Part shown: positions 1 to 64,000 of the stretch, piece by piece
Layout: each line of letters opens with the position of its first letter
How positions within the stretch are numbered: position 1 is the first letter of the stretch
NCBI GenBank assembly: GCA_029555965.1
Contig: JAKQHY010000027.1
Coordinates: 8,806-72,805 of the forward strand
Reading direction: 5' to 3'
Length of the DNA: 64,000 nt
Source: Chloroflexota bacterium
GTDB taxonomy: Bacteria; Chloroflexota; Anaerolineae; B4-G1; SLSP01
Notes under the pieces: generated by a model
Told to the model about the DNA's origin: nothing
What the model saw: only the letters and a program-made list of their open reading frames with translations
Database searches by the model: none
Program-made: the position numbers and the translations under genes

Positions 1-263
1 CCCGGCGCGACATCCCGCTGAAACGTCCCGTCCCGAAGAAGGAGATGGTCACACGGCTGCAAGATCAGGCACCGGCGCAACTGGCCGGGCAAACTGTAAC
101 CGAAATCAGCGTCCAGGACGGCGTGAAGTACATCCTAGCCGATGACTCGTGGCTACTCATCCGCCCATCGGGCACGGAGCCGGTGTTGCGCGTCTACGCG
201 GAAGGCGTTTCTGATGCTGAGGTGGCGGCGCTGCTGGGTTACGGGCAGGAAATCGCCGCGTAG
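1..263 (+). CDS. alpha-D-phosphohexomutase family protein (PGM/PMM/GlmM-like), C-terminal fragment; 5' end outside window
   Basis: ORF open to window edge; C-terminal ...LLIRPSGTEPVLRVYAEG... resembles domain IV of phosphohexomutases. Confidence 0.55.
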   Translation, partial: RRDIPLKRPVPKKEMVTRLQDQAPAQLAGQTVTEISVQDGVKYILADDSWLLIRPSGTEPVLRVYAEGVSDAEVAALLGYGQEIAA

Positions 264-358
264 CGATCTGATAGGATCACTTTCACCGCAGAGTTCGCAA
301 AGGTTCTATAGTTTCTCAGCGTCCTCTGTGGACCCTGCGGTAAAAATGCTCAGGTTGC

Positions 359-386
359 TTGCGCCAAGCCATGTTTGGCATATAAT
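359..386 (+). promoter_or_regulatory. candidate sigma70-type promoter for tRNA-Leu (TTGCGC -16- TATAAT)
   Basis: TATAAT at 381-386, TTGCGC at 359-364 with 16-bp spacer; predicted TSS ~6 nt before tRNA 5' end. Confidence 0.45.
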
Positions 387-398
387 GAAGTTTAGTCA

Positions 399-480
399 GG
401 GGAAATGTCGGAACAGGCAGACGAGCATGACTTAGGATCATGTGCCGCAAGGCGTGTGGGTTCAAGTCCCACTTTCCCCA
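399..480 (+). tRNA. tRNA-Leu(UAG), type II (long variable arm); CCA not encoded
   Basis: Hand-folded cloverleaf: acceptor GGGGAAA/TTTCCCC, anticodon stem CATGA/TCATG with loop CTTAGGA (anticodon TAG), variable arm gcc-GCAA-ggc, T-arm GTGGG-TTCAAGT-CCCAC, discriminator A; followed by ACA not CCA. Confidence 0.8.
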
Positions 481-577
481 ACACGAGATTTGTCTTTAAA
501 AGCTCCTTTTTCTGTCAGCAGATTAAGCAGATTTAGCAGATTGTTTCTGTGGCCTTCTCAATGAAAGCGAGGCAATT

Positions 578-946
578 ATGACTAACATACTCATCGTAGA
601 TGATGAAGTCTCCATCCAGCGGATGCTGAGTTATATTTTACGCAACTCAGAATTTACCCCTTTTGTCGCCGGAAATGCGGAAGAAGCCCTCGAACAACTC
701 AAAAAACAAGCGATGGATCTGCTACTGTTAGATGTAGCTATGCCGGACACAGATGGCATCACTTTTTTGAGGCACCTGCGCGAGATGCCAGAATACCTGG
801 AGTTACCGGTGATTATGCTCACTGCCAGCACCAGCGAGCGGCACCGCGTCGAGGCGCAGAACGCCGGTGTAGCGGCCTACCTCAACAAACTCGCCAGCCC
901 GGACGAGCTGTTGCAAATCATCCGCAACGTGTTGGATAAGTCCTGA
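578..946 (+). CDS. single-domain response regulator receiver protein (CheY-like, orphan)
   Basis: 122 aa; IVDDE...LLLDVAMPDTDG...MLTAS...K motifs of REC domain; GAGG RBS; three CAGATTnnn direct repeats at 10-bp spacing upstream (518-546). Confidence 0.85.
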   Translation: MTNILIVDDEVSIQRMLSYILRNSEFTPFVAGNAEEALEQLKKQAMDLLLLDVAMPDTDGITFLRHLREMPEYLELPVIMLTASTSERHRVEAQNAGVAAYLNKLASPDELLQIIRNVLDKS

Positions 947-962
947 GTGCAACGTCACTTCT

Positions 963-1007
963 AAAAAAAAGCCGCCAGTGAGAGACTCTCACCGGCGGCT
1001 TTTTCTC
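963..1007 (+). terminator. rho-independent terminator (A-run, 14-bp stem, T-run; potentially bidirectional)
   Basis: aaaaaaaa-GCCGCCAGTGAGAG-a-CTCTCACCGGCGGC-TTTTTCTC. Confidence 0.8.
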
Positions 1008-1043
1008 AAAGGATGAAACGGAATTGGACGGAAAATATCCCGT

Positions 1044-2270
1044 TCAATCCGTTGAGCTATTTTGAAGGGTTTTCAAGCGCGCCACCAGCTCTATGCAGGC
1101 CCGCCCGTTGTGATAGGGGCATTTCCAGAAACTCACTTTGGCCGCGTCGTGCGTCCCCAGGCGATGCTCGCGGGTGACATAGCGGAACCATTCGCCGTGG
1201 ACGTGATCCACCAAGTACGTCTCGATGAAATCCCACACACGGAACGCCGCCGCCAAAAAGTGCGGCTGTCCGGAAAGCTGGTAGGCGTTGAGAAAGCCCA
1301 CCGCCGCCTCCGCCTGGGGCCACCACTCCTTGTCGGTGTTGGTGAAGCCCGCCGCATCGGCCTCGTAAAGCAAGCCGCCGTCCGCGTCCAGCGCCTCGTC
1401 GTGGACGACCTGGGCCATCTTCACCGCCAACGGCTTGACCCGCGCCAGCAAGTCCACGTCTCCAAAAACTTCGGCGGCTTCCGTCAGCAGCCAGGCGGCT
1501 TCGATGTCGTGCCCATAGGAGATGGCGTCCCCTTTGGGCGTCCACGCGGCATCGAAGAAAAGCTGCAAATGCAGGTTGGCCGGGTTGAGGATGCGCGTCA
1601 ACATCACATCGAGCAACGCCTCCTGCGCGCGGAGCAATTCCGCGTCCGGCCAGACGCGCAGCAGATTGGTGTAGGCTTCCATCACGTGCAAGTGCGTGTT
1701 CTGGGACTTGGCCTCGTTCATATCCTTGGCGCTCAGTCGCCAATCGGTCGCCGGTTCCCACGCGCGCCCGCAGGCCTCGAAGTAACCCTGATGCTGCGGG
1801 TCGTAGCTGTGCGCCTCAATGCGATGGAACAGCGTGATGGCCTTATCCAGCGCGACCTGATCGCCGGTGATGCGGTAGTATTCCGACAGCGCGTAGATGC
1901 CGAACGCCTGTCCGTAAATCTGCTTGTGCGCGCGCAGCGGCGTTCCATTGGCGGCGACCATCCAGTAAAGCCCGTCGTGTTCGACATCCCAGAAACGGGA
2001 CAGCAAGTCGGTGTAGGCCCAGCGCGCCATCTCCAGATAGGCTGGATCGGGGTACAGCCGATAAGCCGCCGAGTACGTCCACAGGATGCGCGATGTGAGC
2101 AGCGCGCCGCGCGGCGCGTCCTTGTCCACGACGAGGTCGTTGCTGATCTCGCCGTAGAATCCGCCGCGCGCGCGGTCTACCGCGTGCGTCATCCAGAAGG
2201 GGAGAATGTTTTGCCGAAGCTCGGTTTCGGCTTTATTCTGGTAAGTCTGTAAAATGGCTATGTCTGTCAT
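1044..2270 (-). CDS. N-acylglucosamine 2-epimerase (AGE) superfamily protein (cellobiose/mannose 2-epimerase-like)
   Basis: 408 aa; (alpha/alpha)6-barrel AGE-family residues recognisable by eye; 396-aa antisense ORF on + strand judged spurious. Confidence 0.7.
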   Translation of the reverse strand: MTDIAILQTYQNKAETELRQNILPFWMTHAVDRARGGFYGEISNDLVVDKDAPRGALLTSRILWTYSAAYRLYPDPAYLEMARWAYTDLLSRFWDVEHDGLYWMVAANGTPLRAHKQIYGQAFGIYALSEYYRITGDQVALDKAITLFHRIEAHSYDPQHQGYFEACGRAWEPATDWRLSAKDMNEAKSQNTHLHVMEAYTNLLRVWPDAELLRAQEALLDVMLTRILNPANLHLQLFFDAAWTPKGDAISYGHDIEAAWLLTEAAEVFGDVDLLARVKPLAVKMAQVVHDEALDADGGLLYEADAAGFTNTDKEWWPQAEAAVGFLNAYQLSGQPHFLAAAFRVWDFIETYLVDHVHGEWFRYVTREHRLGTHDAAKVSFWKCPYHNGRACIELVARLKTLQNSSTD

Positions 2271-2361
2271 AATCCTTCCTCTTGAAAATAGTGGAATCCC
2301 ATCACCAGGGGTTCTTGCACACTCTCATTATAGCCCGCCTTCCCCCTTGCGCTATCACCTA

Positions 2362-2401
2362 AACAAAAAGCTGGAAGCCCATCGAGCTTCCAGCTTCCAG
2401 C
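2362..2401 (-). repeat. 40-bp direct repeat copy 1 (terminator-like hairpin gctggaagc/gcttccagc + T-run on minus strand); identical to 3629-3668
   Basis: aacaaaaagctggaagcccatcgagcttccagcttccagc identical at both loci. Confidence 0.85.
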
Positions 2402-2765
2402 CACGCGCCGATGGTTGATAAGAATTAAGAAATAAATTCGGTAACATAATACGCCTATGTAGTTGCGCTATCCCTAGCGCGCTGCTGCGTATAGGACGCA
2501 AGAACGCGATAGGGATACTGCGACTACCTTACCGGATTATTTTCTTAAAATTCACTAATCCGGCGCAAGCTTTTTCGTGATCGTAGGTGGGTTTCCCCGA
2601 AGGCGCCCCTCCAAAAACAAAGCTTGTAGGCGCGGATTCCATTCCGCGTGCGGCACAAATCAGTGGGATGAACTCGATTTCGCATTCAAGCATCCGCTTT
2701 GCGGCTAAATTTAGAATTTGAGCGCCCAGATACGTTTCACCTTTAAGCGTCGAACAGAATATTTT

Positions 2766-3173
2766 TTATTTTTCTTCTATTTTTTGTAATTCAATATTCA
2801 ACGCCGATATGGATTCTAATATTTCCGACAATGCCAATATCAATGCGAATATAAGAAATATCAAACTAATACTAAAAATAATTTCGGAAATCAGATAATA
2901 ATTAAGCATTATAAGAAACATACTAATCGCACAGAAGAGAAAGCTTGACACAGCAAACGCTTGTGTGTATTTGATAAGTTTTAATCGCACCTTGAATGTT
3001 TTTATTTGCCGAATCGTATACTCATCAGGCTCTTTCTGATAGGAGCTTATGAGTTGCCTGATTAACATCGCCAAATTGTGAAACCGATTGGTGAAGGCCA
3101 GCATAAACATCCCAATTGCCGAAAAGAGTAAAGCCGGGGTACTAATAGAAAAATTCATCAAAGCCTCCATCAC
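2766..3173 (-). CDS. small integral membrane protein in very AT-rich island (possibly DUF2721-like)
   Basis: 135 aa, 3-4 predicted TM segments, NR-containing motif after first helix; local GC visibly far below flanks (~35% vs ~65%). Confidence 0.5.
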   Translation of the reverse strand: MMEALMNFSISTPALLFSAIGMFMLAFTNRFHNLAMLIRQLISSYQKEPDEYTIRQIKTFKVRLKLIKYTQAFAVSSFLFCAISMFLIMLNYYLISEIIFSISLIFLIFALILALSEILESISALNIELQKIEEK

Positions 3174-3188
3174 GAGGAAATAATGTCA

Positions 3189-3569
3189 TCACTTACCTGC
3201 ATACCCCCGCGCCGGCCCGGCCACCAGCCACTCAAATAGAAGATAGGCTCCACCGTAAGGAACCAGGATCACGCTGAGGAGCAGCACCCCCAGCAGCGCG
3301 CCGGGCGACATGAAATGGCCGCCCCACTTCGCAATGCCGCCGATGACAAGCAACATGAGACCGGCGGAGCTGATGAACCAAAGCACCAGGCGGGTTCCCA
3401 GGCAAGAAGCATGCCCGGGAACGGTCGCCATAGCGTATTTCGTGCTATAACGGCCGCCCAGTTCGAGGGGGACTTTGATCATGATAGTCGTTTCACGGCC
3501 ACAGAAAACACAAGTGTCGGGTTGTGTCAGAAGCGGTTCTTGAGCATTCATCTCATTCATATACCTCAT
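3189..3569 (-). CDS. hypothetical membrane protein with N-terminal CxxC motif
   Basis: 126 aa; CVFCGRE then three hydrophobic segments; no family recognised. Confidence 0.45.
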   Translation of the reverse strand: MRYMNEMNAQEPLLTQPDTCVFCGRETTIMIKVPLELGGRYSTKYAMATVPGHASCLGTRLVLWFISSAGLMLLVIGGIAKWGGHFMSPGALLGVLLLSVILVPYGGAYLLFEWLVAGPARGYAGK

Positions 3570-3628
3570 CCATATATCAAGAATCTATTGTTTCATTATA
3601 ATCCTCTCACCACCCTGCCCATCACCCC

Positions 3629-3668
3629 AACAAAAAGCTGGAAGCCCATCGAGCTTCCAGCTTCCAGC
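3629..3668 (-). terminator. rho-independent terminator of gap-pgk-tpiA operon (40-bp repeat copy 2)
   Basis: On minus strand: hairpin GCTGGAAGC-tcgatgg-GCTTCCAGC followed by TTTTTGTT, 16 nt after tpiA stop. Confidence 0.8.
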
Positions 3669-3683
3669 ATCCCACTTTGCCGG

Positions 3684-4451
3684 CTACTTCAACGCCGCGA
3701 GCGCATTCTTCACAATCGCCGTGAACGAGTCCACCTTCAGGCTCGCGCCGCCGACCAGGGCGCCGTCAATCTCCGGCATCACGATGAAGTCGGCCATGTT
3801 GTCCGGTTTGACGCTGCCGCCGTACTGCACGCGGATCGCCTCGGCGGTCGCGGTATCGTAGAACGCGGTCAGCACGTCGCGGATGGCCTCTTTGATGATG
3901 CGGTTCGCATCCTCCGGCGTCGCCGTCAGCCCGGTGCCGATGGCCCAGATGGGTTCGTAGGCCAGCACAACTTTCGCGGCATCCTCGGCCGGGATGCCCG
4001 CAAACGCGCCGCGCATCTGGCCGCCCACAAAGCTCACCGTTTCGCCGGCCTTGTTTTGCTCCAGGCTCTCGCCGATGCAGACGATGGGCGTGATCCCGTG
4101 CGCCAGCGCCGCCTTGAGCTTCAGGTTGACGGTCTCGTCCGTCTCGCCGAAGAACTGCCGTCGCTCCGAGTGGCCGAGGATGACGTACTGCGCCAACTCC
4201 TTGACCATCACCGGCGAGCTCTCACCCGTGAACGCACCTTCGTCCTTCCAGTACATATTCTGCGCGCCGACACCGATGTTGGAGCCGGCCAGCGCGCCGC
4301 TGACCGCCGCCAGCGCCGTTGCGGGGGGGCAGACGGCCAGTTCCATCGTCAGCACGTCGCCCAACGTCTGCTTCAAGCCCGCCACCAGTTCCAACGCCTG
4401 TGCGACGGTCTTGTACATCTTCCAGTTGCCTGCGATAAAGGGTTTACGCAT
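3684..4451 (-). CDS. tpiA: triosephosphate isomerase
   Basis: MRKPFIAGNWKM..., VILGHSERR, AYEPIWAIGTG motifs; start moved to ATG 4451 from longer ORF. Confidence 0.92.
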   Translation of the reverse strand: MRKPFIAGNWKMYKTVAQALELVAGLKQTLGDVLTMELAVCPPATALAAVSGALAGSNIGVGAQNMYWKDEGAFTGESSPVMVKELAQYVILGHSERRQFFGETDETVNLKLKAALAHGITPIVCIGESLEQNKAGETVSFVGGQMRGAFAGIPAEDAAKVVLAYEPIWAIGTGLTATPEDANRIIKEAIRDVLTAFYDTATAEAIRVQYGGSVKPDNMADFIVMPEIDGALVGGASLKVDSFTAIVKNALAALK

Positions 4452-4532
4452 AGTACTCCAATCAAGGAAATGAGTAATAAGAAATGAGTAATGAGTGCGA
4501 TTCATTACTCATTTCTCATTACTTTTTACTCA

Positions 4533-5708
4533 TTACTTATCCTGCAACGCCGCCACACCGGGCAGCACTTTGCCTTCCAGGAATTCCAGGCTCGCGCCGC
4601 CGCCGGTGGAGACATGGCTCATTTTGGCGGCAACGCCGGCCTTCTTCACCGCCGAGGCTGAGTCGCCGCCGCCGATGACGGTCACAGCGTTCAGGTCGGC
4701 CAGCGCCTCGGCAATGGCGAACGTTCCCTTGGCGAAATTCGCCATCTCAAAGACGCCCATCGGGCCGTTCCAGGCGACCGTCTTGGCCGTCTTGAGGATA
4801 TCCGCATACTTGGCAATCGTCTCCGGGCCGATGTCGAGCATCCGCCAGCCGGGTTCAATCGCGGTCACAGGCACGACTTTGCTGTGCGCGTCGTTGTCAA
4901 ACGCATTGGCGATGACGCCATCCACCGGCAGCACCAGTTTGTCGCCAGCCTCGGCGAGGAGCGCCCTGGCGGTATCTAGCACGCCATCTTCCACCAGCGA
5001 GTCGCCCATTTCCAGGCCCTGCGCCTTGAAGAACGTGTTCGCCATCCCACCGCCGATGAGGACCTTGTCGGCCAGCTTCAACATATTCTGGATGACGGCA
5101 ATCTTGTCCGACACCTTCGCGCCGCCCAGGATGACGACGTAGGGCCGCGCCACGTCCTCGGTCGCCTTGCTGAGGAATTCTACCTCTTTTTCCATCAGGA
5201 AACCGGCGACGGCGGGCAAGTAGTGCGCCACGCCCTCGGTGGACGATTGCGCGCGGTGCGCCGTGCCGAAGGCGTCCATCACAAACAGTTCGCCCAACTT
5301 CGCCAGTTGTTCGGAAATCTTGGGGTCATTCTTCGTCTCGGCCTTGTAGAAGCGGACGTTTTCCAGCAACAGCACCTCGCCGGGTTGCAGCGCCGCCGCC
5401 AGCGCCTCGACCTCCGCGCCGATGCAATCGGGCGCGAACTTGACGGGCTTGCCGAGCAGCGCTTCCAATCGTTCCGCCACCGGCTTCATGCTAAATTCGG
5501 CCTCGTAGCCCGTGCCCGCTGGGCGACCCAGGTGCGACATCAAGACCAACGCCGCGCCCTGCTCCAGGACGTATTGAATGGTCGGCAGGGTGGCCTTGAT
5601 ACGCTTGTCATCGCTGATCACGCCGTCTTTGATGGGCACGTTGAAGTCGGCGCGCATCAACAAGCGCTTCCCCTTCAGATCAACATCACGCACACTTTTC
5701 TTGTTCAT
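4533..5708 (-). CDS. pgk: phosphoglycerate kinase
   Basis: 391 aa; RADFNVP, MSHLGRP, GGGA/GGGD motifs; GGAGG RBS. Confidence 0.93.
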
Positions 5709-5749
5709 TCGTTACCTCCGCAAAAGCGACTAAAGCCGCAAACAAAAAG

Positions 5750-5794
5750 GGTGTTTTTCCGTTTGCGGGCTGCGCCCGCAAACGAAAAAACACC
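5750..5794. repeat. 21-bp-stem palindrome (family B: ggtgtttttCcgtttgcgggc / gcccgcaaacgaaaaaacacc), intergenic gap-pgk; likely attenuator/terminator on minus strand
   Basis: Near-perfect inverted repeat; on minus strand followed by CTTTTTGTTTG; related copy at 21838-21882; adjacent 20-nt motif caaaagcgactNNagccgcaa shared. Confidence 0.75.
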
Positions 5795-5815
5795 TCTAAA
5801 ACTCTTCTGTTGATT

Positions 5816-6871
5816 TTAGAGCTTGCTCGCCAGGAGCGCCGCCAGGTCGGCGGTGCGGACGCTGTAGCCCCACTCGTTGTCATACCAGGTGACAACCTTG
5901 ATGAAGTCGTTCTTTTCCTTGCCGAGCACCATCGTGAACGGCAGGTCCACGGAAGAGCTGTGCGGATCGCCCTTGTAGTCAATGCTGACCAGCGGTTCGT
6001 CCACGGCCTGCAAAATGCCCTTCAGGGGGCCGGCCGCCGCGTCGCGGAAGACCTGACGCAGTTCCTCGGTGGTCGTCGGAACCTCAATCTGCGCGGTGAA
6101 GTCCACCACGGAAACGGTCGAGGTCGGGACGCGCAGCGCATAGCCATCGAACTTGCCCTTCAGATCGGGAATGACGAGCGCCACGGCCTTCGCCGCGCCG
6201 GTGGTGGTGGGGATGATGCTCATCGCAGCGGCGCGCGCGCGGCGCAGGTCGCTGTGCGGCAGGTCGAGAATTTTCTGGTCGTTGGTGTAGGCGTGAATCG
6301 TCGTCATCAGGCCGCGCACGATTTTGAAGTGATCGTGAACAACCTTCGCCGCCGGCGCCAGACAGTTGGTGGTGCAGGAAGCATTTGAGAGGACATGGTG
6401 GTTGGCGGGATCGTACTTATCGTCGTTCACGCCCATGACGATGGTGAGGTCCTCGCCCTCAGCGGGGGCTGAAATGATGACTTTCTTCGCGCCGCCCCGG
6501 GTGATGTGATTCTCCGCGCCCTGCACGGTCTTCCCCTTCTTATTGACGCCATCTTTCTTGATAGTGAACAGGCCGGTGGATTCGATCACGATATCCACGC
6601 CCATGTCGCCCCACGGAATCTTGCCCGGATCGGTTTCCTTGAAGGCCGTGACCTTCTTGCCATCAATCAGCAAAGCATCAGCGGCGACTTCGACGACGCC
6701 GTTGAAGCGGCCATAGTTCGAGTCGTACTTCAACAGATGCGCCATCGTCTTCAGATCGCCGATGTCATTGAAAGCCACCACTTCCAGCGTGTCCGGGTAG
6801 AAATCCCGCATGGCCTTGAGAACCTGCCGACCAATGCGGCCAAAACCGTTGATACCAACTTTTGTAGCCAT
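5816..6871 (-). CDS. gap: glyceraldehyde-3-phosphate dehydrogenase (type I)
   Basis: 351 aa; INGFGRIGR Rossmann, [12 protein letters not shown] active site. Confidence 0.93.
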
Positions 6872-6971
6872 ATCATACTCCTTTGTGTTAGGATATTGAA
6901 ACAGAGAATAGAGACTAGAGATTAGAGAGTAATGCGGAATGACTACTCCCTAATCCCCAATCCCTGGCTCC

Positions 6972-8267
6972 TTATGAAAACTCCTTGTGGAGCAGTCCAA
7001 TCACCACCTGCGCCAACTTATCACTGGCATGCCGCCATCCCCACGCTTCATCCACCAGATCCGCATGGATGACACGGGCTTTCGCGTGCTGCGTTAAATC
7101 GGGGTATACCCACGTAACATCCGGCGGTAGTTGAATGTCGGGCAGCCGGTCGTTGACTACCGCGATGGTAATCACATCATCTCCGACGTGCTGCACCAGC
7201 GCCTCGAAATGGTCGCGCGCGGTATAGGCTTCGGTTTCGCCCACCTGGGTCGCTACGTTGCAAATATAGACTTTAGAAGCTCGCGCAGCCCGCAAAGCAG
7301 CAACAATTTCCGGCGCCAGCAAATTGGGCAGGATACTGGTGTAGAGACTCCCCGGCCCGACCACGACAAGGTCAGCTTCAAGGATGGCGCGCACCGCTTC
7401 GGGATAGGCCCGTGGAGTCGCTGGTTCCAACAACACCCGCAAAATGCGCCCACGAACTTCCGGGATGGCCGACTCGCCGCGCACCCGCGTTACCGGCATA
7501 CCGTCTTTTTCAATGTCGGCGCAGAGCGTCACAACTTCAAGCGTGCTGGGGATCACGCTGCCCTGAACGGCCAACACCCGGCTGGATTCTCTCAAGGCTG
7601 CTTCAAATGAGCCGGTAATGCCGGACATAGCGCCGATGAAGAGGTTGCCAAAGCTGTGCCCCCCCAGTTCTGCGCCGCCGGCAAAGCGATATTGAAAGAG
7701 GCGCGCCACCAGCGATTCGTCGTCGGCCAGCGCCGCGATGCAGTTGCGGAAGTCGCCTGGGGGCAAGATGCCCAGATCGCGCCGCAGCCGCCCGGAAGAG
7801 CCGCCATCATCGGCTACCGTCACAATGGCCGTTAAGTTAGAAGTATAGGATTTCAGCCCACGCAAAACGGTGGCTTGCCCATGCCCGCCGCCAATGACCA
7901 CAATCTTGGGACCGCGCCCGCGCCGCCGGAAATCGTACAACACATCCCGGATGGAGCCGTTGACATTGTTCACAAACGGTTCCAGTATCGCGCGATTCAA
8001 TCCCCACAATCCCAGGCCGATGCACCCTAGTCCCAATCCCAAACATAGCAGAACGCGCATCTCCCGTGGGAGAAACTGCAAAGTTAGATAGTAAAAGTAC
8101 ACCGGCAAGGGGTAGAAATCACGGAAGGCCATCGCCCCCCCCAGGCTTAACAACCCCATCCCGAATGTGAGGAGCAGCAACCAGCGCTTAACGCCCAATC
8201 CCGGTTGAAGCCACTTAAGATGGGTGTGCCAGCCGGCGCTCCCCGCCTGCGTTCCCCCTGATTTCAT
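6972..8267 (-). CDS. yvcK: YvcK/CofD-like (UPF0052) gluconeogenesis-factor family protein with N-terminal 2-TM extension
   Basis: KIVVIGGGHGQ...VADDGGSSGRLRRDLGILPPGD...LGGHSFGNLFI motifs; start set at ATG 8267 because a consensus promoter lies inside the longer ORF (to 8384). Confidence 0.7.
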   Translation of the reverse strand: MKSGGTQAGSAGWHTHLKWLQPGLGVKRWLLLLTFGMGLLSLGGAMAFRDFYPLPVYFYYLTLQFLPREMRVLLCLGLGLGCIGLGLWGLNRAILEPFVNNVNGSIRDVLYDFRRRGRGPKIVVIGGGHGQATVLRGLKSYTSNLTAIVTVADDGGSSGRLRRDLGILPPGDFRNCIAALADDESLVARLFQYRFAGGAELGGHSFGNLFIGAMSGITGSFEAALRESSRVLAVQGSVIPSTLEVVTLCADIEKDGMPVTRVRGESAIPEVRGRILRVLLEPATPRAYPEAVRAILEADLVVVGPGSLYTSILPNLLAPEIVAALRAARASKVYICNVATQVGETEAYTARDHFEALVQHVGDDVITIAVVNDRLPDIQLPPDVTWVYPDLTQHAKARVIHADLVDEAWGWRHASDKLAQVVIGLLHKEFS

Positions 8268-8274
8268 CGCGAAA

Positions 8275-8302
8275 ATTATACAATGAATACAAAGGGTGTC
8301 AA
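8275..8302 (-). promoter_or_regulatory. consensus sigma70 promoter TTGACA-16-TATAAT predicting a leaderless yvcK mRNA
   Basis: On minus strand TTGACAccctttgtattcattgTATAATtttcgcgATG; -10 ends 7 nt before ATG 8267. Confidence 0.6.
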
Positions 8303-8347
8303 AAACACTCAAAGGCCCGGAGCAGCACACTCCGGGCCTTGAATAGA

Positions 8348-8698
8348 TTATTGAATACGCACGACCACCCGTGCGTTCTGCCAAAATCCTTCCAGATCGT
8401 AGTAGTCGCGTTTTTCGGGGCTAAACAAGTGGACAATGACACTGTTATAGTCCAGCAAAACCCATCCCCCGTCAGATTCACCCTCAATATGGTAAGGCAG
8501 CACCCGCTCGTCCCCTTGCTTGAGCGCTTCAGTAATTGCGCCCTTCAATGCCAGCAATTGACGCTGACTGGTGCCGGAGCAAATAACGAAATAATCTGTA
8601 AAAGTGGTTACTTCTTGCAGGTCTAAGACCAAAATATCTTCTCCCTGCTTATCCACTAGGATTTCCACAATTTGATTAGCCAGTTCTAAACTCTCCAC
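8348..8698 (-). CDS. rsfS: ribosomal silencing factor RsfS (Iojap)
   Basis: 116 aa; ...DYFVICSGTSQRQ...DYNSVIVHLFSPEKRDYYDLE typical of RsfS. Confidence 0.85.
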   Translation of the reverse strand: MESLELANQIVEILVDKQGEDILVLDLQEVTTFTDYFVICSGTSQRQLLALKGAITEALKQGDERVLPYHIEGESDGGWVLLDYNSVIVHLFSPEKRDYYDLEGFWQNARVVVRIQ

Positions 8699-8754
8699 CC
8701 AACCTCCTGATGCTATATAGTATTTTCCTTCAACAAGGCCGGCACAAGCTGGCG

Positions 8755-9741
8755 TTAAGCCAAGGGTAAGGCGGCCAGCAAGACTCGCACGCTGTTCTCA
8801 ACGTCGTCCCCGTCCACCATCTCGGAAGGGCTGTGGACGAAACGCGAGGGGACGCTCAAACAGCCGCTCGGCACACCGGCGCGCACCAATTGCATCGCCG
8901 AAGCGTCAGTGCTACCGTACAACAAGATTTCCATTTGATAGGGCGACGCTGCCTTTTCGGCGGCAGCGACCAGCAGATCCCGCACCAACGGATGGGCGAT
9001 CATACCGCGATCTTTTACCTTGATCGCTGGCCCTTTGCCCAAGGCGACATCCATCGGTAAGGACTTGGGCGTATCCCCGGTGACGGTCACATCTACCGCA
9101 ATCGCCATGTCCGGATCAATACGGAAAGCCGTTGTGCGCGCCCCCGCCAGGGTAATTTCTTCCTGTGTGCTGAAAACGAAGTAGATGTCGTGGGGCGTCT
9201 CCGGGAGCTGGCGAAGCACTTCAAGCAACACGTAACACCCGATGCGGTCATCCAGGGCTTTGCTGATCAGCCGCCGCCCTCGCGCTTCCAACGGGCCTAC
9301 AAAAACCGCCGGATCGCCCACTTTGACGGGACAATCCTCCCGACCGGTCGCGCCCACATCCAGGTACAGATGTTCCAGCGCCGGCGTTGTCGTAGCATCT
9401 TCGCGCCACTCCACGGCAATCGCGCCGAGCGTGCCATCGGCAAAACGCGCCCGCCCACCAACGCAGTTTGTCGGACGCACTCCGCCGATGGAGGTGAAGC
9501 GCACGAAGCCTTTCTCGTCCACGTAGGTCGCCATCAGGCCGATTTCGTCCATATGCGCGGCGAGCAAGATTTTCTTGCCGCCTTCTTTCCCCCGGCGGCG
9601 CACCACCAGGCTGCCAAGCGGATCCACGCGCACTTCATCGGCAAAGGCCACGACTTCCGCGCGCAGCACTTCCCGAATTTCCTCTTCATACCCCGATGGG
9701 CCAAAAGTTTGTGTGAGTTTGGTTAACAGTTCCAGATTCAC
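8755..9741 (-). CDS. M42 family metallo-aminopeptidase (TET/FrvX/YsdC-like), paralog 1; GTG start
   Basis: 328 aa; N-term ...LTQTFGPSGYEEEIR, HMDEIG, DDR(I/A)GC, QEE motifs; GGAGGaaatgaGTG. Confidence 0.8.
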   Translation of the reverse strand: MNLELLTKLTQTFGPSGYEEEIREVLRAEVVAFADEVRVDPLGSLVVRRRGKEGGKKILLAAHMDEIGLMATYVDEKGFVRFTSIGGVRPTNCVGGRARFADGTLGAIAVEWREDATTTPALEHLYLDVGATGREDCPVKVGDPAVFVGPLEARGRRLISKALDDRIGCYVLLEVLRQLPETPHDIYFVFSTQEEITLAGARTTAFRIDPDMAIAVDVTVTGDTPKSLPMDVALGKGPAIKVKDRGMIAHPLVRDLLVAAAEKAASPYQMEILLYGSTDASAMQLVRAGVPSGCLSVPSRFVHSPSEMVDGDDVENSVRVLLAALPLA

Positions 9742-9755
9742 TCATTTCCTCCGTC

Positions 9756-9828
9756 AATAACCACAGAGAGCACAGAGAAAAAGCCGGGAATCTTTGCGTC
9801 TCTGCGCCTTTGCGTTAAATTTTTTAAT
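9756..9828 (-). repeat. degenerate copy of family-A leader element (cgcaaag and ctctgtg heptamer repeats) directly upstream of M42 paralog 1 start
   Basis: minus strand: ...cgcaaaggcgcagagacgcaaag...ctctgtgctctctgtggttattgacGGAGGaaatgaGTG. Confidence 0.55.
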
Positions 9829-10880
9829 CAGGGACGCAACACGTCCGGCGTCATACGGCGCAAGGATGCCTGCACCAGTTGGAAGGTATGCTCCAGATCA
9901 CTGACGCGCAGCAACGCGATGGGGCTGTGGATGTAGCGGCAGGGTACGGCAATGGTCATCACCGGGACGCCAGCGCGCACGGTATGGATGATGCCGGACT
10001 CGGTGCCGCTGATGCCGGGCTGCTTCAATTGGTACGGAATTCCTTCAGCCTCACCCGTCAGCATCACATGGCGCAGCAGGCGCGGCGGCGTGGTGTACGA
10101 GCGGTCCTTCACCGTAAGGGCCGGCCCCTTCCCTAACTGGGTCGTCGGGCTAACGGCTTCATCCTCTTTGGGTAGGTCATCGGCCACCGTACATTCCAGC
10201 GCCAAGGCGCCATCCGGATCCACCGCATACGTCGCCACCTGCGCGCCGCGCAAGCCGACCTCTTCTTGCACAGTGAAGACGCCGTGCAGGTCAAAGGGCA
10301 GGCGCTCCCCTTGCAGCAACGCCGTCAAAATGGTGCAGCCGGCGCGATCATCGAAAGATTTCCCCATCAGCGACTCACCCAAATTGCGCGGGGTGGTCGC
10401 AAAGGCGACCGGCGTGCCAAGCGGAGCGGCTTCCTCAGCCTCCTCGCGGCTTTTTGCGCCGATATCCACTGCCAGATTATCTACTGCCGGAACCGTTTTA
10501 AAATTGCCGGCGGATGCACGGTGAATGGGCCTGAGTCCGATGACGCCGGGGAGTCGGGCGGATCCCACCAACACGCGCAGACCGGGCAGCAATTGGGAGT
10601 TGACGCCCCCGATAGGCTCCACCCGCAGCGCCCCCTCGCCGGTATATCCCACCACCATCAAGCCAACCTCGTCCATGTGCGCCGTCACCAAAAAGCGTAG
10701 CGCACTCTCGCCAGTGCCGCGCTTCAGGGCGATCAAGTTGCCCAATCCATCCACACGCAGATCGTCCACGTGTCCCTCCAGTAGGGGACGCAGGGCGCAA
10801 CGCATCGGCGTCTCGTTGCCGGAGGTGCTGATGATTTCAGAAAGCGTTAACAGGGTGCTGACCAGGGTTTCGCGGTTCAT
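9828..10880 (-). CDS. M42 family metallo-aminopeptidase, paralog 2
   Basis: 350 aa; HMDEVG, DDRAGC, QEEVG motifs. Confidence 0.8.
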   Translation of the reverse strand: MNRETLVSTLLTLSEIISTSGNETPMRCALRPLLEGHVDDLRVDGLGNLIALKRGTGESALRFLVTAHMDEVGLMVVGYTGEGALRVEPIGGVNSQLLPGLRVLVGSARLPGVIGLRPIHRASAGNFKTVPAVDNLAVDIGAKSREEAEEAAPLGTPVAFATTPRNLGESLMGKSFDDRAGCTILTALLQGERLPFDLHGVFTVQEEVGLRGAQVATYAVDPDGALALECTVADDLPKEDEAVSPTTQLGKGPALTVKDRSYTTPPRLLRHVMLTGEAEGIPYQLKQPGISGTESGIIHTVRAGVPVMTIAVPCRYIHSPIALLRVSDLEHTFQLVQASLRRMTPDVLRP

Positions 10881-11932
10881 GCTTCGTCCTCCCAGCGGGG
10901 CGTATCTCCCGCCGCAAGTTGGGTCACAAAGCCGGTCAACAGGCGCGCGGCGCGCTCAAGGTCGCGCAGGCAAACAGTTTCCACCGGTTGGTGCATATAG
11001 CGAAGGGGGAGTCCGAGCAGGCCGGTCGGGATACCCTCCCGCGCCACCTGAATACCCCAGGCATCGGTGCCGCTGTGTCCCGGCGTCGGTTCCAACGTGT
11101 AAGGGATTTCCTCAACTTTGGCCGCCTTCTCCAGCCGCTCGACGACTTGCGGGTGGAAATTAGGGCCGATGCCAATCGTTGGGCCACTGTTCACTTTGAA
11201 GGTGCCGGTGTCACTGTCGTCATATTGTTTGGCAAAGGTCACATCCAGCGCCACCGCAAGCTGCGGCGCCAAGCCATACGCGCTGGTGATCGCCCCCTTG
11301 ACGCCCACCTCCTCCTGCACGGTTGCCACGGCGTAAACATCCCAGGCATGTAGGCGATCCCGTAGTTTCTCCAAAGCCAATGTCACCACCGCTACAGAGG
11401 CGCGATTATCCAACGCTTTGCCGGCGACCAAGCCGTTTTTTAATTCCAGGAGTTCGCCGGTCATAGTTACATGATCGCCAACACGGACCAGCTTCTTCAG
11501 CTCGTCAGCCGGCAGCCCCACATCCACAAAGAGTTTGTCCCAAGGCAAGACCTTGTCGCGCTCGGCAGGCGGGAGCACATGCGGAGGGCGTGTTCCCACA
11601 ATGCCGGGCAAGGGCCGCACGCCATGCACCAACACTTCCAGCCCCAACACGATCCGGCGATCCATCCCGGACAGCGAGGTCACCCGCAAAAACTCGCCCT
11701 CAATACCGGTGACGATGAGGGCAATCTCATCCATATGCGCCGCCAGCATAACCGCCGGACGAGGGGCCGGCGCGCTTCCGCGTTGTAGTGCCGCCAGGCT
11801 GCCCATAGCATCTATGCGGATTTCATCCGTATAGGGCGTCCACCACGTTTGAATAAGGTCAGCTACCGCTTGCTCACACCCAGAAGGGCCATGGGCTTCA
11901 GAAAGGGCTTTTAAAAGCGCAAATGTTTCCAA
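10877..11932 (-). CDS. M42 family metallo-aminopeptidase, paralog 3 (4-nt overlap with paralog 2)
   Basis: 351 aa; HMDEIA, DNRASV, QEEVG motifs. Confidence 0.8.
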   Translation of the reverse strand: METFALLKALSEAHGPSGCEQAVADLIQTWWTPYTDEIRIDAMGSLAALQRGSAPAPRPAVMLAAHMDEIALIVTGIEGEFLRVTSLSGMDRRIVLGLEVLVHGVRPLPGIVGTRPPHVLPPAERDKVLPWDKLFVDVGLPADELKKLVRVGDHVTMTGELLELKNGLVAGKALDNRASVAVVTLALEKLRDRLHAWDVYAVATVQEEVGVKGAITSAYGLAPQLAVALDVTFAKQYDDSDTGTFKVNSGPTIGIGPNFHPQVVERLEKAAKVEEIPYTLEPTPGHSGTDAWGIQVAREGIPTGLLGLPLRYMHQPVETVCLRDLERAARLLTGFVTQLAAGDTPRWEDEA

Positions 11933-12050
11933 GGGTCTCCTGCCTGATCAAAAAGAGAAAGACACAACATGCATTTGTGTGAGGCGCCGGCGGCCACACC
12001 ACCGCTGGACATTCACCGAACGTGGCGCCAATGAAAGAAAAAGCTGAGTC

Positions 12051-12602
12051 CTAATTGAGCGTGAAAAACGGCGCATTATTCAGCGACAGCGTCGGGGTAA
12101 TGGGGATAGGAGTCGGCTTCGGCTCCGGGGTGAAGGTTGGCGACGGCGGTGGTTCAAGAGTGAAAGTCGGTTCGACAGTCGGCTCCAAAGTTGGAGTCAT
12201 GGTTGGTGTAGCCGTCAGGGTCGGCGTCTCGGTAGGGGTGACCGTCAGGGTCGGCGTCTCAGTAGGGGTGGCCGTTTCGGTTGGCGTTGGCGTTGGCGTT
12301 TCGGTAGGGGTGGCCGTTCCCGTAAAGGTTGGCTCGGGCGTAGGCGTGCGCGTGGGGGGGAACCATTGGGTTGGCGTAGCTTGTAAAGTCTTGAGCGGCA
12401 CCGATGTGCCAGGCCCGACCAAATAGGGCGTTGATGTAGCTTTGGGAGGCGTTGTCGCAGTTAGTGTGGGGCGCGCGGTCGGCGATGGTGAAGAGGGACG
12501 CATCGCCAACGCCACAAATCCCAGGCAGTAACAGGGGATTGTCGCAATGATCACTGCGATCAACACTCGGTAGATGGGCTTTTGTGTCTGCTTACTTTCC
12601 AT
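12051..12602 (-). CDS. Pro/Thr-rich repeat protein with N-terminal membrane anchor
   Basis: MESKQTQKP...[21 protein letters not shown] helix then TPTETPTLT-type repeats; start moved to ATG 12602 because the consensus promoter lies within the longer ORF; no SD. Confidence 0.55.
12200..12330. repeat. in-frame tandem ~30-33 bp DNA repeats encoding the PT-repeat region
   Basis: ccgtcagggtcggcgtctc(g/a)gtaggggtg(a/g)cc repeated, plus gttggcgtt triplets. Confidence 0.7.
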
Positions 12603-12624
12603 AGGATGTACACACTTGACGGCA

Positions 12625-12652
12625 ATAATAACATCATTCAAATAGATGTCAA
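12625..12652 (-). promoter_or_regulatory. near-consensus sigma70 promoter TTGACA-16-TATTAT with ~20-nt leader for PT-repeat protein
   Basis: minus strand TTGACAtctatttgaatgatgtTATTATtgccgtcaagtgtgtacatcctATG. Confidence 0.55.
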
Positions 12653-12865
12653 AGATAGGAGTCGAGAGAAAAATGCGCTTTTAAAGCATTTTACAGCGCC
12701 GGGCTGTAGCAACCTGCTATTACAAACATTCTTTACTTTCAAGGAAACGATGGACTTTGAAACACAAATTTGCTATACTTATGGCTTGTAACAAAGACAA
12801 GCTAAAAGTTCGCCCTAGCCTTGGTATTCACAGGAATGTCAGCGAACCTGCGGGACAATTCAATA

Positions 12866-13209
12866 ATGAAAATCTTTCACCAGGGCACGCAGAGGTCATA
12901 GAGATTTTCTTTTTTCGCTGTACTCTCTGTGCCCTCTGTGACTATTTCAAGGGAATTACCCATTAACCGGCGGTGTACCAGCGGTTGGATGAAAATTTCA
13001 CCACGGAGACACTGAGCACACGGAGCTTTTCTTCATATTTCTCTGTGAACTCTGTGATCTCTGTGGCTATTTTCAAGGGAATTCCTCATTAACTGGCGTT
13101 CACCAGCGGTTGGATGAAAATTTTCACCGCAGAGACGCAGAGGTCGCAGAGATTTTCTTTTTTCTCTGTGTTCTCTGTGCTCTCTGTGGCTATTTTCAGA
13201 GGAGGCTCT
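12866..13209 (+). repeat. tandem array (3 units, 122-126 bp) of family-A leader element; last unit supplies GGAGG RBS of downstream gene
   Basis: units begin atgaaaat(c)tt(t)cacc at 12866, 12988, 13114; each has cagagacgcagag-type triplet, T-rich core, (ctctgtg)x3, ggctattttcaagggaatt, cattaaccggcgttcaccagcggttgg. Confidence 0.85.
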
Positions 13210-13566
13210 ATGAACAACCAAGATGATGAAATTCGCCGTTTGCAACGATTGCGCAATGAACAACTAAGTAGCCGCGATCCTACGGCCAAAGATCGCGCCA
13301 AGATGCAACGCATCTCCAAGCGACACCACAAAAGCCGCCAACCGTTCACCATCAAGCGCATTCTCCGGGATCTCCCGGCCAAATGGTTATTGATGATCAT
13401 CGGTGGCGTGATTGGGATCATCGTCGCGTTGATTATGAATATGATCGTGGATGATCCGTGGGTCAGAATCGCCAGCTATGTCGTCATTGTATTCGGGCTC
13501 GTCGCCGGGCGGATAATGGGCGCGGTGCGCGACTGGGGCGACGAGGATTGGGTTAACAGACGTTAG
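13210..13566 (+). CDS. hypothetical small membrane protein
   Basis: 118 aa from ATG 13210 (GGAGG 6 nt upstream); basic N-terminus then 2 TM helices; longer ORF from 13114 rejected because it translates the repeat. Confidence 0.55.
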   Translation: MNNQDDEIRRLQRLRNEQLSSRDPTAKDRAKMQRISKRHHKSRQPFTIKRILRDLPAKWLLMIIGGVIGIIVALIMNMIVDDPWVRIASYVVIVFGLVAGRIMGAVRDWGDEDWVNRR

Positions 13567-14270
13567 CCCGACAAGTATTCCACCAGCAAACTCAGTCCCA
13601 TACAAACTACCCCGGCGACGGCTGTCTTCAGGCCGTAGATCATCCGGTTCTCCTGCGAAACGCTGGCGAGATAGACCCCCAAGCCAAAGAGCGCCAACAA
13701 GGCCATGCCTAAAGACATATAAAAAGCATAGGTAATCGAAGGCAAGAAAGCGGTTAAGAAGAAAGGAATGACCACCAAAAATGCCGCTAGAAACGGCGAC
13801 AGACCATCGGTGGCGGTGACAATCAACACAGCCGCGCGAGCCGCCTGGCCGATTGTGGATTCGTGCAGATTGGTTAAGGTGCTTCGCTCAAGTTCGGTAA
13901 GTTCACGTTGCCGTTCTGCGGACTCCGTAAGGTAGGCGCCCCATCCTCCAGAAATGCCAATAGCGACTGCGGTGGACAGCCCGGTAACGAGAATCACTTT
14001 GGGGTCCTCTACCCCCACAGCAAACCCGCCCATCACAACCCCCACCATCGTCAACACCCCATCGAAGGAGTTATTGGCAAAAGCTCGCCGCGCAATGTTG
14101 CCCGCCCCTGAAAGTTCCGAATACTCGGCCCAGCGCCGCGCCGTCCGGCCCAGTGACTGTGAAATCCGATTTCCCCTACGTTGGGGGGGCACATCTGTCG
14201 CCGCGGCGCGATCCGTCTCAGTGACACCCTGGGACGCCTGGTCCGCACGTTCAACGTGACCGCTCTCCAT
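13563..14270 (-). CDS. VIT1/CCC1 family iron/manganese transporter-like membrane protein
   Basis: 235 aa; ANNSFDGVLTMVGVVMG motif and C-terminal TM bundle typical of VIT family. Confidence 0.6.
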   Translation of the reverse strand: MESGHVERADQASQGVTETDRAAATDVPPQRRGNRISQSLGRTARRWAEYSELSGAGNIARRAFANNSFDGVLTMVGVVMGGFAVGVEDPKVILVTGLSTAVAIGISGGWGAYLTESAERQRELTELERSTLTNLHESTIGQAARAAVLIVTATDGLSPFLAAFLVVIPFFLTAFLPSITYAFYMSLGMALLALFGLGVYLASVSQENRMIYGLKTAVAGVVCMGLSLLVEYLSG

Positions 14271-14280
14271 GACTTATCTC

Positions 14281-14385
14281 CTCCTCTGAAAATAGCGAAT
14301 AGCGAATAGCAAAATCTCTGCGTCTCTGCGGTGAAAATTTTCATCCAACCGCTGGTGAACCGCCGGTTAATGGTGAATTCCTACG
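14281..14385 (-). repeat. family-A leader element copy (heptamer variant gctattc x3) directly upstream of VIT gene, supplying its RBS
   Basis: minus strand: cattaaccggcggttcaccagcggttggatgaaaattttcaccgcagagacgcagagattttgctattcgctattcgctattttcaGAGGAGataagtcATG. Confidence 0.8.
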
Positions 14386-14473
14386 CAATTCTGAAAAAGT
14401 TCATCAATCGTGTAAATATAGCCGCAATCACCAAATCTTATTGCAGGACAGTCGAAGTCTGTCAACCGCAGAC

Positions 14474-14761
14474 TCAGTCCTGTAACGTCGCCGCGTCGTC
14501 AATAATAATCTTGCCGGCAACCACTTCATCAATGGAATGAACTGCCCCGCCCATTTGTTCGATCAACTGTTCAACCTGCCGGTAGGGAATAGAATCCCCC
14601 TCTACCGTGATTTTGGCATTCTCCACTTTGCGATCCATCTCATAGATACTGATGTTGACCGCCGAAACCCCCGGAAGCTCACTGAGCTGTTCCGCCATCA
14701 AAATGATGTTCGGATCATGCGGCTTAAGCGTATCCAGCACCAAACGACGTAATCTTCCCAT
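14474..14761 (-). CDS. DUF211 family small protein
   Basis: 95 aa; RLVLDTLKPHDPNI...GVSAVNISIYEMD...EGD motif pattern recalled for DUF211. Confidence 0.55.
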   Translation of the reverse strand: MGRLRRLVLDTLKPHDPNIILMAEQLSELPGVSAVNISIYEMDRKVENAKITVEGDSIPYRQVEQLIEQMGGAVHSIDEVVAGKIIIDDAATLQD

Positions 14762-14951
14762 CTCAACACTCCCTTCACTAAAGCAGCCCTATTAACAAAA
14801 ACAGCCATCCAATCATCACCAGATTGGATGGCTTGTTTTCATAGAAATATGTGTATAAGTCTTGCAGGTCTCTAATACAGAAAAGTACAACTCACTCCTG
14901 TCGTGGCGTTACGACATAAAAATTATACCCGAACTCTCCCGGATGTCAATT

Positions 14952-16139
14952 TCATGACAGCACTCCCAATGTCCGGCCAATCTCGGCAAATTTTCCCAGG
15001 CCAAAATCGAGATCGGCACGGGAGAGGGCGGCTGACACCATCACCCGGATCCGCGCCTGCCCCTGTGGCACGGTGGGGAAGCCCAGCGGCATCGCAAAGA
15101 CGCCGGCCGCGAACAAGTGCCGGCTGAAAGTCTGCGCCAGCTTGACGTCGCCCAACATCACCGGCGTAATGGGCGTGACGCTGTGGCCCACATCGAAGCC
15201 CAATGTCTGCATCTGTCCCTTGAAGTAACGAGTGTTTTCCCACAACCGCTCTACCAGCTCGGTGGACGCGGCGAGCATCTCCACCGCCGCCATACACGCG
15301 GCAGTGTCCGCGGCGGTGACGGCGCTGGAAAACAGGAAGGGACGCGCTTTCTGCCGCAGATAGTCCACGATGACTTTTTTGCCTGCGACCACGCCGCCAA
15401 CCACACCGAACGCTTTAGAGAACGTGCCAACCTCCACGTCGAACTTGCCGTGTAGTCCAAAGTGATCGACGATGCCGCGTCCGCCCCGGCCCAACACGCC
15501 TTCACCATGCGCGTCGTCTACCATCGTCAGCACACCATACCGCTCCGCCACCTCGTACAGCTTGTCCAACGGCGCAACGTCGCCGTCCATCGAGAAAACG
15601 CCATCCGTCACCATCAACCCACGCCGATGCTGCGGCAGATATTCCTTAATTTTGGACTCCAAATCGGCCGGATCGCAGTGTTCATAAACCACAATCTTGG
15701 CGCGACTTAAACGAGCGCCATCAATGATGCTGGCATGGTTAAGACGGTCGGAGAAAATTACGTCCTCCTTGCCCACCAGGGGCGGCAACGCGGCCTGGTT
15801 CGCCAGGAAACCGCTTTGCACGTAGAGCGCATCCTCCACATTCTTGAACGCTGCAATCTTCTCTTCTAACTCCTTGTGAATCGCCAACGTGCCGGCGATG
15901 GAGCGCACCGCCGTCGGGCCGGCCCCATAACGATCCAGCGCCTCTTTAGCCGCCTGGATCAGCCAGGGATCGTCGGCCAGGCCGAGGTAGTTGTTGGTGC
16001 AGAGGTTGAGCACCCGCTGCCCATCCACCACCATCCACGCACCCGGCGCGGACTCAATTGTGCGCAAATTGATGAACAGGCCACTGTCTTGTAATGCCTT
16101 CACTTCTTCCGCAATCCACAGCAACTTCGCTTCTGTCAT
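14952..16139 (-). CDS. kbl: glycine C-acetyltransferase (2-amino-3-ketobutyrate CoA ligase)
   Basis: 395 aa; CTNNYLGLADDP, SDRLNHASIIDG, DDAHGEGVLG, PLP-lysine TFSKAFG; closest by eye to Kbl rather than BioF. Confidence 0.75.
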   Translation of the reverse strand: MTEAKLLWIAEEVKALQDSGLFINLRTIESAPGAWMVVDGQRVLNLCTNNYLGLADDPWLIQAAKEALDRYGAGPTAVRSIAGTLAIHKELEEKIAAFKNVEDALYVQSGFLANQAALPPLVGKEDVIFSDRLNHASIIDGARLSRAKIVVYEHCDPADLESKIKEYLPQHRRGLMVTDGVFSMDGDVAPLDKLYEVAERYGVLTMVDDAHGEGVLGRGGRGIVDHFGLHGKFDVEVGTFSKAFGVVGGVVAGKKVIVDYLRQKARPFLFSSAVTAADTAACMAAVEMLAASTELVERLWENTRYFKGQMQTLGFDVGHSVTPITPVMLGDVKLAQTFSRHLFAAGVFAMPLGFPTVPQGQARIRVMVSAALSRADLDFGLGKFAEIGRTLGVLS

Positions 16140-16159
16140 CGGTCACTCCTTACAAAATA

Positions 16160-16220
16160 GGTTCAACGGATTGAACGAATTTAACGGAAAAACCGGTAGA
16201 TTCCGTTTTATCCGTTGAGA
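16160..16220. promoter_or_regulatory. nested inverted-repeat operator-like site in kbl/argF divergent region
   Basis: CAACGGA-ttgaacgaatt-TAACGGA-aaaaccggtagat-TCCGTTTTA-TCCGTTG. Confidence 0.35.
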
Positions 16221-16428
16221 AGATTTTTTTTACATCTCTGTCAGTATAGCATGGACTGCACCGCCCCGACAACTGGCGTCAACGCCATAACTGCCTGACA
16301 TGTGTAACAGTTCAAAGGCCCGACAGGTTGACTAACCCGGCTTCATCGTGGCAATTTGGGGCATTTTTACTGGATTGATTGTTCATGGTATACTATGGAT
16401 CATACCAATTCACAGGAGGCACACCCTT

Positions 16429-17361
16429 ATGAAACATTTCCTCTCTTTGGCGCACCTCACTCCGGCAGAGATGCAACACATCCTCGATTTGTCGTTAAGC
16501 ATCAAGCAGGAGTGGAAAGCCGGCAACGCGCCACCCTATCTGAAAAACAAGGTATTGGGTATGATTTTCCAGAAACCGAGCTTGCGCACCCGCGTCTCCT
16601 TCGACGTAGCGATGCTGCAACTGGGCGGGAACGGGTTGTATCTGTCGCCCAACGAGATTCAGTTGGGCAAGCGGGAAAGCACAGCCGATGTGGCCCGCGT
16701 CATCTCCCGTTACGTAGACGTGATTATGGCGCGCGTCTTCGCCCACGCGGATGTGGTCGAACTGGCAAAGTACGCCACCGTCCCCGTCATCAACGGATTG
16801 TCCGATTACTCTCATCCCTGCCAGGGCATGGCTGACTTCCTGACCATTCTGGAACACAAAGGGGGGTTCCAGGGCAAGAAACTGACCTATCTGGGCGACG
16901 GCAACAACGTGGCAACGTCGCTCCTGTTGGGGGCCGCACTGTTGGGGATGAATTTCACCATCGCCGCCCCGCGTGGCTACGAAGTACACCCGGCGACCTG
17001 GGCGTTGGGCCAGCAATTGGCCGCGCAGACCGGCGCGCACCTGGCCGCCACCTACGATCCGCTGGCTGCCGCCGCCGATGCCGACGTGCTGTACACCGAT
17101 ACCTGGACTTCAATGGGCCAGGAAGAAGAGTCCGAACAGCGCCGCAAAATCTTCCCTCCGTATCGCGTGGACGAGAGCAAACTGCGCTGCGCCAAACCCG
17201 ATGTCATTGTCATGCACTGCCTACCGGCGCATCGCGGCGAAGAAATTACCGACGCCGTCGCCGATGGCCCACACTCGGCCTTGTTCGACCAAGCCGAAAA
17301 TCGTCTGCATGCGCAAAAAGGCATCCTGGTCTGGGCATTGGAAGCAGAGAATTGCAAATAG
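16429..17361 (+). CDS. argF: ornithine carbamoyltransferase
   Basis: SLRTR, HPCQ, HCLP, TDTWTSMG motifs; start set at MKHF (GGAGG RBS) rather than upstream ATG. Confidence 0.88.
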   Translation: MKHFLSLAHLTPAEMQHILDLSLSIKQEWKAGNAPPYLKNKVLGMIFQKPSLRTRVSFDVAMLQLGGNGLYLSPNEIQLGKRESTADVARVISRYVDVIMARVFAHADVVELAKYATVPVINGLSDYSHPCQGMADFLTILEHKGGFQGKKLTYLGDGNNVATSLLLGAALLGMNFTIAAPRGYEVHPATWALGQQLAAQTGAHLAATYDPLAAAADADVLYTDTWTSMGQEEESEQRRKIFPPYRVDESKLRCAKPDVIVMHCLPAHRGEEITDAVADGPHSALFDQAENRLHAQKGILVWALEAENCK

Positions 17362-17407
17362 CGAATTAAAAATTACGAATCACCTGAAGACAATAACGAG
17401 GTAACGC

Positions 17408-19687
17408 ATGGCAGGGAACCGCTTACGCTTCGACGATGCAATACAGAAGGCCAATGACCTGGTCTGGGCAGAAAAATGGGACGACGCCGTCAAAGCCTAC
17501 CGGCGCGCGCTGGCAGAGTTCCCTGACGACGTTTCTACGCTATTGGGCTATGCTTGGGCTTTGCTCAACGCCAGCCAGACAGACGAGGCGCTCGCCGTGT
17601 ACGAGCGCCTCATCACACTCAATGCCGCTGATCCCGGGCCTTACGAGCGTATCGCTGAGATTCGTGAAAAACGAGGGGAAGCCGCCGATGCCGCGACGAT
17701 GTATTTTGAGGCAGCCCAGCGTTACAAGAAGCAAAACCTGGGGGCCAAAATGACGGCCTCCTTGGAGGCCACCGTACGCCTTACCCCCAACAACGATCGA
17801 GCCTGGGCCGAACTGCTGCAACAATATCAGCGAGAACGCGAGGTGGACAAAGCCGTGCAGGCCGCACTCTGGCTGGCGTATCTTTACCAGGACGATCACC
17901 ATGACTGGGCCGTCGAAGTATGCCGCCAGATGCAGCAGTTCATCCCGCACGAGCCGCTTATCGGGCAAGCCATGATGCTGCTGCAAAGCAACCGTGGACT
18001 GCCCAAACCCGCCGCCGCCCATGCTCAGACGGACGCGACCTCAGATGAGTTCACCGAAGGCGTCATCGAAGATGCCGGCAGTCCAGTAGATATTGCGCGG
18101 CAGCGCGCGCTGGCAAAACTGGCGGAATCCATCTTCGACGAAGATAAACCCCAGGTGCAGGGACTGTCCCAAATGGAAGTGGACATGCTCATCGGCAAAG
18201 CCATTGACGCTCAAACGCGCGGCGATTACCAGGTCTCACAACAAGCCTACGAACAACTCCTACAAGCGGGCGTCTCAATGCCCTCGATCCACTTCAACCT
18301 GGGCCTGCTCTACAAAGAACAAATGCGCTTCAGCGATGCCATTGTCCAGTTTGAACGCTCCATCACCGACCCGGAATATGTCCTGAGCAGCAACTACACG
18401 ATGGGGGAATGTTATCAGGCCCAGGGCAATTTCAAACAGGCGCTCCAATACTTCCTGGAAGCGGTGAAAATCGTGGACCTGGCCACCATCGAACATGCCC
18501 AGGCCAACGATCTGATCCGGGTTTATGAAGGACTTGCCCAAAACTTGATCAACACTGGCGAACCGGAGCGCATCCAGCAATTGGGTGAAACACTCGTCAA
18601 CTTCCTGGGGCAGCGCGGCTGGGAAGAAGAGTCCATAAAAGCTCGCAAACGACTGGATGGCATGGCGCGCTCCGGCGTGGTGCTGAGCCTGGGTGAATTG
18701 ATCAGCCTCTCCGGCTCGGAGGATGTGCTCAAGTCGCTGGCCATGGCGCAGGAATACCAACGCCGGCACAAAGTGTACAACGCCCTGGAAGAATTATTTC
18801 ACGCCATTGGCAAGGCGCCGGATTACCTGCCCCTCCACCACCTGTTGGCGACGCTCTTTCAGGAAACCGGCAACATCGAACAATCCGTTGAAAAACTGCA
18901 TACCATTGCCAGCGCCCACGAAATCCGCGGCGAAACGCCCCAGGCGCTGGCAACCTACCACGAGATTTTGCAAATATCGCCCCTCGACATCAACGTCCAT
19001 AAGCGCGTCATTGATCTGATGGTACAACATGGTCGCATTGACGACGCCTTGAATCAATATCGAGAACTGGCCGACGCCTATTATCAATTGGCGCAACCGG
19101 AACGCGCGCGCGAAACGTATGTCGAGGCCCTGCGGGTGGCGCCACGCGGCACCGATCCGCGCCAATGGGAAGTGCGCATCCTTCACAAAATGGCCGACCT
19201 GGACATGCAGCGCCTCAACTGGCAAGCCGCTATCAAAAGCTACGAAGAAATCGTCCGCATCGCCCCGGACGACGAGCGCGCCCACCTGGGACTGTTCCGC
19301 CTCTATCCCCGCACCGGACGGCCGCATCTGGGCATGGGAGCTCTCGACAAGCTGATCAGGCACCACCTGGAAAAACAACGGGTTGATAAAGTCCTGGCGA
19401 TCTTAGAAGACCTGATGAGCAGTGAACCAGACAATCCTCCCCTCCGCGCGCGAGCGGCCCAGTTATATCTCAACATGGGCAACCGCGACAAGGCCCTGGA
19501 ACATCTGGACATCCTCGGCGACTTGCAGTTGGAGGCCGGTCAGAAAGACGCTGCCAGCAAAACTATCGAGGCGATCCTGGCGCTTAACCCGCCCAACCGG
19601 CAGGATTACGTTGAACTATACCGCGAAATGACCGGGCGAGAGCCGCCGGCGCCGCGCGGCACCGGGGCGTTGCCCCCGCGAATTTAG
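17408..19687 (+). CDS. TPR repeat-containing protein
   Basis: 759 aa; repeated A/Y/L TPR-like helices; 6 nt before cdaA. Confidence 0.75.
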   Translation: MAGNRLRFDDAIQKANDLVWAEKWDDAVKAYRRALAEFPDDVSTLLGYAWALLNASQTDEALAVYERLITLNAADPGPYERIAEIREKRGEAADAATMYFEAAQRYKKQNLGAKMTASLEATVRLTPNNDRAWAELLQQYQREREVDKAVQAALWLAYLYQDDHHDWAVEVCRQMQQFIPHEPLIGQAMMLLQSNRGLPKPAAAHAQTDATSDEFTEGVIEDAGSPVDIARQRALAKLAESIFDEDKPQVQGLSQMEVDMLIGKAIDAQTRGDYQVSQQAYEQLLQAGVSMPSIHFNLGLLYKEQMRFSDAIVQFERSITDPEYVLSSNYTMGECYQAQGNFKQALQYFLEAVKIVDLATIEHAQANDLIRVYEGLAQNLINTGEPERIQQLGETLVNFLGQRGWEEESIKARKRLDGMARSGVVLSLGELISLSGSEDVLKSLAMAQEYQRRHKVYNALEELFHAIGKAPDYLPLHHLLATLFQETGNIEQSVEKLHTIASAHEIRGETPQALATYHEILQISPLDINVHKRVIDLMVQHGRIDDALNQYRELADAYYQLAQPERARETYVEALRVAPRGTDPRQWEVRILHKMADLDMQRLNWQAAIKSYEEIVRIAPDDERAHLGLFRLYPRTGRPHLGMGALDKLIRHHLEKQRVDKVLAILEDLMSSEPDNPPLRARAAQLYLNMGNRDKALEHLDILGDLQLEAGQKDAASKTIEAILALNPPNRQDYVELYREMTGREPPAPRGTGALPPRI

Positions 19688-19693
19688 TATGGA

Positions 19694-20530
19694 ATGTGGG
19701 ATCTGAACTGGTTGCTTCAACGATTGACCTGGGCAGACATCTTGGATATATCCCTGGTGGCTGTCCTTTTTTTCTGGCTCTTCTACACCATTCGCGGGAC
19801 CCGCGCCCTGCCCTTAGTGCGCGGGTTAACCGTCCTCTTGATCTCGCTGGCGCTGCTCTCACGAGTAGTGGAACTTCGGGCCTTCTCCTGGCTGATCCAA
19901 CAATTGCTGCCAGCCTTCCTCGTGGCGCTGCCGGTGCTGTTTCAGCCGGAATTACGCCGCGCCTTCGAGCAACTGGGCCGCGGGCGACTGACCCGACTGT
20001 CGCAGGATGAAAATGAATGTATCGCGCGCGCCGTTGACGCCGTGGTCGAGGCCAGCGCCTACATGGCCGCCCGTCACATTGGCGCATTGATCGTCTTTGA
20101 ACGCCATACCGGCCTCAAAGAATACACCGAAACCGGCATCCCGCTCAACGCCCAAGTCACCCCCGAACTGCTCACCACCCTGTTTGATCACCACACCATC
20201 CTCCACGATGGCGCCGTTATCATCCACAAAGGTCGGCTGGTAGCGGCGGCCTGCGTGCTGCCCCTCACTGCCGCCTTCCTGGCCGACCGTGAGCTGGGGC
20301 TGCGGCACCGCGCAGCGCTGGGCGTCACCGAGGACACTGACGCGGTCACGGTCGTCGTCTCCGAAGAACGCGGCGCCATTTCCCTGGCCCATAATGGTCG
20401 CATTATCCGCGATGTGGACGCGCCGCGCCTCGCCTCGATCTTACATGCTTTCCTGCTACCCAAACCGCGCGCGTCCGGCTTCCGGCTTTTTCGGCAACGT
20501 CTTCCCCAGGAAGAAAGGGAAAACACATGA
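19694..20530 (+). CDS. cdaA: diadenylate cyclase CdaA (membrane DisA_N/DAC domain)
   Basis: 3 N-terminal TM helices (VWYVIYKL-like LFFWLFYTIRGT), DGA...RHRAALG...TDAVTVVVSEERGAISL DAC motifs. Confidence 0.85.
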   Translation: MWDLNWLLQRLTWADILDISLVAVLFFWLFYTIRGTRALPLVRGLTVLLISLALLSRVVELRAFSWLIQQLLPAFLVALPVLFQPELRRAFEQLGRGRLTRLSQDENECIARAVDAVVEASAYMAARHIGALIVFERHTGLKEYTETGIPLNAQVTPELLTTLFDHHTILHDGAVIIHKGRLVAAACVLPLTAAFLADRELGLRHRAALGVTEDTDAVTVVVSEERGAISLAHNGRIIRDVDAPRLASILHAFLLPKPRASGFRLFRQRLPQEERENT

Positions 20531-21780
20531 GCCGTTGGTTAGGACAAAATCTGAGCTTGCTGCTCATTTCCATCCTGTTAGCCTTCTTCTTCTGGGCCGT
20601 CGCTGTCGAGGCGGAAGACCCGACGGTGGAGCGCGTCTACGGCACCCCCATCCCCGTAGAGATTCAAGGCTTGCCCGAAAACCGGATCAAATACGGGCAG
20701 GACGTCAATCGCGTCCAGGTGGAATTGCGCGCTCCACGCTCCATCTGGGAGAGCCTGACCACCGCCGACATCAATGCCTACATTGACCTCTCTGAAGCGC
20801 CAACCGGGGTGGTGACAGCGCCCGTGCAGATCAAAATCGGGCCTCAACCCGTGCGCCTGTTGAGCGTAAAACCGGCGGAGATCACCCTGAATATCGAACC
20901 CTTCATCCAGAGAGAGATCACCATCACCGTCAAAGTGAACGGTGCGCCCCAGGCAGGGTACCGGATGAGCGCACCGGAAGTGATGCCCCAGGTAGCCCGC
21001 ATCCAGGGGCCGGCCTCTTTCGTGCAACAGGTCAATATCGTCCAAGCTACGGTTGAAATTGAGGGCGCCCAGAGCAACCGCCGCAACGACTACGAGCTGA
21101 CCGCCCTCGATGCCGAGGGGCAGCCGGTTGCCAACGTGACCCTCCTGCCCAAGTCAGTCAACATCAACGTACCCGTCACCTCCCTTGGCTACATTCACGA
21201 TTTACCGGTTAACGTCTCCTTGGAGGGTCAACCAGCGGCAGGGTATCGTATTGCCGATTTGCAGATGCTCCCCCCGGTCATCAAAGTCTACGCGACTACC
21301 CGCGCCGTCAACGAAATACCAGGCTTCTTGCAAACGCAACTCATCAACATTGAAGGGTTGACCCAAACCTTGACGGCCACCGTGGACTTGCAAATTCCTA
21401 GTGGGCTGGTGACCATTCAACCCACCCGTCCAACCGTCACCGCCGTCCTGAGCATCGAAGCTATCAAAAGCGGCCTGAAGTTGGACATTCAGCCCGAAAT
21501 CCGCGGCCTCCTCCCGGCCTACACCGCCACCATTGGCATCGAATCCGTCGTCGTGATTCTCAACGGGCCACTGCTGATTATGGAAACCCTGCCCATCACC
21601 GCCGTCAGTCTTACCCTGGACTTGACCAATCTGCAACCCGGCGAATACAATCTGGCCCCTGTGGTGATCGCGCCGGACAAGATTGCCATTCAGAACCTGC
21701 TGCCAGAAACAGTTCCCGTCAAGATCGAAAAACTTCCTACACCACCGACCCCTCCGCCAACAGAAGACGTGCAACCTTAG
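20527..21780 (+). CDS. cdaR: CdaR/YbbR-like regulator of CdaA (YbbR repeats)
   Basis: 417 aa; N-terminal TM then 4 YbbR-like beta repeats; 4-nt overlap with cdaA; Pro-rich tail. Confidence 0.7.
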   Translation: MSRWLGQNLSLLLISILLAFFFWAVAVEAEDPTVERVYGTPIPVEIQGLPENRIKYGQDVNRVQVELRAPRSIWESLTTADINAYIDLSEAPTGVVTAPVQIKIGPQPVRLLSVKPAEITLNIEPFIQREITITVKVNGAPQAGYRMSAPEVMPQVARIQGPASFVQQVNIVQATVEIEGAQSNRRNDYELTALDAEGQPVANVTLLPKSVNINVPVTSLGYIHDLPVNVSLEGQPAAGYRIADLQMLPPVIKVYATTRAVNEIPGFLQTQLINIEGLTQTLTATVDLQIPSGLVTIQPTRPTVTAVLSIEAIKSGLKLDIQPEIRGLLPAYTATIGIESVVVILNGPLLIMETLPITAVSLTLDLTNLQPGEYNLAPVVIAPDKIAIQNLLPETVPVKIEKLPTPPTPPPTEDVQP

Positions 21781-21837
21781 AATCTATCCGAAAATTCGTT
21801 TTGGCTCGTGATTTGCGCCTAAAGGCGCGGTTGAGGG

Positions 21838-21882
21838 GGTGTTTTTTCGTGGGCGAGCTACGCCCGCCCACGAAAAAACACC
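21838..21882. repeat. 18-bp-stem perfect palindrome (family B: ggtgttttttcgtgggcg / cgcccacgaaaaaacacc), bidirectional terminator-like between cdaR and sufU
   Basis: Perfect inverted repeat; flanking motif caaaagcgacttcagccgcaa shared with copy at 5750-5794. Confidence 0.75.
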
Positions 21883-22014
21883 TTCCCAAAAGCGACTTCA
21901 GCCGCAAGGGTCGGCCTGGCGGCGCATCGTTGCTATAATTTTCGGATAGGTTCTTAACAAAAGCGGCGGAAGAAGGCCAGGCCTCTCCCGCCGCATGCTT
22001 CTCCGGCGCAACCG

Positions 22015-22398
22015 CTACAGCTTGCCGGCTTCTTTCAAACCCAACTTCAGTGCATTCAATGGTAATGTCGCGCACTTGACCCGGCCCATGCTCAGCCGCA
22101 CGCCGCCCATCATCGCTTCGATGTCCGCCAGGCCCATCGCGGCCACTTCCTCCGGTGTCTTGCCCACTGCCATCTCGGTAAACATCGAAGCGGACGCCAT
22201 GCTCACCACACAGCCCTGCCCTTCAAACATCACCGCCGTAATCCGGCCCTCAGCGTCCAAGCGGGCCGTCATGTGAACTACATCCCCACAAGTGGGGTTA
22301 TCCATCTCCACATCCACGTCAGCATCAGGCAACACCCCGAAGTTTTCAGGGTTGTGGTAATGATCCAACAACTGTTCACGGTATAAATCACTGCTCAT
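22015..22398 (-). CDS. sufU: SufU/IscU-like Fe-S cluster assembly scaffold (sulfur acceptor)
   Basis: 127 aa; HYHNPENFG, CGD, GQGC motifs. Confidence 0.8.
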   Translation of the reverse strand: MSSDLYREQLLDHYHNPENFGVLPDADVDVEMDNPTCGDVVHMTARLDAEGRITAVMFEGQGCVVSMASASMFTEMAVGKTPEEVAAMGLADIEAMMGGVRLSMGRVKCATLPLNALKLGLKEAGKL

Positions 22399-22403
22399 CT
22401 TTG

Positions 22404-23630
22404 TTATCTCCCCAGAATTTTCACGACCCGGTGCAACCCGGCGACCAGAGCGTCCACATCCTCTTTGTCGTTATACAGATAAAAACTGGCGCGTGCGCTG
22501 GCCGGGATGCCGAACCGCTCGTGAAGCGGCTGCGCGCAATGATGCCCGGCGCGAATGCAGATGCCATCCTCGTCCAGCAACGCGGCGATGTCGTGCGGAT
22601 GCGCCGCCTCAAGCCAGAACGACACCACGCCCCCTCGCTCCCCCAGACCAGGGCCAAGGATGTGGATGCCCGGCACTTCCGCCAACCGTGGGAGCGCGTA
22701 AGCGAGCAACTCCTGCTCATGCGCGTGAATCGCCTCCATGCCGATGGCGCCGAGGAAATCCACCGCCGCGCCCAGCCCCACTGCTTCGGCAATCGGCGGC
22801 GTGCCCGCCTCAAATTTGTGGGGTAAATCGTTCCACTTGGACTGATAGCGCTTTACCGTGCGGATCATATCGCCCCCATAAAGGAACGGCGGCATCGCGT
22901 CTAGCAGTTCGCCCCGGCCCCAGAGGATGCCCATCCCCGGTCCGCACAACTTGTGGCCGGAAATCGCCAAAAAGTCGGGGCCTAACGCCTGCACATCCAC
23001 AGGTTGGTGCGGCGCAGCCTGCGCGGCGTCCATCACCACCAACGCGCCGGCGGCGTGTGCCAGCTCCGCCACCTGCGTCACCGGCGGCAGCGTGCCGAGC
23101 ACATTGGACATCACCGAACACGCCACCAGCTTCGTGCGCCCATCCGCCAGCAGCGGCGGCAGAGCGGCAAGGTCGAGCCGCCCATCGTTCGTGACCGGTA
23201 CGTAGGCCAGCTCCGCTCCCTGTCGCAATGCCAATTGCTGCCAGGGCACCAGGTTGGCGTGATGCTCCATCTCTGTGATCACGATCCGATCCCCGGCGTG
23301 GATGTGCTCTATCCCCCAGCTATACGCGACCAAGTTCAGGCCTTCCGTCGCATTGCGGACGTAGATCACTTCGGCGGGATCGGGTGCGTTGATGAAGCGG
23401 GCCAACTTAACCCGCGCGCCCTCATACGCCTCCGTGGCTTCCTCCGCCAGTGCGTACAAACCCCGGTGGACGTTCGCGTAACTGTGTGTGTACACGCGCG
23501 TCATCGCGGCGATGACGGCGCGCGGCTTCTGGGAACTCGCCGCGCTATCCAAAAACACCAGCCGCTTTCCGTGAATCTTCCGCTCGAAAATCGGAAACTC
23601 CCGACGAATGGCTTCAACGTCTAAAGCCAT
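22404..23630 (-). CDS. sufS: cysteine desulfurase SufS (class V aminotransferase, group II)
   Basis: 408 aa; PLP-lysine SGHKLCGPGMGILWG, catalytic C in RAGHHCAQP. Confidence 0.85.
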   Translation of the reverse strand: MALDVEAIRREFPIFERKIHGKRLVFLDSAASSQKPRAVIAAMTRVYTHSYANVHRGLYALAEEATEAYEGARVKLARFINAPDPAEVIYVRNATEGLNLVAYSWGIEHIHAGDRIVITEMEHHANLVPWQQLALRQGAELAYVPVTNDGRLDLAALPPLLADGRTKLVACSVMSNVLGTLPPVTQVAELAHAAGALVVMDAAQAAPHQPVDVQALGPDFLAISGHKLCGPGMGILWGRGELLDAMPPFLYGGDMIRTVKRYQSKWNDLPHKFEAGTPPIAEAVGLGAAVDFLGAIGMEAIHAHEQELLAYALPRLAEVPGIHILGPGLGERGGVVSFWLEAAHPHDIAALLDEDGICIRAGHHCAQPLHERFGIPASARASFYLYNDKEDVDALVAGLHRVVKILGR

Positions 23631-23649
23631 ACACTGCCTCCCTTGAAAA

Positions 23650-23775
23650 TAAAGACTGTTTCACGCAAAGGCGCAAAGACGCAAAGTAAAAAACAAAGCC
23701 TTGGCGAGCTTGGCGGCTTTGCGTGAAATTTTCATCCCACCGCTGGTGAACGCCGGTTCATGATGATCATTTTTC
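23650..23775 (-). repeat. family-A leader element copy (heptamer variant ctttgcg x3) directly upstream of sufS, supplying GGGAGG RBS
   Basis: minus strand: ...ccggcgttcaccagcggtgggatgaaaatttcacgcaaag...actttgcgtctttgcgcctttgcgtg...tattttcaaGGGAGGcagtgtATG. Confidence 0.8.
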
Positions 23776-23931
23776 ACCCACAACATAGCCTAGTATAACA
23801 CATAAACCAAAAAAGTACCTTCTTTAATATCTCTGGAGCGCGCGTAAAATGACCCATTTGGGTACTAGACGCGCCCGCGCCCGTCTTTTATAATGCAAAA
23901 GAATCATCCGCCAAAAAAAGGAGAAAAAAAC

Positions 23932-25341
23932 ATGTTAAAGACTGCCGCCGACGTTGTAAAAATGGGCAAAGACGTGGATATGGTGGACCTGCGCTTTACC
24001 GATCTGCTCGGTACCTGGCACCACTTCACCATCCCCGCGCGCGAGTTGGACGAGGAATTGTTCGAGGCCGGCATCGGCTTCGATGGTTCCTCCATCCGGG
24101 GCTTCCAGGAAACCCACGAGTCCGACATGCTGCTCATCCCAGACCCAGACACAGCTTTTAAAGACCAGATTTTTGAAGTCCCCACCCTGGTCATCATTTG
24201 TGACATCTTCGATCCCGTGACACTGCAACCCTACAGCCGCGATTCGCGCTACGTAGCCAAGAAAGCTGAAGCCTACCTCAAGCAGACCGGCATTGCCGAC
24301 ATCAGCTATTGGGGGCCGGAAGCGGAATTCTTCATCTTCAACACCGTGCGCTACGGCAGCAACACCAACGAAGCCTTCTACCACATTGACAGCGAGGAAG
24401 CCTGGTGGAACAGCGGGGCCGTCGGCGGCAAAGGCGGCCAGATTCCGCCCAAACGCGGCTACTTCCCCGTTCCGCCGGCCGACACCCTGCAAGACGTGCG
24501 CAGCCGCATCGTGATGGCGCTGGAGGCGGCCGGCGTGCCCATCGAGCTCCACCACCACGAAGTCGCCACCGCCGGTCAAACCGAGATCGGCATGCGCTAC
24601 AGCACATTGGTGCGTATGGCCGACAGTATCTTGATGTATAAATATATCGTCAAAAACGTGGCCCGCAAGAACGGCCTGACGGCGACCTTTATGCCCAAAC
24701 CGCTCTTTGGCGACAACGGCAGCGGTATGCACGTCCACCAAAGCCTGTGGAACGGCAATACCAATGTCTTCTTCGACGATTCTGGCTATGCTCAGCTCTC
24801 GGACACGGCCCGGTACTATATCGGCGGCCTGCTCAAGCACGCGCCCGCCCTGCTGGCCCTCGTCGCCCCCACCACCAACTCGTACCGCCGCCTGGCGCCC
24901 GGCTTTGAGGCGCCCGTCAACCTGGCCTACTCGCAGCGCAACCGCTCGGCTGTCTGCCGCATCCCCGTCTACTCCAAAAGCCCCAAGGCCAAGCGCATCG
25001 AGTTCCGCGCCCCTGACCCATCCTGCAATCCGTACTTGTGCTTGGCGGCGCTGTTGATGGCCGGCCTGGATGGTATTCAGAATCAGATCGATCCCGGCGA
25101 GCCGATGGACAAGGACCTCTACGGCCTGCCGCCGGAGGAAGCCGCCAAGATCAAGCAAGTGCCGGGTTCACTGGAAGCGGTCATGGCGGCGCTCCAGGCC
25201 GATCATGAATTCCTGCTCAAGGGCGACGTATTCACGCCGGACTTGCTCTCGGCCTACATGGCCTACAAGAAACAGGCCGAGATTGACCCTGTGCGGATGC
25301 GCCCTCACCCCTATGAGTTCACGCTGTATTACGACATTTAA
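23932..25341 (+). CDS. glnA: glutamine synthetase type I
   Basis: GS-I motifs ([23 protein letters not shown]); start set at MLKTAADV with AAGGAG RBS. Confidence 0.9.
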
Positions 25342-25366
25342 TCAGCCGATTGCCTCCTTATGAGAA

Positions 25367-25416
25367 CATGAAACGTGAAACGTGATGTTGACCGACATCA
25401 CGTTTCACGTTTCATG
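25367..25416. repeat. perfect 21-bp inverted repeat with 8-nt loop between glnA and GAF sensor kinase gene; no flanking U-tract
   Basis: catgaaacgtgaaacgtgatg-ttgaccga-catcacgtttcacgtttcatg; TACAAT -10-like hexamer 10 nt downstream. Confidence 0.8.
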
Positions 25417-25518
25417 CTTCCGTGTTACAATGGAGACGTTTTCACCCTCAAGCCCTGACAAACCAGCAAAAAAATCTGCTTCAGCGACGCGAGCTACTGA
25501 TAAAAAACGCAGGTAGGT

Positions 25519-27765
25519 ATGAACGCACCCAAACCACCCTTCCCGACCGCCGCCGATGCGCCGGGCACCGAATCGCAGCTCGTAGAAGCGCTGGCGAACC
25601 TCAACCAGATCGGCGTCGCCATCAACCGCTTCAGCGTGAGCGCCGGCAGCGCTGCCGAAGCCGTGCAGGCCACCCTGCGCCTGATCGCTGCGAGCGCCAT
25701 CAAAGTGACGCCGGGCGCCTCCACCGTCATCTATGAGTACGACCAGAGCCGCCGCGCTTTCGACCTGGCCTCGCGCGTGTCCGCCGGGGAGCCGGACGAA
25801 GCCCCGCCGCGCGACGCCCCCCGGCCCGACGGCCTGGGCATGCGCGCCATCTCCCAACGCCGCCGTGTTCTCTCCCACGAGGAACCCGACCTCACCATCC
25901 ACCCGGCCAAAATCGCGGCGGGCGCCAAAACGATGGCCTGCTTCCCGCTGATCGTCGCCCATCAGGTCGTCGGCATCCTCTACGTGTACTTGCACCAGGA
26001 GCGCCCTTTCCGCCAGTTTGAGTTGCTACTGCTGGACAACTTCGTCAACCAGGCAGCGATGGCGATCTACCAGGCCCGCCAACTCGCCAACGCCCACCGT
26101 GACTTACGGCGCAGAGAGGACGAGTTGAACCGCCTGGGCCGCGCCGGACGACTCATCTCCTCCCGCGTCGGCCTCGAAGAAACCCTCAAAGTCATCTTGC
26201 AGATGGCTCTCGAAGTGACCCAGGCCCACTACGGCGCCTTCCGCCTGGTGGATGAAAGCGGCGCGATCCTGATCACCCGAACCATCGCGGGCGAGCCGCT
26301 GGAACGCCCCCACATCGAGCCGCTGACCATCGGCCCCACCAGCATCATGGGCTGGGTCGCCGACCACCGCCAGCCGCTGTGTATCCACGACCTGCAAGCG
26401 GCTCCCTGGAACCGCATCTACTACCCACTGGACGCGGGTCTCCAGATGCGCTCCGAGCTGGCTGTGCCGCTGATCGGCTCTGGCGGGCGGTTGGAAGGCG
26501 TCCTCAACCTCGAAAGCCCCGTCATCGGTATGTTTGACGAACAAGATTGCCTGCTGCTACAATCCCTGGCGACGCAGGCCGTCATCGCCATCCAGGAGGC
26601 CCGCCTGCTGGACGCCCTGCTGGAAGTCGCACGGTTACTGCTCGTGCAACCCTACCCGGATGTGCTGCACCACCTCGTTAGCCTGGCCTGCGATTTGCTA
26701 GACGCCGCCGGCGCTGCCATCTGGACGCTGGCCGGGGAGCAGATCACGCTCCTGGCGGCCAGCGCGGACTTCGCGCCGGACACGCCCGTGCCGCTTCAGG
26801 GCAGCCTGATCGGAGAAGCGCTCCTCACCGGTGCGCCGGTCCAAGCGGAGACCGCGCTCGTCGCGCCGATCCTCTCCAGCGAAGATCGCCGGCCCATCGG
26901 CGCCTTCAGCGTCCACAGCGCCAACGACGCGCCCCACGGCAGCGCCTCCGAATGGGATGAAAAAGTGCTGACCTGCCTGGCTTACTACGCGGCCCTGGCG
27001 CGTCACAACACGATGCGGCAGCAAGCCCTGCGCGAAGCCCAGGAGCGTCACGCCGTCGCTGAAACCTTCGCCGCGGTCGGCGACATCGCCGCCAATGTCT
27101 TGCACCACCTGAACAACAAAGTCGGCGTCATCCCCGCGCGCGTCCAGGGCATACAGGACAAATGCGTCGCCGCATTGGCTGCTGATGCTTACCTGGCGAC
27201 CAACCTGGCAGCCATCGAGCACAGCGCGCACGAGGCGATGCAGGCCGTGCGGGCCAACCTGGCGCACCTCCATCCCCTGCATACCGCGCCGGTCAACGTG
27301 GCGGCCTGTGTCGCCGCCGCGCTGGAAGCCACCGCGCTGCCCGCCGGCATCCATGTGGATATGAGCGAGTTGGCGGATTTACCGCCCGTGCTGGCCGGCG
27401 AGCGCAGCCTGATTCTCGTGTTCACCAATCTGCTGGAAAATGCCGGGCGCGTGCTCCAGGAGCAAGGGCGCATCACCGTGAGCGGCATCCTCAAAGGGCG
27501 CTACGTCGAGTTGGTCATCAGTGATGATGGCCCCGGCATCCCGCCGGAACAACATCAGCACATCTTTGAGTGGAATCCCGCCAAACATTCGACCAAACGC
27601 GCCAACGGGTCAGGTGAAAAACCGCCGCACCGCCTGGGGTTCGGGCTGTGGTGGGTCAAAACCCTGATCGTCCGCCTGGGCGGGGCGATCACCGTCGAAA
27701 GCGACGGGATGCATGGGACAACCTTCCGCTTCCAATTGCCCACCGTGGAGGAATCCGCGCTATGA
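25519..27765 (+). CDS. multi-GAF-domain sensor protein with C-terminal GHKL (HATPase_c) domain; atypical histidine kinase (H-box LHHLNNK)
   Basis: 748 aa; no TM; 2-3 GAF-like domains; N-box FTNLLENAG, G1 DDGPGIP, G2 GFGLWWV; very high GC (~68% by eye). Confidence 0.7.
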   Translation: MNAPKPPFPTAADAPGTESQLVEALANLNQIGVAINRFSVSAGSAAEAVQATLRLIAASAIKVTPGASTVIYEYDQSRRAFDLASRVSAGEPDEAPPRDAPRPDGLGMRAISQRRRVLSHEEPDLTIHPAKIAAGAKTMACFPLIVAHQVVGILYVYLHQERPFRQFELLLLDNFVNQAAMAIYQARQLANAHRDLRRREDELNRLGRAGRLISSRVGLEETLKVILQMALEVTQAHYGAFRLVDESGAILITRTIAGEPLERPHIEPLTIGPTSIMGWVADHRQPLCIHDLQAAPWNRIYYPLDAGLQMRSELAVPLIGSGGRLEGVLNLESPVIGMFDEQDCLLLQSLATQAVIAIQEARLLDALLEVARLLLVQPYPDVLHHLVSLACDLLDAAGAAIWTLAGEQITLLAASADFAPDTPVPLQGSLIGEALLTGAPVQAETALVAPILSSEDRRPIGAFSVHSANDAPHGSASEWDEKVLTCLAYYAALARHNTMRQQALREAQERHAVAETFAAVGDIAANVLHHLNNKVGVIPARVQGIQDKCVAALAADAYLATNLAAIEHSAHEAMQAVRANLAHLHPLHTAPVNVAACVAAALEATALPAGIHVDMSELADLPPVLAGERSLILVFTNLLENAGRVLQEQGRITVSGILKGRYVELVISDDGPGIPPEQHQHIFEWNPAKHSTKRANGSGEKPPHRLGFGLWWVKTLIVRLGGAITVESDGMHGTTFRFQLPTVEESAL

Positions 27766-28844
27766 CCATGCTGCCCCGCGTCATCGTGGTGGACGACGAC
27801 CCGTCCTGGCGGCAAATCCTCGGCGAGATCCTCGGCGACGCCGGGCTGGCGGTGGACGTGGCCGCCGACTTGCCGACCGCGCTCGCCTGCTTGCGTGCGG
27901 CCCCACACCGCCTGGCCGTCGTGGATCTGGCCCTGGGCGACGGCGACTACGCCAATCAGGATGGACTGCAAGTCCTGGATGCGGTGCGCCGGCAAGACCC
28001 CGGTTGCGCCGCCATCCTGCTCACCGGTTTTGCCACTGTTGAGTTGGCCGTCAGCGCACTCACGCAGCACGGGGCCTTCTATTGTCTGCGTAAAGAGACC
28101 TTCAATCGCGCCGAATTTCGTCAACTGGTGCAGCGCGCCCTGGCGACTTCGCTGCCGCCGGCAGATACGCCCACCGCGCCCCCCACACCAGGGCCAGAGC
28201 GCGCGCCTCACCCGGCAGAGGCGCCCGCCGAGCCGGGCCGCGCGCTCGTTGTCGAAGATGACGCAGGCTGGAGTAGCCTCCTGGCGGAGCTGCTGACGGA
28301 CATCGGCTACGAGACGCATTGCTGCCACAGCTTCGGCGAGGCCCTGGGACGCCTGCGCCGCACGACCTACACCCTGGCCGTGATCGATCTGGCGCTGGAC
28401 GGCGGCGCCGCATCTGCGTGGCCCGCCGCCGACGGCGCGGGGCAGGAAGGCTACCAGCTCTTGGAAACCACCCACGCACGCGCCATCCCCGCCATCGTCG
28501 TCAGCGGCGCGGCGGCCCCGGCCGACATCGCGCGCGCCTACAGTGAGCGGGGTCTCTTCGCTTACCTGGAAAAGCAGACCTTCGACCGCCATACCTTCCT
28601 GCAAACCGTGCAGGAGGTGCGCGTTGCGCCCGAACCGTTGGCGCAGCGCTACAGCCTCACCGACCGTGAGCAAGAAGTCCTGACACTGATCGCAGCCGGC
28701 CTGACCAACAAGGAGATTGCTGCCGCGCTATTCATTACGCAAAACACCGTCAAACGCCACCTACGCGCCATTTTCGAGAAGTTGGACGTGCATACCCGTT
28801 CCGCCGCCGCCAGCAAAGCCACCGGCGCCGGTTTGAGCCTGTAG
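27762..28844 (+). CDS. LuxR-family response regulator with two tandem receiver domains (REC-REC-HTH)
   Basis: ATGA overlap with upstream kinase; two VVDDD/VVEDD...LAV(V/I)DLAL receivers separated by Pro/Ala-rich linker; C-terminal LTDREQEVL...GLTNKEIAA...TVKRHL LuxR HTH. Confidence 0.75.
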   Translation: MTMLPRVIVVDDDPSWRQILGEILGDAGLAVDVAADLPTALACLRAAPHRLAVVDLALGDGDYANQDGLQVLDAVRRQDPGCAAILLTGFATVELAVSALTQHGAFYCLRKETFNRAEFRQLVQRALATSLPPADTPTAPPTPGPERAPHPAEAPAEPGRALVVEDDAGWSSLLAELLTDIGYETHCCHSFGEALGRLRRTTYTLAVIDLALDGGAASAWPAADGAGQEGYQLLETTHARAIPAIVVSGAAAPADIARAYSERGLFAYLEKQTFDRHTFLQTVQEVRVAPEPLAQRYSLTDREQEVLTLIAAGLTNKEIAAALFITQNTVKRHLRAIFEKLDVHTRSAAASKATGAGLSL

Positions 28845-28918
28845 CCGCCCTTTGCCGAAAATGCCAATTGCCTGTATAAAAGGGGCAAACTACACTCACC
28901 CAAAAGGGAGGCAATCCG

Positions 28919-29359
28919 ATGAACCAATCCTTCCAAACAGTTTATGCAGCGGCCGGCGGCGTCGTGATGGATGGCAAAGGTGAGCGCGTGTTGCTGTTGG
29001 TGCGGCCGGCGCGGGATGAGGTGCGCTTGCCCAAAGGGCACATTGATGCCAATGAAACCGCAGAAGAAGCTGCCCGGCGTGAGGTCATTGAAGAGTCCGG
29101 CTATGACGATCTGGAAATCGTCGCCGATCTGGGCGAACAACTGGTCGTCTTCTGGCTGGACAACCGTCAGGTACGCCGAGAAGAGCGTTACTTTCTCATG
29201 CAGGCTCTTTCGCAGCGCCAGGTCACGCGACCGCCAGAGGATGAACACCAGTTCTTTCCCACCTGGGCGACCTGGGAGGAGGCGCGCTCTTCTCTCACCT
29301 TTGCCGCCGAGCAGGAATGGCTGCGACGCGCGCAACAAGCCCAAACGGACGCGCGATGA
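28919..29359 (+). CDS. Nudix hydrolase
   Basis: Nudix box GHIDANETAEEAARREVIEESGY. Confidence 0.8.
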   Translation: MNQSFQTVYAAAGGVVMDGKGERVLLLVRPARDEVRLPKGHIDANETAEEAARREVIEESGYDDLEIVADLGEQLVVFWLDNRQVRREERYFLMQALSQRQVTRPPEDEHQFFPTWATWEEARSSLTFAAEQEWLRRAQQAQTDAR

Positions 29360-30045
29360 GCGAAATGGCACTTTTACGGGAAAAAGCGCTGACCCTCCAC
29401 CAACGTCTGGTGGGCGCGTATGGCGAACCGCGCTTGCGCCCCCATGGCGAATCGTTGGCCGAACTGGTCAACACGATCCTCAGCCAGAACACGAACGACC
29501 GCAACCGCGACGTCGCCTACGCACAATTGCGCGCGCGCTTTCCCACCTGGGAGGCCGTGCGCGACGCGCCTCCCGCGGACATTGTCGCAGCGATCCGCCC
29601 GGCAGGGCTGGCGCCGAGCAAAGGGCCGCGCATCCAGGCGGCGCTGCGCACCATCACGGAAGCGCGCGGCGCGCTTTCGCTGGACTTTTTGCGCGATCTG
29701 CCCCTGGCGGAGGCGCAGGACTGGCTTCTGGCGCTGGATGGCGTCGGCCCCAAGACGGCAGCCATTGTCCTGCTTTTCGCGCTGGGCCGCCCAGCTTTCC
29801 CGGTGGACACGCACGTCCATCGCGTCACCCTGAGATTGGGGCTGCTGCCCCCCCGCACGTCCCGGGAGAAAGCGCACACGCTGCTCGAAGCGCTGCTGCC
29901 GGACGAGCTTTACTATCCCTTCCACTTGAACGTCATCACACACGGGCGGCAGGTCTGCCACGCCCGGCGGCCGGCGTGCGCGCTGTGCCTGGTGGCCGAT
30001 CTCTGTCCTTATTCAGAGGAGGTATCTGATGACTCAAAAGCCTAA
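29356..30045 (+). CDS. nth: endonuclease III-like HhH-GPD DNA glycosylase with 4Fe-4S cluster loop
   Basis: LLALDGVGPKTAAIVL HhH-GPD with lysine, catalytic D in FPVDTHVHRV, C-x6-C-x2-C-x5-C; ATGA overlap with Nudix gene. Confidence 0.8.
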   Translation: MSEMALLREKALTLHQRLVGAYGEPRLRPHGESLAELVNTILSQNTNDRNRDVAYAQLRARFPTWEAVRDAPPADIVAAIRPAGLAPSKGPRIQAALRTITEARGALSLDFLRDLPLAEAQDWLLALDGVGPKTAAIVLLFALGRPAFPVDTHVHRVTLRLGLLPPRTSREKAHTLLEALLPDELYYPFHLNVITHGRQVCHARRPACALCLVADLCPYSEEVSDDSKA

Positions 30046-30613
30046 GACCCGCTTTCGCCTGTGGCCCTACGTGCTCCTGTCGAAGCGTTGGTTTATGCCG
30101 GCCTTCTGGCTTATCCCTGGCGGCGTCGCGTTGTGGTGGGCCGCTCCCAATTTGCCCCGGCACGAGCCAAGCCTGGCCTTCCTTCCTCTGGGGATCTCCG
30201 GGATCGGTGTACTGCTGGTCATTTACACCATTATCGCCCGTCAGGCCAACATAACCTGCAAGTCTAACCGTTTTGTTGTTCACACCCCCTTCTATCCGGT
30301 AGCCTTCTCTTACCACCGCATCGAAATGATCCGCCCGATGCTTTTCAACAACATTTTTCCTCCCCAACAAGAGAAACGAGCACGGCTGCAAATGTATTAC
30401 AAGCTTTGGGGACAAACGGTCATTGTCATATCCCTGAATGATTATCCGCTGCCACGCTGGTGGATGAAATTCTGGTTTCATCCGTATCTCTTGCACCCGC
30501 AAGAACGTGCGCTGGTGCTGCCGGTAGATGATTGGATGGGTCTCTCACGACAACTAGAAGTCCAACGCGCGCGGCTACGTGAGCAACCGGGGAGACGGCG
30601 CGCCAACGGCTAG
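30029..30613 (+). CDS. membrane protein with bacterial PH-like (DUF304/YdbT-like) fold
   Basis: 194 aa; two TM helices then beta-rich cytoplasmic domain; 17-nt overlap with nth. Confidence 0.45.
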   Translation: MTQKPKTRFRLWPYVLLSKRWFMPAFWLIPGGVALWWAAPNLPRHEPSLAFLPLGISGIGVLLVIYTIIARQANITCKSNRFVVHTPFYPVAFSYHRIEMIRPMLFNNIFPPQQEKRARLQMYYKLWGQTVIVISLNDYPLPRWWMKFWFHPYLLHPQERALVLPVDDWMGLSRQLEVQRARLREQPGRRRANG

Positions 30614-31023
30614 AGAAAATATCATTTTTGTGTTATGTGTGTAAAATGCTCTGGTAAAAACAAATCCTTACCAACTATCCCAAGTCTCTCCACAATCACA
30701 ATCGGCAGATGTTGTGGTCACAGGCAGTGGGTTCCATAGGGATGCCACACAAACAACTTGTTATTCACAGGCGAAAAAGCAATATTAAAACTAGCGGTTT
30801 TTTAAGGAAAATCCCCCTCCGAAACGTTGTGCTAAAATGGCTTTTCTGGTAGAATGTATATGGTCAGTTGAGGCGGTGGCTCCCACCACCAGGGGATAGG
30901 GTCTAACCCAGACAGGCCAAAGCCGGACAAAGTCTACCCCTCACATTCTCAAAAACGACCATTCTATAACTTACGCACGCACAGTGGGTAGGCATTGTGC
31001 TGCCATAAAGCAAAGGAATTTTT
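30614..31023. promoter_or_regulatory. oriC-like region upstream of dnaA (DnaA boxes, AT-rich stretch, dnaA promoter)
   Basis: TTATTCACA at 30761-30769 (fits TTATNCACA), weaker CTCTCCACA at 30686-30694, AT-rich 30781-30810, promoter TTGTGC-17-TAGAAT at 30827-30855. Confidence 0.6.
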
Positions 31024-32367
31024 ATGAAAAGCGCTAATCCTCAAAGATTGTGGCAGGCAGCTCTAGGAGAACTCGAATTGCAGATGACGCGCGCTACATT
31101 TGATACCTGGCTGCGCGACACCCATTGTATCGGGATTGAAGACGACAATATCGTCATCGTCGGCGTCAAAAATGGCTATGCCGTAGAATGGCTAGGGAAT
31201 CGTCTTTATCCGGTGGTGCAACGCACCCTACACCGCCTCACAGGCGAGGAAATGCAGGCGCGCTTTGTGGTATGGGAAGCCAAGCGAGGGTACGAGCCGC
31301 CGCCCCCCTTGACGCCGGAGACAATAGATCTTCCGCCCCATGCCGTATACGATCCAGGGCTTAACCCCGATTACACTTTTAGCAGTTTCGTGGTGGGGCC
31401 GAGCAATCGGTTGGCGCAAGCGGCCTCCCAGGCGGTGGCTGAAGCGCCGGCGCGCGCCTACAACCCATTGTTCATTCATGGCGGCGTCGGCCTGGGGAAA
31501 ACGCACTTGTTACACGCCATCGGACACATCTGTTACCGGCAAGGGATGCAAGTATTATATGTTTCCTCGGAAACATTCACCAACAACCTGATCGAGGCCA
31601 TCCGCACCCACACCACGGATCAGTTTCGAGAGAAATATCGCACAGCGGACGTGTTGCTGGTGGATGACATCCAATTCATTGCCGGCAAGGAGAGCACTCA
31701 AGAAGAGTTCTTTCACACCTTTAATGCACTGCGGGACACCCGCCGGCAGGTCATCTTGAGCAGCGACCGTCCGCCCAAGGCAATGGTTACACTGGAGGAA
31801 CGCCTGCGCTCGCGTTTTGAGTGGGGATTGATTGTGGACATACAATCCCCCGACTACGAGACGCGCGTAGCGATCTTACAATCCAAAGCGGAACAGTTGG
31901 GGGTCGAGGTGCCCAATGCGCTCTTGAGTTACATTGCCACCAACATTGAAAGCAACATCCGTGAACTAGAGGGGGCGCTCAACCGGGTGCTGGCGATGAC
32001 GCGCCTAACCGGATTGCCGTTATCCAAACAGATCACCGAGCAAGCATTGGCCGACTTACTGCCCAACCGTCCGGAAATATCGGCGAGTGAAATCTTAGGG
32101 GCCGTGGCGCTGTACTATGGCCTGGATCAGAGCGATTTACGCAGCGCCGAGCGCAGCCGGCGGGTGGCCCAACCGCGTCAGGTAGCCATGTACTTGATGC
32201 GCGAGGAAACCAACGCGTCCCTCCCCCAAATTGGAGCGGAACTGGGCGGGCGGGATCATACGACAGTACTTTATGGCTATGAACGAGTGCGCGTGAAAAT
32301 AGAACAGGATGCGCAGCTCAAACGCGAGATTATGAGTATTAAGGCGCAACTCTACGGGCAAAATTAA
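31024..32367 (+). CDS. dnaA: chromosomal replication initiator protein DnaA
   Basis: 447 aa; Walker A GGVGLGKTHL, sensor/box VII motifs, C-terminal DnaA-box-binding HTH (HTTVLYGY). Confidence 0.95.
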   Translation: MKSANPQRLWQAALGELELQMTRATFDTWLRDTHCIGIEDDNIVIVGVKNGYAVEWLGNRLYPVVQRTLHRLTGEEMQARFVVWEAKRGYEPPPPLTPETIDLPPHAVYDPGLNPDYTFSSFVVGPSNRLAQAASQAVAEAPARAYNPLFIHGGVGLGKTHLLHAIGHICYRQGMQVLYVSSETFTNNLIEAIRTHTTDQFREKYRTADVLLVDDIQFIAGKESTQEEFFHTFNALRDTRRQVILSSDRPPKAMVTLEERLRSRFEWGLIVDIQSPDYETRVAILQSKAEQLGVEVPNALLSYIATNIESNIRELEGALNRVLAMTRLTGLPLSKQITEQALADLLPNRPEISASEILGAVALYYGLDQSDLRSAERSRRVAQPRQVAMYLMREETNASLPQIGAELGGRDHTTVLYGYERVRVKIEQDAQLKREIMSIKAQLYGQN

Positions 32368-32379
32368 TTATACGCAGCC

Positions 32380-32424
32380 AATAACTTCCCCCAATCTAAC
32401 CAATTGGGGGAAGTTATTTTTCTG
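32380..32424 (+). terminator. rho-independent terminator after dnaA
   Basis: AATAACTTCCCCCAAT-ctaacc-AATTGGGGGAAGTTATT-TTTTCT. Confidence 0.8.
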
Positions 32425-32481
32425 CACACCTATGGTAAAATGAGGCATTGGTGAGAGGAGCAATCATTCCCTGACTAACGC

Positions 32482-32523
32482 TTGAAGCGGAGAAGCCTTT
32501 ACGCTATAATCAAGTTATCCACA
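32482..32523 (+). promoter_or_regulatory. promoter TTGAAG-17-TATAAT with perfect DnaA box TTATCCACA (32515-32523) 4 nt downstream of -10, overlapping predicted TSS
   Basis: cTTGAAGcggagaagcctttacgcTATAATcaagTTATCCACAatgg; near-box TTATACGCA at 32368-32376. Confidence 0.6.
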
Positions 32524-32542
32524 ATGGCAAAGGGGAAAAAGC

Positions 32543-33682
32543 ATGACAGTGCAACAAGTTCTAATTGTAGATGATGATGTCGAAGCCTTGCGTCTCGTGG
32601 GCATTATGCTTGAGCGCAAAGGATACGCCATTGTGGCGGCCGCTTCAGGGCGGCAGGCATTGGAAAAAGCGGTAGAAACGCAGCCGGACCTGATCATCCT
32701 GGATGTTATGATGCCGGATATGGATGGGTATCAAGTCGCCGGGCAATTGCGCCGACACCCTACCACTGAAAACATCCCGATCTTGATGTTCACAGCCAAG
32801 ACCACCGTGAACGATAAAATCGCCGGGTTCCAGGCCGGCGCGGACGATTACCTTACCAAACCCATTCATCCGGCAGAGTTGATCACGCGCGTAGAAGCGC
32901 TCCTGCAACGGAAAACCCGCATCAATGCCGACACCGAACGGGGGTACATCACCGGCTTTTTGCCCACCAAGGGGGGCATTGGCACCACCACGCTGATTGT
33001 GAATACCGCTCTGGAAATGAAGCACATGTATGCCGAAAAGCAAGTCATTCTGGTTGAATTACGAGAAGGCAGCGGCACCATTGGCATACAACTGGGCATT
33101 ACTGCGGCGGGCGGCTTACAAAAGCTATTAGACCGCCCGCTGGCGAGCCTCACAAAGGACACCGTTACAGAACACATTGTGCGGCACAGTTCCGGTCTCC
33201 ATGTACTGCTAAGCAAAATCACCCCCCGCGGCATGGGGGCACAATTGACCAAAGATCACGTCCGCACGATCCTGCGGTATCTGAACACTGACTACGACTA
33301 CATCTTGTTGGATCTACCACTGGCAATGGATGAAGCCACCAGTGAAGCTTTGCGAATGGCAAACGAGATTATTGTGACACTGGATCCCAACCCGATAGGG
33401 ATGACCATGGCTCAAGAAATGTTAGAAGTTCTGGATCGCCAAAATATTGGTGCGCACAAGGCGCGGGTCGTCCTTATCAACCGCATTCCAGCCATTTCCT
33501 CCATCAACCGCAACACCGTTGAACAAAAACTACAACGCGAGATGATCTGTGGGATTCCTCCGGCCCCCGATCTGGCCCACGAAAGTGCGCAAACCGGTCG
33601 GCCTATGGTGGCAATACAACCTCAAGGGTTAATTTCACAGCAAGTACGGCTGGTAGTACAATCGATCACTAAAACCATTTAG
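32543..33682 (+). CDS. response regulator: canonical receiver fused to ParA/MinD/CpaE(TadZ)-like ATPase domain with degenerate Walker A (KGGIGTTT, P-loop Lys replaced)
   Basis: REC: VDDD, LILDVMMPDMDG, MFTAKT, YLTKP; C-terminal domain: PTKGGIGTTTL, Walker B YDYILLDLP; AAGGGGA RBS. Confidence 0.8.
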   Translation: MTVQQVLIVDDDVEALRLVGIMLERKGYAIVAAASGRQALEKAVETQPDLIILDVMMPDMDGYQVAGQLRRHPTTENIPILMFTAKTTVNDKIAGFQAGADDYLTKPIHPAELITRVEALLQRKTRINADTERGYITGFLPTKGGIGTTTLIVNTALEMKHMYAEKQVILVELREGSGTIGIQLGITAAGGLQKLLDRPLASLTKDTVTEHIVRHSSGLHVLLSKITPRGMGAQLTKDHVRTILRYLNTDYDYILLDLPLAMDEATSEALRMANEIIVTLDPNPIGMTMAQEMLEVLDRQNIGAHKARVVLINRIPAISSINRNTVEQKLQREMICGIPPAPDLAHESAQTGRPMVAIQPQGLISQQVRLVVQSITKTI

Positions 33683-33703
33683 GACACGCTAAAAAAGACT
33701 ACC

Positions 33704-34936
33704 ATGAAAACTGACCGTAATTCATCCCAAAACCTAGAGAGAACATTGGCCCAACTCGTGGAAAAGGTTACAGTTCTGGAAGAACTGATCAAAATTAGCC
33801 GGAATTTGAATTCCACGCTGGAAATGCGTCGGTTGTTACAGCAAATTGTGGACGCCGCGCAAGTGTTGACCCACGCAGATGGGGCCTCCATCTTGCTGGT
33901 AGAAAGTGAGGAAAAACTGCGATTTGCGGCCACCGCCGGCCCAAGCGCCAACGTTCTGGAAATCGTCGAAGTACCTATTCAGGGTAGCCTGGCCGGTTGG
34001 GTCGTGCAAAACCGGGAATTGGTTATTGTCGAAGATGCCCAATCGGACTCCCGCCTCTACAACATTCATTCTATTGATGCCACCCAATCCATTATCGCGG
34101 TGCCGATGATTTTTGGCGACGAAGTCATTGGGGTTGTGGAATCTGTCACCATCAAAGCGCGTTACCGCTTCACCCCGCAGGATATGGAAACGCTGGAAAC
34201 GCTGGCCAGCATCGCGGCAGTGGCGGTACAGAACGCTCGGCTTTTTGAGCAAAGTGACTGGGTATCGGAAGTTATTCACGAGATCCGCACACCTTTGACT
34301 GCCATTATGTCCTATGCTGACCTGCTTCAACGACCCAATCTCGACCATGAGATGCGTAACAAGTTTGCTAACATTATCCTGCAAGAAACAGAGCGGGTCA
34401 GCAGTCTGGCTACCACCTTCCTGGACCTGGCGCGGTTAGAGTCCGGGCGTATTCAAATGGCGCATGAGCCGTTAAAAATCGCCGAAGTTATTACCCTGGC
34501 GGCCGATGTCATTCGCCCTTCGGCCAAAGACAAGGCGCGCAACCTTGAAGTTAAGGTTTCGGAAAACCTTCCAATCACGCTAGGAGACACACAGCGCATT
34601 CACCAGGTTCTCCTCAATTTGCTGAGCAATGCGATTAAGTATTCCGATCCTGGCGACACAGTCACCGTGGCCGCCTCCACAGATGGCACCAACGTCACGG
34701 TAGCCGTCACGGACACTGGCCCAGGAATTCCCCCGGATCAAATCCCCAAACTATTCCAAAAGTTTTCGCGCTTGCCAGGCAGTGAACGCAAAGCCACCGG
34801 CACGGGCCTAGGATTAGTGGTAGCACGTCAAATTGTGGAAGCTCATCAAGGTCATATTGGGGTAAAAAGCGAAGTAGGAAAAGGCAGCACATTCTACTTT
34901 TCCCTGCCAGTAATTTCTATAGATGCCAGCGCATAA
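33704..34936 (+). CDS. soluble GAF-domain sensor histidine kinase (GAF-HisKA-HATPase_c)
   Basis: 410 aa; no TM; H-box HEIRTPLTAI, N-box LLSNAIKYS, G-boxes DTGPGIP / GTGLGL. Confidence 0.85.
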   Translation: MKTDRNSSQNLERTLAQLVEKVTVLEELIKISRNLNSTLEMRRLLQQIVDAAQVLTHADGASILLVESEEKLRFAATAGPSANVLEIVEVPIQGSLAGWVVQNRELVIVEDAQSDSRLYNIHSIDATQSIIAVPMIFGDEVIGVVESVTIKARYRFTPQDMETLETLASIAAVAVQNARLFEQSDWVSEVIHEIRTPLTAIMSYADLLQRPNLDHEMRNKFANIILQETERVSSLATTFLDLARLESGRIQMAHEPLKIAEVITLAADVIRPSAKDKARNLEVKVSENLPITLGDTQRIHQVLLNLLSNAIKYSDPGDTVTVAASTDGTNVTVAVTDTGPGIPPDQIPKLFQKFSRLPGSERKATGTGLGLVVARQIVEAHQGHIGVKSEVGKGSTFYFSLPVISIDASA

Positions 34937-35008
34937 AAAGGATTCCCCACCTCAGTCTCTAACTTTACAAAATCCAGATCCATGTTATGATGAACTTGCC
35001 TGTGAGCG

Positions 35009-35034
35009 CAACCCGCTCTCGGGTTTTTGTTTTA
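35009..35034 (+). terminator. rho-independent terminator after GAF kinase
   Basis: AACCCG-ctct-CGGGTT-TTTGTTTT. Confidence 0.7.
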
Positions 35035-35073
35035 TAAAGACAATGTTTCACATCGTTGGAGGGAACTATTTTG

Positions 35074-35544
35074 ATGAGCAGAAGTCCCGTGTATTTAACA
35101 CATGACGGGTATGAGGCGCTCGAAAAAGAGCTGAACCACCTCAAAACTGTCCGCCGCCAGGAAGTAGCCAATCGCCTCCATGCGGCCTTGGGCGAAGGGG
35201 AATTGATTGAAAACGCAGAATTGGAGGACGCGCGCCGCGAACAATCCTTTGTAGAAGGAAGAATCCTGGCGCTGGAAGAACAGTTGCGCAAGGCCGTCAT
35301 CATAGAGGGCGCTACAGCTAACGGCGCGGTAGGGCTGGGCAGCCATATCACCGTCAAAGAAGTCGGCACCGAGGCCATTGAGAAATACCATATGGTAGGC
35401 TCGGCAGAAGCAGATCCGGCCCATGGCAAAATCTCTAATGAATCCCCCTTGGGTAAGTCGCTATTGGGCAAGCGCGTAGGCAATAAAGCCACCGTCCAGG
35501 CGCCGGATGGAGACATTGTCTTTGAAATCATCACCATCGAGTAA
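35074..35544 (+). CDS. greA: transcription elongation factor GreA
   Basis: N-terminal coiled-coil [17 protein letters not shown]..., C-terminal FKBP-like domain; GGAGGG RBS. Confidence 0.88.
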
Positions 35545-35562
35545 AATCCCTGCAATCCCAGA

Positions 35563-35594
35563 CAAGCCCATACAAGCGTATGGGCTTGTTTTTT
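35563..35594 (+). terminator. rho-independent terminator after greA
   Basis: CAAGCCCATA-caagcg-TATGGGCTTG-TTTTTT. Confidence 0.8.
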
Positions 35595-35627
35595 GATAGA
35601 TTTTGCAATACAGTAAGGAGTTATCCA

Positions 35628-37136
35628 ATGGAATTAAACGAACTGGAACAACAACGCTTCGAAAAAATGAGCCGACTTCAAGAGGCCGGACATAGCCCCT
35701 ACCCACATCGTTCCCACCGTAGTCATACCGTGCAAGCTGCGCTGGCTGACTTTGAGGCGGCAGAGAAGACGGCAACCGAGGCCCCGGTCGTAACTGTCGC
35801 AGGGCGGATCATCAGTATCCGCGTAATGGGCAAGGTAGCGTTCGCACACATTGAAGATGGCAGCGGTAAACTCCAACTTTTCCTGCGCCAGAATGAATTG
35901 GGCGAAGAGGCGCTCGCACTATTCAAAAAGGTCTTTGATTTGGGCGACTTTGCAGAAGCGCACGGAGTCCTGATGCGCACGCGAACCGGCGAGATCAGTC
36001 TCCAAGCGCATACGGTGACAATGCTCGCGAAAGCCATCACGCCGCTGCCAATCCCCAAAGAATATGAGGGGCACGACGGTCAACTGACCCGCTACAGCGC
36101 ATTTTCTGACGTAGAAGAAAGGTTCCGCCAGCGTTATGCCGACCTGGCTGTGAATGCCGAAGTACGCGAAATCTTCCGCACCCGCTCACGGATGATCAGT
36201 GCCCTGCGCACCTGGTTGGATGAACACGAATATTTGGAAGTCGAGACGCCAGTGTTGCAACCGATCTACGGCGGCGCTGCGGCACGCCCGTTCACTACCT
36301 ATCACAACCAACTCAAACAACAACTATACTTGCGCATCTCGTTTGAATTGTATTTGAAACGCTTATTGGTCGGTATGTATGAACGGGTGTATGAAATCGG
36401 GCGCGACTTCCGCAATGAAGGGGTATCCTACAAACATAACCCAGAATTCACGCAGCTAGAGTTGTACTGTGCTTACACCGATCTTCAGGGCATGATGGAG
36501 ACTACAGAACAAATGATAGCTTACACCGCGCAGCATGTTTTGGGAACTTATGAAATTCCTTTTAAGGGACAATTGATCAATCTTACCCCTCCCTGGCGCC
36601 GCATCAAGCTGCGCGACATCATCCTGACCGGAACGGGAATTGATTACACTACCTTCCCTGACGCCGAGTCCTTGCGCACAGTTATGCGGCAACGCGGCTA
36701 TGACGCCGCGAGCACAGCCTCATGGGGACATCTCGTGGACAATTTACTGTCCGAAGTTGAACCAAGTCTGATCCAACCGACTTTTGTGTACGACTATCCT
36801 ATTGAAATTTCACCGTTAGCCAAGCAAAAAAGCGACGATCCCACCCACGTGGAGCGTTTTGAACTATTCATTGGGGGCATGGAGACGGGCAACGCCTTCA
36901 CTGAGTTGAACGATCCCTTTGAACAAGAAAAGCGTTTCGTAAACATGGGCACAGAACAAGCTGACGAAGATGATGAATCCCATCCGATGGACGAAGACTA
37001 TTTACGGGCCATGAAGTACGGGATGCCCCCGAACGGTGGTTTTGGGATGGGCATTGATCGTCTGGCAATGCTCCTCACCGATAAACACTCCATTCGCGAA
37101 GTGTTACTTTACCCACATCTACGCGCCAAAGAATAA
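35628..37136 (+). CDS. lysS: lysine--tRNA ligase (class II)
   Basis: OB-fold anticodon-binding N-term, class II motifs ([27 protein letters not shown]); AAGGAG RBS. Confidence 0.92.
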
Positions 37137-37151
37137 TCAATTTCGCCCAAG

Positions 37152-37190
37152 AAAAAACCGGGGCAGACTATTACTGTCGCCCCGGTTTTT
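37152..37190. terminator. bidirectional terminator between lysS and M23 peptidase gene
   Basis: AAAAAA-CCGGGGC-agactattactgt-CGCCCCGG-TTTTTG. Confidence 0.75.
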
Positions 37191-37205
37191 GTTTAGTTGC
37201 AGTCC

Positions 37206-38324
37206 CTATGGCAGATAGATCAGAGGGTTAGTAGGATAGCCGTTATAACGAATCTCATAGTGCAAGTGCGGACCGGTAGAGTTACCAGTACTCCCCATCG
37301 CACCGATTACCTGCCCGGCAACTACGGTTTCCCCCTCACTGACGAAGAAGTTGCTTAAGTGCGCGTAATACGTCTGATAGCCATTTGCGTGATCCACCAC
37401 AACCAAATACCCATAGCCCACATCGGTCCAACCAGCAAAGCTAACATACCCGGCGTCAGAAGCAATTACACTTCGACCTACGGAGCCGCCAATATCAATC
37501 GCGCGATGCGCCCACCAGTATCCCTGGGTCAGATCACCTGAAGTAGGCCAGTAGAACAATCCAGAACCGGAAACATCTTCAACGATCGGGCCTTCGTAAG
37601 TCGTAACCTTTTGAGCAGTATAAGGTTTCATTCCCCCTGGGACAATAATCTTCTCCCCCACCACCAATTGCCCATCTTCAGGCAGTGCATTGAACAGGCA
37701 ATTCGCAATATCAGCCGCCGTTACTTTATATTTTTCGGCAAGTGAATCCAGTGTATCACTGATTTCAACCGTATGGTAAACGCCATCCAAGGGCAAAATC
37801 GTCAGAACCTGTCCAACCTTGAGAAGATCGGGGGCTTTTTCCATTTCAGCGTTAGCCCACAACAACGTTGTGGGCTGTAAACCAAAACCCTCCGCAATCG
37901 TCTCCGCAGTATCGCCGGCCATGACCACGTAAGTAACAATCTCCAGACGAGGTCGCTCGGGGATAGCCGTATGGGATTGCGCCCGGCGCACCACCAGAGT
38001 CTGTGCAGTTCCTCGATAATATGGTCGCGCCACGACTGAGGCTGTAACATTCATAGCTCGGACAGTTCCCCCAAGCAAAGCCTTGTCGGCTGATTCAGAG
38101 GCAGAGACCAACGCATCCAATCGCATACCTGCGATCAACACAAAAAAGGTTAACGTCAGAGCGACTGCGATGTGGGAGGTGAAGCGCCCCAGCCAAGGGC
38201 GCTGACCCTCATGATCACTATTCCAACGCCAGACCCATACAACAAGTTGGGCTGCAACCCGGAGCAAAGTTGGCGTATGCCAGGCAAGATTACCTGGTTC
38301 TGAGGAATAGGTTGATGGATTCAT
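37206..38324 (-). CDS. LysM-domain M23 family metallopeptidase (membrane-anchored), paralog A
   Basis: N-terminal TM, LysM (YHTVEISDTLDSLAEKY), M23 motifs HRAIDI...GSTGNSTGPHLHYEI. Confidence 0.8.
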   Translation of the reverse strand: MNPSTYSSEPGNLAWHTPTLLRVAAQLVVWVWRWNSDHEGQRPWLGRFTSHIAVALTLTFFVLIAGMRLDALVSASESADKALLGGTVRAMNVTASVVARPYYRGTAQTLVVRRAQSHTAIPERPRLEIVTYVVMAGDTAETIAEGFGLQPTTLLWANAEMEKAPDLLKVGQVLTILPLDGVYHTVEISDTLDSLAEKYKVTAADIANCLFNALPEDGQLVVGEKIIVPGGMKPYTAQKVTTYEGPIVEDVSGSGLFYWPTSGDLTQGYWWAHRAIDIGGSVGRSVIASDAGYVSFAGWTDVGYGYLVVVDHANGYQTYYAHLSNFFVSEGETVVAGQVIGAMGSTGNSTGPHLHYEIRYNGYPTNPLIYLP

Positions 38325-39559
38325 TCGAAGAGTTGTGGATCCTGAGGAACCCCATTGTAGCGGATTTCATAATGCAGGTGCGGACCGGTAGACCAACCAG
38401 TGCTCCCACAATAACCTAACACCTGGCCCTGGTAGACAGATTCACCACAACCCACCGCAAAAGCACTAAAATGTGCGTAATAGGTTTGGTAGCCGTTCCC
38501 ATGCTGAACACGCACCAGGTTACCATAGCCGCCGCCCCAACCGGCAAAAACGACTACGCCATTGTCTGCGGCATAAATAGGGTCGCCCAAACTACACTTG
38601 TAATCCAAGCCACCATGAGTAGGATTGCGTGAATCATGGAAATACCAGCCCGAAACAGCCTGGGAGCCGGTCGGTAGAATAAACCAGCCAATAGCGCCAG
38701 GGCCTGAGACGGATATATCGCCACAGGCACCCCAGCTAGCCAGAGCACTTCCCACACCGGGGACAGCTGGCGGCGGCGGCGGGGCTTCCCATTCAAAATC
38801 TGCCCCGACGCCATCAGGAATCACGAGCAACATCCCTTCACGCAATGATGAGTTGGACGCCAAATCATTCCACACATTGTCCAGAGCCGATGGGGGTACT
38901 TCATATTGCTCCGCAATATCTTCTACTGTCTCGCCTGCGAGCACAGTATGATAGGCTCCATCCACAGGAAGAATAAAGAGTGTCAGGCCAGGTTGAATCA
39001 GCCAGGGAGCACCTTGGAGAATTTCCATATTGGCCCATACAATTGTATAGGGCGATAAGTCAAAATATTCAGCAATGCCAAAGATGTTATCTCCTGAATG
39101 AACTGTGTAAGTAATCACGTCCAGTCGCACGCGCTCAGGGATAGTCGTGCGAGGTTGCGCCTGGCGAAAAACAGCGCGATACATTTGGTTTGTCATTTGT
39201 TTAGTGAATGAGTGTGTGGCTATGGGTATAGTAGGGGTCGCCACCACCTCAGCAATAGCAGGTTGTGACACAGAGGTGAATCCAGAAGAACCAAGTGTGA
39301 TGCCATCAGCGCTAATATCAGGCGCAGTGATAGGCAAGAGAGTCAGCCGTCCCAACACTCCCACCAATAATGCCAAAGTGAGAATAGCACCATGGGCGCT
39401 GTAACGACCAACAAAAGCAGCGATAACTTGACGGTCACTACTCCACCGCCAAATCATCGCTACAAGCCTGCCCACGCTCCGCCCTAAGGTGCTGGAAAAT
39501 TCTGATTGTAAATGCGGAACGTCTGGAATTTGGGTATCATATATATTTGTATCGTTCAT
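38321..39559 (-). CDS. LysM-domain M23 family metallopeptidase (membrane-anchored), paralog B
   Basis: N-terminal TM, LysM (YTVHSGDNIFGIAEYF), M23 motifs HGGLDY...GSTGWSTGPHLHYEI; 4-nt overlap with paralog A. Confidence 0.8.
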   Translation of the reverse strand: MNDTNIYDTQIPDVPHLQSEFSSTLGRSVGRLVAMIWRWSSDRQVIAAFVGRYSAHGAILTLALLVGVLGRLTLLPITAPDISADGITLGSSGFTSVSQPAIAEVVATPTIPIATHSFTKQMTNQMYRAVFRQAQPRTTIPERVRLDVITYTVHSGDNIFGIAEYFDLSPYTIVWANMEILQGAPWLIQPGLTLFILPVDGAYHTVLAGETVEDIAEQYEVPPSALDNVWNDLASNSSLREGMLLVIPDGVGADFEWEAPPPPPAVPGVGSALASWGACGDISVSGPGAIGWFILPTGSQAVSGWYFHDSRNPTHGGLDYKCSLGDPIYAADNGVVVFAGWGGGYGNLVRVQHGNGYQTYYAHFSAFAVGCGESVYQGQVLGYCGSTGWSTGPHLHYEIRYNGVPQDPQLFE

Positions 39560-39783
39560 AGGCTAAAGCCACTTGATGACAATAAGCCACCAACAGGAAT
39601 CATTATAACACAGTAAAATACAAAGTGCAACCCCCAAAATCTGACGATTATCTTACGGAACTGCCAAAAAGCTGATCAAAGCCCCTTTGCGGGGCATGTG
39701 AAAACGCCCGCTCGCATCAGGTTTGACATAGCCTTTACTCATGCGATAATTTGAGAAGCATACGTTAAAAGGGGTGACACAAC

Positions 39784-40107
39784 ATGGGAGATTTAAAAGC
39801 TGTGGATGAAATGAACTTTGAGGCTGAGGTGTTGCGAGCAACACTCCCCGTGCTGGTAGATTTCTGGGCGGAATGGTGCCCTCCGTGCAAGAAACTGGGA
39901 CCAACATTGGATAAAATCGCCCCAACACTGGATGGACGCTTGAGAATTGTCAAGGTTAATGTCCAGGAAGCGGCGGCCTTAGCCACTCAATATGGGGTGA
40001 TGAATATTCCCACAATGATTATCTTCAAGAATGGCGCAGAAGTTGCACGTCTGGTTGGGAATCGGGCTGAAAGTAAATTAATTCAAGATATAGAATCCTA
40101 CCTATAA
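39784..40107 (+). CDS. trxA: thioredoxin
   Basis: 107 aa; WCPPCK active site (not canonical WCGPCK). Confidence 0.9.
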   Translation: MGDLKAVDEMNFEAEVLRATLPVLVDFWAEWCPPCKKLGPTLDKIAPTLDGRLRIVKVNVQEAAALATQYGVMNIPTMIIFKNGAEVARLVGNRAESKLIQDIESYL

Positions 40108-40120
40108 CACCTCACCCGCG

Positions 40121-40146
40121 ATCCCCCCGATCATAACCGGGGGGAT
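40121..40146. terminator. bidirectional terminator between trxA and yabN-like gene
   Basis: ATCCCCCCG-atcataa-CCGGGGGGAT. Confidence 0.65.
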
Positions 40147-41633
40147 TATATAACTTCTCGCCAAAGTTGTCTTATCTCAGCAGGATTGAGTAGCTCCAAC
40201 TGTAATTCGCGGGCACGTAGTTCACCCTCAAAACGCTTCACCTGGGCTAATAGTTGTTGGTTGACCAAGCGCAAAGCACTTTCGGGGTCAAGATGCTGAC
40301 GACGCGCCCAATTCGCGATCTCAAACAAAACCTCACCCAAAACGAAGACAGATGTAGCCTCAGTTGCAGTATGCGAAAAAGATTCTAAGTGTTCAAGGCA
40401 CTCGTGACAAGCGCGGCGCACAGGTACAGAAAGATCAACCACCTCTTTGTCAAGGAAGGAATGGGCATTGTCATCTACATCAAGACCAATACGCGCCACC
40501 CGACCGCCATACTCCACAGCTTGTGCTAATCCAGGTAAAGCTTTGGGCACACCGTCAAGCATGGAACGCGCTACATTCCCCTTCGTCTCGCGCTCGTGCC
40601 GCTTAATGGCTTCCCAATTGACAATCACCTCGGCGCTATCCCCAACCTGCACATCTCCCCAAACATGTGGATGGCGACGCTTCAACTTAGTATCAATACC
40701 CGAAATCACTTCAGGCATAAGAAACGCGCCATCCTCCACTGCAATTTGTGTGTGCAAGACAATCTGAAGCAGCAAATCACCCAGTTCCTCACGCAAGGCA
40801 TCAGTATCATCGGCATCAAGCGCGGCAAGGACTTCATAGGTCTCTTCGAGCAAGTTAGCGCGCAAACTCTGATGTGTTTGTTCACGATCCCATGGGCATC
40901 CGTCTGGCGCACGCAATCTGGCTACCGTCTGCTGGAATCCCTCGAAACTACTCACCTGCGGCAGCGGGGGAACATAAAGTGAAGTCAATGGAGTGGCTTG
41001 CTGACGATCAATCTCGTAGAGGGGCATCCAGGTCACCAACTCAGCCCCGGTGCCGGCCGCATCAACCAGCGCCACAGAATGTTCATCAGGGTATTGGTTC
41101 ATCAAGAGCAATTTTAAATCCGAAGCCACTGTGCGACTGTATACCTGGGCGATAAGCGCTGGCATATCTGGATTTAAAGGAGGATGATATAGCGCCACTA
41201 CATCCAAGGCGTCCACAATCTGCAAGCCGTCCAACGCATCCAATGAGAGCGCAACCAAAACAGGTTCAAAAAAACTCAAGCCGGCCACTATCTGCACCGG
41301 AATCTGCTGTGCGCGCGCGGTCGCAAGCAACTGCGCGACGGTGGCCTCCCCTACCATGGGATGACCAGGGACAGCGTAACAAACACCATCAGTTCGGCGG
41401 CTTAGAGCCAGGATTTGCGTCACAATTTCTGCATATACATGCTCAAACGTGTCTGCGGTCTCATATAGCGAATCGAAACTATGCACGACAAGGTGAGCTG
41501 GTAAATGCGCGAGTACCGGATGCTTGAGTGTGCGTACCCAAATCTCGTCACATTCTGAAAGAATTTGCCAAGCCTCACGTGTCAAATATTGCGGTTCGCC
41601 AGGGCCTAGCCCAACAACTGTAATATGCGCCAT
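40146..41633 (-). CDS. YabN-like fusion: tetrapyrrole (corrin/porphyrin) methylase-family domain + MazG nucleotide pyrophosphohydrolase domain
   Basis: N-term ITVVGLGPGEPQYLTREA methylase fold; C-term MazG motifs (CPWDREQTHQSL, EExYE, ELGDLLLQIV). Confidence 0.75.
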   Translation of the reverse strand: MAHITVVGLGPGEPQYLTREAWQILSECDEIWVRTLKHPVLAHLPAHLVVHSFDSLYETADTFEHVYAEIVTQILALSRRTDGVCYAVPGHPMVGEATVAQLLATARAQQIPVQIVAGLSFFEPVLVALSLDALDGLQIVDALDVVALYHPPLNPDMPALIAQVYSRTVASDLKLLLMNQYPDEHSVALVDAAGTGAELVTWMPLYEIDRQQATPLTSLYVPPLPQVSSFEGFQQTVARLRAPDGCPWDREQTHQSLRANLLEETYEVLAALDADDTDALREELGDLLLQIVLHTQIAVEDGAFLMPEVISGIDTKLKRRHPHVWGDVQVGDSAEVIVNWEAIKRHERETKGNVARSMLDGVPKALPGLAQAVEYGGRVARIGLDVDDNAHSFLDKEVVDLSVPVRRACHECLEHLESFSHTATEATSVFVLGEVLFEIANWARRQHLDPESALRLVNQQLLAQVKRFEGELRARELQLELLNPAEIRQLWREVI

Positions 41634-41646
41634 AGTTCCCCCCTAC

Positions 41647-41689
41647 CATAAATAACAACCAGGTAGGCTATTAACTTCGGCCTACCTGG
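41647..41689 (-). terminator. rho-independent terminator after rpsI
   Basis: minus strand CCAGGTAGGCcgaagttaataGCCTACCTGG then TTGTTATTTATGG. Confidence 0.7.
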
Positions 41690-41714
41690 TAAAAGCCACC
41701 TTAAACGAGGGTGC

Positions 41715-42101
41715 TTAACGTTTTGTGTATTGAGGAGCCTTACGCGCACGCTTAAGACCGGGCTTTTTGCGTTCTTTTTCCCGTGCATCGCGGCTCAATA
41801 AATTCATCTTGCGCAAAGAAGTACGAAATTCGGGATCCACCTTAAGCAAGGCCCGTGCAATTCCCATACGCACGGCCTCGGATTGCCCGGTAACGCCCCC
41901 ACCGCTTACCAAAACAGTAACATCGAATTGACCTTCTGTCTGGGTAAGGTGCAAAGGCTCGCTCAAGTTCTTCCAATCCACCTCGCGGCCAAAGTATTCC
42001 GCAGAAGGCTTCCCGTTGACAACAAATTGCCCAGTTCCACCGGAATGGAGGCGAACTCGCGCCGTTGCTGTCTTGCGACGTCCTAAACCTTCGTAGTACA
42101 T
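41715..42101 (-). CDS. rpsI: 30S ribosomal protein S9
   Basis: C-terminal ...GLKRARKAPQYTKR. Confidence 0.92.
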   Translation of the reverse strand: MYYEGLGRRKTATARVRLHSGGTGQFVVNGKPSAEYFGREVDWKNLSEPLHLTQTEGQFDVTVLVSGGGVTGQSEAVRMGIARALLKVDPEFRTSLRKMNLLSRDAREKERKKPGLKRARKAPQYTKR

Positions 42102-42116
42102 AAGCTAATCGTCTCC

Positions 42117-42563
42117 TTAAAATTCCATAATCTGGGGGAGTTGCGCCCCATGAGGATGTTCTGGCCCAGCATACACCTTCAGCTTTTTAAACATCTGACG
42201 CCCCAATGGACCACGCGGCAACATCCCTTTAACGGCGTGCTCAATGACACGCTCCGGGTGTTGTTCCAACTGACGGCGCAAAGTCACCTCACGTAGGCCG
42301 CCGGGATACCCCGAATAGTGATAATACCGTTTCTGATCGAGTTTACGTCCGGTGGTATGTATCTTCTCGGCATTGATCACCACGACATAGTCCCCTACAT
42401 CCTCATAAGGGCTATATTGTGGTCGGTGCTTGCCCCGCAAAACACTCGCGATCTGAGTCGCCAGTCGCCCCAAGGTTTGACCTGAAGCATCCACTACATA
42501 CCATTGACGCTCCACATCCCCTGGCTTAACCACATAAGTTTTATCTAAGTTTAGTCGTTTCAC
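42117..42563 (-). CDS. rplM: 50S ribosomal protein L13
   Basis: 148 aa, L13 family sequence. Confidence 0.92.
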
Positions 42564-42604
42564 CTTCTCCTCACTTCCAACCTAAAAATGAGCCTTCAAT
42601 CAAC

Positions 42605-43348
42605 CTAAAGCGTCTCATTAGGATAAACAACTCGTCGTAAACACAATCCTTGTGCTTTGACGGCAGGCCCAGCACGTCGGCGATCCTGATTTTGCAAAAT
42701 TTCAACAAAATCTGCGGTTGTCAATGCACCACACCCCACTCTTAGCAAAGTCCCCACCAGTATTCGCACCATCCGGTACAGGAAAGCATTAGCGGCAATA
42801 TCAAAATACACCGAATCGCCTTCCACCGACCATTCCGCCTGATAGACTTCCCGAAGGGTGTTCTCTCCCTTTGGGGGTGAACCAAATGCCGCAAAGTCAT
42901 GCTGGCCCACCAGGTGCTGAGCGGCGACCTGCATAGGCTCCAAAAGCAAAGGGTGTGTGATATGCAAACTGTACCGACTCACGAATGGATCCCGCACAGT
43001 TGCCAGATAGAGTCCATAACGATAACAGCGACGCAAGGCCGCATATCGTGGATGAAAGTCATCCGGGACAACGCCGAGCGTCAAAACAGCAATAGCTTCT
43101 GGAAGCAGAGCGTTGAGTCCACGGTGCAGGTCAAACAACGAATGCGCCCAGGCGGTATCAAACGCAATCACTTGCCCGGCGGCATGGACTCCCGCATCAG
43201 TGCGACCGGCAGCCATAATCCTCGTTGGCACACCAGTCAGCTTGTCCAGAGCAACTTCCAAGTCCTCCTGAATAGTAGGAGCATTTTTCTGACGCTGAAA
43301 CCCGCCATACCCCGTGCCATCATAGGCAATGACGGCCTTGATACGCAT
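42605..43348 (-). CDS. truA: tRNA pseudouridine(38-40) synthase TruA
   Basis: MRIKAVIAYDGTGYGGFQRQ N-terminus, catalytic RTDAGVHA. Confidence 0.88.
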   Translation of the reverse strand: MRIKAVIAYDGTGYGGFQRQKNAPTIQEDLEVALDKLTGVPTRIMAAGRTDAGVHAAGQVIAFDTAWAHSLFDLHRGLNALLPEAIAVLTLGVVPDDFHPRYAALRRCYRYGLYLATVRDPFVSRYSLHITHPLLLEPMQVAAQHLVGQHDFAAFGSPPKGENTLREVYQAEWSVEGDSVYFDIAANAFLYRMVRILVGTLLRVGCGALTTADFVEILQNQDRRRAGPAVKAQGLCLRRVVYPNETL

Positions 43349-43412
43349 TCACACTTCCCTTCAAATTGCGAACTTCAGAGTCCGAAAGCGCCATCCTACA
43401 ATTCTCGGAAAC

Positions 43413-43796
43413 CTATTCAACCAACTCTAAAAGTACAATGGGAGCAGCATCGCCCTTGCGCACTCCCAACTTCAACATCCGGGTGTACCCACCAGGACGA
43501 TCCCGATAACGGGGGGCAATCTCACTAAACAAGGCCTGCACAACCTGAGGGTCATTCAGACGCCCCGCAGCCAAACGACGCGCATGCAATTCCCGCGCCG
43601 GGCTGCTCTCTCCGGCTAAAATACCACGCTTGGCTAATGTGACCAGTTTTTCTGCCTGACCACGGATTGCTTCCGCCTTAGTCCGCGTAGTACGAATCCG
43701 CCCATGCCGGAACAACTCTGTCACCAAAGTGCGGCGCAACGCAGTACGATGTCCCTTAGGACGACTTAGCTTTTTACCCGCGACGCGATGTCGCAT
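43413..43796 (-). CDS. rplQ: 50S ribosomal protein L17
   Basis: MRHRVAGKKLSRPKGHR N-terminus. Confidence 0.92.
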   Translation of the reverse strand: MRHRVAGKKLSRPKGHRTALRRTLVTELFRHGRIRTTRTKAEAIRGQAEKLVTLAKRGILAGESSPARELHARRLAAGRLNDPQVVQALFSEIAPRYRDRPGGYTRMLKLGVRKGDAAPIVLLELVE

Positions 43797-43885
43797 GATG
43801 CAACCTCCTGACTATGATCTCCATATTCTCAGATGGGAAGTATCACTACCGCCCGTTAATGCTCAAACAGATGTTGTCGCCCTTG

Positions 43886-44848
43886 CTAAAGAGCAATGGC
43901 CGCTTCGGCCTCGTCCGTCCAAAACCCTTTTGCCTTAAGTTGCTCGACCAACTCATCCAGGGACTTTTCACCGAAATTACGAATTGACAACATCGCATCC
44001 CGACCACGCGCCAACATTTCCAGGACTTCACCTACATTGGAAATGCCGGTACGCTTCAATGCATTGTAAACCCGCACTCCCAGGCCTAAATCCTCAATAG
44101 GAGTAGCATAGGCTTGATGTGGAATCGATTCGCGCTGAGCAGCCGTATCAAACTCCAACTCTTCTTCCAACTCAGCACCGGCAATCAAACGCAAGTGCGT
44201 CACCAAAACTCGCGCCGATTCCTTGAGTGCATCAAGGGGGGCCACTCGCCCATCAGTCCAAACGTCCATCGCCAGGCGATCATAGTTGGTTAACTGACCA
44301 ACACGGGCTTGCTCGATATGAAAGTTGACGCGGCGCACGGGACTGAAGATAGCATCCACCGGTAAAACCCCAATTGGCATACGCCCACGCCCCTCAGAAG
44401 ACAAATACCCGCGGCCTTTCTCTACCGTAAACTCAAAATCAAGATGCACACTCTCGTCATCTACAGTAAACAGGTAAAGTTCAGGATTCAGGATTTCAAT
44501 CTCCGGTGGTGCGATGATATCACTTGCGGTGACCATACCAGGGCCTTCGACACGCAACGTCATATATTGCGTACCTTCCCCTTCCATAGACAGCCGCACC
44601 TTCTTGAGTTGAAGAATGACCTGGATCACATCTTCCCGCACCCCAGGAATGGCCGCGAACTCATGCGGGATATCTGTAATCCGTACTGCGGTAATTGCGG
44701 CACCTTCAAGGGAAGAAAGCAAAACCCGTCGCAAGGAATTCCCTAAGGTGACCCCATAACCGCTCTCCAGCGGGCCGATAATATACCGGCCATACTGCTC
44801 GGCATTCACTGCAACCTCAACCTTGGGCAGAACTGGCGCTACTAACAC
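43886..44848 (-). CDS. rpoA: DNA-directed RNA polymerase subunit alpha
   Basis: 320 aa; N-terminal dimerisation domain and C-terminal HhH CTD. Confidence 0.93.
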   Translation of the reverse strand: MLVAPVLPKVEVAVNAEQYGRYIIGPLESGYGVTLGNSLRRVLLSSLEGAAITAVRITDIPHEFAAIPGVREDVIQVILQLKKVRLSMEGEGTQYMTLRVEGPGMVTASDIIAPPEIEILNPELYLFTVDDESVHLDFEFTVEKGRGYLSSEGRGRMPIGVLPVDAIFSPVRRVNFHIEQARVGQLTNYDRLAMDVWTDGRVAPLDALKESARVLVTHLRLIAGAELEEELEFDTAAQRESIPHQAYATPIEDLGLGVRVYNALKRTGISNVGEVLEMLARGRDAMLSIRNFGEKSLDELVEQLKAKGFWTDEAEAAIAL

Positions 44849-44865
44849 ATCGCCTCCTGTCTGCT

Positions 44866-45504
44866 TTAGCGTGAATAGAATTCGACGATCAACTGCTCCT
44901 CAATCGGAACGTCGATCTCCGGGCGAGTGGGAAATGCTAACACTCGCGCATCCAATGTCTCTTCATCAAAACTCAACCAAGCAGGCACTTGACGCTTCCC
45001 CAGCAGTTCCCGGCGTTCTTTAAAATACTTATCACGTCGGCTCTCTGGTCGCACACATACCACATCACTGGGCCGCACAAGAAGGGATGGCACATCCGTC
45101 TTCCGCCCGTTCACAGTAAAATGCCCATGCGATACCAATTGGCGTGCTTGCGATCGGGAATCAGCTAACCCCAGACGATAAACCACGTTATCCAGACGGG
45201 TCTCCAACACAGCTAACAAATTCTCGCCCGTCATACCAGGGCGGCGCAAAGCCACGCGAAAGTAGCGGCGGAACTGCCGCTCCAACACGCCATAAATACG
45301 CCGAGCCTTTTGTTTTTCACGCAACTGCATTGCATAGTCTGACAACTTGCGGCGCTGGAAACCAGCCCCCTTACCATGCTGACCGGGAGGATAAGAACGT
45401 CGCTCGAAGGGGCACTTATCTACATAACACTTATCCCCTTTGAGGTACAACTTCATCCCTTCACGACGACAAAGCTTACACGCAGGACCAATATACCTTG
45501 CCAT
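44866..45504 (-). CDS. rpsD: 30S ribosomal protein S4
   Basis: [16 protein letters not shown] zinc-finger N-terminus. Confidence 0.93.
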
Positions 45505-45531
45505 ATTTTCTCCCTACTGCTCCTCTCTGGC

Positions 45532-45936
45532 TTACACGCGCCGTCGCTTGGGAGCACGACAACCATTATGAGGAATTGGCGTCGTATCCACAATGGACCG
45601 CACCCGTAACCCGGCGGCGGCAATCGCCCGCAATGAGGCTTCGCGTCCCGGGCCAGCGCCTTTTACAAAGACATCCACCTCTTGCATCCCATCATTTTCC
45701 ACAGTTTCCCTGGCAACTTTCTCCGCAGCCGTCCGCGCAGCGAAGGGTGTACTCTTACGAGTTCCCTTGAAACCAACTGCCCCGGCACTCGAAGAACGAA
45801 TAACATTCCCTTGAGGGTCAGTCACTGTTACAATCGTGTTATTAAACGTCGTCTTAATATACATACAGCCGCGGGGGACGCTTCGCTTGACGCGCCGGGT
45901 CACTTTCCGCGCAGTTCGTGCTTGACGTTTAGCCAT
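45532..45936 (-). CDS. rpsK: 30S ribosomal protein S11
   Basis: 134 aa S11 family. Confidence 0.92.
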
Positions 45937-46013
45937 AAAGCCTCCTGAGTTCTTCTAATAAAATACCTTCAATCAAAACCAGCGCACCAGGTTGGCCCAC
46001 AGGCCAGCCAGTG

Positions 46014-46403
46014 CTACTTTTTCTTGGACCCACGACGACGCCCACGCCCTGGAACCGTCTTTTTCGGTCCACGCTTGGTGCGTGCATTGGTGCGAGTCCG
46101 TTGTCCATGCACCGGGAGGTTGCGCCGATGGCGCAGACCACGGTAGGAGCCGATTTCGATCAGGCGTTTAATGTTCATCTGTACTTCACGCCGCAGATCG
46201 CCTTCAACGACATAATCGTGATCAACAATATCACGCAATGCCGCCAGTTCCGACTCCGTTAAATCTTTCTCGCGTTTATCAGGATTAATCCCCGCGCGTT
46301 GGAGAATATCGTTGCTGCTCTTGCGCCCAATACCGTAAACATAGGTGAGTGCAATCTCAATACGCTTATTGCGCGGAAGATCAACCCCTGCTATACGTGC
46401 CAT
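46014..46403 (-). CDS. rpsM: 30S ribosomal protein S13
   Basis: [15 protein letters not shown]-terminus. Confidence 0.93.
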
Positions 46404-46520
46404 AGTTTATCCAGCCTCCTCTAGCGAATCAAAAAAGTGAAACGCAAAACTTACTTTACGATTCCGTCACGCATCCTCAGATGAGCCTTAGCTCAGAGGG
46501 AAGCACGCGGCGACACAACT

Positions 46521-46634
46521 TTATCCCTGGCGCTGCTTATGCTTAGGATTCTCACAAATGACCCGGATAATCCCACGCCGCCGAATAATCTTGCACTTCG
46601 GGCAACGCCGCTTGACAGATGGTAATACTTTCAT
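46521..46634 (-). CDS. rpmJ: 50S ribosomal protein L36 (Zn-ribbon type)
   Basis: Hand-translated 37 aa [37 protein letters not shown]; absent from ORF track (<60 aa). Confidence 0.85.
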
Positions 46635-46700
46635 TTCTGACTCCTTCCAGCTATATCACTCCGGTCATCACACACAACGACCTTACATTATACCACACTT

Positions 46701-48041
46701 TTAGCGCAAGAACCCTTCATAGTTCCGCATTAAGAGTTGGGCCTCCAGCTGCCGCATTGTATCCATCACGGTACCCACGACAATCAGCAGACCGGAACTT
46801 TGAATCAACATTTGACTGTTGGGCATGAAAATCCCCACGATGTAGGGTATAACCGCCACAAACCCCAGAAACAGCGCGCCCACCAACGTGATGCGTTGAT
46901 AGATGCTGGTGATAAACTCCTCCGTCTTTTTGCCAGGGCGTACACCAGGAATGAACCCACCTTGCTTTTGCAACATCTCCGGCAGGTTTTGCTGCTCGAT
47001 CATCACGAAAGTGTAAAAGTAGGTAAACCCGACGACGGCAAGGAAGTAAACCGGCGCGTACCACGGGTGCTGCCCACCAAAGAACTCTATCACACCATTC
47101 GCAAACGTAACCACACTCGAATTTGTCGAACCTAGCAAGAACTGAGCAATCACCGCCGGAAAAGCCAAGATGGACTGGGCGAAGATCAAGGGAATCATGC
47201 CTGCGGTGTTAATCTTCAGGGGAATATACGTGCTTCCCCCTCCATACACCTTCATACCCCGCACGCGCTTGCCGTACTGCACCTTGACGCGACGTTCACC
47301 GTTTTGAACAAACACGATGAGAAACATCACCATGGCGGTCAATAATACGAAAACAACTGCCCAGATGCCCCCAGTGAGTGTAACCTTCTCGCCACCTTCC
47401 ATCAAAATTGAACGCAAACTTGACGGGACACGCGACACGATCCCCCCAAAGATAATCAAGGACAGGCCGTTTCCAATCCCTTGCTCGGTGATCAACTCAC
47501 CGAGCCAGATGGCAAACATAGTGCCACCGGTCATAGTGAGCAACAAAGTTAAAGTCGGCAAAATCTGCGTTGCCCCCCACCCGAAGTTGGGAAGAATTTG
47601 CTGCGTGCCAATCGTCGCGGAGCGGAAGAGCTGCGCCTGACCATAAGCCTGCAGGAGCGCCAGAGGCACCGTCAGATAAAAAGTCCATCGGTTCATCTTC
47701 CGCTGGCCTTCCTCACCTTCGTCCTTGATGCGCTGTTCCCATTTCGGGAAGATCGGGAGCAGTAACTGCAACACCAAAGACGCGGTCACATACGGATAGA
47801 CGCCGGCAGCCAATACAGAGAAATTCGATACTGCCCCACCGGACAACAGGTCCAACAATCCCACAAAGGCCCCCGTGCCTGACTGTGATGCTGATTCAAA
47901 AAACATCTGTAACGCGGTCCGATCTACACCGGGGCTAGGGATATTTGCCGCCATACGGTAAATGACCAGGATCAAGACAGTGTAAAAGATCCGTCGGCGC
48001 AAATCCGGAAGTTTAAACGCATTGAACAAGGCCGAAATCAT
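46701..48041 (-). CDS. secY: preprotein translocase subunit SecY
   Basis: 446 aa, 10 TM segments, SecY signature. Confidence 0.93.
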   Translation of the reverse strand: MISALFNAFKLPDLRRRIFYTVLILVIYRMAANIPSPGVDRTALQMFFESASQSGTGAFVGLLDLLSGGAVSNFSVLAAGVYPYVTASLVLQLLLPIFPKWEQRIKDEGEEGQRKMNRWTFYLTVPLALLQAYGQAQLFRSATIGTQQILPNFGWGATQILPTLTLLLTMTGGTMFAIWLGELITEQGIGNGLSLIIFGGIVSRVPSSLRSILMEGGEKVTLTGGIWAVVFVLLTAMVMFLIVFVQNGERRVKVQYGKRVRGMKVYGGGSTYIPLKINTAGMIPLIFAQSILAFPAVIAQFLLGSTNSSVVTFANGVIEFFGGQHPWYAPVYFLAVVGFTYFYTFVMIEQQNLPEMLQKQGGFIPGVRPGKKTEEFITSIYQRITLVGALFLGFVAVIPYIVGIFMPNSQMLIQSSGLLIVVGTVMDTMRQLEAQLLMRNYEGFLR

Positions 48042-48084
48042 CAGTTAGTCTCCTTCGTCAGATAGGCTTCAACACCACCGTAGA

Positions 48085-48564
48085 TTAACGGGTGCGATGC
48101 CCTCCGCGCGTCCAGGGTAAAAGCTCCACAACGCCGCCGGCCGTTTCGATCTTAACGCGAGCCGTGTCTGAAACACGATGTGCCATCACTTTTAAGGGTC
48201 GGTCAATTTCTCCACGCCCCAAGATAACCACCAACTTATTAGATTGTATCAGGCCAGACTCGGCCAGCGTCTCCGGTGAAACTTCAGCACCCGTGTCAAA
48301 AGATGTATTAAGTTGATCCAGGTTCACCGGTTGAAAATCCGTCCTATAGGGATTGAAAAACTTATAACCTCTCGCGAAAGGGAGTTTTCGGACTAGCGGC
48401 AACTGCCCACCTTCAAAGTAGGGACGTACCCCGCCCCCACTGCGCGCGTTCTGGCCCTTGGTACCCCGTCCGGCCGTCTTACCCTGACCAGCGGCAATAC
48501 CACGACCCACGCGCTTCTTGCGCTTCGTTGCCCCCTCATTGGGGTGCAAATCATGCAATTTCAT
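48085..48564 (-). CDS. rplO: 50S ribosomal protein L15
   Basis: Gly-rich MKLHDLHPNEGATKRKKRVGRG. Confidence 0.92.
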   Translation of the reverse strand: MKLHDLHPNEGATKRKKRVGRGIAAGQGKTAGRGTKGQNARSGGGVRPYFEGGQLPLVRKLPFARGYKFFNPYRTDFQPVNLDQLNTSFDTGAEVSPETLAESGLIQSNKLVVILGRGEIDRPLKVMAHRVSDTARVKIETAGGVVELLPWTRGGHRTR

Positions 48565-48581
48565 GCTATAGCCTCCCTACC

Positions 48582-48770
48582 CTATTCCTCAACTTCCTGA
48601 ACCACCAGCAAGTGAGAGATTTTGTGGACCATTCCCCGCACCGCGGGGTTATCCGGCAATACCACCACTTGATTCAGCTTGCGCAATCCCAACGCCTTCA
48701 CAGTACGCTTCTGCTGAATCGAATACCCAATCGGACTATGCACAAGCTTAACGCGCAATTTTTTATCCAT
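48582..48770 (-). CDS. rpmD: 50S ribosomal protein L30
   Basis: 62 aa L30 family. Confidence 0.88.
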
Positions 48771-49318
48771 TACGCACTCCTCCTGCGCCAGAAGGGCATG
48801 ACCTCGGCCACGGGCTTATTGCGTTCCTGAGCCACTTCTTCGACCCAGCGCAATTGACTGAGTGCTGACATCGTCGCTTGAACTACGTTAACCTGCGTCG
48901 CGCTACCGCCCGATTTGGTCAACACGTCATGAATACCCGCAGCTTCCAATACAGCGCGCACGCCACCACCAGCGATAACGCCAGTACCCTTCGTAGCCGG
49001 ACGCAGGAGAACTTGCGCCCCGCCACAAGCTCCGGTTACTTCATGAGGAATAGTTGTACCTTCCAGGGGAATAACATGCATGGCCTGACGCGCCCGCGTG
49101 GTCGCCTTGGCAATCGCATCTGGAACTGTGCGGGCCTTGCCAATGCCTAAGCCCACCTGCCCTTTGTTATCCCCAACGACTGCCACCACCCGGAAGTGAA
49201 AGGTACGACCGCCTTTAATCACTTTAGCTACCCGTGTAATATCCACTACACGTTCGTCCAGTTCGTCCTGCTCTTCCTCAAACGGCTTGCGATTCCGAGT
49301 TTTTTCTCGTGATTCCAT
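48770..49318 (-). CDS. rpsE: 30S ribosomal protein S5
   Basis: start set at [10 protein letters not shown] (GGGAGG RBS) rather than upstream ATG of ORF track; dsRBD+S5 domain. Confidence 0.9.
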
Positions 49319-49334
49319 AATTCCTCCCGCCGGA

Positions 49335-49703
49335 TTAGAAATCCAGCCCCACTTCACGGGCCGCGTCAGCAAGCGCTTTCACCCGGCCATGATATTTGTA
49401 ACCACCTCGGTCGAACACGACCATCGTAATTCCTTTAGACAACGCCCGTTTCGCCACAGTCTTCCCCACCACCTGCGCCTGCTCCACCTTAGACAAGCCG
49501 GCCATTTGTTCGCGCAATTCGCGATCAATAGTAGAGGCAGCGGCCAGGGTGTTTCCTGTCGTATCGTCAATCACCTGCACATAGATATGACTCAAGCTGC
49601 GGAAGACATTCAAACGTGGACGTTCTGGCGTCCCATGCACCGTCTTACGAATATGCGCATGGCGCCGCAAGCGGGCCGCACGACGATCAATTTCTGGTTT
49701 CAT
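49335..49703 (-). CDS. rplR: 50S ribosomal protein L18
   Basis: 122 aa L18 family. Confidence 0.92.
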
Positions 49704-49737
49704 ATCCTACTTCACCCTTAGTGCCACGATTGAAAAA

Positions 49738-50283
49738 TTAACCGGCTTTACCCGTTTTACCGGCCTTGCGCCGGACAACCTCACCCTGGTAACGAATGCC
49801 CTTGCCCAAATACGGCTCAACGGGCCGCCAACCGCGGATCTCAGCTGCGAGCCGACCAACGACTTCTTTGTCATAGCCTCTGACCGTGATCGTGCTGGCA
49901 CGCGGATTGACCTCATATTCGATTCCTACCGGGGGAACAAGCACCACCGGATGCGAGAATCCCAGGTTCATTACCAGGTTTTTACCCTGGAGTTCCGCAC
50001 GGTACCCGGTCCCGTGAATTTCTAATGTGATGCTGTACCCTTGGGTCACCCCAATCACCATATTGTTGATCAAGGAGCGAGTCAGCCCATGGAGCGCTTT
50101 GAATTGCCGCTCATCATTGGGGCGCCGCACACACACGCCCGTCTCTTCCAAGGTTATGGTCAGTTCAGAATGAAATTCGCGCGTCATCGCGCCCTTTGGG
50201 CCACTGACCGTAACTTTGGCTCCTTCAATTTCCACTTTTACTCCGGTCGGAACCGGAACTGGGAGTTTACCTATCCGCGACAC
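49738..50283 (-). CDS. rplF: 50S ribosomal protein L6 (GTG start)
   Basis: start set at GTG (VSRIGKLPVPVP) after GGAGGAGG RBS; ORF track N-extension rejected. Confidence 0.88.
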   Translation of the reverse strand: MSRIGKLPVPVPTGVKVEIEGAKVTVSGPKGAMTREFHSELTITLEETGVCVRRPNDERQFKALHGLTRSLINNMVIGVTQGYSITLEIHGTGYRAELQGKNLVMNLGFSHPVVLVPPVGIEYEVNPRASTITVRGYDKEVVGRLAAEIRGWRPVEPYLGKGIRYQGEVVRRKAGKTGKAG

Positions 50284-50306
50284 AAAACACCTCCTCCACA
50301 AACAGG

Positions 50307-50717
50307 CTACCAGACATAGCAGAGGATTTCCCCGCCGACATTGAGCCGGCGCGCCTGTTGGCCTGTGATAATCCCTTTGGGTGTGGAAAGAATTGCAATT
50401 CCCATACCACTCCGCACCCACGGAATCTCTTGAACCGATGTATAAATGCGACGCCCCGGCTTGCTTACCCGCGTCAGGGTTGTAATGACTGAGCGTTGGC
50501 GTTTCACGCCGCCCACATACTTGAGTTGAAGCACAAGTGTTTGGTGGGATTTCTCATCGGTTGCCACTTTATAACTTTCAATGTACCCTTCGTCCTTAAG
50601 AATTTTAGCAATCGCCACTTTCATTTTAGAAGAAGGCATTGACACTGTCGCGTGCTTCGCCATCAAGGCGTTACGAACACGTGTTAACATATCAGCAATT
50701 GGATCTGAAGTCATCAT
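50307..50717 (-). CDS. rpsH: 30S ribosomal protein S8
   Basis: 136 aa S8 family. Confidence 0.92.
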
Positions 50718-50729
50718 AGTTTTACTCCA

Positions 50730-50912
50730 TTACCAACTGGCTTTAACCAGACCAGGAATTTGTCCTTCTAAAGCCAATTCACGGACACAAATACGGCACA
50801 AACCGAATCGGCGGTAATACCCGCGCGGACGACCACAACGGGAACAACGATTCCGCACCCGCACCTTGTACTTGCGCCGCGTTTCCCGAATCGGCATTGA
50901 TGTTTTAGCCAT
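50730..50912 (-). CDS. rpsZ: 30S ribosomal protein S14 type Z (zinc-binding)
   Basis: 61 aa with CxxC...CxxC. Confidence 0.9.
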
Positions 50913-50938
50913 ATGCTACTCCTCACCTCATCACTAAA

Positions 50939-51487
50939 TTATGAACGCCGGAACGGCATCCCTAACAATTCCAGCAAGCGGCGCGCTTCCTCGTCCGTGC
51001 CAGCCGTCGTACTAATGCAGACTTCCATCCCCCGAATCTTGTCAATCTTATCGTAATCAATTTCAGGGAACAACAACTGTTCACGCAGGCCCAGGGTATA
51101 GTTCCCCCGACCGTCTAATTTATCAGGAACCCCGCGGAAGTCACGCGTCCGGGGCAATGCTACATTGATCAACCGATCCAGGAAGGCCCACATGCGGTCA
51201 CCACGCAAAGTTACCTTAACGCCCACGGCGCGCCCTTCACGCAATTTGAAGTTAGCAATGGACTTGCGCGCTTTGGTAACGACCGGTTGTTGCCCGGTGA
51301 TAGTGCGCAGATCGCCCACAGCATATTCAATTGCCTTGGGATTGTCCAAAGCTTCCCCCATGCCAATGTTTACCACTACTTTGCGGATTCGGGGAATGCA
51401 CATGACATTATCATAGCCAAAATCCTTCATCAGGGTTGGCACGATCTCTTCACGGTAATGATTCTTAAGCTGCTGCATCCGTGTCAC
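50939..51487 (-). CDS. rplE: 50S ribosomal protein L5
   Basis: 182 aa L5 family. Confidence 0.92.
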
Positions 51488-51489
51488 TC

Positions 51490-51816
51490 CTAATCAATCA
51501 CATCACCGGTGCGCCGAGAAATGCGCACCTTACGGCCATCCACCACTTTGAATCCCACGCGCGTCGGCAGGTTATCCTTAGGAGACACCAACATCACGTT
51601 GGAAATATGGATCGGCGCTTCAAACCGGATACGTCCGCCTTGCATCTGCGAACGCCCAGCCCGCTGTGCATTTTGATGCTTGGTGATGATATTCACTTTT
51701 GAAACAACTACGCGGTTTTCTTTGATCAATACCCGCAATACCTCGCCGCGCATTCCTTTATCATCACCCGCAATCACTTCAACGATATCGCCTTTCTTAA
51801 TACGATTCATAATCAC
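51490..51816 (-). CDS. rplX: 50S ribosomal protein L24
   Basis: KOW motif [15 protein letters not shown]. Confidence 0.92.
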
Positions 51817-51830
51817 ACCTCTTCCCTACC

Positions 51831-52202
51831 CTACAGCACTTCGGGCGCCAAAGATACGATCTTCATAAATCCTTTTTCGCGCAATTCGCGCGCCACCGGC
51901 CCAAAGATACGGGTGCCGCGCGGATTAATTCCAGAAGCGTCCAAAATCACAGCGGCGTTGTCATCAAAGCGAATGTAGGAACCATCAGGACGACGATATT
52001 CTTTAGCAACGCGCACAACTACAGCCCGGACCACTTCCCCCTTCTTCACCGAAGCAGTGGGGGTAGCCGACTTGACAGCGGCCACAATGGAGTCCCCGAT
52101 ATAGGCGTAACGTCGCTTTGAACCGCCAACGACATGGATACACATAATTTCCTGGGCGCCGGTGTTATCGGCCACTTTTAAGTGTGTTTCTGGTTGAATC
52201 AT
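51831..52202 (-). CDS. rplN: 50S ribosomal protein L14
   Basis: [17 protein letters not shown]-terminus. Confidence 0.93.
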
Positions 52203-52214
52203 TGCCGCAACTCC

Positions 52215-52466
52215 TTACTCAACCCGTTCCAGGATTTCTTCCACAGTCCAGCGCTTGTGCCGGCTATAGGGGCGGCATTCAATAATCCGCACCTTGTCGC
52301 CCATCTGACAATTGTTCTCTTCATCATGGGCCATATACTTTTTCGCGGCACGCACCACCTTCTGATACAAGGGATGCCGATAGCGCCGCTCTACCGTAAC
52401 CACCACGGTCTTGTCCATCTTGTCACTGGTCACAATTCCAATCAAGTGTTTACGACGCTCCCTCAT
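52215..52466 (-). CDS. rpsQ: 30S ribosomal protein S17
   Basis: 83 aa S17 OB fold. Confidence 0.92.
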
Positions 52467-52687
52467 GCCACTTCTCCTTTTTGCGCTATATCTGCTTTCG
52501 TTTCCTGCTCATGGAGAATTGTCAGGATTCGGGCAATCTCTTTGCGGACACTGCGCAGCCGATTGTGATCGCTCAGACTGCCCGCATACCATTGCTGTCG
52601 CAAGTTAAACAACTCACGCCGAGTTTCCTGCAAACGCAGGCGTAATTCATCAATCTTCAGTTTACGTAGTTCCTGTGGTGCAGCCAT
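52463..52687 (-). CDS. rpmC: 50S ribosomal protein L29
   Basis: 74 aa coiled-coil L29. Confidence 0.88.
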
Positions 52688-52690
52688 CCC

Positions 52691-53119
52691 TTACTCTCCT
52701 ACTTCACCTACATCCAGGCGCGTAACGACCTGCGTTCTAATCGGGAGTTTGTGAGAAGCCAAGCGAAGAGCCTCATGAGCCACTTCATCTGACACACCAC
52801 TAATCTCGAACATAACCCGACCAGGACGCACGACAGCCACCCACTGGTCTACAGAACCTTTCCCCTTGCCCATGCGGGTTTCTGCTGGTTTAGCCGTAAT
52901 CGGCTTGTCAGGGAAAATACGGATCCAATACTTTCCACGTCGCCGCATATGGCGCACAATAGCACGGCGCGCGGCTTCAATCTGGCGGGCAGTAATCCAA
53001 GAAGGCTCCAAAGCCTGCAATCCATAATCCCCAAAGGACACTGTGATCCCTCGAGATTCCTTTCCCTTCATACGCCCACGTTGCTGCTTGCGATATTTCA
53101 CGCGCTTTGGCATCAACAT
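52691..53119 (-). CDS. rplP: 50S ribosomal protein L16
   Basis: [17 protein letters not shown]-terminus. Confidence 0.93.
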
Positions 53120-53143
53120 AGCTCTCTCTCCTCAACCACCATA

Positions 53144-53833
53144 TTAGGACTCAGAAACGCTTTCCACGGATGCAGTCTTTTGCGGCAGGATCTCACCTTT
53201 GTAAATCCAAACCTTGACACCAATACGCCCATACGCTGTCAATGCCTCGCTCTGAGCGTAGTCAATGTCGGCTCGTAAAGTCTGCAACGGAACCTGACCA
53301 TCGCGCATCCATTCCAATCGCGCCATTTCAGCGCCGGCCAAACGACCCGAACACATCACCTTAATACCCTCGGCTCCTGCCCGCATCGCCTGACGCACTG
53401 CGCGCTTCATAGCGCGGCTATGGAAAATACGTTTCTCCAGTTGCGCCACAATGTTTTCCGCCACCAGTTTTGCATCCAGGTCAGGCTGTTCAACTTCATG
53501 CACATCCACATGAACCCGCTTGCCACCGGTGGCTTCCTCAATGCTCTGACGCAACGCTTTAACATTCTCGCCTTTGCGCCCGATCACTACTCCGGGACGC
53601 GCCGTCCAGATAATTACCGATACCTGGTTGGGGGGGAAGCGCTCGATCTCGACCCGCGAAACGCCGCTCTGCCCATCACGCGAGCGCTCACGCATTGTTT
53701 TGTAGATCAACGCTCGAACTTCGCGATCCTCTTTGAGCAGATTTGAATACTCACGGCCCTCGGCAAACCAACGCGAACGCCAATCCCGAATAACCTTCAA
53801 CCGAAACCCATAGGGATGAACTTTACGTCCCAA
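53144..53833 (-). CDS. rpsC: 30S ribosomal protein S3
   Basis: KH domain + S3 C-terminal domain. Confidence 0.93.
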   Translation of the reverse strand: MGRKVHPYGFRLKVIRDWRSRWFAEGREYSNLLKEDREVRALIYKTMRERSRDGQSGVSRVEIERFPPNQVSVIIWTARPGVVIGRKGENVKALRQSIEEATGGKRVHVDVHEVEQPDLDAKLVAENIVAQLEKRIFHSRAMKRAVRQAMRAGAEGIKVMCSGRLAGAEMARLEWMRDGQVPLQTLRADIDYAQSEALTAYGRIGVKVWIYKGEILPQKTASVESVSES

Positions 53834-53856
53834 GACTTCCCTCCTAAAACGCTGAC

Positions 53857-54213
53857 TTACTCAACTCGTTCTTCAAGAACGACAGTGATGTGAGACGAAC
53901 GCTTCCGAATCGGGCGATAGCGCCCCCGGCTTCCCCAACGCGCCCGCCATCCTTTACCCGGCATAGAGCCTGGCCCTTCATCGGCCATAATTTCGGCAAT
54001 ATACAGGTCATTGACACTTAAGCCTAACTCATCCGCATTCGCTACGGCAGAGTGAATGAGCTTATAGACTGGCAATGCTGCCGCGTGCGGCATTGCACGG
54101 AGGGTATTCAAGGCAGCTTGCGCCTGCATTCCCCGCAAAGGCCGAATAATACGCCGTACTTTCAGGGGAGCCATAGGCAAGTGCTTTAATCTGACTTTAA
54201 TGGTCTCGAGCAT
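53857..54213 (-). CDS. rplV: 50S ribosomal protein L22
   Basis: 118 aa L22 family. Confidence 0.9.
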   Translation of the reverse strand: MLETIKVRLKHLPMAPLKVRRIIRPLRGMQAQAALNTLRAMPHAAALPVYKLIHSAVANADELGLSVNDLYIAEIMADEGPGSMPGKGWRARWGSRGRYRPIRKRSSHITVVLEERVE

Positions 54214-54217
54214 AGTC

Positions 54218-54502
54218 CTACCTCGCCACGCGGCCTTTCTTCTCTTTCATAATGTGCCCCCGAAACGTGCGGGTAGGGGCAAATTCGCCCAAACGATGTC
54301 CCACCATATTTTCGGTGACATAAATGGGCACATGGCGACGGCCATCATGAACCGCCAGAGTATGTCCAACCATCTGGGGGAAAATCACAGAAGCACGCGA
54401 CCAAGTGCGCACCACCCGCTTCTGCCCGGTCCGGTTCATCTCTTCGACTTTCTTAAGCAATTTTGGGTCTACGTACGGCCCTTTCTTCAAAGAACGCGAC
54501 AT
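54218..54502 (-). CDS. rpsS: 30S ribosomal protein S19
   Basis: start set at [12 protein letters not shown] with GGAGG RBS; 52-codon N-extension of ORF track rejected. Confidence 0.9.
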
Positions 54503-54521
54503 TCTTGCTTCCTCCCTACTC

Positions 54522-55358
54522 TTAACGACCCGACCCACGCCGGCGGACGATGTATTTGTCAGTCTTCTTATTGCGGCGAGTCTTACGCCCCAATGTACGC
54601 CATCCCCAGGGGGACTTAGGCCCAGGCATACCCACCGGAGAACGGCCTTCACCACCACCGTGCGGGTGATCGCGCGGTGTCATCGCAGACCCACGAATGG
54701 CAGGGCGCCACCCGCGCCAACGCTTGCTGCCAGCTTTGCCCAATTTGACATTCGCATGGTCAACATTGCCAACCTGTCCGACGGTAGCCATACACTCTTT
54801 GTGCACCCGGCGCATCTCGCTGCTGGGCAAACGCAACGTAATATACTCGCCTTCCTTAGCCAAAACTTGGGCCGCCGTGCCGGCAGCCCGCGCCAATTGC
54901 CCCCCACGACCAGGATACAACTCCACATTGTGTACCACCGTACCGAGCGGAACGTATTCCAACCGCATAGCATTCCCCACCCGGGCATCCCCGGACTCTT
55001 GCGTGCTGATCACGGTTTGTCCCACCTTAAGCCCGACGGGCGCCAGGATGTAGCGTTTCTCACCGTCAGCATAGATCAACAAGGCAATCCGCGCCGAGCG
55101 ATTGGGATCATACTCAATGGAGTCAACCCGCGCCGGAATGTTGAACTTATCCCGACGGAAGTCAATCAGACGATACTTACGTGCATGCCCACCGCCACGG
55201 TGCCGTACCGTAATCCGTCCATAGGCATTGCGCCCAGCATTCTTGCTCAGGGGCCGAACCAAACTCCGCTCTGGCTTAGCCCGTGTAATATCCTCAAAGG
55301 TCTGGCCAACCATCCAACGACGACCAGGTGACGTGGGATTATGTTTTTTCAGTCCCAT
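54522..55358 (-). CDS. rplB: 50S ribosomal protein L2
   Basis: start set at [14 protein letters not shown] (GGAGG RBS). Confidence 0.92.
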
Positions 55359-55359
55359 C

Positions 55360-55647
55360 TTATGCCTCCAATGCCTCAATCCGCTCACCGGGCAATAAGG
55401 TAACTATGGCCTTTTTCCACGGCGCATGGCGCGTTACCCGTCGCCGACCCCGCATGTGGTTAATCTTTGCAGGCATGTTCATCACATTGACAGCGTTAAC
55501 TTTCACGTCGTAGATTTCTTCGACGGCCTGCTGAATCTGCAACTTATTCGCTCCACGATTCACAATAAAGACATACTGTCCTGCTTCACGCTGGATATAG
55601 GATTTTTCTGTCTCTAATGGGCGTACAATGATCTCATAGATATTCAT
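55360..55647 (-). CDS. rplW: 50S ribosomal protein L23
   Basis: 95 aa L23 family. Confidence 0.9.
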
Positions 55648-55650
55648 ATC

Positions 55651-56304
55651 CTACTCCACCCCATCACTCACAGGATTTTCGGAACCTAAAAACGACTCGA
55701 TCACTTTCAGCGCGCCCAACGGCATGACTACATAATCAGAGCCTAGCAGATCGCGCACGTTGAGATAACTTGCCCGCAAAGTCCTGGCCGTTTCAATATT
55801 CCGCACAGAGCGTTCTACGAATTCATTGCGTTCTGGCAGCAAGAACAAGGCCTTGCCAGAGTCAGCAGAAACACTCCGCAGCAAACGCACGATTTCTTTT
55901 GTCTTCGGCGCCGCCATTTCCAACCGATCAATCACCACAATTTGTTCAGCAGATGCCTTCACCGAAAGCGCCGAACGCAACGCCGCCCGCCGCATTTTGC
56001 GGGGCATCTTCTTCTCATAACTCCGCGGTAGCGGGCCATGGGCAATACCACCGCCCACAAATGTCGGCGCATTACGACTTCCGTGGCGCGCGCGACCGGT
56101 GCCCTTTTGACGATACCACTTTGCCTTTGAGCGATTGTTCTCACCACGGGTTTTCGCTTTGTGCGTTCCCAGGCGAGCATTAGCTAACTGGCGCACCAAC
56201 GCCTGATGCATCAACGCAACATTGATAGGGGCCTCAAAAATCTCCGAGCGCAATTCAATCTCGTCAACCTTCTCACCCTGCATATTCAGTACAGGAACAA
56301 GCAT
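55651..56304 (-). CDS. rplD: 50S ribosomal protein L4
   Basis: 217 aa L4 family. Confidence 0.92.
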   Translation of the reverse strand: MLVPVLNMQGEKVDEIELRSEIFEAPINVALMHQALVRQLANARLGTHKAKTRGENNRSKAKWYRQKGTGRARHGSRNAPTFVGGGIAHGPLPRSYEKKMPRKMRRAALRSALSVKASAEQIVVIDRLEMAAPKTKEIVRLLRSVSADSGKALFLLPERNEFVERSVRNIETARTLRASYLNVRDLLGSDYVVMPLGALKVIESFLGSENPVSDGVE

Positions 56305-56306
56305 GG

Positions 56307-56957
56307 TTAGTTACCTCCTTTGAGAACTCTCTGCTTGCGCGCAGCCTTAACCACAACCAAACTCCCATTCGGCCCAGGAACACTGCCACGCACAGCCAGG
56401 AGGTTACGATCGGGATCAACCAACACGACTTCCAAATTCTGGATTGTCACCTGTTTGTTGCCCATTTGCCCCGGCATCTTCTTGCCTTTCCACACTTTGC
56501 CGGGCGTAGCACACGCGCCAATGGAACCGGGTGCCCGAGTACGATCGGATTGACCGTGAGTATGTGGCCCGCCGGCAAAACCATGCCGCTTCATAACCCC
56601 GGCAAAGCCACGCCCCTTAGAGCGGCCCTCAATATCTACGAACTCACCCGGTGAAAAAATATCAACCAAAATTTTCTGCCCAACCTCATAGGCCTCATCT
56701 TCACGCATACGCATCTCGCCCAGATAACGCAGATCAGCCACACCGGCTTTGCGCAAATGTCCTACTTGTCCTTTGGTCAGGTGCTTGGGCTTGGCCGCGC
56801 CGTATCCTAGTTGCACGGCACGATACCCATCCTGTTCAAGGGTGCGAATCTGGGTTACATAACAAGGCCCAGCCTCAACAATCGTTACAGGCACCACTTC
56901 ACCATCAGCTTTAATCACCTGGGTCATTCCCACTTTTTTACCCAAAATGCCTTTCAC
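56307..56957 (-). CDS. rplC: 50S ribosomal protein L3 (GTG start)
   Basis: MKGILGKKVGMTQ; GGAGG 5 nt upstream of GTG. Confidence 0.92.
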   Translation of the reverse strand: MKGILGKKVGMTQVIKADGEVVPVTIVEAGPCYVTQIRTLEQDGYRAVQLGYGAAKPKHLTKGQVGHLRKAGVADLRYLGEMRMREDEAYEVGQKILVDIFSPGEFVDIEGRSKGRGFAGVMKRHGFAGGPHTHGQSDRTRAPGSIGACATPGKVWKGKKMPGQMGNKQVTIQNLEVVLVDPDRNLLAVRGSVPGPNGSLVVVKAARKQRVLKGGN

Positions 56958-57042
56958 TACATCCTCCTTGGGACTGCCAGCGCCAGGTACGCTACATCAT
57001 CCCTCTACAAATTAGAATAAACTACACTTTGCTCACACTATT

Positions 57043-57090
57043 CCCCCTGGTCTGTGTCCTATGAGCTGCGAAAGAACAATGACCAGGGGG
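57043..57090 (-). other. structured element in unusual 185-nt rpsJ-rplC spacer: 10-bp stem CCCCCTGGTC/GACCAGGGGG with 28-nt loop, preceded on mRNA by weak hairpin + U8 (57107-57129)
   Basis: S10 and L3 genes are normally adjacent; here separated by hairpin+T8 then a second long-loop hairpin. Confidence 0.5.
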
Positions 57091-57142
57091 AAATGTGCAA
57101 AATTCCAAAAAAAACCTGGCTATCAAGCCTTGCTTAGTAGAA

Positions 57143-57505
57143 CTACAGCTTAATCTCGATGTCCACGCCAGCTGGCATATTCAAGCGCATTAAAGTATCA
57201 ATAGTTTTCGAATCCGGTTCCTGGATATCAATCAATCGCTTATGAGTACGAATCTCAAAATGCTCATGACTATCCTTGTCAATATAAGTTGACCGACGCA
57301 CGGTAAACCGCTCGATCTTAGTTGGAAGAGGCACCGGGCCAACAACCCGGGCGCCAGTACGCTCCGCCGCCTCAACAATGCGACGCGCAGACTCGTCCAG
57401 GATACGATGATCATACCCCTTTAACCGAATGCGAATACGTTGTTTTGCCATAAACCACCTGTTCTCATAATCCCGTATCGAGTGGGCGCAGGCTTTGCGG
57501 CCCAC
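57143..57505 (-). CDS. rpsJ: 30S ribosomal protein S10
   Basis: [16 protein letters not shown] motif. Confidence 0.93.
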
Positions 57506-57526
57506 TCGATACGGGCAGAAGACTAA

Positions 57527-58747
57527 CTACTCGAGGATCTTGGTGATAACACCCGCCCCAACGGTCAAACCGCCCTCGCGAATAGCGAAGCGTGAACCGG
57601 ATTCCAGGGCCACCGGAGTAATCAATTCCACAGTCATAGGAGTGCTATCGCCGGGCATCACCATCTCAACACCTTCCGGCAGTTCAACCGAGCCGGTGAT
57701 ATCCATCGTGCGAATATAGAACTGCGGTTTGTAGCCGGAGAAGAACGGCTTATGACGGCCCCCCTCATCACGGCGCAGGATATAGACCTCAGACTCGAAC
57801 TTACGCTGCGCCCGGATCGTGCCTGGTGCGGCAACGACGACACCACGGCTCACCTCTTCCTTGCCGACACCGCGCAACAGCAACCCGGCATTATCACCGG
57901 CGCGCACCACCTCGAGAGTCTTGTGGAACATCTCCATAGAGGTGACCACTGTCTTACGCGGCTTCTCGTACATATCCCCCACCAATTCCACCTCGGTGTT
58001 AGGTCGCAGCGTACCCCGATCGACACGACCGGTGACGACTGTACCACGCCCTTTGATGGAGAATACGTCCTCAATAGACATCAAGAAGGGTTTTTCATCT
58101 TCACGTTGTGGAGTAGGAATGTACTCATCCACCACGCGCATCAACTCCCAAATGCAGGCATAGGCTGGATCACTAGGATCGCTGTTCTGGCAAGTCAACG
58201 CCTGAAGGGCGGACCCTTGTACAATGGGGGTTTCGTCACCAGGGAACCCGTAGACGCTCAGCAACTCACGGATTTCCAGATCCACCAACTCCAACAGTTC
58301 TGGATCATCCATCAGGTCAACCTTGTTGAGGAAAACCACCATAGCGGGAACCTCAACCTGATGCGCCAAGAGGATGTGCTCGCGGGTCTGCGGCATAGGG
58401 CCGTCCACGGCAGAAACAACGAGGATTGCACCATCCATCTGGGCGGCGCCCGTGATCATGTTTTTAATGTAATCACGGTGACCAGGACAGTCCACATGCG
58501 CATAGTGACGATTTTCGGTCTCATACTCGACGTGAGAAATGGCGACCGTCAAAATCTTGGTAGCGTCACGGCGGAACATCTTCGCGTCAGCTTTCGCCAC
58601 TTCGTCGTAAGCCTTAGACTCGGACCACCCCTTGGTAGCCAGGGTGTGTGTAATGGCCGCGGTCAAAGTAGTCTTGCCGTGGTCAATGTGACCAATCGTA
58701 CCAACATTCACATGTGGCTTCGTGCGCTCAAACTTCTGTTTAGCCAT
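57527..58747 (-). CDS. tuf: elongation factor Tu
   Basis: [20 protein letters not shown]-motifs; 406 aa. Confidence 0.97.
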
Positions 58748-58876
58748 TGCTTATCTCTCCTTACTCCTACTTGCTAATTATTTCCTTATGTTATGAGTGA
58801 AACTAATTGCCTTCTCCCAAGACCCCTCTGTGATGGGTCTCTTCAAGAAAAGCCGCTACACCACATAAGTCAACAC

Positions 58877-60955
58877 TTATGCGCCATACAAAATGGTTTC
58901 CATTTGCCGGGCATCTACCGGCGCGTAGTGATGGAACTCCATTGTGAACGTACCTCGACCCTGTGTCATACTTCGTAAATCGGTAGCGTATCCAAACATC
59001 CGGCCCAATGGGACGTATGCCCGAATCGCCTGTGCGCCGCCAACGCGCGCTTCCATAACCTGAATAGTGGCATTGCGAGCATTCAGGTTTCCTAACACCT
59101 CACCAACAAAGCTCTCCGGCGATACCACTTCCACATCCATTACCGGCTCCAACAAAGCTGGCGCCGCGGACTCAATGGCTTGGCGGCAGGCTTGCGCAGT
59201 CGCCGCTTCAAAGGCCACCTCAGTAGAAAGTTCCGGGTCGGCCTCGGCGGACAACAACCGAACGATCACTCCCACCAAAGGATACCCTGCCAAGACGCCG
59301 CTCTCCAACGAAACAAGCGCCCCAGCTCTGGTCGCCTCTAAAAAACGCGGCGACAGGTCCTGCGGACGCAAAAGAGTCTCGAAACGCGACGCCTCCCCCA
59401 AACCCGCCGGGCAAACCTCAATGCTCACCCTGGCATACTGCGGCTTCCCGCCCAACGAACGTTCAAACGTTATCGTTGTTTGGCTAGGCTGTGTCACCGT
59501 TTCTTTATATGAAACCCGAGGCTTCCCCACATTGGCTTGGACATTAAACTCACGCAGCATCCGGTCAATCAAAATCTCCAGATGCAGTTCGCCCATTCCC
59601 CAAATGATCGTCTGCCCCGTACCCTCATCTAAACGAACCTGAAAAGTCGGGTCCTCCTCGGCCAATCGCTGCAAGGCGTCATTCAATCGGTCCTGATCTG
59701 CGACGGTTTTCGGCTCCACCGCAACCGAGATAACCGGTATTGGGAATCGAATAGATTCCAAAACCAAAGGGGCGTGCATTGCAGAGAGAGTATCCCCGGT
59801 AAAGGTGTTTTTGAGACCTACTGTAGCGCCAATATCGCCGGCCCCAATCTCCTCAACCTCTTCACGATGGTCGGCAAACATCCGCAGTAGTTTAGATACA
59901 CGCTCGCGGCCACCCTTGGTAGCATTCAGGCATACATTGCCTCGGATTAACTTACCCGAATAAACTCGGAAGTAAGCCAATCGGCCTACATAGGGATCGG
60001 TAGCTATTTTAAAGACCAACGCAGCCAGAGGTGCCTCTATATTAGCCGAGCGTTCCTCAAGTTGCTGTTTCTTGGGATTCTCGCCTTTTACCGGAGGGAT
60101 ATCCGCCGGCGAAGGTAAAAAATCAACAATCGCATCAAGTAAAGGTTGGACGCCCTTGTTACGCAACGAAGAGCCACATAACACCGGTTGCAAATGACCG
60201 GCGATAGTCGCGGCGCGCAGCGCCCGCTTCAGATCGGCAACAGAGATCTCTTCGCCTTCCAGATAACGCGCCACCAGAGCGTCATCGGTTTCAACAATGG
60301 CCTCCAGCATAGCCTCACGCGCTTCACTGGCTTCCACTACTACAGAATCCGGGATTGGAACTTCCACCAGTGTCTCGCCGGACATATCAGCCCAAGTCAC
60401 GGCACGCCACTCAAGCAAATCCACCAATCCCACAAAATCTGCTTCAGCGCCAATCGGCCATTGGATGGGAATAGGATTTGCCTTCAGGCGCTTACGGATT
60501 GACTCCACTGCGCGCGCAAAATCCGCTCCCAACTTATCCATCTTGTTAATGAATGCGATCAGAGGTACCTGAAACGCCCGTGCCTGGCGCCACACTGTTT
60601 CCGATTGCGGCTCAACCCCGGCAGTGCCGTCAAATACAACGACCCCACCATCCAGAATTCGTAAGCTACGCTGCACCTCAGCCGTAAAGTCTATATGTCC
60701 CGGCGTGTCAACAATATTGATCTGATATCCACGCCAATAACACGTTACAGCAGCTGAGGTAATTGTGATACCACGCTCGCGCTCCTGGATCATCCAATCG
60801 GTAACAGTCGTTCCTTCATCCACGTTCCCCAGGCGATGAGTACGCCCAGTGTAATAAAGGATACGCTCAGTAGTGGTCGTCTTGCCCGCGTCAATATGGG
60901 CAACGACCCCGATATTACGAATACACTCTAGTGAAGGTTCAGCCGCCATCGCCAC
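58877..60955 (-). CDS. fusA: elongation factor G
   Basis: AHIDAGKTT, DTPGH, NKMD; 692 aa. Confidence 0.96.
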   Translation of the reverse strand: MAMAAEPSLECIRNIGVVAHIDAGKTTTTERILYYTGRTHRLGNVDEGTTVTDWMIQERERGITITSAAVTCYWRGYQINIVDTPGHIDFTAEVQRSLRILDGGVVVFDGTAGVEPQSETVWRQARAFQVPLIAFINKMDKLGADFARAVESIRKRLKANPIPIQWPIGAEADFVGLVDLLEWRAVTWADMSGETLVEVPIPDSVVVEASEAREAMLEAIVETDDALVARYLEGEEISVADLKRALRAATIAGHLQPVLCGSSLRNKGVQPLLDAIVDFLPSPADIPPVKGENPKKQQLEERSANIEAPLAALVFKIATDPYVGRLAYFRVYSGKLIRGNVCLNATKGGRERVSKLLRMFADHREEVEEIGAGDIGATVGLKNTFTGDTLSAMHAPLVLESIRFPIPVISVAVEPKTVADQDRLNDALQRLAEEDPTFQVRLDEGTGQTIIWGMGELHLEILIDRMLREFNVQANVGKPRVSYKETVTQPSQTTITFERSLGGKPQYARVSIEVCPAGLGEASRFETLLRPQDLSPRFLEATRAGALVSLESGVLAGYPLVGVIVRLLSAEADPELSTEVAFEAATAQACRQAIESAAPALLEPVMDVEVVSPESFVGEVLGNLNARNATIQVMEARVGGAQAIRAYVPLGRMFGYATDLRSMTQGRGTFTMEFHHYAPVDARQMETILYGA

Positions 60956-61013
60956 TCATCTCCGTGCGCTTCGGCGATAGCCCGACCTATCCGCCTTATC
61001 CGGCGGACAGGCT

Positions 61014-61484
61014 TTACCAGCGAAGGTGCGCGAAGGCCCGGTTGGCTTCCGCCATCTTGAAAGCGTCTTCCCGACGCTTCACGGCAGCGCCCAGCCCACT
61101 GGCCGCATCCACAAATTCGGCGGACAATTTCTGAGCCATGCCACGCCCGCCGCGCTTACGAGCAGCCTCTAAAATCCAGCGAATTCCCAAAGCCAACTGC
61201 CGATAGTGGGGAACCTCCACCGGAACCTGATAGGTCGCCCCACCCACACGCCGGGGACGCACCTCGACCGAGGGCATCACATTCTGCATCGCCGTGTTGA
61301 AGAGTTCCAATCCCGGTTTGTTCGCGCGCGCTTCAGCTAATTCTAAGGCTTCATAAAAAACATGCTGCGCCACGCTTTTCTTACCACCGTGCATCATGCG
61401 ATTAACAAATTTTTGAATTTCAACGCTATGATAACGAATATCTGACGCAACTGCTCGCCTGGGTGGACGTGATCGTCTTGACAT
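61014..61484 (-). CDS. rpsG: 30S ribosomal protein S7
   Basis: 156 aa S7 family. Confidence 0.93.
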   Translation of the reverse strand: MSRRSRPPRRAVASDIRYHSVEIQKFVNRMMHGGKKSVAQHVFYEALELAEARANKPGLELFNTAMQNVMPSVEVRPRRVGGATYQVPVEVPHYRQLALGIRWILEAARKRGGRGMAQKLSAEFVDAASGLGAAVKRREDAFKMAEANRAFAHLRW

Positions 61485-61503
61485 AACTCACTCCGTTTTC
61501 AAA

Positions 61504-61923
61504 TTACTTACTGCGCTTCGAACCATACTTCGAGCGCTGTTGCTTACGCTTATCCACACCCGTGGCATCTAAGGTGCCACGCACGATATGGTAACGCACA
61601 CCTGGCAGGTCCTTCACGCGACCACCGCGCACCAACACCACCGAGTGTTCCTGCAACGTATGCCCTTCACCCGGAATATAAGCCGTCACCTCAATCCGAT
61701 TCGAGAGACGCACGCGCGCCACCTTGCGCAAGGCCGAATTGGGCTTCTTGGGTGTTTCGGTGCGCACAACGGTGCATACACCACGCTTCTGTGGGTTGCC
61801 ACCCGCAACGCGCGTTCGCCGTCCACCTTTCTTTGTATTTACATTGTACAGCATCGCCGGGGCATTGGATTTTTGAGCTTTTGGCCTTCGCCCCTTGCGT
61901 ACCAACTGATTAATTGTAGGCAC
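61504..61923 (-). CDS. rpsL: 30S ribosomal protein S12 (with ~16-aa insertion before the conserved PQKRGVC segment)
   Basis: [12 protein letters not shown]..., [24 protein letters not shown] motifs. Confidence 0.93.
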
Positions 61924-62101
61924 GTTCTCCTCCTAAAATTGCACAACACAATCTCATCAATTCCAGCAAATAAGGCCATCTTAAGCTGCGATGGCCTCCT
62001 GGTTATAGACCGTCTTTATGTTAAACTGAAGAAGGCAGGGGTTATAGCTGCCCTCTACTGCGAAACAGGATTTTACCACAGAGTGCAAAAAGGTCAACTG
62101 G

Positions 62102-64000
62102 CTAGTCGCCAGGGGCTAACCCCAACAACCCCATACCCAACTTCGGCAGTTGCATCCGGCGCTCATCCCGCCCAAAACGCAAGACTTCACCAGAATCAGT
62201 CACAGCTTCAACCGCCAGCGCCAAACTCTGCAATTCCTTTACCAACACCTTAAACGAAGCCGGAATTCCTGGCTCTTCAATCGGCGAACCCTTGACAATA
62301 GCCTCATACGCCTTCACACGTCCTTGGACATCATCCGACTTAATTGTCAACATCTCTTGCAAGGTGTACGCGGCACCATACGCCTCCAAAGCCCAGACTT
62401 CCATCTCACCGAAACGCTGACCGCCAAATTGCGCTTTGCCACCCAACGGTTGCTGCGTAACGAGTGAGTAAGGACCTGTCGAGCGCGTATGAACTTTATC
62501 TTCGACCAAGTGCGCCAACTTCAGCAGGTAAATGACGCCTACAGTCACCGGCTGATCAAACGGCTCCCCTGTTTTACCATTGTAAATTAACATCTTACCC
62601 AGTGTTGGCAAAGGGTCATGGTGTTGAAGACTATATTCCGTCGCCGCCAACAGCACGGCCTCATCAGCAAGCTCTGACACGCTTTGTCCACGCGATTCCA
62701 TCCACAAGCGCAAACAGGCCACTTGGACGCGCTCATTCGCAACCTGCCGTTCAGTTATAGACTGAACATCTTCCTCAAAAGAAAGGAGGGGTTGGGGATC
62801 GTAATTATGCTCTTTGAGCCATTCACGTAACACGGAACGCCGTGCATAAATCCGATCGTCACGCAAGGTATTGAGGTCATATCCTTTGGGCATTAGCCAC
62901 GATGCAATGTACAGCAAGCGGGCTTCCTCGTCGTCTCGCAGGGTTTCCAGCGGATATTCTTGCGCCTTGAGCCATACCCACGTGCGCTCCATGATCTCAT
63001 CCCAGGCGCGATCGATAAGCCAAGCCCGCGCCAATTCCGCCGCAATTTCCTGTTCATCAGCGCCGTCAAACACCGGCGTGACCGTGCGGAATCCCAAGCG
63101 GTCGGCAGCCCAGCCCAAATGGGTCTCCAGGATTTGCCCAATGTTCATGCGGCCGGGCACCCCCAGGGGATTCAAAATGATGTCAACTGGGACGCCGTCG
63201 CTCAAAAAGGGCATATCTTCAATGGGCACGATCTTGGAAATTACCCCTTTATTACCGTGACGACCGGCCATCTTGTCGCCCTCAGTGATCTTGCGCCGCT
63301 GCGCCACACTGACGCGCACCACTTTTTCGACGCCGGCCGGCAAATCGCGGTATTCCTCACGGTCAAAAACCTTGATTTCTACTACCTTCCCATGAGCGCC
63401 ATGAGGCATCCGCAGGCTGGTATCCTTAACGTCGCGAAGCTTCTCGCCAAAGATTGCGCGCAACAATTTTTCTTCAGGCGTCAGTTCCTTTTCCCCCTTA
63501 GGGGTGATTTTGCCAACCAGGATATCTAGCGGACCGACCTCAGCCCCAATGCGCACGATGCCATCTTCATCCAGATCGCGCAAAGCATCATCCGAAACAT
63601 TGGGGATTTCGCGGGTGATTTCCTCAGGGCCTAACTTGGTATCCCGCGCCGATGATTCAAGTTTTTCGATGTGAACGGAAGTAAAACGATCATCCCGCAC
63701 CAATTGCTCGCTGAGCAGAATGGCGTCCTCATAGTTGCCGCCCTCCCAGGACATAAAGGCCACCAGAACGTTTTGCCCCAAGGCCAATTGGCCGCCTTCG
63801 GTGGAGGAACTATCGGCCAGCACATCGCCGGCCTTAACGCGCTGTCCCTTGAATATCACCGGACGTTGATCTACACAAGTGCTCTGATTCGAGCGTGTGT
63901 ATTTCTTCAAATGATAGGTGACAACCTCACCGTCATCCTGACCGACCACAATGCGCTCCCCAGTGACGCTCAAAATTGCGCCGTCAGCCTTCGCCAGGAT
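62102..64000 (-). CDS. rpoB: DNA-directed RNA polymerase subunit beta, C-terminal ~630 aa (5' end beyond window)
   Basis: [32 protein letters not shown] and other conserved beta-subunit regions; ORF open to window edge. Confidence 0.93.

Follow-up and report, generated by a model that had tools for sequence, protein, structure and literature searches.

The Neisseria REP2 (CREN) repeats and the inverted repeats (IR) of Borrelia plasmids are dispersed repeats of ~100-150 nt without terminal inverted repeats (PMC3184786). Both hold internal inverted repeats, lie directly before ORFs in the orientation of the gene and supply the ribosome-binding site (RBS), together with a promoter and the ATG (PMC3184786). 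REP/BIME/REPIN sequences, mobilised by RAYTs, are short intergenic palindromes that form mosaic clusters, and REPs lie near the 3' end of the upstream ORF at a variable distance to the downstream ORF (PMC3733652). MITEs, such as the Correia elements of Neisseria and those of P. gingivalis, are small, non-coding and multi-copy, and vary in presence or absence from one relative to the next; regulatory signals occur in some of them, and some hold internal tandem repeats, as in the account of a P. gingivalis MITE minisatellite in PMC4596501. The pneumococcal BOX elements (boxA - boxB(n) - boxC) are non-autonomous, have conserved end modules around a variable number of 45-nt internal repeats, are transcribed with neighbouring genes and are able to modulate expression. 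The STRR sequences of filamentous cyanobacteria are intergenic 7-nt tandem repeats of many sequence families, often arranged as inverted blocks; they are not known to end in conserved 5' and 3' modules or to provide a Shine-Dalgarno sequence (SD).

Here we describe a repeated unit in a 64,000-nt stretch of Chloroflexota DNA (the window). Our best reading, by analogy, is that it is closest in kind to REP2 and BOX elements. It shares with REP2 and the Borrelia IR their internal inverted repeats, gene orientation and supply of the RBS, but the start codon and the spacer are the gene's own, sufS has a conserved promoter apart from and upstream of the unit, and the downstream genes have no common function, whereas REP2 genes are a co-regulated set. 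Its units also stack in arrays, its core is exchangeable, and it belongs to another phylum with no sequence relationship seen. Like BOX it has conserved end modules and a variable number of internal repeats, but these are of 7-9 nt, and BOX elements are not tied to a start codon, not strictly co-oriented and provide no SD. In some species a GTAG-tagged hairpin core (TCGTAGT...ACTACGA in L006, L051 and L053) recalls REPs, from which the unit differs in its fixed distance to the downstream start and in a 41-nt box without a GTAG/CGTC-tagged palindrome. It differs from MITEs in having neither terminal inverted repeats nor a clear target-site duplication, in its strict orientation, and in a target that appears to lie within the SD. 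It differs from STRR in phylum and in its period of 7-9 nt.

Anatomy of the unit and its copies in the window

The unit is ~100-135 nt long, non-coding and without terminal inverted repeats, and runs in the order ATTCnTCATT, small palindrome, CACCAGCGGTnGGATGAAAAT, variable core, CTATTTTCARRGGA|GG and start codon. The 5' module (ATTCnTCATT, a 3-5-bp palindrome of variable sequence and CACCAGCGGTnGGATGAAAAT) and the 3' module (CTATTTTCA-RR-GGA) are conserved, while the core is exchangeable: its arms are tandem repeats that pair into a hairpin in most cases though not in all, and in other species it may consist of REP-like hairpins. The sequence-only reading had described a core of three tandem heptamers; tandem repeats are indeed present, but with periods of 7-9 nt and 2 to 9 copies.

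Four full copies of the 41-nt 5' box (ACCAGCGGTTGGATGAAAATTT) are spread over three gene leaders in the window, at 12977 (+), 13102 (+), 14335 (-) and 23726 (-), against a chance expectation of 0. Scanned with a covariance model of the box, the window yields these four (E <= 1.2e-11) and, even with filters off, no other match up to E = 10. The 3' box CTATTTTCARRGGAGG has seven window matches at <=3 mismatches where 1.19 are expected. Besides the full copies, the window contains one decayed unit and two truncated relatives, one of the latter being the locus at 9756. All window copies are co-oriented with a gene and abut its start (13210 +, 14270 - and 23630 -). Heptamer hairpins without a box occupy many other spacers of the window (4469-4540, 6903-6965 and 25365-25416).

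The leader of the ORF at 13210-13566 (+), which encodes a small protein with no Pfam match, contains three tandem units (TRF period 126 x 2.7). Upstream of this array lies a candidate promoter, TGGACT-17-TATACT with a TG extension (12751..12779, +; 9/12 consensus match), and the same type of -10, TGnTATACT, precedes the sufS and aminotransferase leaders. Unit 1 (12827..12954, +), a part of the 126-nt TRF array, comprises a decayed 5' box TTCACAGGAATGTCAGCGAACCTGCGGGACAATTCAATAATGAAAATCTTTCACC, a heptamer hairpin core and the 3' box GACTATTTCAAGGGA, and is missed by the box model, as expected of a decayed unit. Unit 2 (12955..13080, +; box model 56.6 bits, E 1.2e-11) has ATTACCCATT, palindrome and box followed by a CACGGAG/CTCTGTG hairpin core, and its 3' box GGCTATTTTCAAGGGA runs straight into unit 3; it folds at -46.8 kcal/mol (z = -5.3) in the sense and -42.9 kcal/mol (z = -5.0) in the antisense orientation. 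The gene-proximal unit 3 (13081..13205, +; 64 bits) has ATTCCTCATT, the box and a CGCAGAG/CTCTGTG hairpin core, and folds at -53.9 kcal/mol (z = -5.5) with a predicted closing stem TGAAAAT/ATTTTCA. Its 3' box GGCTATTTTCAGAGGAGG serves as the SD of the ORF that starts at ATG 13210, in agreement with the earlier proposal that the element supplies the SD of the downstream gene.

The VIT1 unit (14280..14378, -; 64.5 bits) combines the box with a core of CGCAGAG x2 and GCTATTC x3 and the SD CAGAGGAGG, before a gene with its ATG at 14270. Pairing of the heptamer blocks into a hairpin, claimed as a general feature, holds for many cores but not for this one (z = 0.03). Next to it, a segment that aligns with the empty ortholog L073 (14379..14423, -) contains a native leader remnant, TTTTTCAGAATTGCGTAGGA, which is the left half of a split SD, and a candidate -10, GGCTATATT, that may mark a promoter before the unit. 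The unit at 23637..23766 (-; 58.2 bits) precedes the gene for a SufS/NifS-type enzyme (Aminotran_5; ATG 23630, -). It starts at TCATCATGAACC, slightly 5'-truncated, and continues with the box, a CGCAAAG/CTTTGCG hairpin core and the SD CAAGGGAGG. The extended -10 of the sufS promoter, TGTTATACT, lies at 23792..23800 (-) and is conserved in relatives with and without a unit.

The loci at 13210, 14270 and 23630 share the module as first noted, but a fourth proposed member, at the M42 locus (9748..9819, -), does not have the conserved 5' part and is therefore regarded as a 5'-truncated relative. This locus, recognised from its sequence while the box model is silent, comprises AAAATTTAACGCAAAG, a heptamer hairpin (-24.5 kcal/mol, z = -1.8), the 3'-box-like GGTTATTGACGGAGG and a GTG at 9741, with a Peptidase_M42 gene on either side. 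The decayed unit of the aminotransferase gene (16146-16236, -; ATG 16139) lies in a segment, 16146..16251, with a candidate promoter TGCTATACT, a decayed box end GATGTAAAAAAAATCTTCTCAACGG, an AACGGAT-type hairpin and CCTATTTTGTAAGGAG; its core type equals that of L031 and L037, from another species.

Family size, orientation and downstream genes

A 20-mer of the box matches 58 loci, 53 of them within 13 Anaerolineae/Chloroflexota species genomes and 23 in one MAG alone. The box model gives 77 matches, ~70 in those Anaerolineae/Chloroflexota genomes (at least 13), and arrays reach four boxed units. Apart from two close relatives, the model finds none at ~80 more distant Chloroflexi sufS loci; the family is confined to one clade of Anaerolineae. 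A co-oriented ORF starts ~7-16 nt past the SD in 49 of the 54 assessable terminal units, as the reported co-orientation predicts, and five (L001, L015, L021, L030 and L053) have no adjacent ORF. Box and start codon are a median of 111 nt apart. The 44 downstream proteins comprise 63 Pfam families with no common theme and, by Pfam, no transposase; nor was a transposase or recombinase partner for the unit identified. Units are found both behind promoters and as the whole spacer between co-oriented genes, with the upstream ORF ending 122-165 nt before the start codon in at least eight cases.

The sufS unit belongs to the CGCAAAG subfamily, 13 copies of ~130 nt at 13 different genes in three species with a mean identity of 91%. 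Such copies at different genes suggest that the unit moves as a whole. Arrays join different core subfamilies, and their gene-distal units are the decayed ones (12827-13205 in the window; L035). Alleles are all identical among the sampled strains of the window species, so ongoing mobility is not seen.

Filled and empty orthologous sites

We compared three orthologous sites between species, where leaders have diverged, and found that at each (sufS, VIT and the sufS-nifU spacer) some close species have a unit and others lack one. The earlier view of a dispersed family that duplicates or transposes is supported, as is its distinction from a CRISPR array or a plain terminator. The sufS site is filled in the window and in L074, with different cores, and empty in L065 and L075 (91-92% amino-acid identity), which have the promoter of the filled sites; TTTATGTGTTATACT at this promoter is identical in the window, in L065 (no unit) and in L069 (divergent units). 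Removing the sufS unit in silico gives back ...GGA|GG... at unchanged spacing. At VIT, the empty ortholog L073 reads ...TTTTCAGAACATATATTTTGGA|GGATGATACATCATG, that is TTTTGGA|GGATGATACATCATG, and the window reads GCGTAGGA|unit|GGAGATAAGTCATG. The sufS-nifU spacer is 5 nt in the window, has a boxed unit with TAGAGGA on each side in L076, and has units without a box in L157. In these comparisons the unit appears to fall right between the GGA and the GG of the SD. RGGA flanks both sides, with RR usually differing between them, and could belong to the unit instead of representing a target duplication.

Since the -10 is conserved at orthologous sites with and without the unit, the unit probably lies downstream of the promoter. 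This placement bears on whether the unit is itself a portable promoter and RBS comparable to Neisseria REP2/CREN or the Borrelia IR, which we consider unlikely. The 3' box GGCTATTTTCA would then be the -10 of a short transcript starting a few nt before the SD, with heptamers and 5' box tuning promoter strength. GGC-TATTTT does resemble the clade's candidate -10s (GGC-TATATT, GGC-TACAAT and TGC-TATACT), nothing but the unit separates the co-oriented genes in the eight or more cases above, and repeats bringing promoter, RBS and ATG directly before genes are documented (PMC3184786). However, TATTTT is a weak -10 without TG extension or conserved -35, the distance between the 3' and 5' boxes varies from ~27 to 110 nt, and the promoter scan does not flag the 3' box. 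Moreover, internal 3' boxes in arrays would fire into the next unit, and the strong cross-species promoter upstream of the sufS unit appears to serve the gene in unit-less relatives.

Folding, pairing and SD access

Of 58 distinct units, 24 have the more stable fold on the sense strand and 34 on the antisense strand (Wilcoxon p = 0.11), and ~40% of cores do not fold stably. A G-U-based preference for the transcribed strand is seen in the units at 12955-13205 (core energies -40.1 vs -28.9 and -30.6 vs -27.3 kcal/mol, sense vs antisense) but not in the sufS core (-29.3 vs -31.1 kcal/mol) or across the family. Mismatches in the small palindrome are equally G:T (7) and A:C (6). Its pairing is kept in 89.9% of cells; a few changes are two-sided, but they trace to only one or two lineages. 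The family thus combines non-random orientation (49/54) with a little compensatory change. The unpaired probability of the SD is 0.37 against 0.29 in shuffled controls (p = 0.008), making it somewhat more accessible. No Rfam family matches the units, even at E <= 10. Given strand-neutral folding, the non-folding cores and the lack of an Rfam match, the proposals of a hairpin favoured only as sense RNA and of a riboswitch both fail.

More generally, we give little credence to a structured cis-regulatory leader RNA (attenuator, thermometer or riboswitch-like), in which the heptamer hairpin followed by CUAUUUUCA would either terminate transcription conditionally or mask the SD, the 5' box being the sensor. 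Hairpins of high stability (z about -5) are common among the cores, GAAAAU and AUUUUCA flank them in a manner resembling an A-tract/hairpin/U-tract terminator, the minimum-free-energy fold of 13081-13212 joins UUCCUC at the 5' end to the SD GAGGAG, and the palindrome pairing is largely kept. Yet the terminator scan flags no unit, the anti-SD-like 5' end varies (ATTCATC, ATTCGTC, ATTACCC and others), and the SD is not preferentially occluded. In addition, the core is hypervariable and can be unfolded, as at 14280-14378, the downstream genes are unrelated in function, and the same genes are presumably expressed in close relatives without the unit.

It is similarly improbable that the unit is the spread binding site of a global regulator, joining many genes into one regulon. 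This could be a CsrA-type RNA-binding protein on GGA-UGAAAAU ... AUUUUCA-RR-GGA around the closing stem, or a DNA-binding dimer on the box inverted repeat TTCAYC-N8-GRTGAA. The most invariant part of the family, CCAGCGGTnGGATGAAAAT with 17 invariant columns, argues for sequence-specific recognition over structure. GGAUGA resembles the CsrA SELEX core GGAUGU, one GGA overlaps the SD, and the Neisseria REP2 genes are co-regulated. Conservation of the box, however, could just as well stem from recent spread or from a transposition enzyme that recognises it, and decayed boxes remain before intact genes (12827-12881 and 16212-16236), indicating that the box is dispensable for expression.

Finally, replication slippage, unequal crossing-over or gene conversion at the SD-proximal microhomologies TATTTTCARRGGA, in a genome generally prone to heptamer-repeat expansion, would agree with the box-less hairpins in window spacers, the heptamer copy number of 2 to 9, the sufS leader of L076 with its nascent duplication (TTTGCTCTCTC x2) and the 11-14-nt 3' box, which recurs at every junction and could promote recombination. 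It is nevertheless an improbable account of the whole: three species have whole units of ~130 nt, 91% identical, at 13 genes that are neither linked nor related, and arrays mix unrelated core types, both of which call for copy-and-paste to distant sites, not local slippage.

A proposed leader-forming insertion cassette

We lean towards a non-autonomous, leader-forming insertion cassette. Its anatomy, copy number, orientation, adjacency to the start codon, presence/absence and position relative to the conserved promoter are observed, and comparison of filled with empty sites suggests how insertion may proceed. Units would enter the SD of a gene in sense orientation, between GGA and GG, and split it; the ...TTTTCARRGGA of the unit and the resident GG would then rebuild an extended SD at the original distance to the start codon. 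As the rebuilt SD would again be a target, insertions would pile up beside the gene, so that age and decay would be greatest in the gene-distal units. Recombination at microhomologies, or gene conversion from one SD region to another, could also leave this pattern with no dedicated enzyme.

Once inserted, the cassette would become part of the mRNA leader or intercistronic spacer and may give the gene a translation-initiation region, with an AU-rich tract and a strong SD placed directly 3' of a stable helix whose closing stem is UGAAAAU/AUUUUCA. Stability of the mRNA or read-through may change as well. On our best reading, the unit behaves as mobile DNA that lands inside ribosome-binding sites, unlike a riboswitch.

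Copies of the unit in the window

The repeat is a modular, oriented, multi-copy unit of ~100-135 nt that is polymorphic between relatives, holds the Shine-Dalgarno (SD) sequence and lies between the promoter or upstream cistron and the start codon. It comprises a 41-nt 5' box, an exchangeable core and a 3' box. Within the window, the 22-mer ACCAGCGGTTGGATGAAAATTT is found at four sites (12977 and 13102 on the + strand, 14335 and 23726 on the - strand) where none is expected, and a covariance model of the box, trained on 33 distinct copies, recovered the same four sites (E <= 1.2e-11) and none other up to E = 10 with filters off. The 3' box, CTATTTTCARRGGAGG, has seven matches in the window at <=3 mismatches, vs 1.19 expected. 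Upstream of the gene at 13210 (+), Tandem Repeats Finder identified a 126-nt period repeated 2.7 times (12866-13198), with 7-9-nt repeats inside, indicating three units in this leader; the box of the most distal unit (12827-12954, +) is decayed. The sequence-only reading had described a shared module at four loci. The repeat is confirmed, with the box present in the leaders of the 13210, VIT (14270, -) and sufS (23630, -) genes, but the 9756 locus (-), before the GTG of an M42 peptidase gene at 9741, has no box; what remains there is the end of the box (AAAATTTAACGCAAAG), together with a heptamer hairpin and, resembling the 3' box, GGTTATTGACGGAGG. Another decayed unit (16146-16236, -) is located between a promoter-like TGCTATACT and the start of an aminotransferase gene.

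Pfam searches of the window genes identified VIT1, Aminotran_5, three M42 peptidases, DUF211 and glutamine synthetase. The M42 genes are tandem glutamyl-aminopeptidase paralogs (8755-11932, -), with a heptamer hairpin unit only between the second and third. A neighboring ORF (12051-12641, -; 196 aa, no Pfam match) contains a 30-nt tandem repeat at 12212-12333 (2.1-2.5 copies, 86-94% matches).

Anatomy of the unit and other repeats

Alignment of 66 distinct copies revealed a fixed order: ATTC-n-TCATT, a palindrome of 10-14 nt (AACCGGCGGTT, CGCCGTTGGCG, AACGCGGTGCGTT and other variants), CACCAGCGGT-n-GGATGAAAAT(T), the variable core and (G)CTATTTTCA-RR-GGA; next comes either GG-N5-9-start codon or, with no gap, the ATTC of a further unit. 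The TGAAAAT ending the box is complementary to the ATTTTCA opening the 3' box, and in predicted folds they pair into a stem that encloses the core. This internal pair is the sole inverted repeat; as read from the sequence, the unit ends (ATTCnTCATT... and ...CTATTTTCARRGGA) are not complementary and there are no terminal inverted repeats. Between the boxes, internal 7-9-nt repeats number 2-9 per arm. Core subfamilies include CGCAAAG/CTTTGCG, CGCAGAG/CTCTGTG, CACAAAG/CTCTGTG and AACGGAT/ACTTTGG, as well as a non-hairpin subfamily in which CGCAGAG is followed by three to nine copies of GCTATTC. Other species have hairpin cores, either ordinary or REP-like with a GTAG tag. An example is binchicken_co20_429 (loci L006, L007, L021, L051 and L053), where the core consists of a double hairpin of the REP-like, GTAG-tagged type (TTCGTAGT...GCGCTTTAGCGC...ACTACGAAC), indicating that the slot between the boxes can host REP/REPIN-type palindromes.

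Tandem-heptamer hairpins without a box are also found in other intergenic spacers (4469-4540, 6903-6965, 25365-25416, 2354-2401 and 3621-3668), with arms of AATGAGT/TCATTAC, AGAGAAT-like sequence, AACGTGA x3 (perfect 22-nt arms) or AGCTTCC, usually right before the SD of the following gene or immediately past a stop codon. Their presence in many spacers indicates that heptamer-built hairpins are a general trait of the genome, extending beyond the boxed family. A second repeat family is an A-tract/hairpin/T-tract palindrome, GGGTGTTTTTyCG...GCGGGC...GCCCGC...CGAAAAAACACC, located at 5749-5795 and 21813-21907 in the window and in the relatives' loci L002, L026, L049 and L035. It resembles a bidirectional terminator placed between convergent genes, and in other species hairpins of this type also form the core of boxed units.

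Distribution and position relative to genes

Screening a single genome from each species for a 20-mer from the box gave 58 loci, 53 of them in 13 Anaerolineae/Chloroflexota MAGs (23 in R24_97 and 10 in Zod_Metabat.1307); five stand alone in unrelated taxa and show no further feature of the unit. Applied to these loci, the box model gave 77 matches, ~70 of them in the 13 MAGs, in arrays of up to four boxed units. The window MAG, GCA_035340735.1, was also recovered in JGI digester sample 3300010356. The box model detected no copies in ~80 sufS loci of more distant Chloroflexi, and we found no description of such repeats in the searchable literature on Anaerolineae or Chloroflexi.

Of 58 terminal units, 54 could be assessed, after excluding three truncated at the edge of their locus and one that precedes a variant unit. 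A co-oriented ORF starts a few nucleotides past the SD in 49 of the 54, largely bearing out the earlier claim that the unit always lies upstream of a gene start in the gene's orientation. The 44 downstream proteins analyzed contain 63 Pfam families, none in more than two proteins, and no transposase was identified among them by Pfam. The loci comprised 8-kb flanks of MAG contigs, and no partner gene of the unit was seen. Some units follow divergent genes, 3' of promoter-like TGnTAnnnT sites, and some make up the whole spacer between co-oriented genes. Two orphan units (L015 2362-2560 and L053 3944-4100) have no ORF downstream; next to each comes a perfect hairpin and the apparent terminus of a convergent gene. 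These orphans could represent either small transcripts or what is left of lost genes.

Filled and empty orthologous sites

Comparison with relatives identified orthologous leaders with and without a unit. The conserved sufS promoter TTTATGTGTTATACT is shared by the window, L065 (R24_97, 91% protein identity) and L069 (79%). In L065 and L075 (92%), sufS is preceded by a unit-free leader of 45 nt that has its own SD (GAAGAGGA|GGTAGGGCATG), and the leaders of L067, L076, L078 and L158 are also empty. A CGCAAAG-type unit occupies the window leader, while L074 (89%) has a unit with another core, L069 has two divergent units and L071 has a heptamer hairpin without a box. Without its unit, the window sufS leader reads GTGAAAAATGA|GGCAGTGTATG, which aligns gaplessly to GCTGAAGAGGA|GGTAGGGCATG. 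Similarly, the VIT ortholog of L073 (87%) reads ...TTTTCAGAACATATATTTTGGA|GGATGATACATCATGGAGAGC and the window ...TTTTCAGAATTGCGTAGGA|[unit]|GGAGATAAGTCATGGAGAGC. Between sufS and nifU, the window and L065 have 5-7 nt, L157 has box-less units, and L076 has a boxed unit with TAGAGGA (7 nt) on both flanks. A metagenome scan with SufS returned mostly relatives of 50-60% identity, of which only L076 and L078 were useful. Homologs of the L048 UPF0182 protein did not exceed 64% identity, so this search gave no further filled/empty pair. Leaders were identical in all contigs carrying the window's exact proteins, giving no strain polymorphism.

RRGGA precedes nearly every unit, and RGGA, a candidate target-site duplication, is found on both flanks of nearly every unit; the RR positions usually differ, and the GGA may be intrinsic to the unit. 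The spacer and start codon (ATG, GTG or TTG) after GGA|GG vary among copies and match those of empty orthologs. Arrays combine different core subfamilies, with the more decayed units farthest from the gene, and 13 copies of one subfamily (91% mean identity) precede 13 unrelated genes in three species. Taken together, the empty and filled orthologs, the RRGGA flanks, the mosaic arrays and the 13-copy subfamily point to whole units being copied and pasted into the SD in sense orientation, with the SD rebuilt by the unit.

Insertion would occur at GGA|GG, and arrays would grow by serial accretion on their gene-proximal side. Since each unit brings a replacement SD, insertions would be tolerated and the target recreated. 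The unit would be transcribed as leader and may act as a portable translation-initiation region, with an AU-rich tract and an 8-nt SD complementary to CCUCCUUU beside a helix. We tentatively propose, while rating it somewhat below an even chance, that the units are an undescribed site-specific mobile DNA that targets the SD (GGA|GG, sense strand), supplies a replacement SD and has lengthened leaders and spacers by serial accretion, with the invariant CCAGCGGTnGGATGAAAAT and the adjoining small palindrome as a putative recombinase or transposase recognition site.

Alternative readings of the unit

The conserved parts could also serve a protein binder, CsrA or other, for which GGAUGAAAAU...AUUUUCARRGGAGG is a putative RNA site.

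The sequence-only reading had interpreted the module as a structured 5'-UTR element (attenuator, RNA thermometer or riboswitch-like) whose hairpin is favored, through G-U wobbles, as sense RNA only. The two units at 12955-13205 favor the sense strand via G-U pairs, but the sufS unit has a slight antisense preference, and no structure is predicted for the VIT unit (z = 0.03). Across 58 units the core was more stable in sense for 24 and in antisense for 34 (Wilcoxon p = 0.11), and neither these units nor the palindrome show the proposed bias. Cores are hypervariable, and ~40% of units lack a stable fold. A conserved core supported by covariation is not seen: only the small palindrome is kept, paired over 3-5 bp in 89.9% of cells, with a mean outer stem of 2.9 bp vs 0.78 in shuffles, but its two-sided changes (seven cells) come from one or two lineages or subfamilies. 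As these changes are so restricted and G:T mismatches equal A:C (7 vs 6), the palindrome is not assignable to RNA rather than DNA. A longer box hairpin (TTCACCAG/UUGGAUGAA) was rejected because the n of GGTnGG varies without matching changes at the position it would pair with, and a long-range AACCG/CGGTT pairing fails in the AACGC...GCGTT subfamily.

In the predicted folds the SD is not masked (mean unpaired probability 0.37 vs 0.29 in shuffled controls). In unit 3 of the 13210 leader, the 5' end UUCCUC (13081-13087) pairs with the unit's own SD, GAGGAG (13197-13203), in the minimum-free-energy fold. Seen in this one unit only, the pairing is not a family feature, since other copies have ATTCATC, ATTCGTC or ATTACCC at that position, and with the anti-SD segment not conserved we reject an RNA thermometer or SD-masking leader. 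In the Rfam scan that had been proposed, only a tRNA reached the gathering score in the whole 64-kb window, and 12700-14500 at E <= 10 gave only noise from miRNA, snoRNA and lncRNA families (12-17 bits). A riboswitch or Rfam cis-regulatory RNA is rejected given no Rfam match, no covarying core and no common pathway downstream. Many cores form a strong hairpin followed by CUAUUUUCA, with loops of 10-15 nt and a large minority without a hairpin; a terminator scan flagged no unit as an intrinsic terminator. After the folding, palindrome and SD tests, the idea of a dedicated riboswitch, thermometer or attenuator RNA has lost its main support.

A sigma-70, sigma-54 or ECF promoter in the box is rejected because the hexamer spacing is unfit and a promoter scan flags nothing there; by inspection, GG-N10-GC is missing in the CGCC subfamily. 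The 3' box resembles a -10 element, though a weak one that the promoter scan did not flag; sufS has its conserved external promoter, and some units occupy whole intercistronic spacers. The ATG within the box (GGATGAAAATT) opens an ORF (13114-13566, +) that crosses unit 3 and continues in frame with the 13210 gene (150 vs 118 aa). A leader peptide from this ATG is considered unlikely, as no SD precedes it and the repeat number and period (7-9 nt) shift the frame among copies. The palindrome of the sufS unit (23745-23758, -), TGAAC-CGGC-GTTCA, matches the GAAC-N4-GTTC core of Gram-positive-type LexA boxes, probably a coincidence because most family copies are TAAC-N5-GTTC. Phage origin is dismissed, the single match in a viral-contig scan being a coincidence within coding sequence without any other unit feature, as is a CRISPR array, with <=3 units of 126 nt, tandem heptamers as the variable parts and arrays that end at a gene start.

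Relation to known elements and implications

The nearest documented elements are Neisseria REP2/CREN and Borrelia IR, which lie directly upstream of ORFs and carry expression signals (PMC3184786). The unit likewise adjoins an ORF, co-oriented in 49/54 cases and with the SD within its 3' box, but unlike them it includes no ATG start codon. It resembles pneumococcal BOX in its modular design of conserved ends and variable internal repeats, a resemblance of design only. The placement of REP/BIME elements follows the upstream ORF's 3' end (PMC3733652), whereas the position of the unit is fixed relative to the downstream start and its box has no GTAG/CGTC-tagged palindrome as in REP/REPIN; like REP, some cores in other species are GTAG-tagged hairpins. 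Like a MITE, the unit is small, non-coding and multi-copy (~70 copies), with filled and empty orthologous sites, but it lacks terminal inverted repeats. Cyanobacterial STRR sequences are heptamer repeats, which those of the units recall; the parallel preference for 7-9-nt repeats may point to a common mutational or selective cause.

The units have practical consequences. They break short-read MAG assemblies exactly at gene starts; three contigs (L064, L070 and L074) stop within a unit, 35-45 nt before sufS. They can also mislead start-codon and small-ORF calling, as with the 150-aa ORF at 13114, and may serve as a small, portable module with a strong RBS in a phylum that lacks genetic tools. 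If the units are indeed mobile DNA inserting at the SD, this would explain the rapid growth and change of leaders between close species and would provide a natural case of mobile DNA tolerated for replacing the signal it destroyed. A large fraction of the translation-initiation regions in a widespread, uncultured anaerobic-digester group would then be second-hand.
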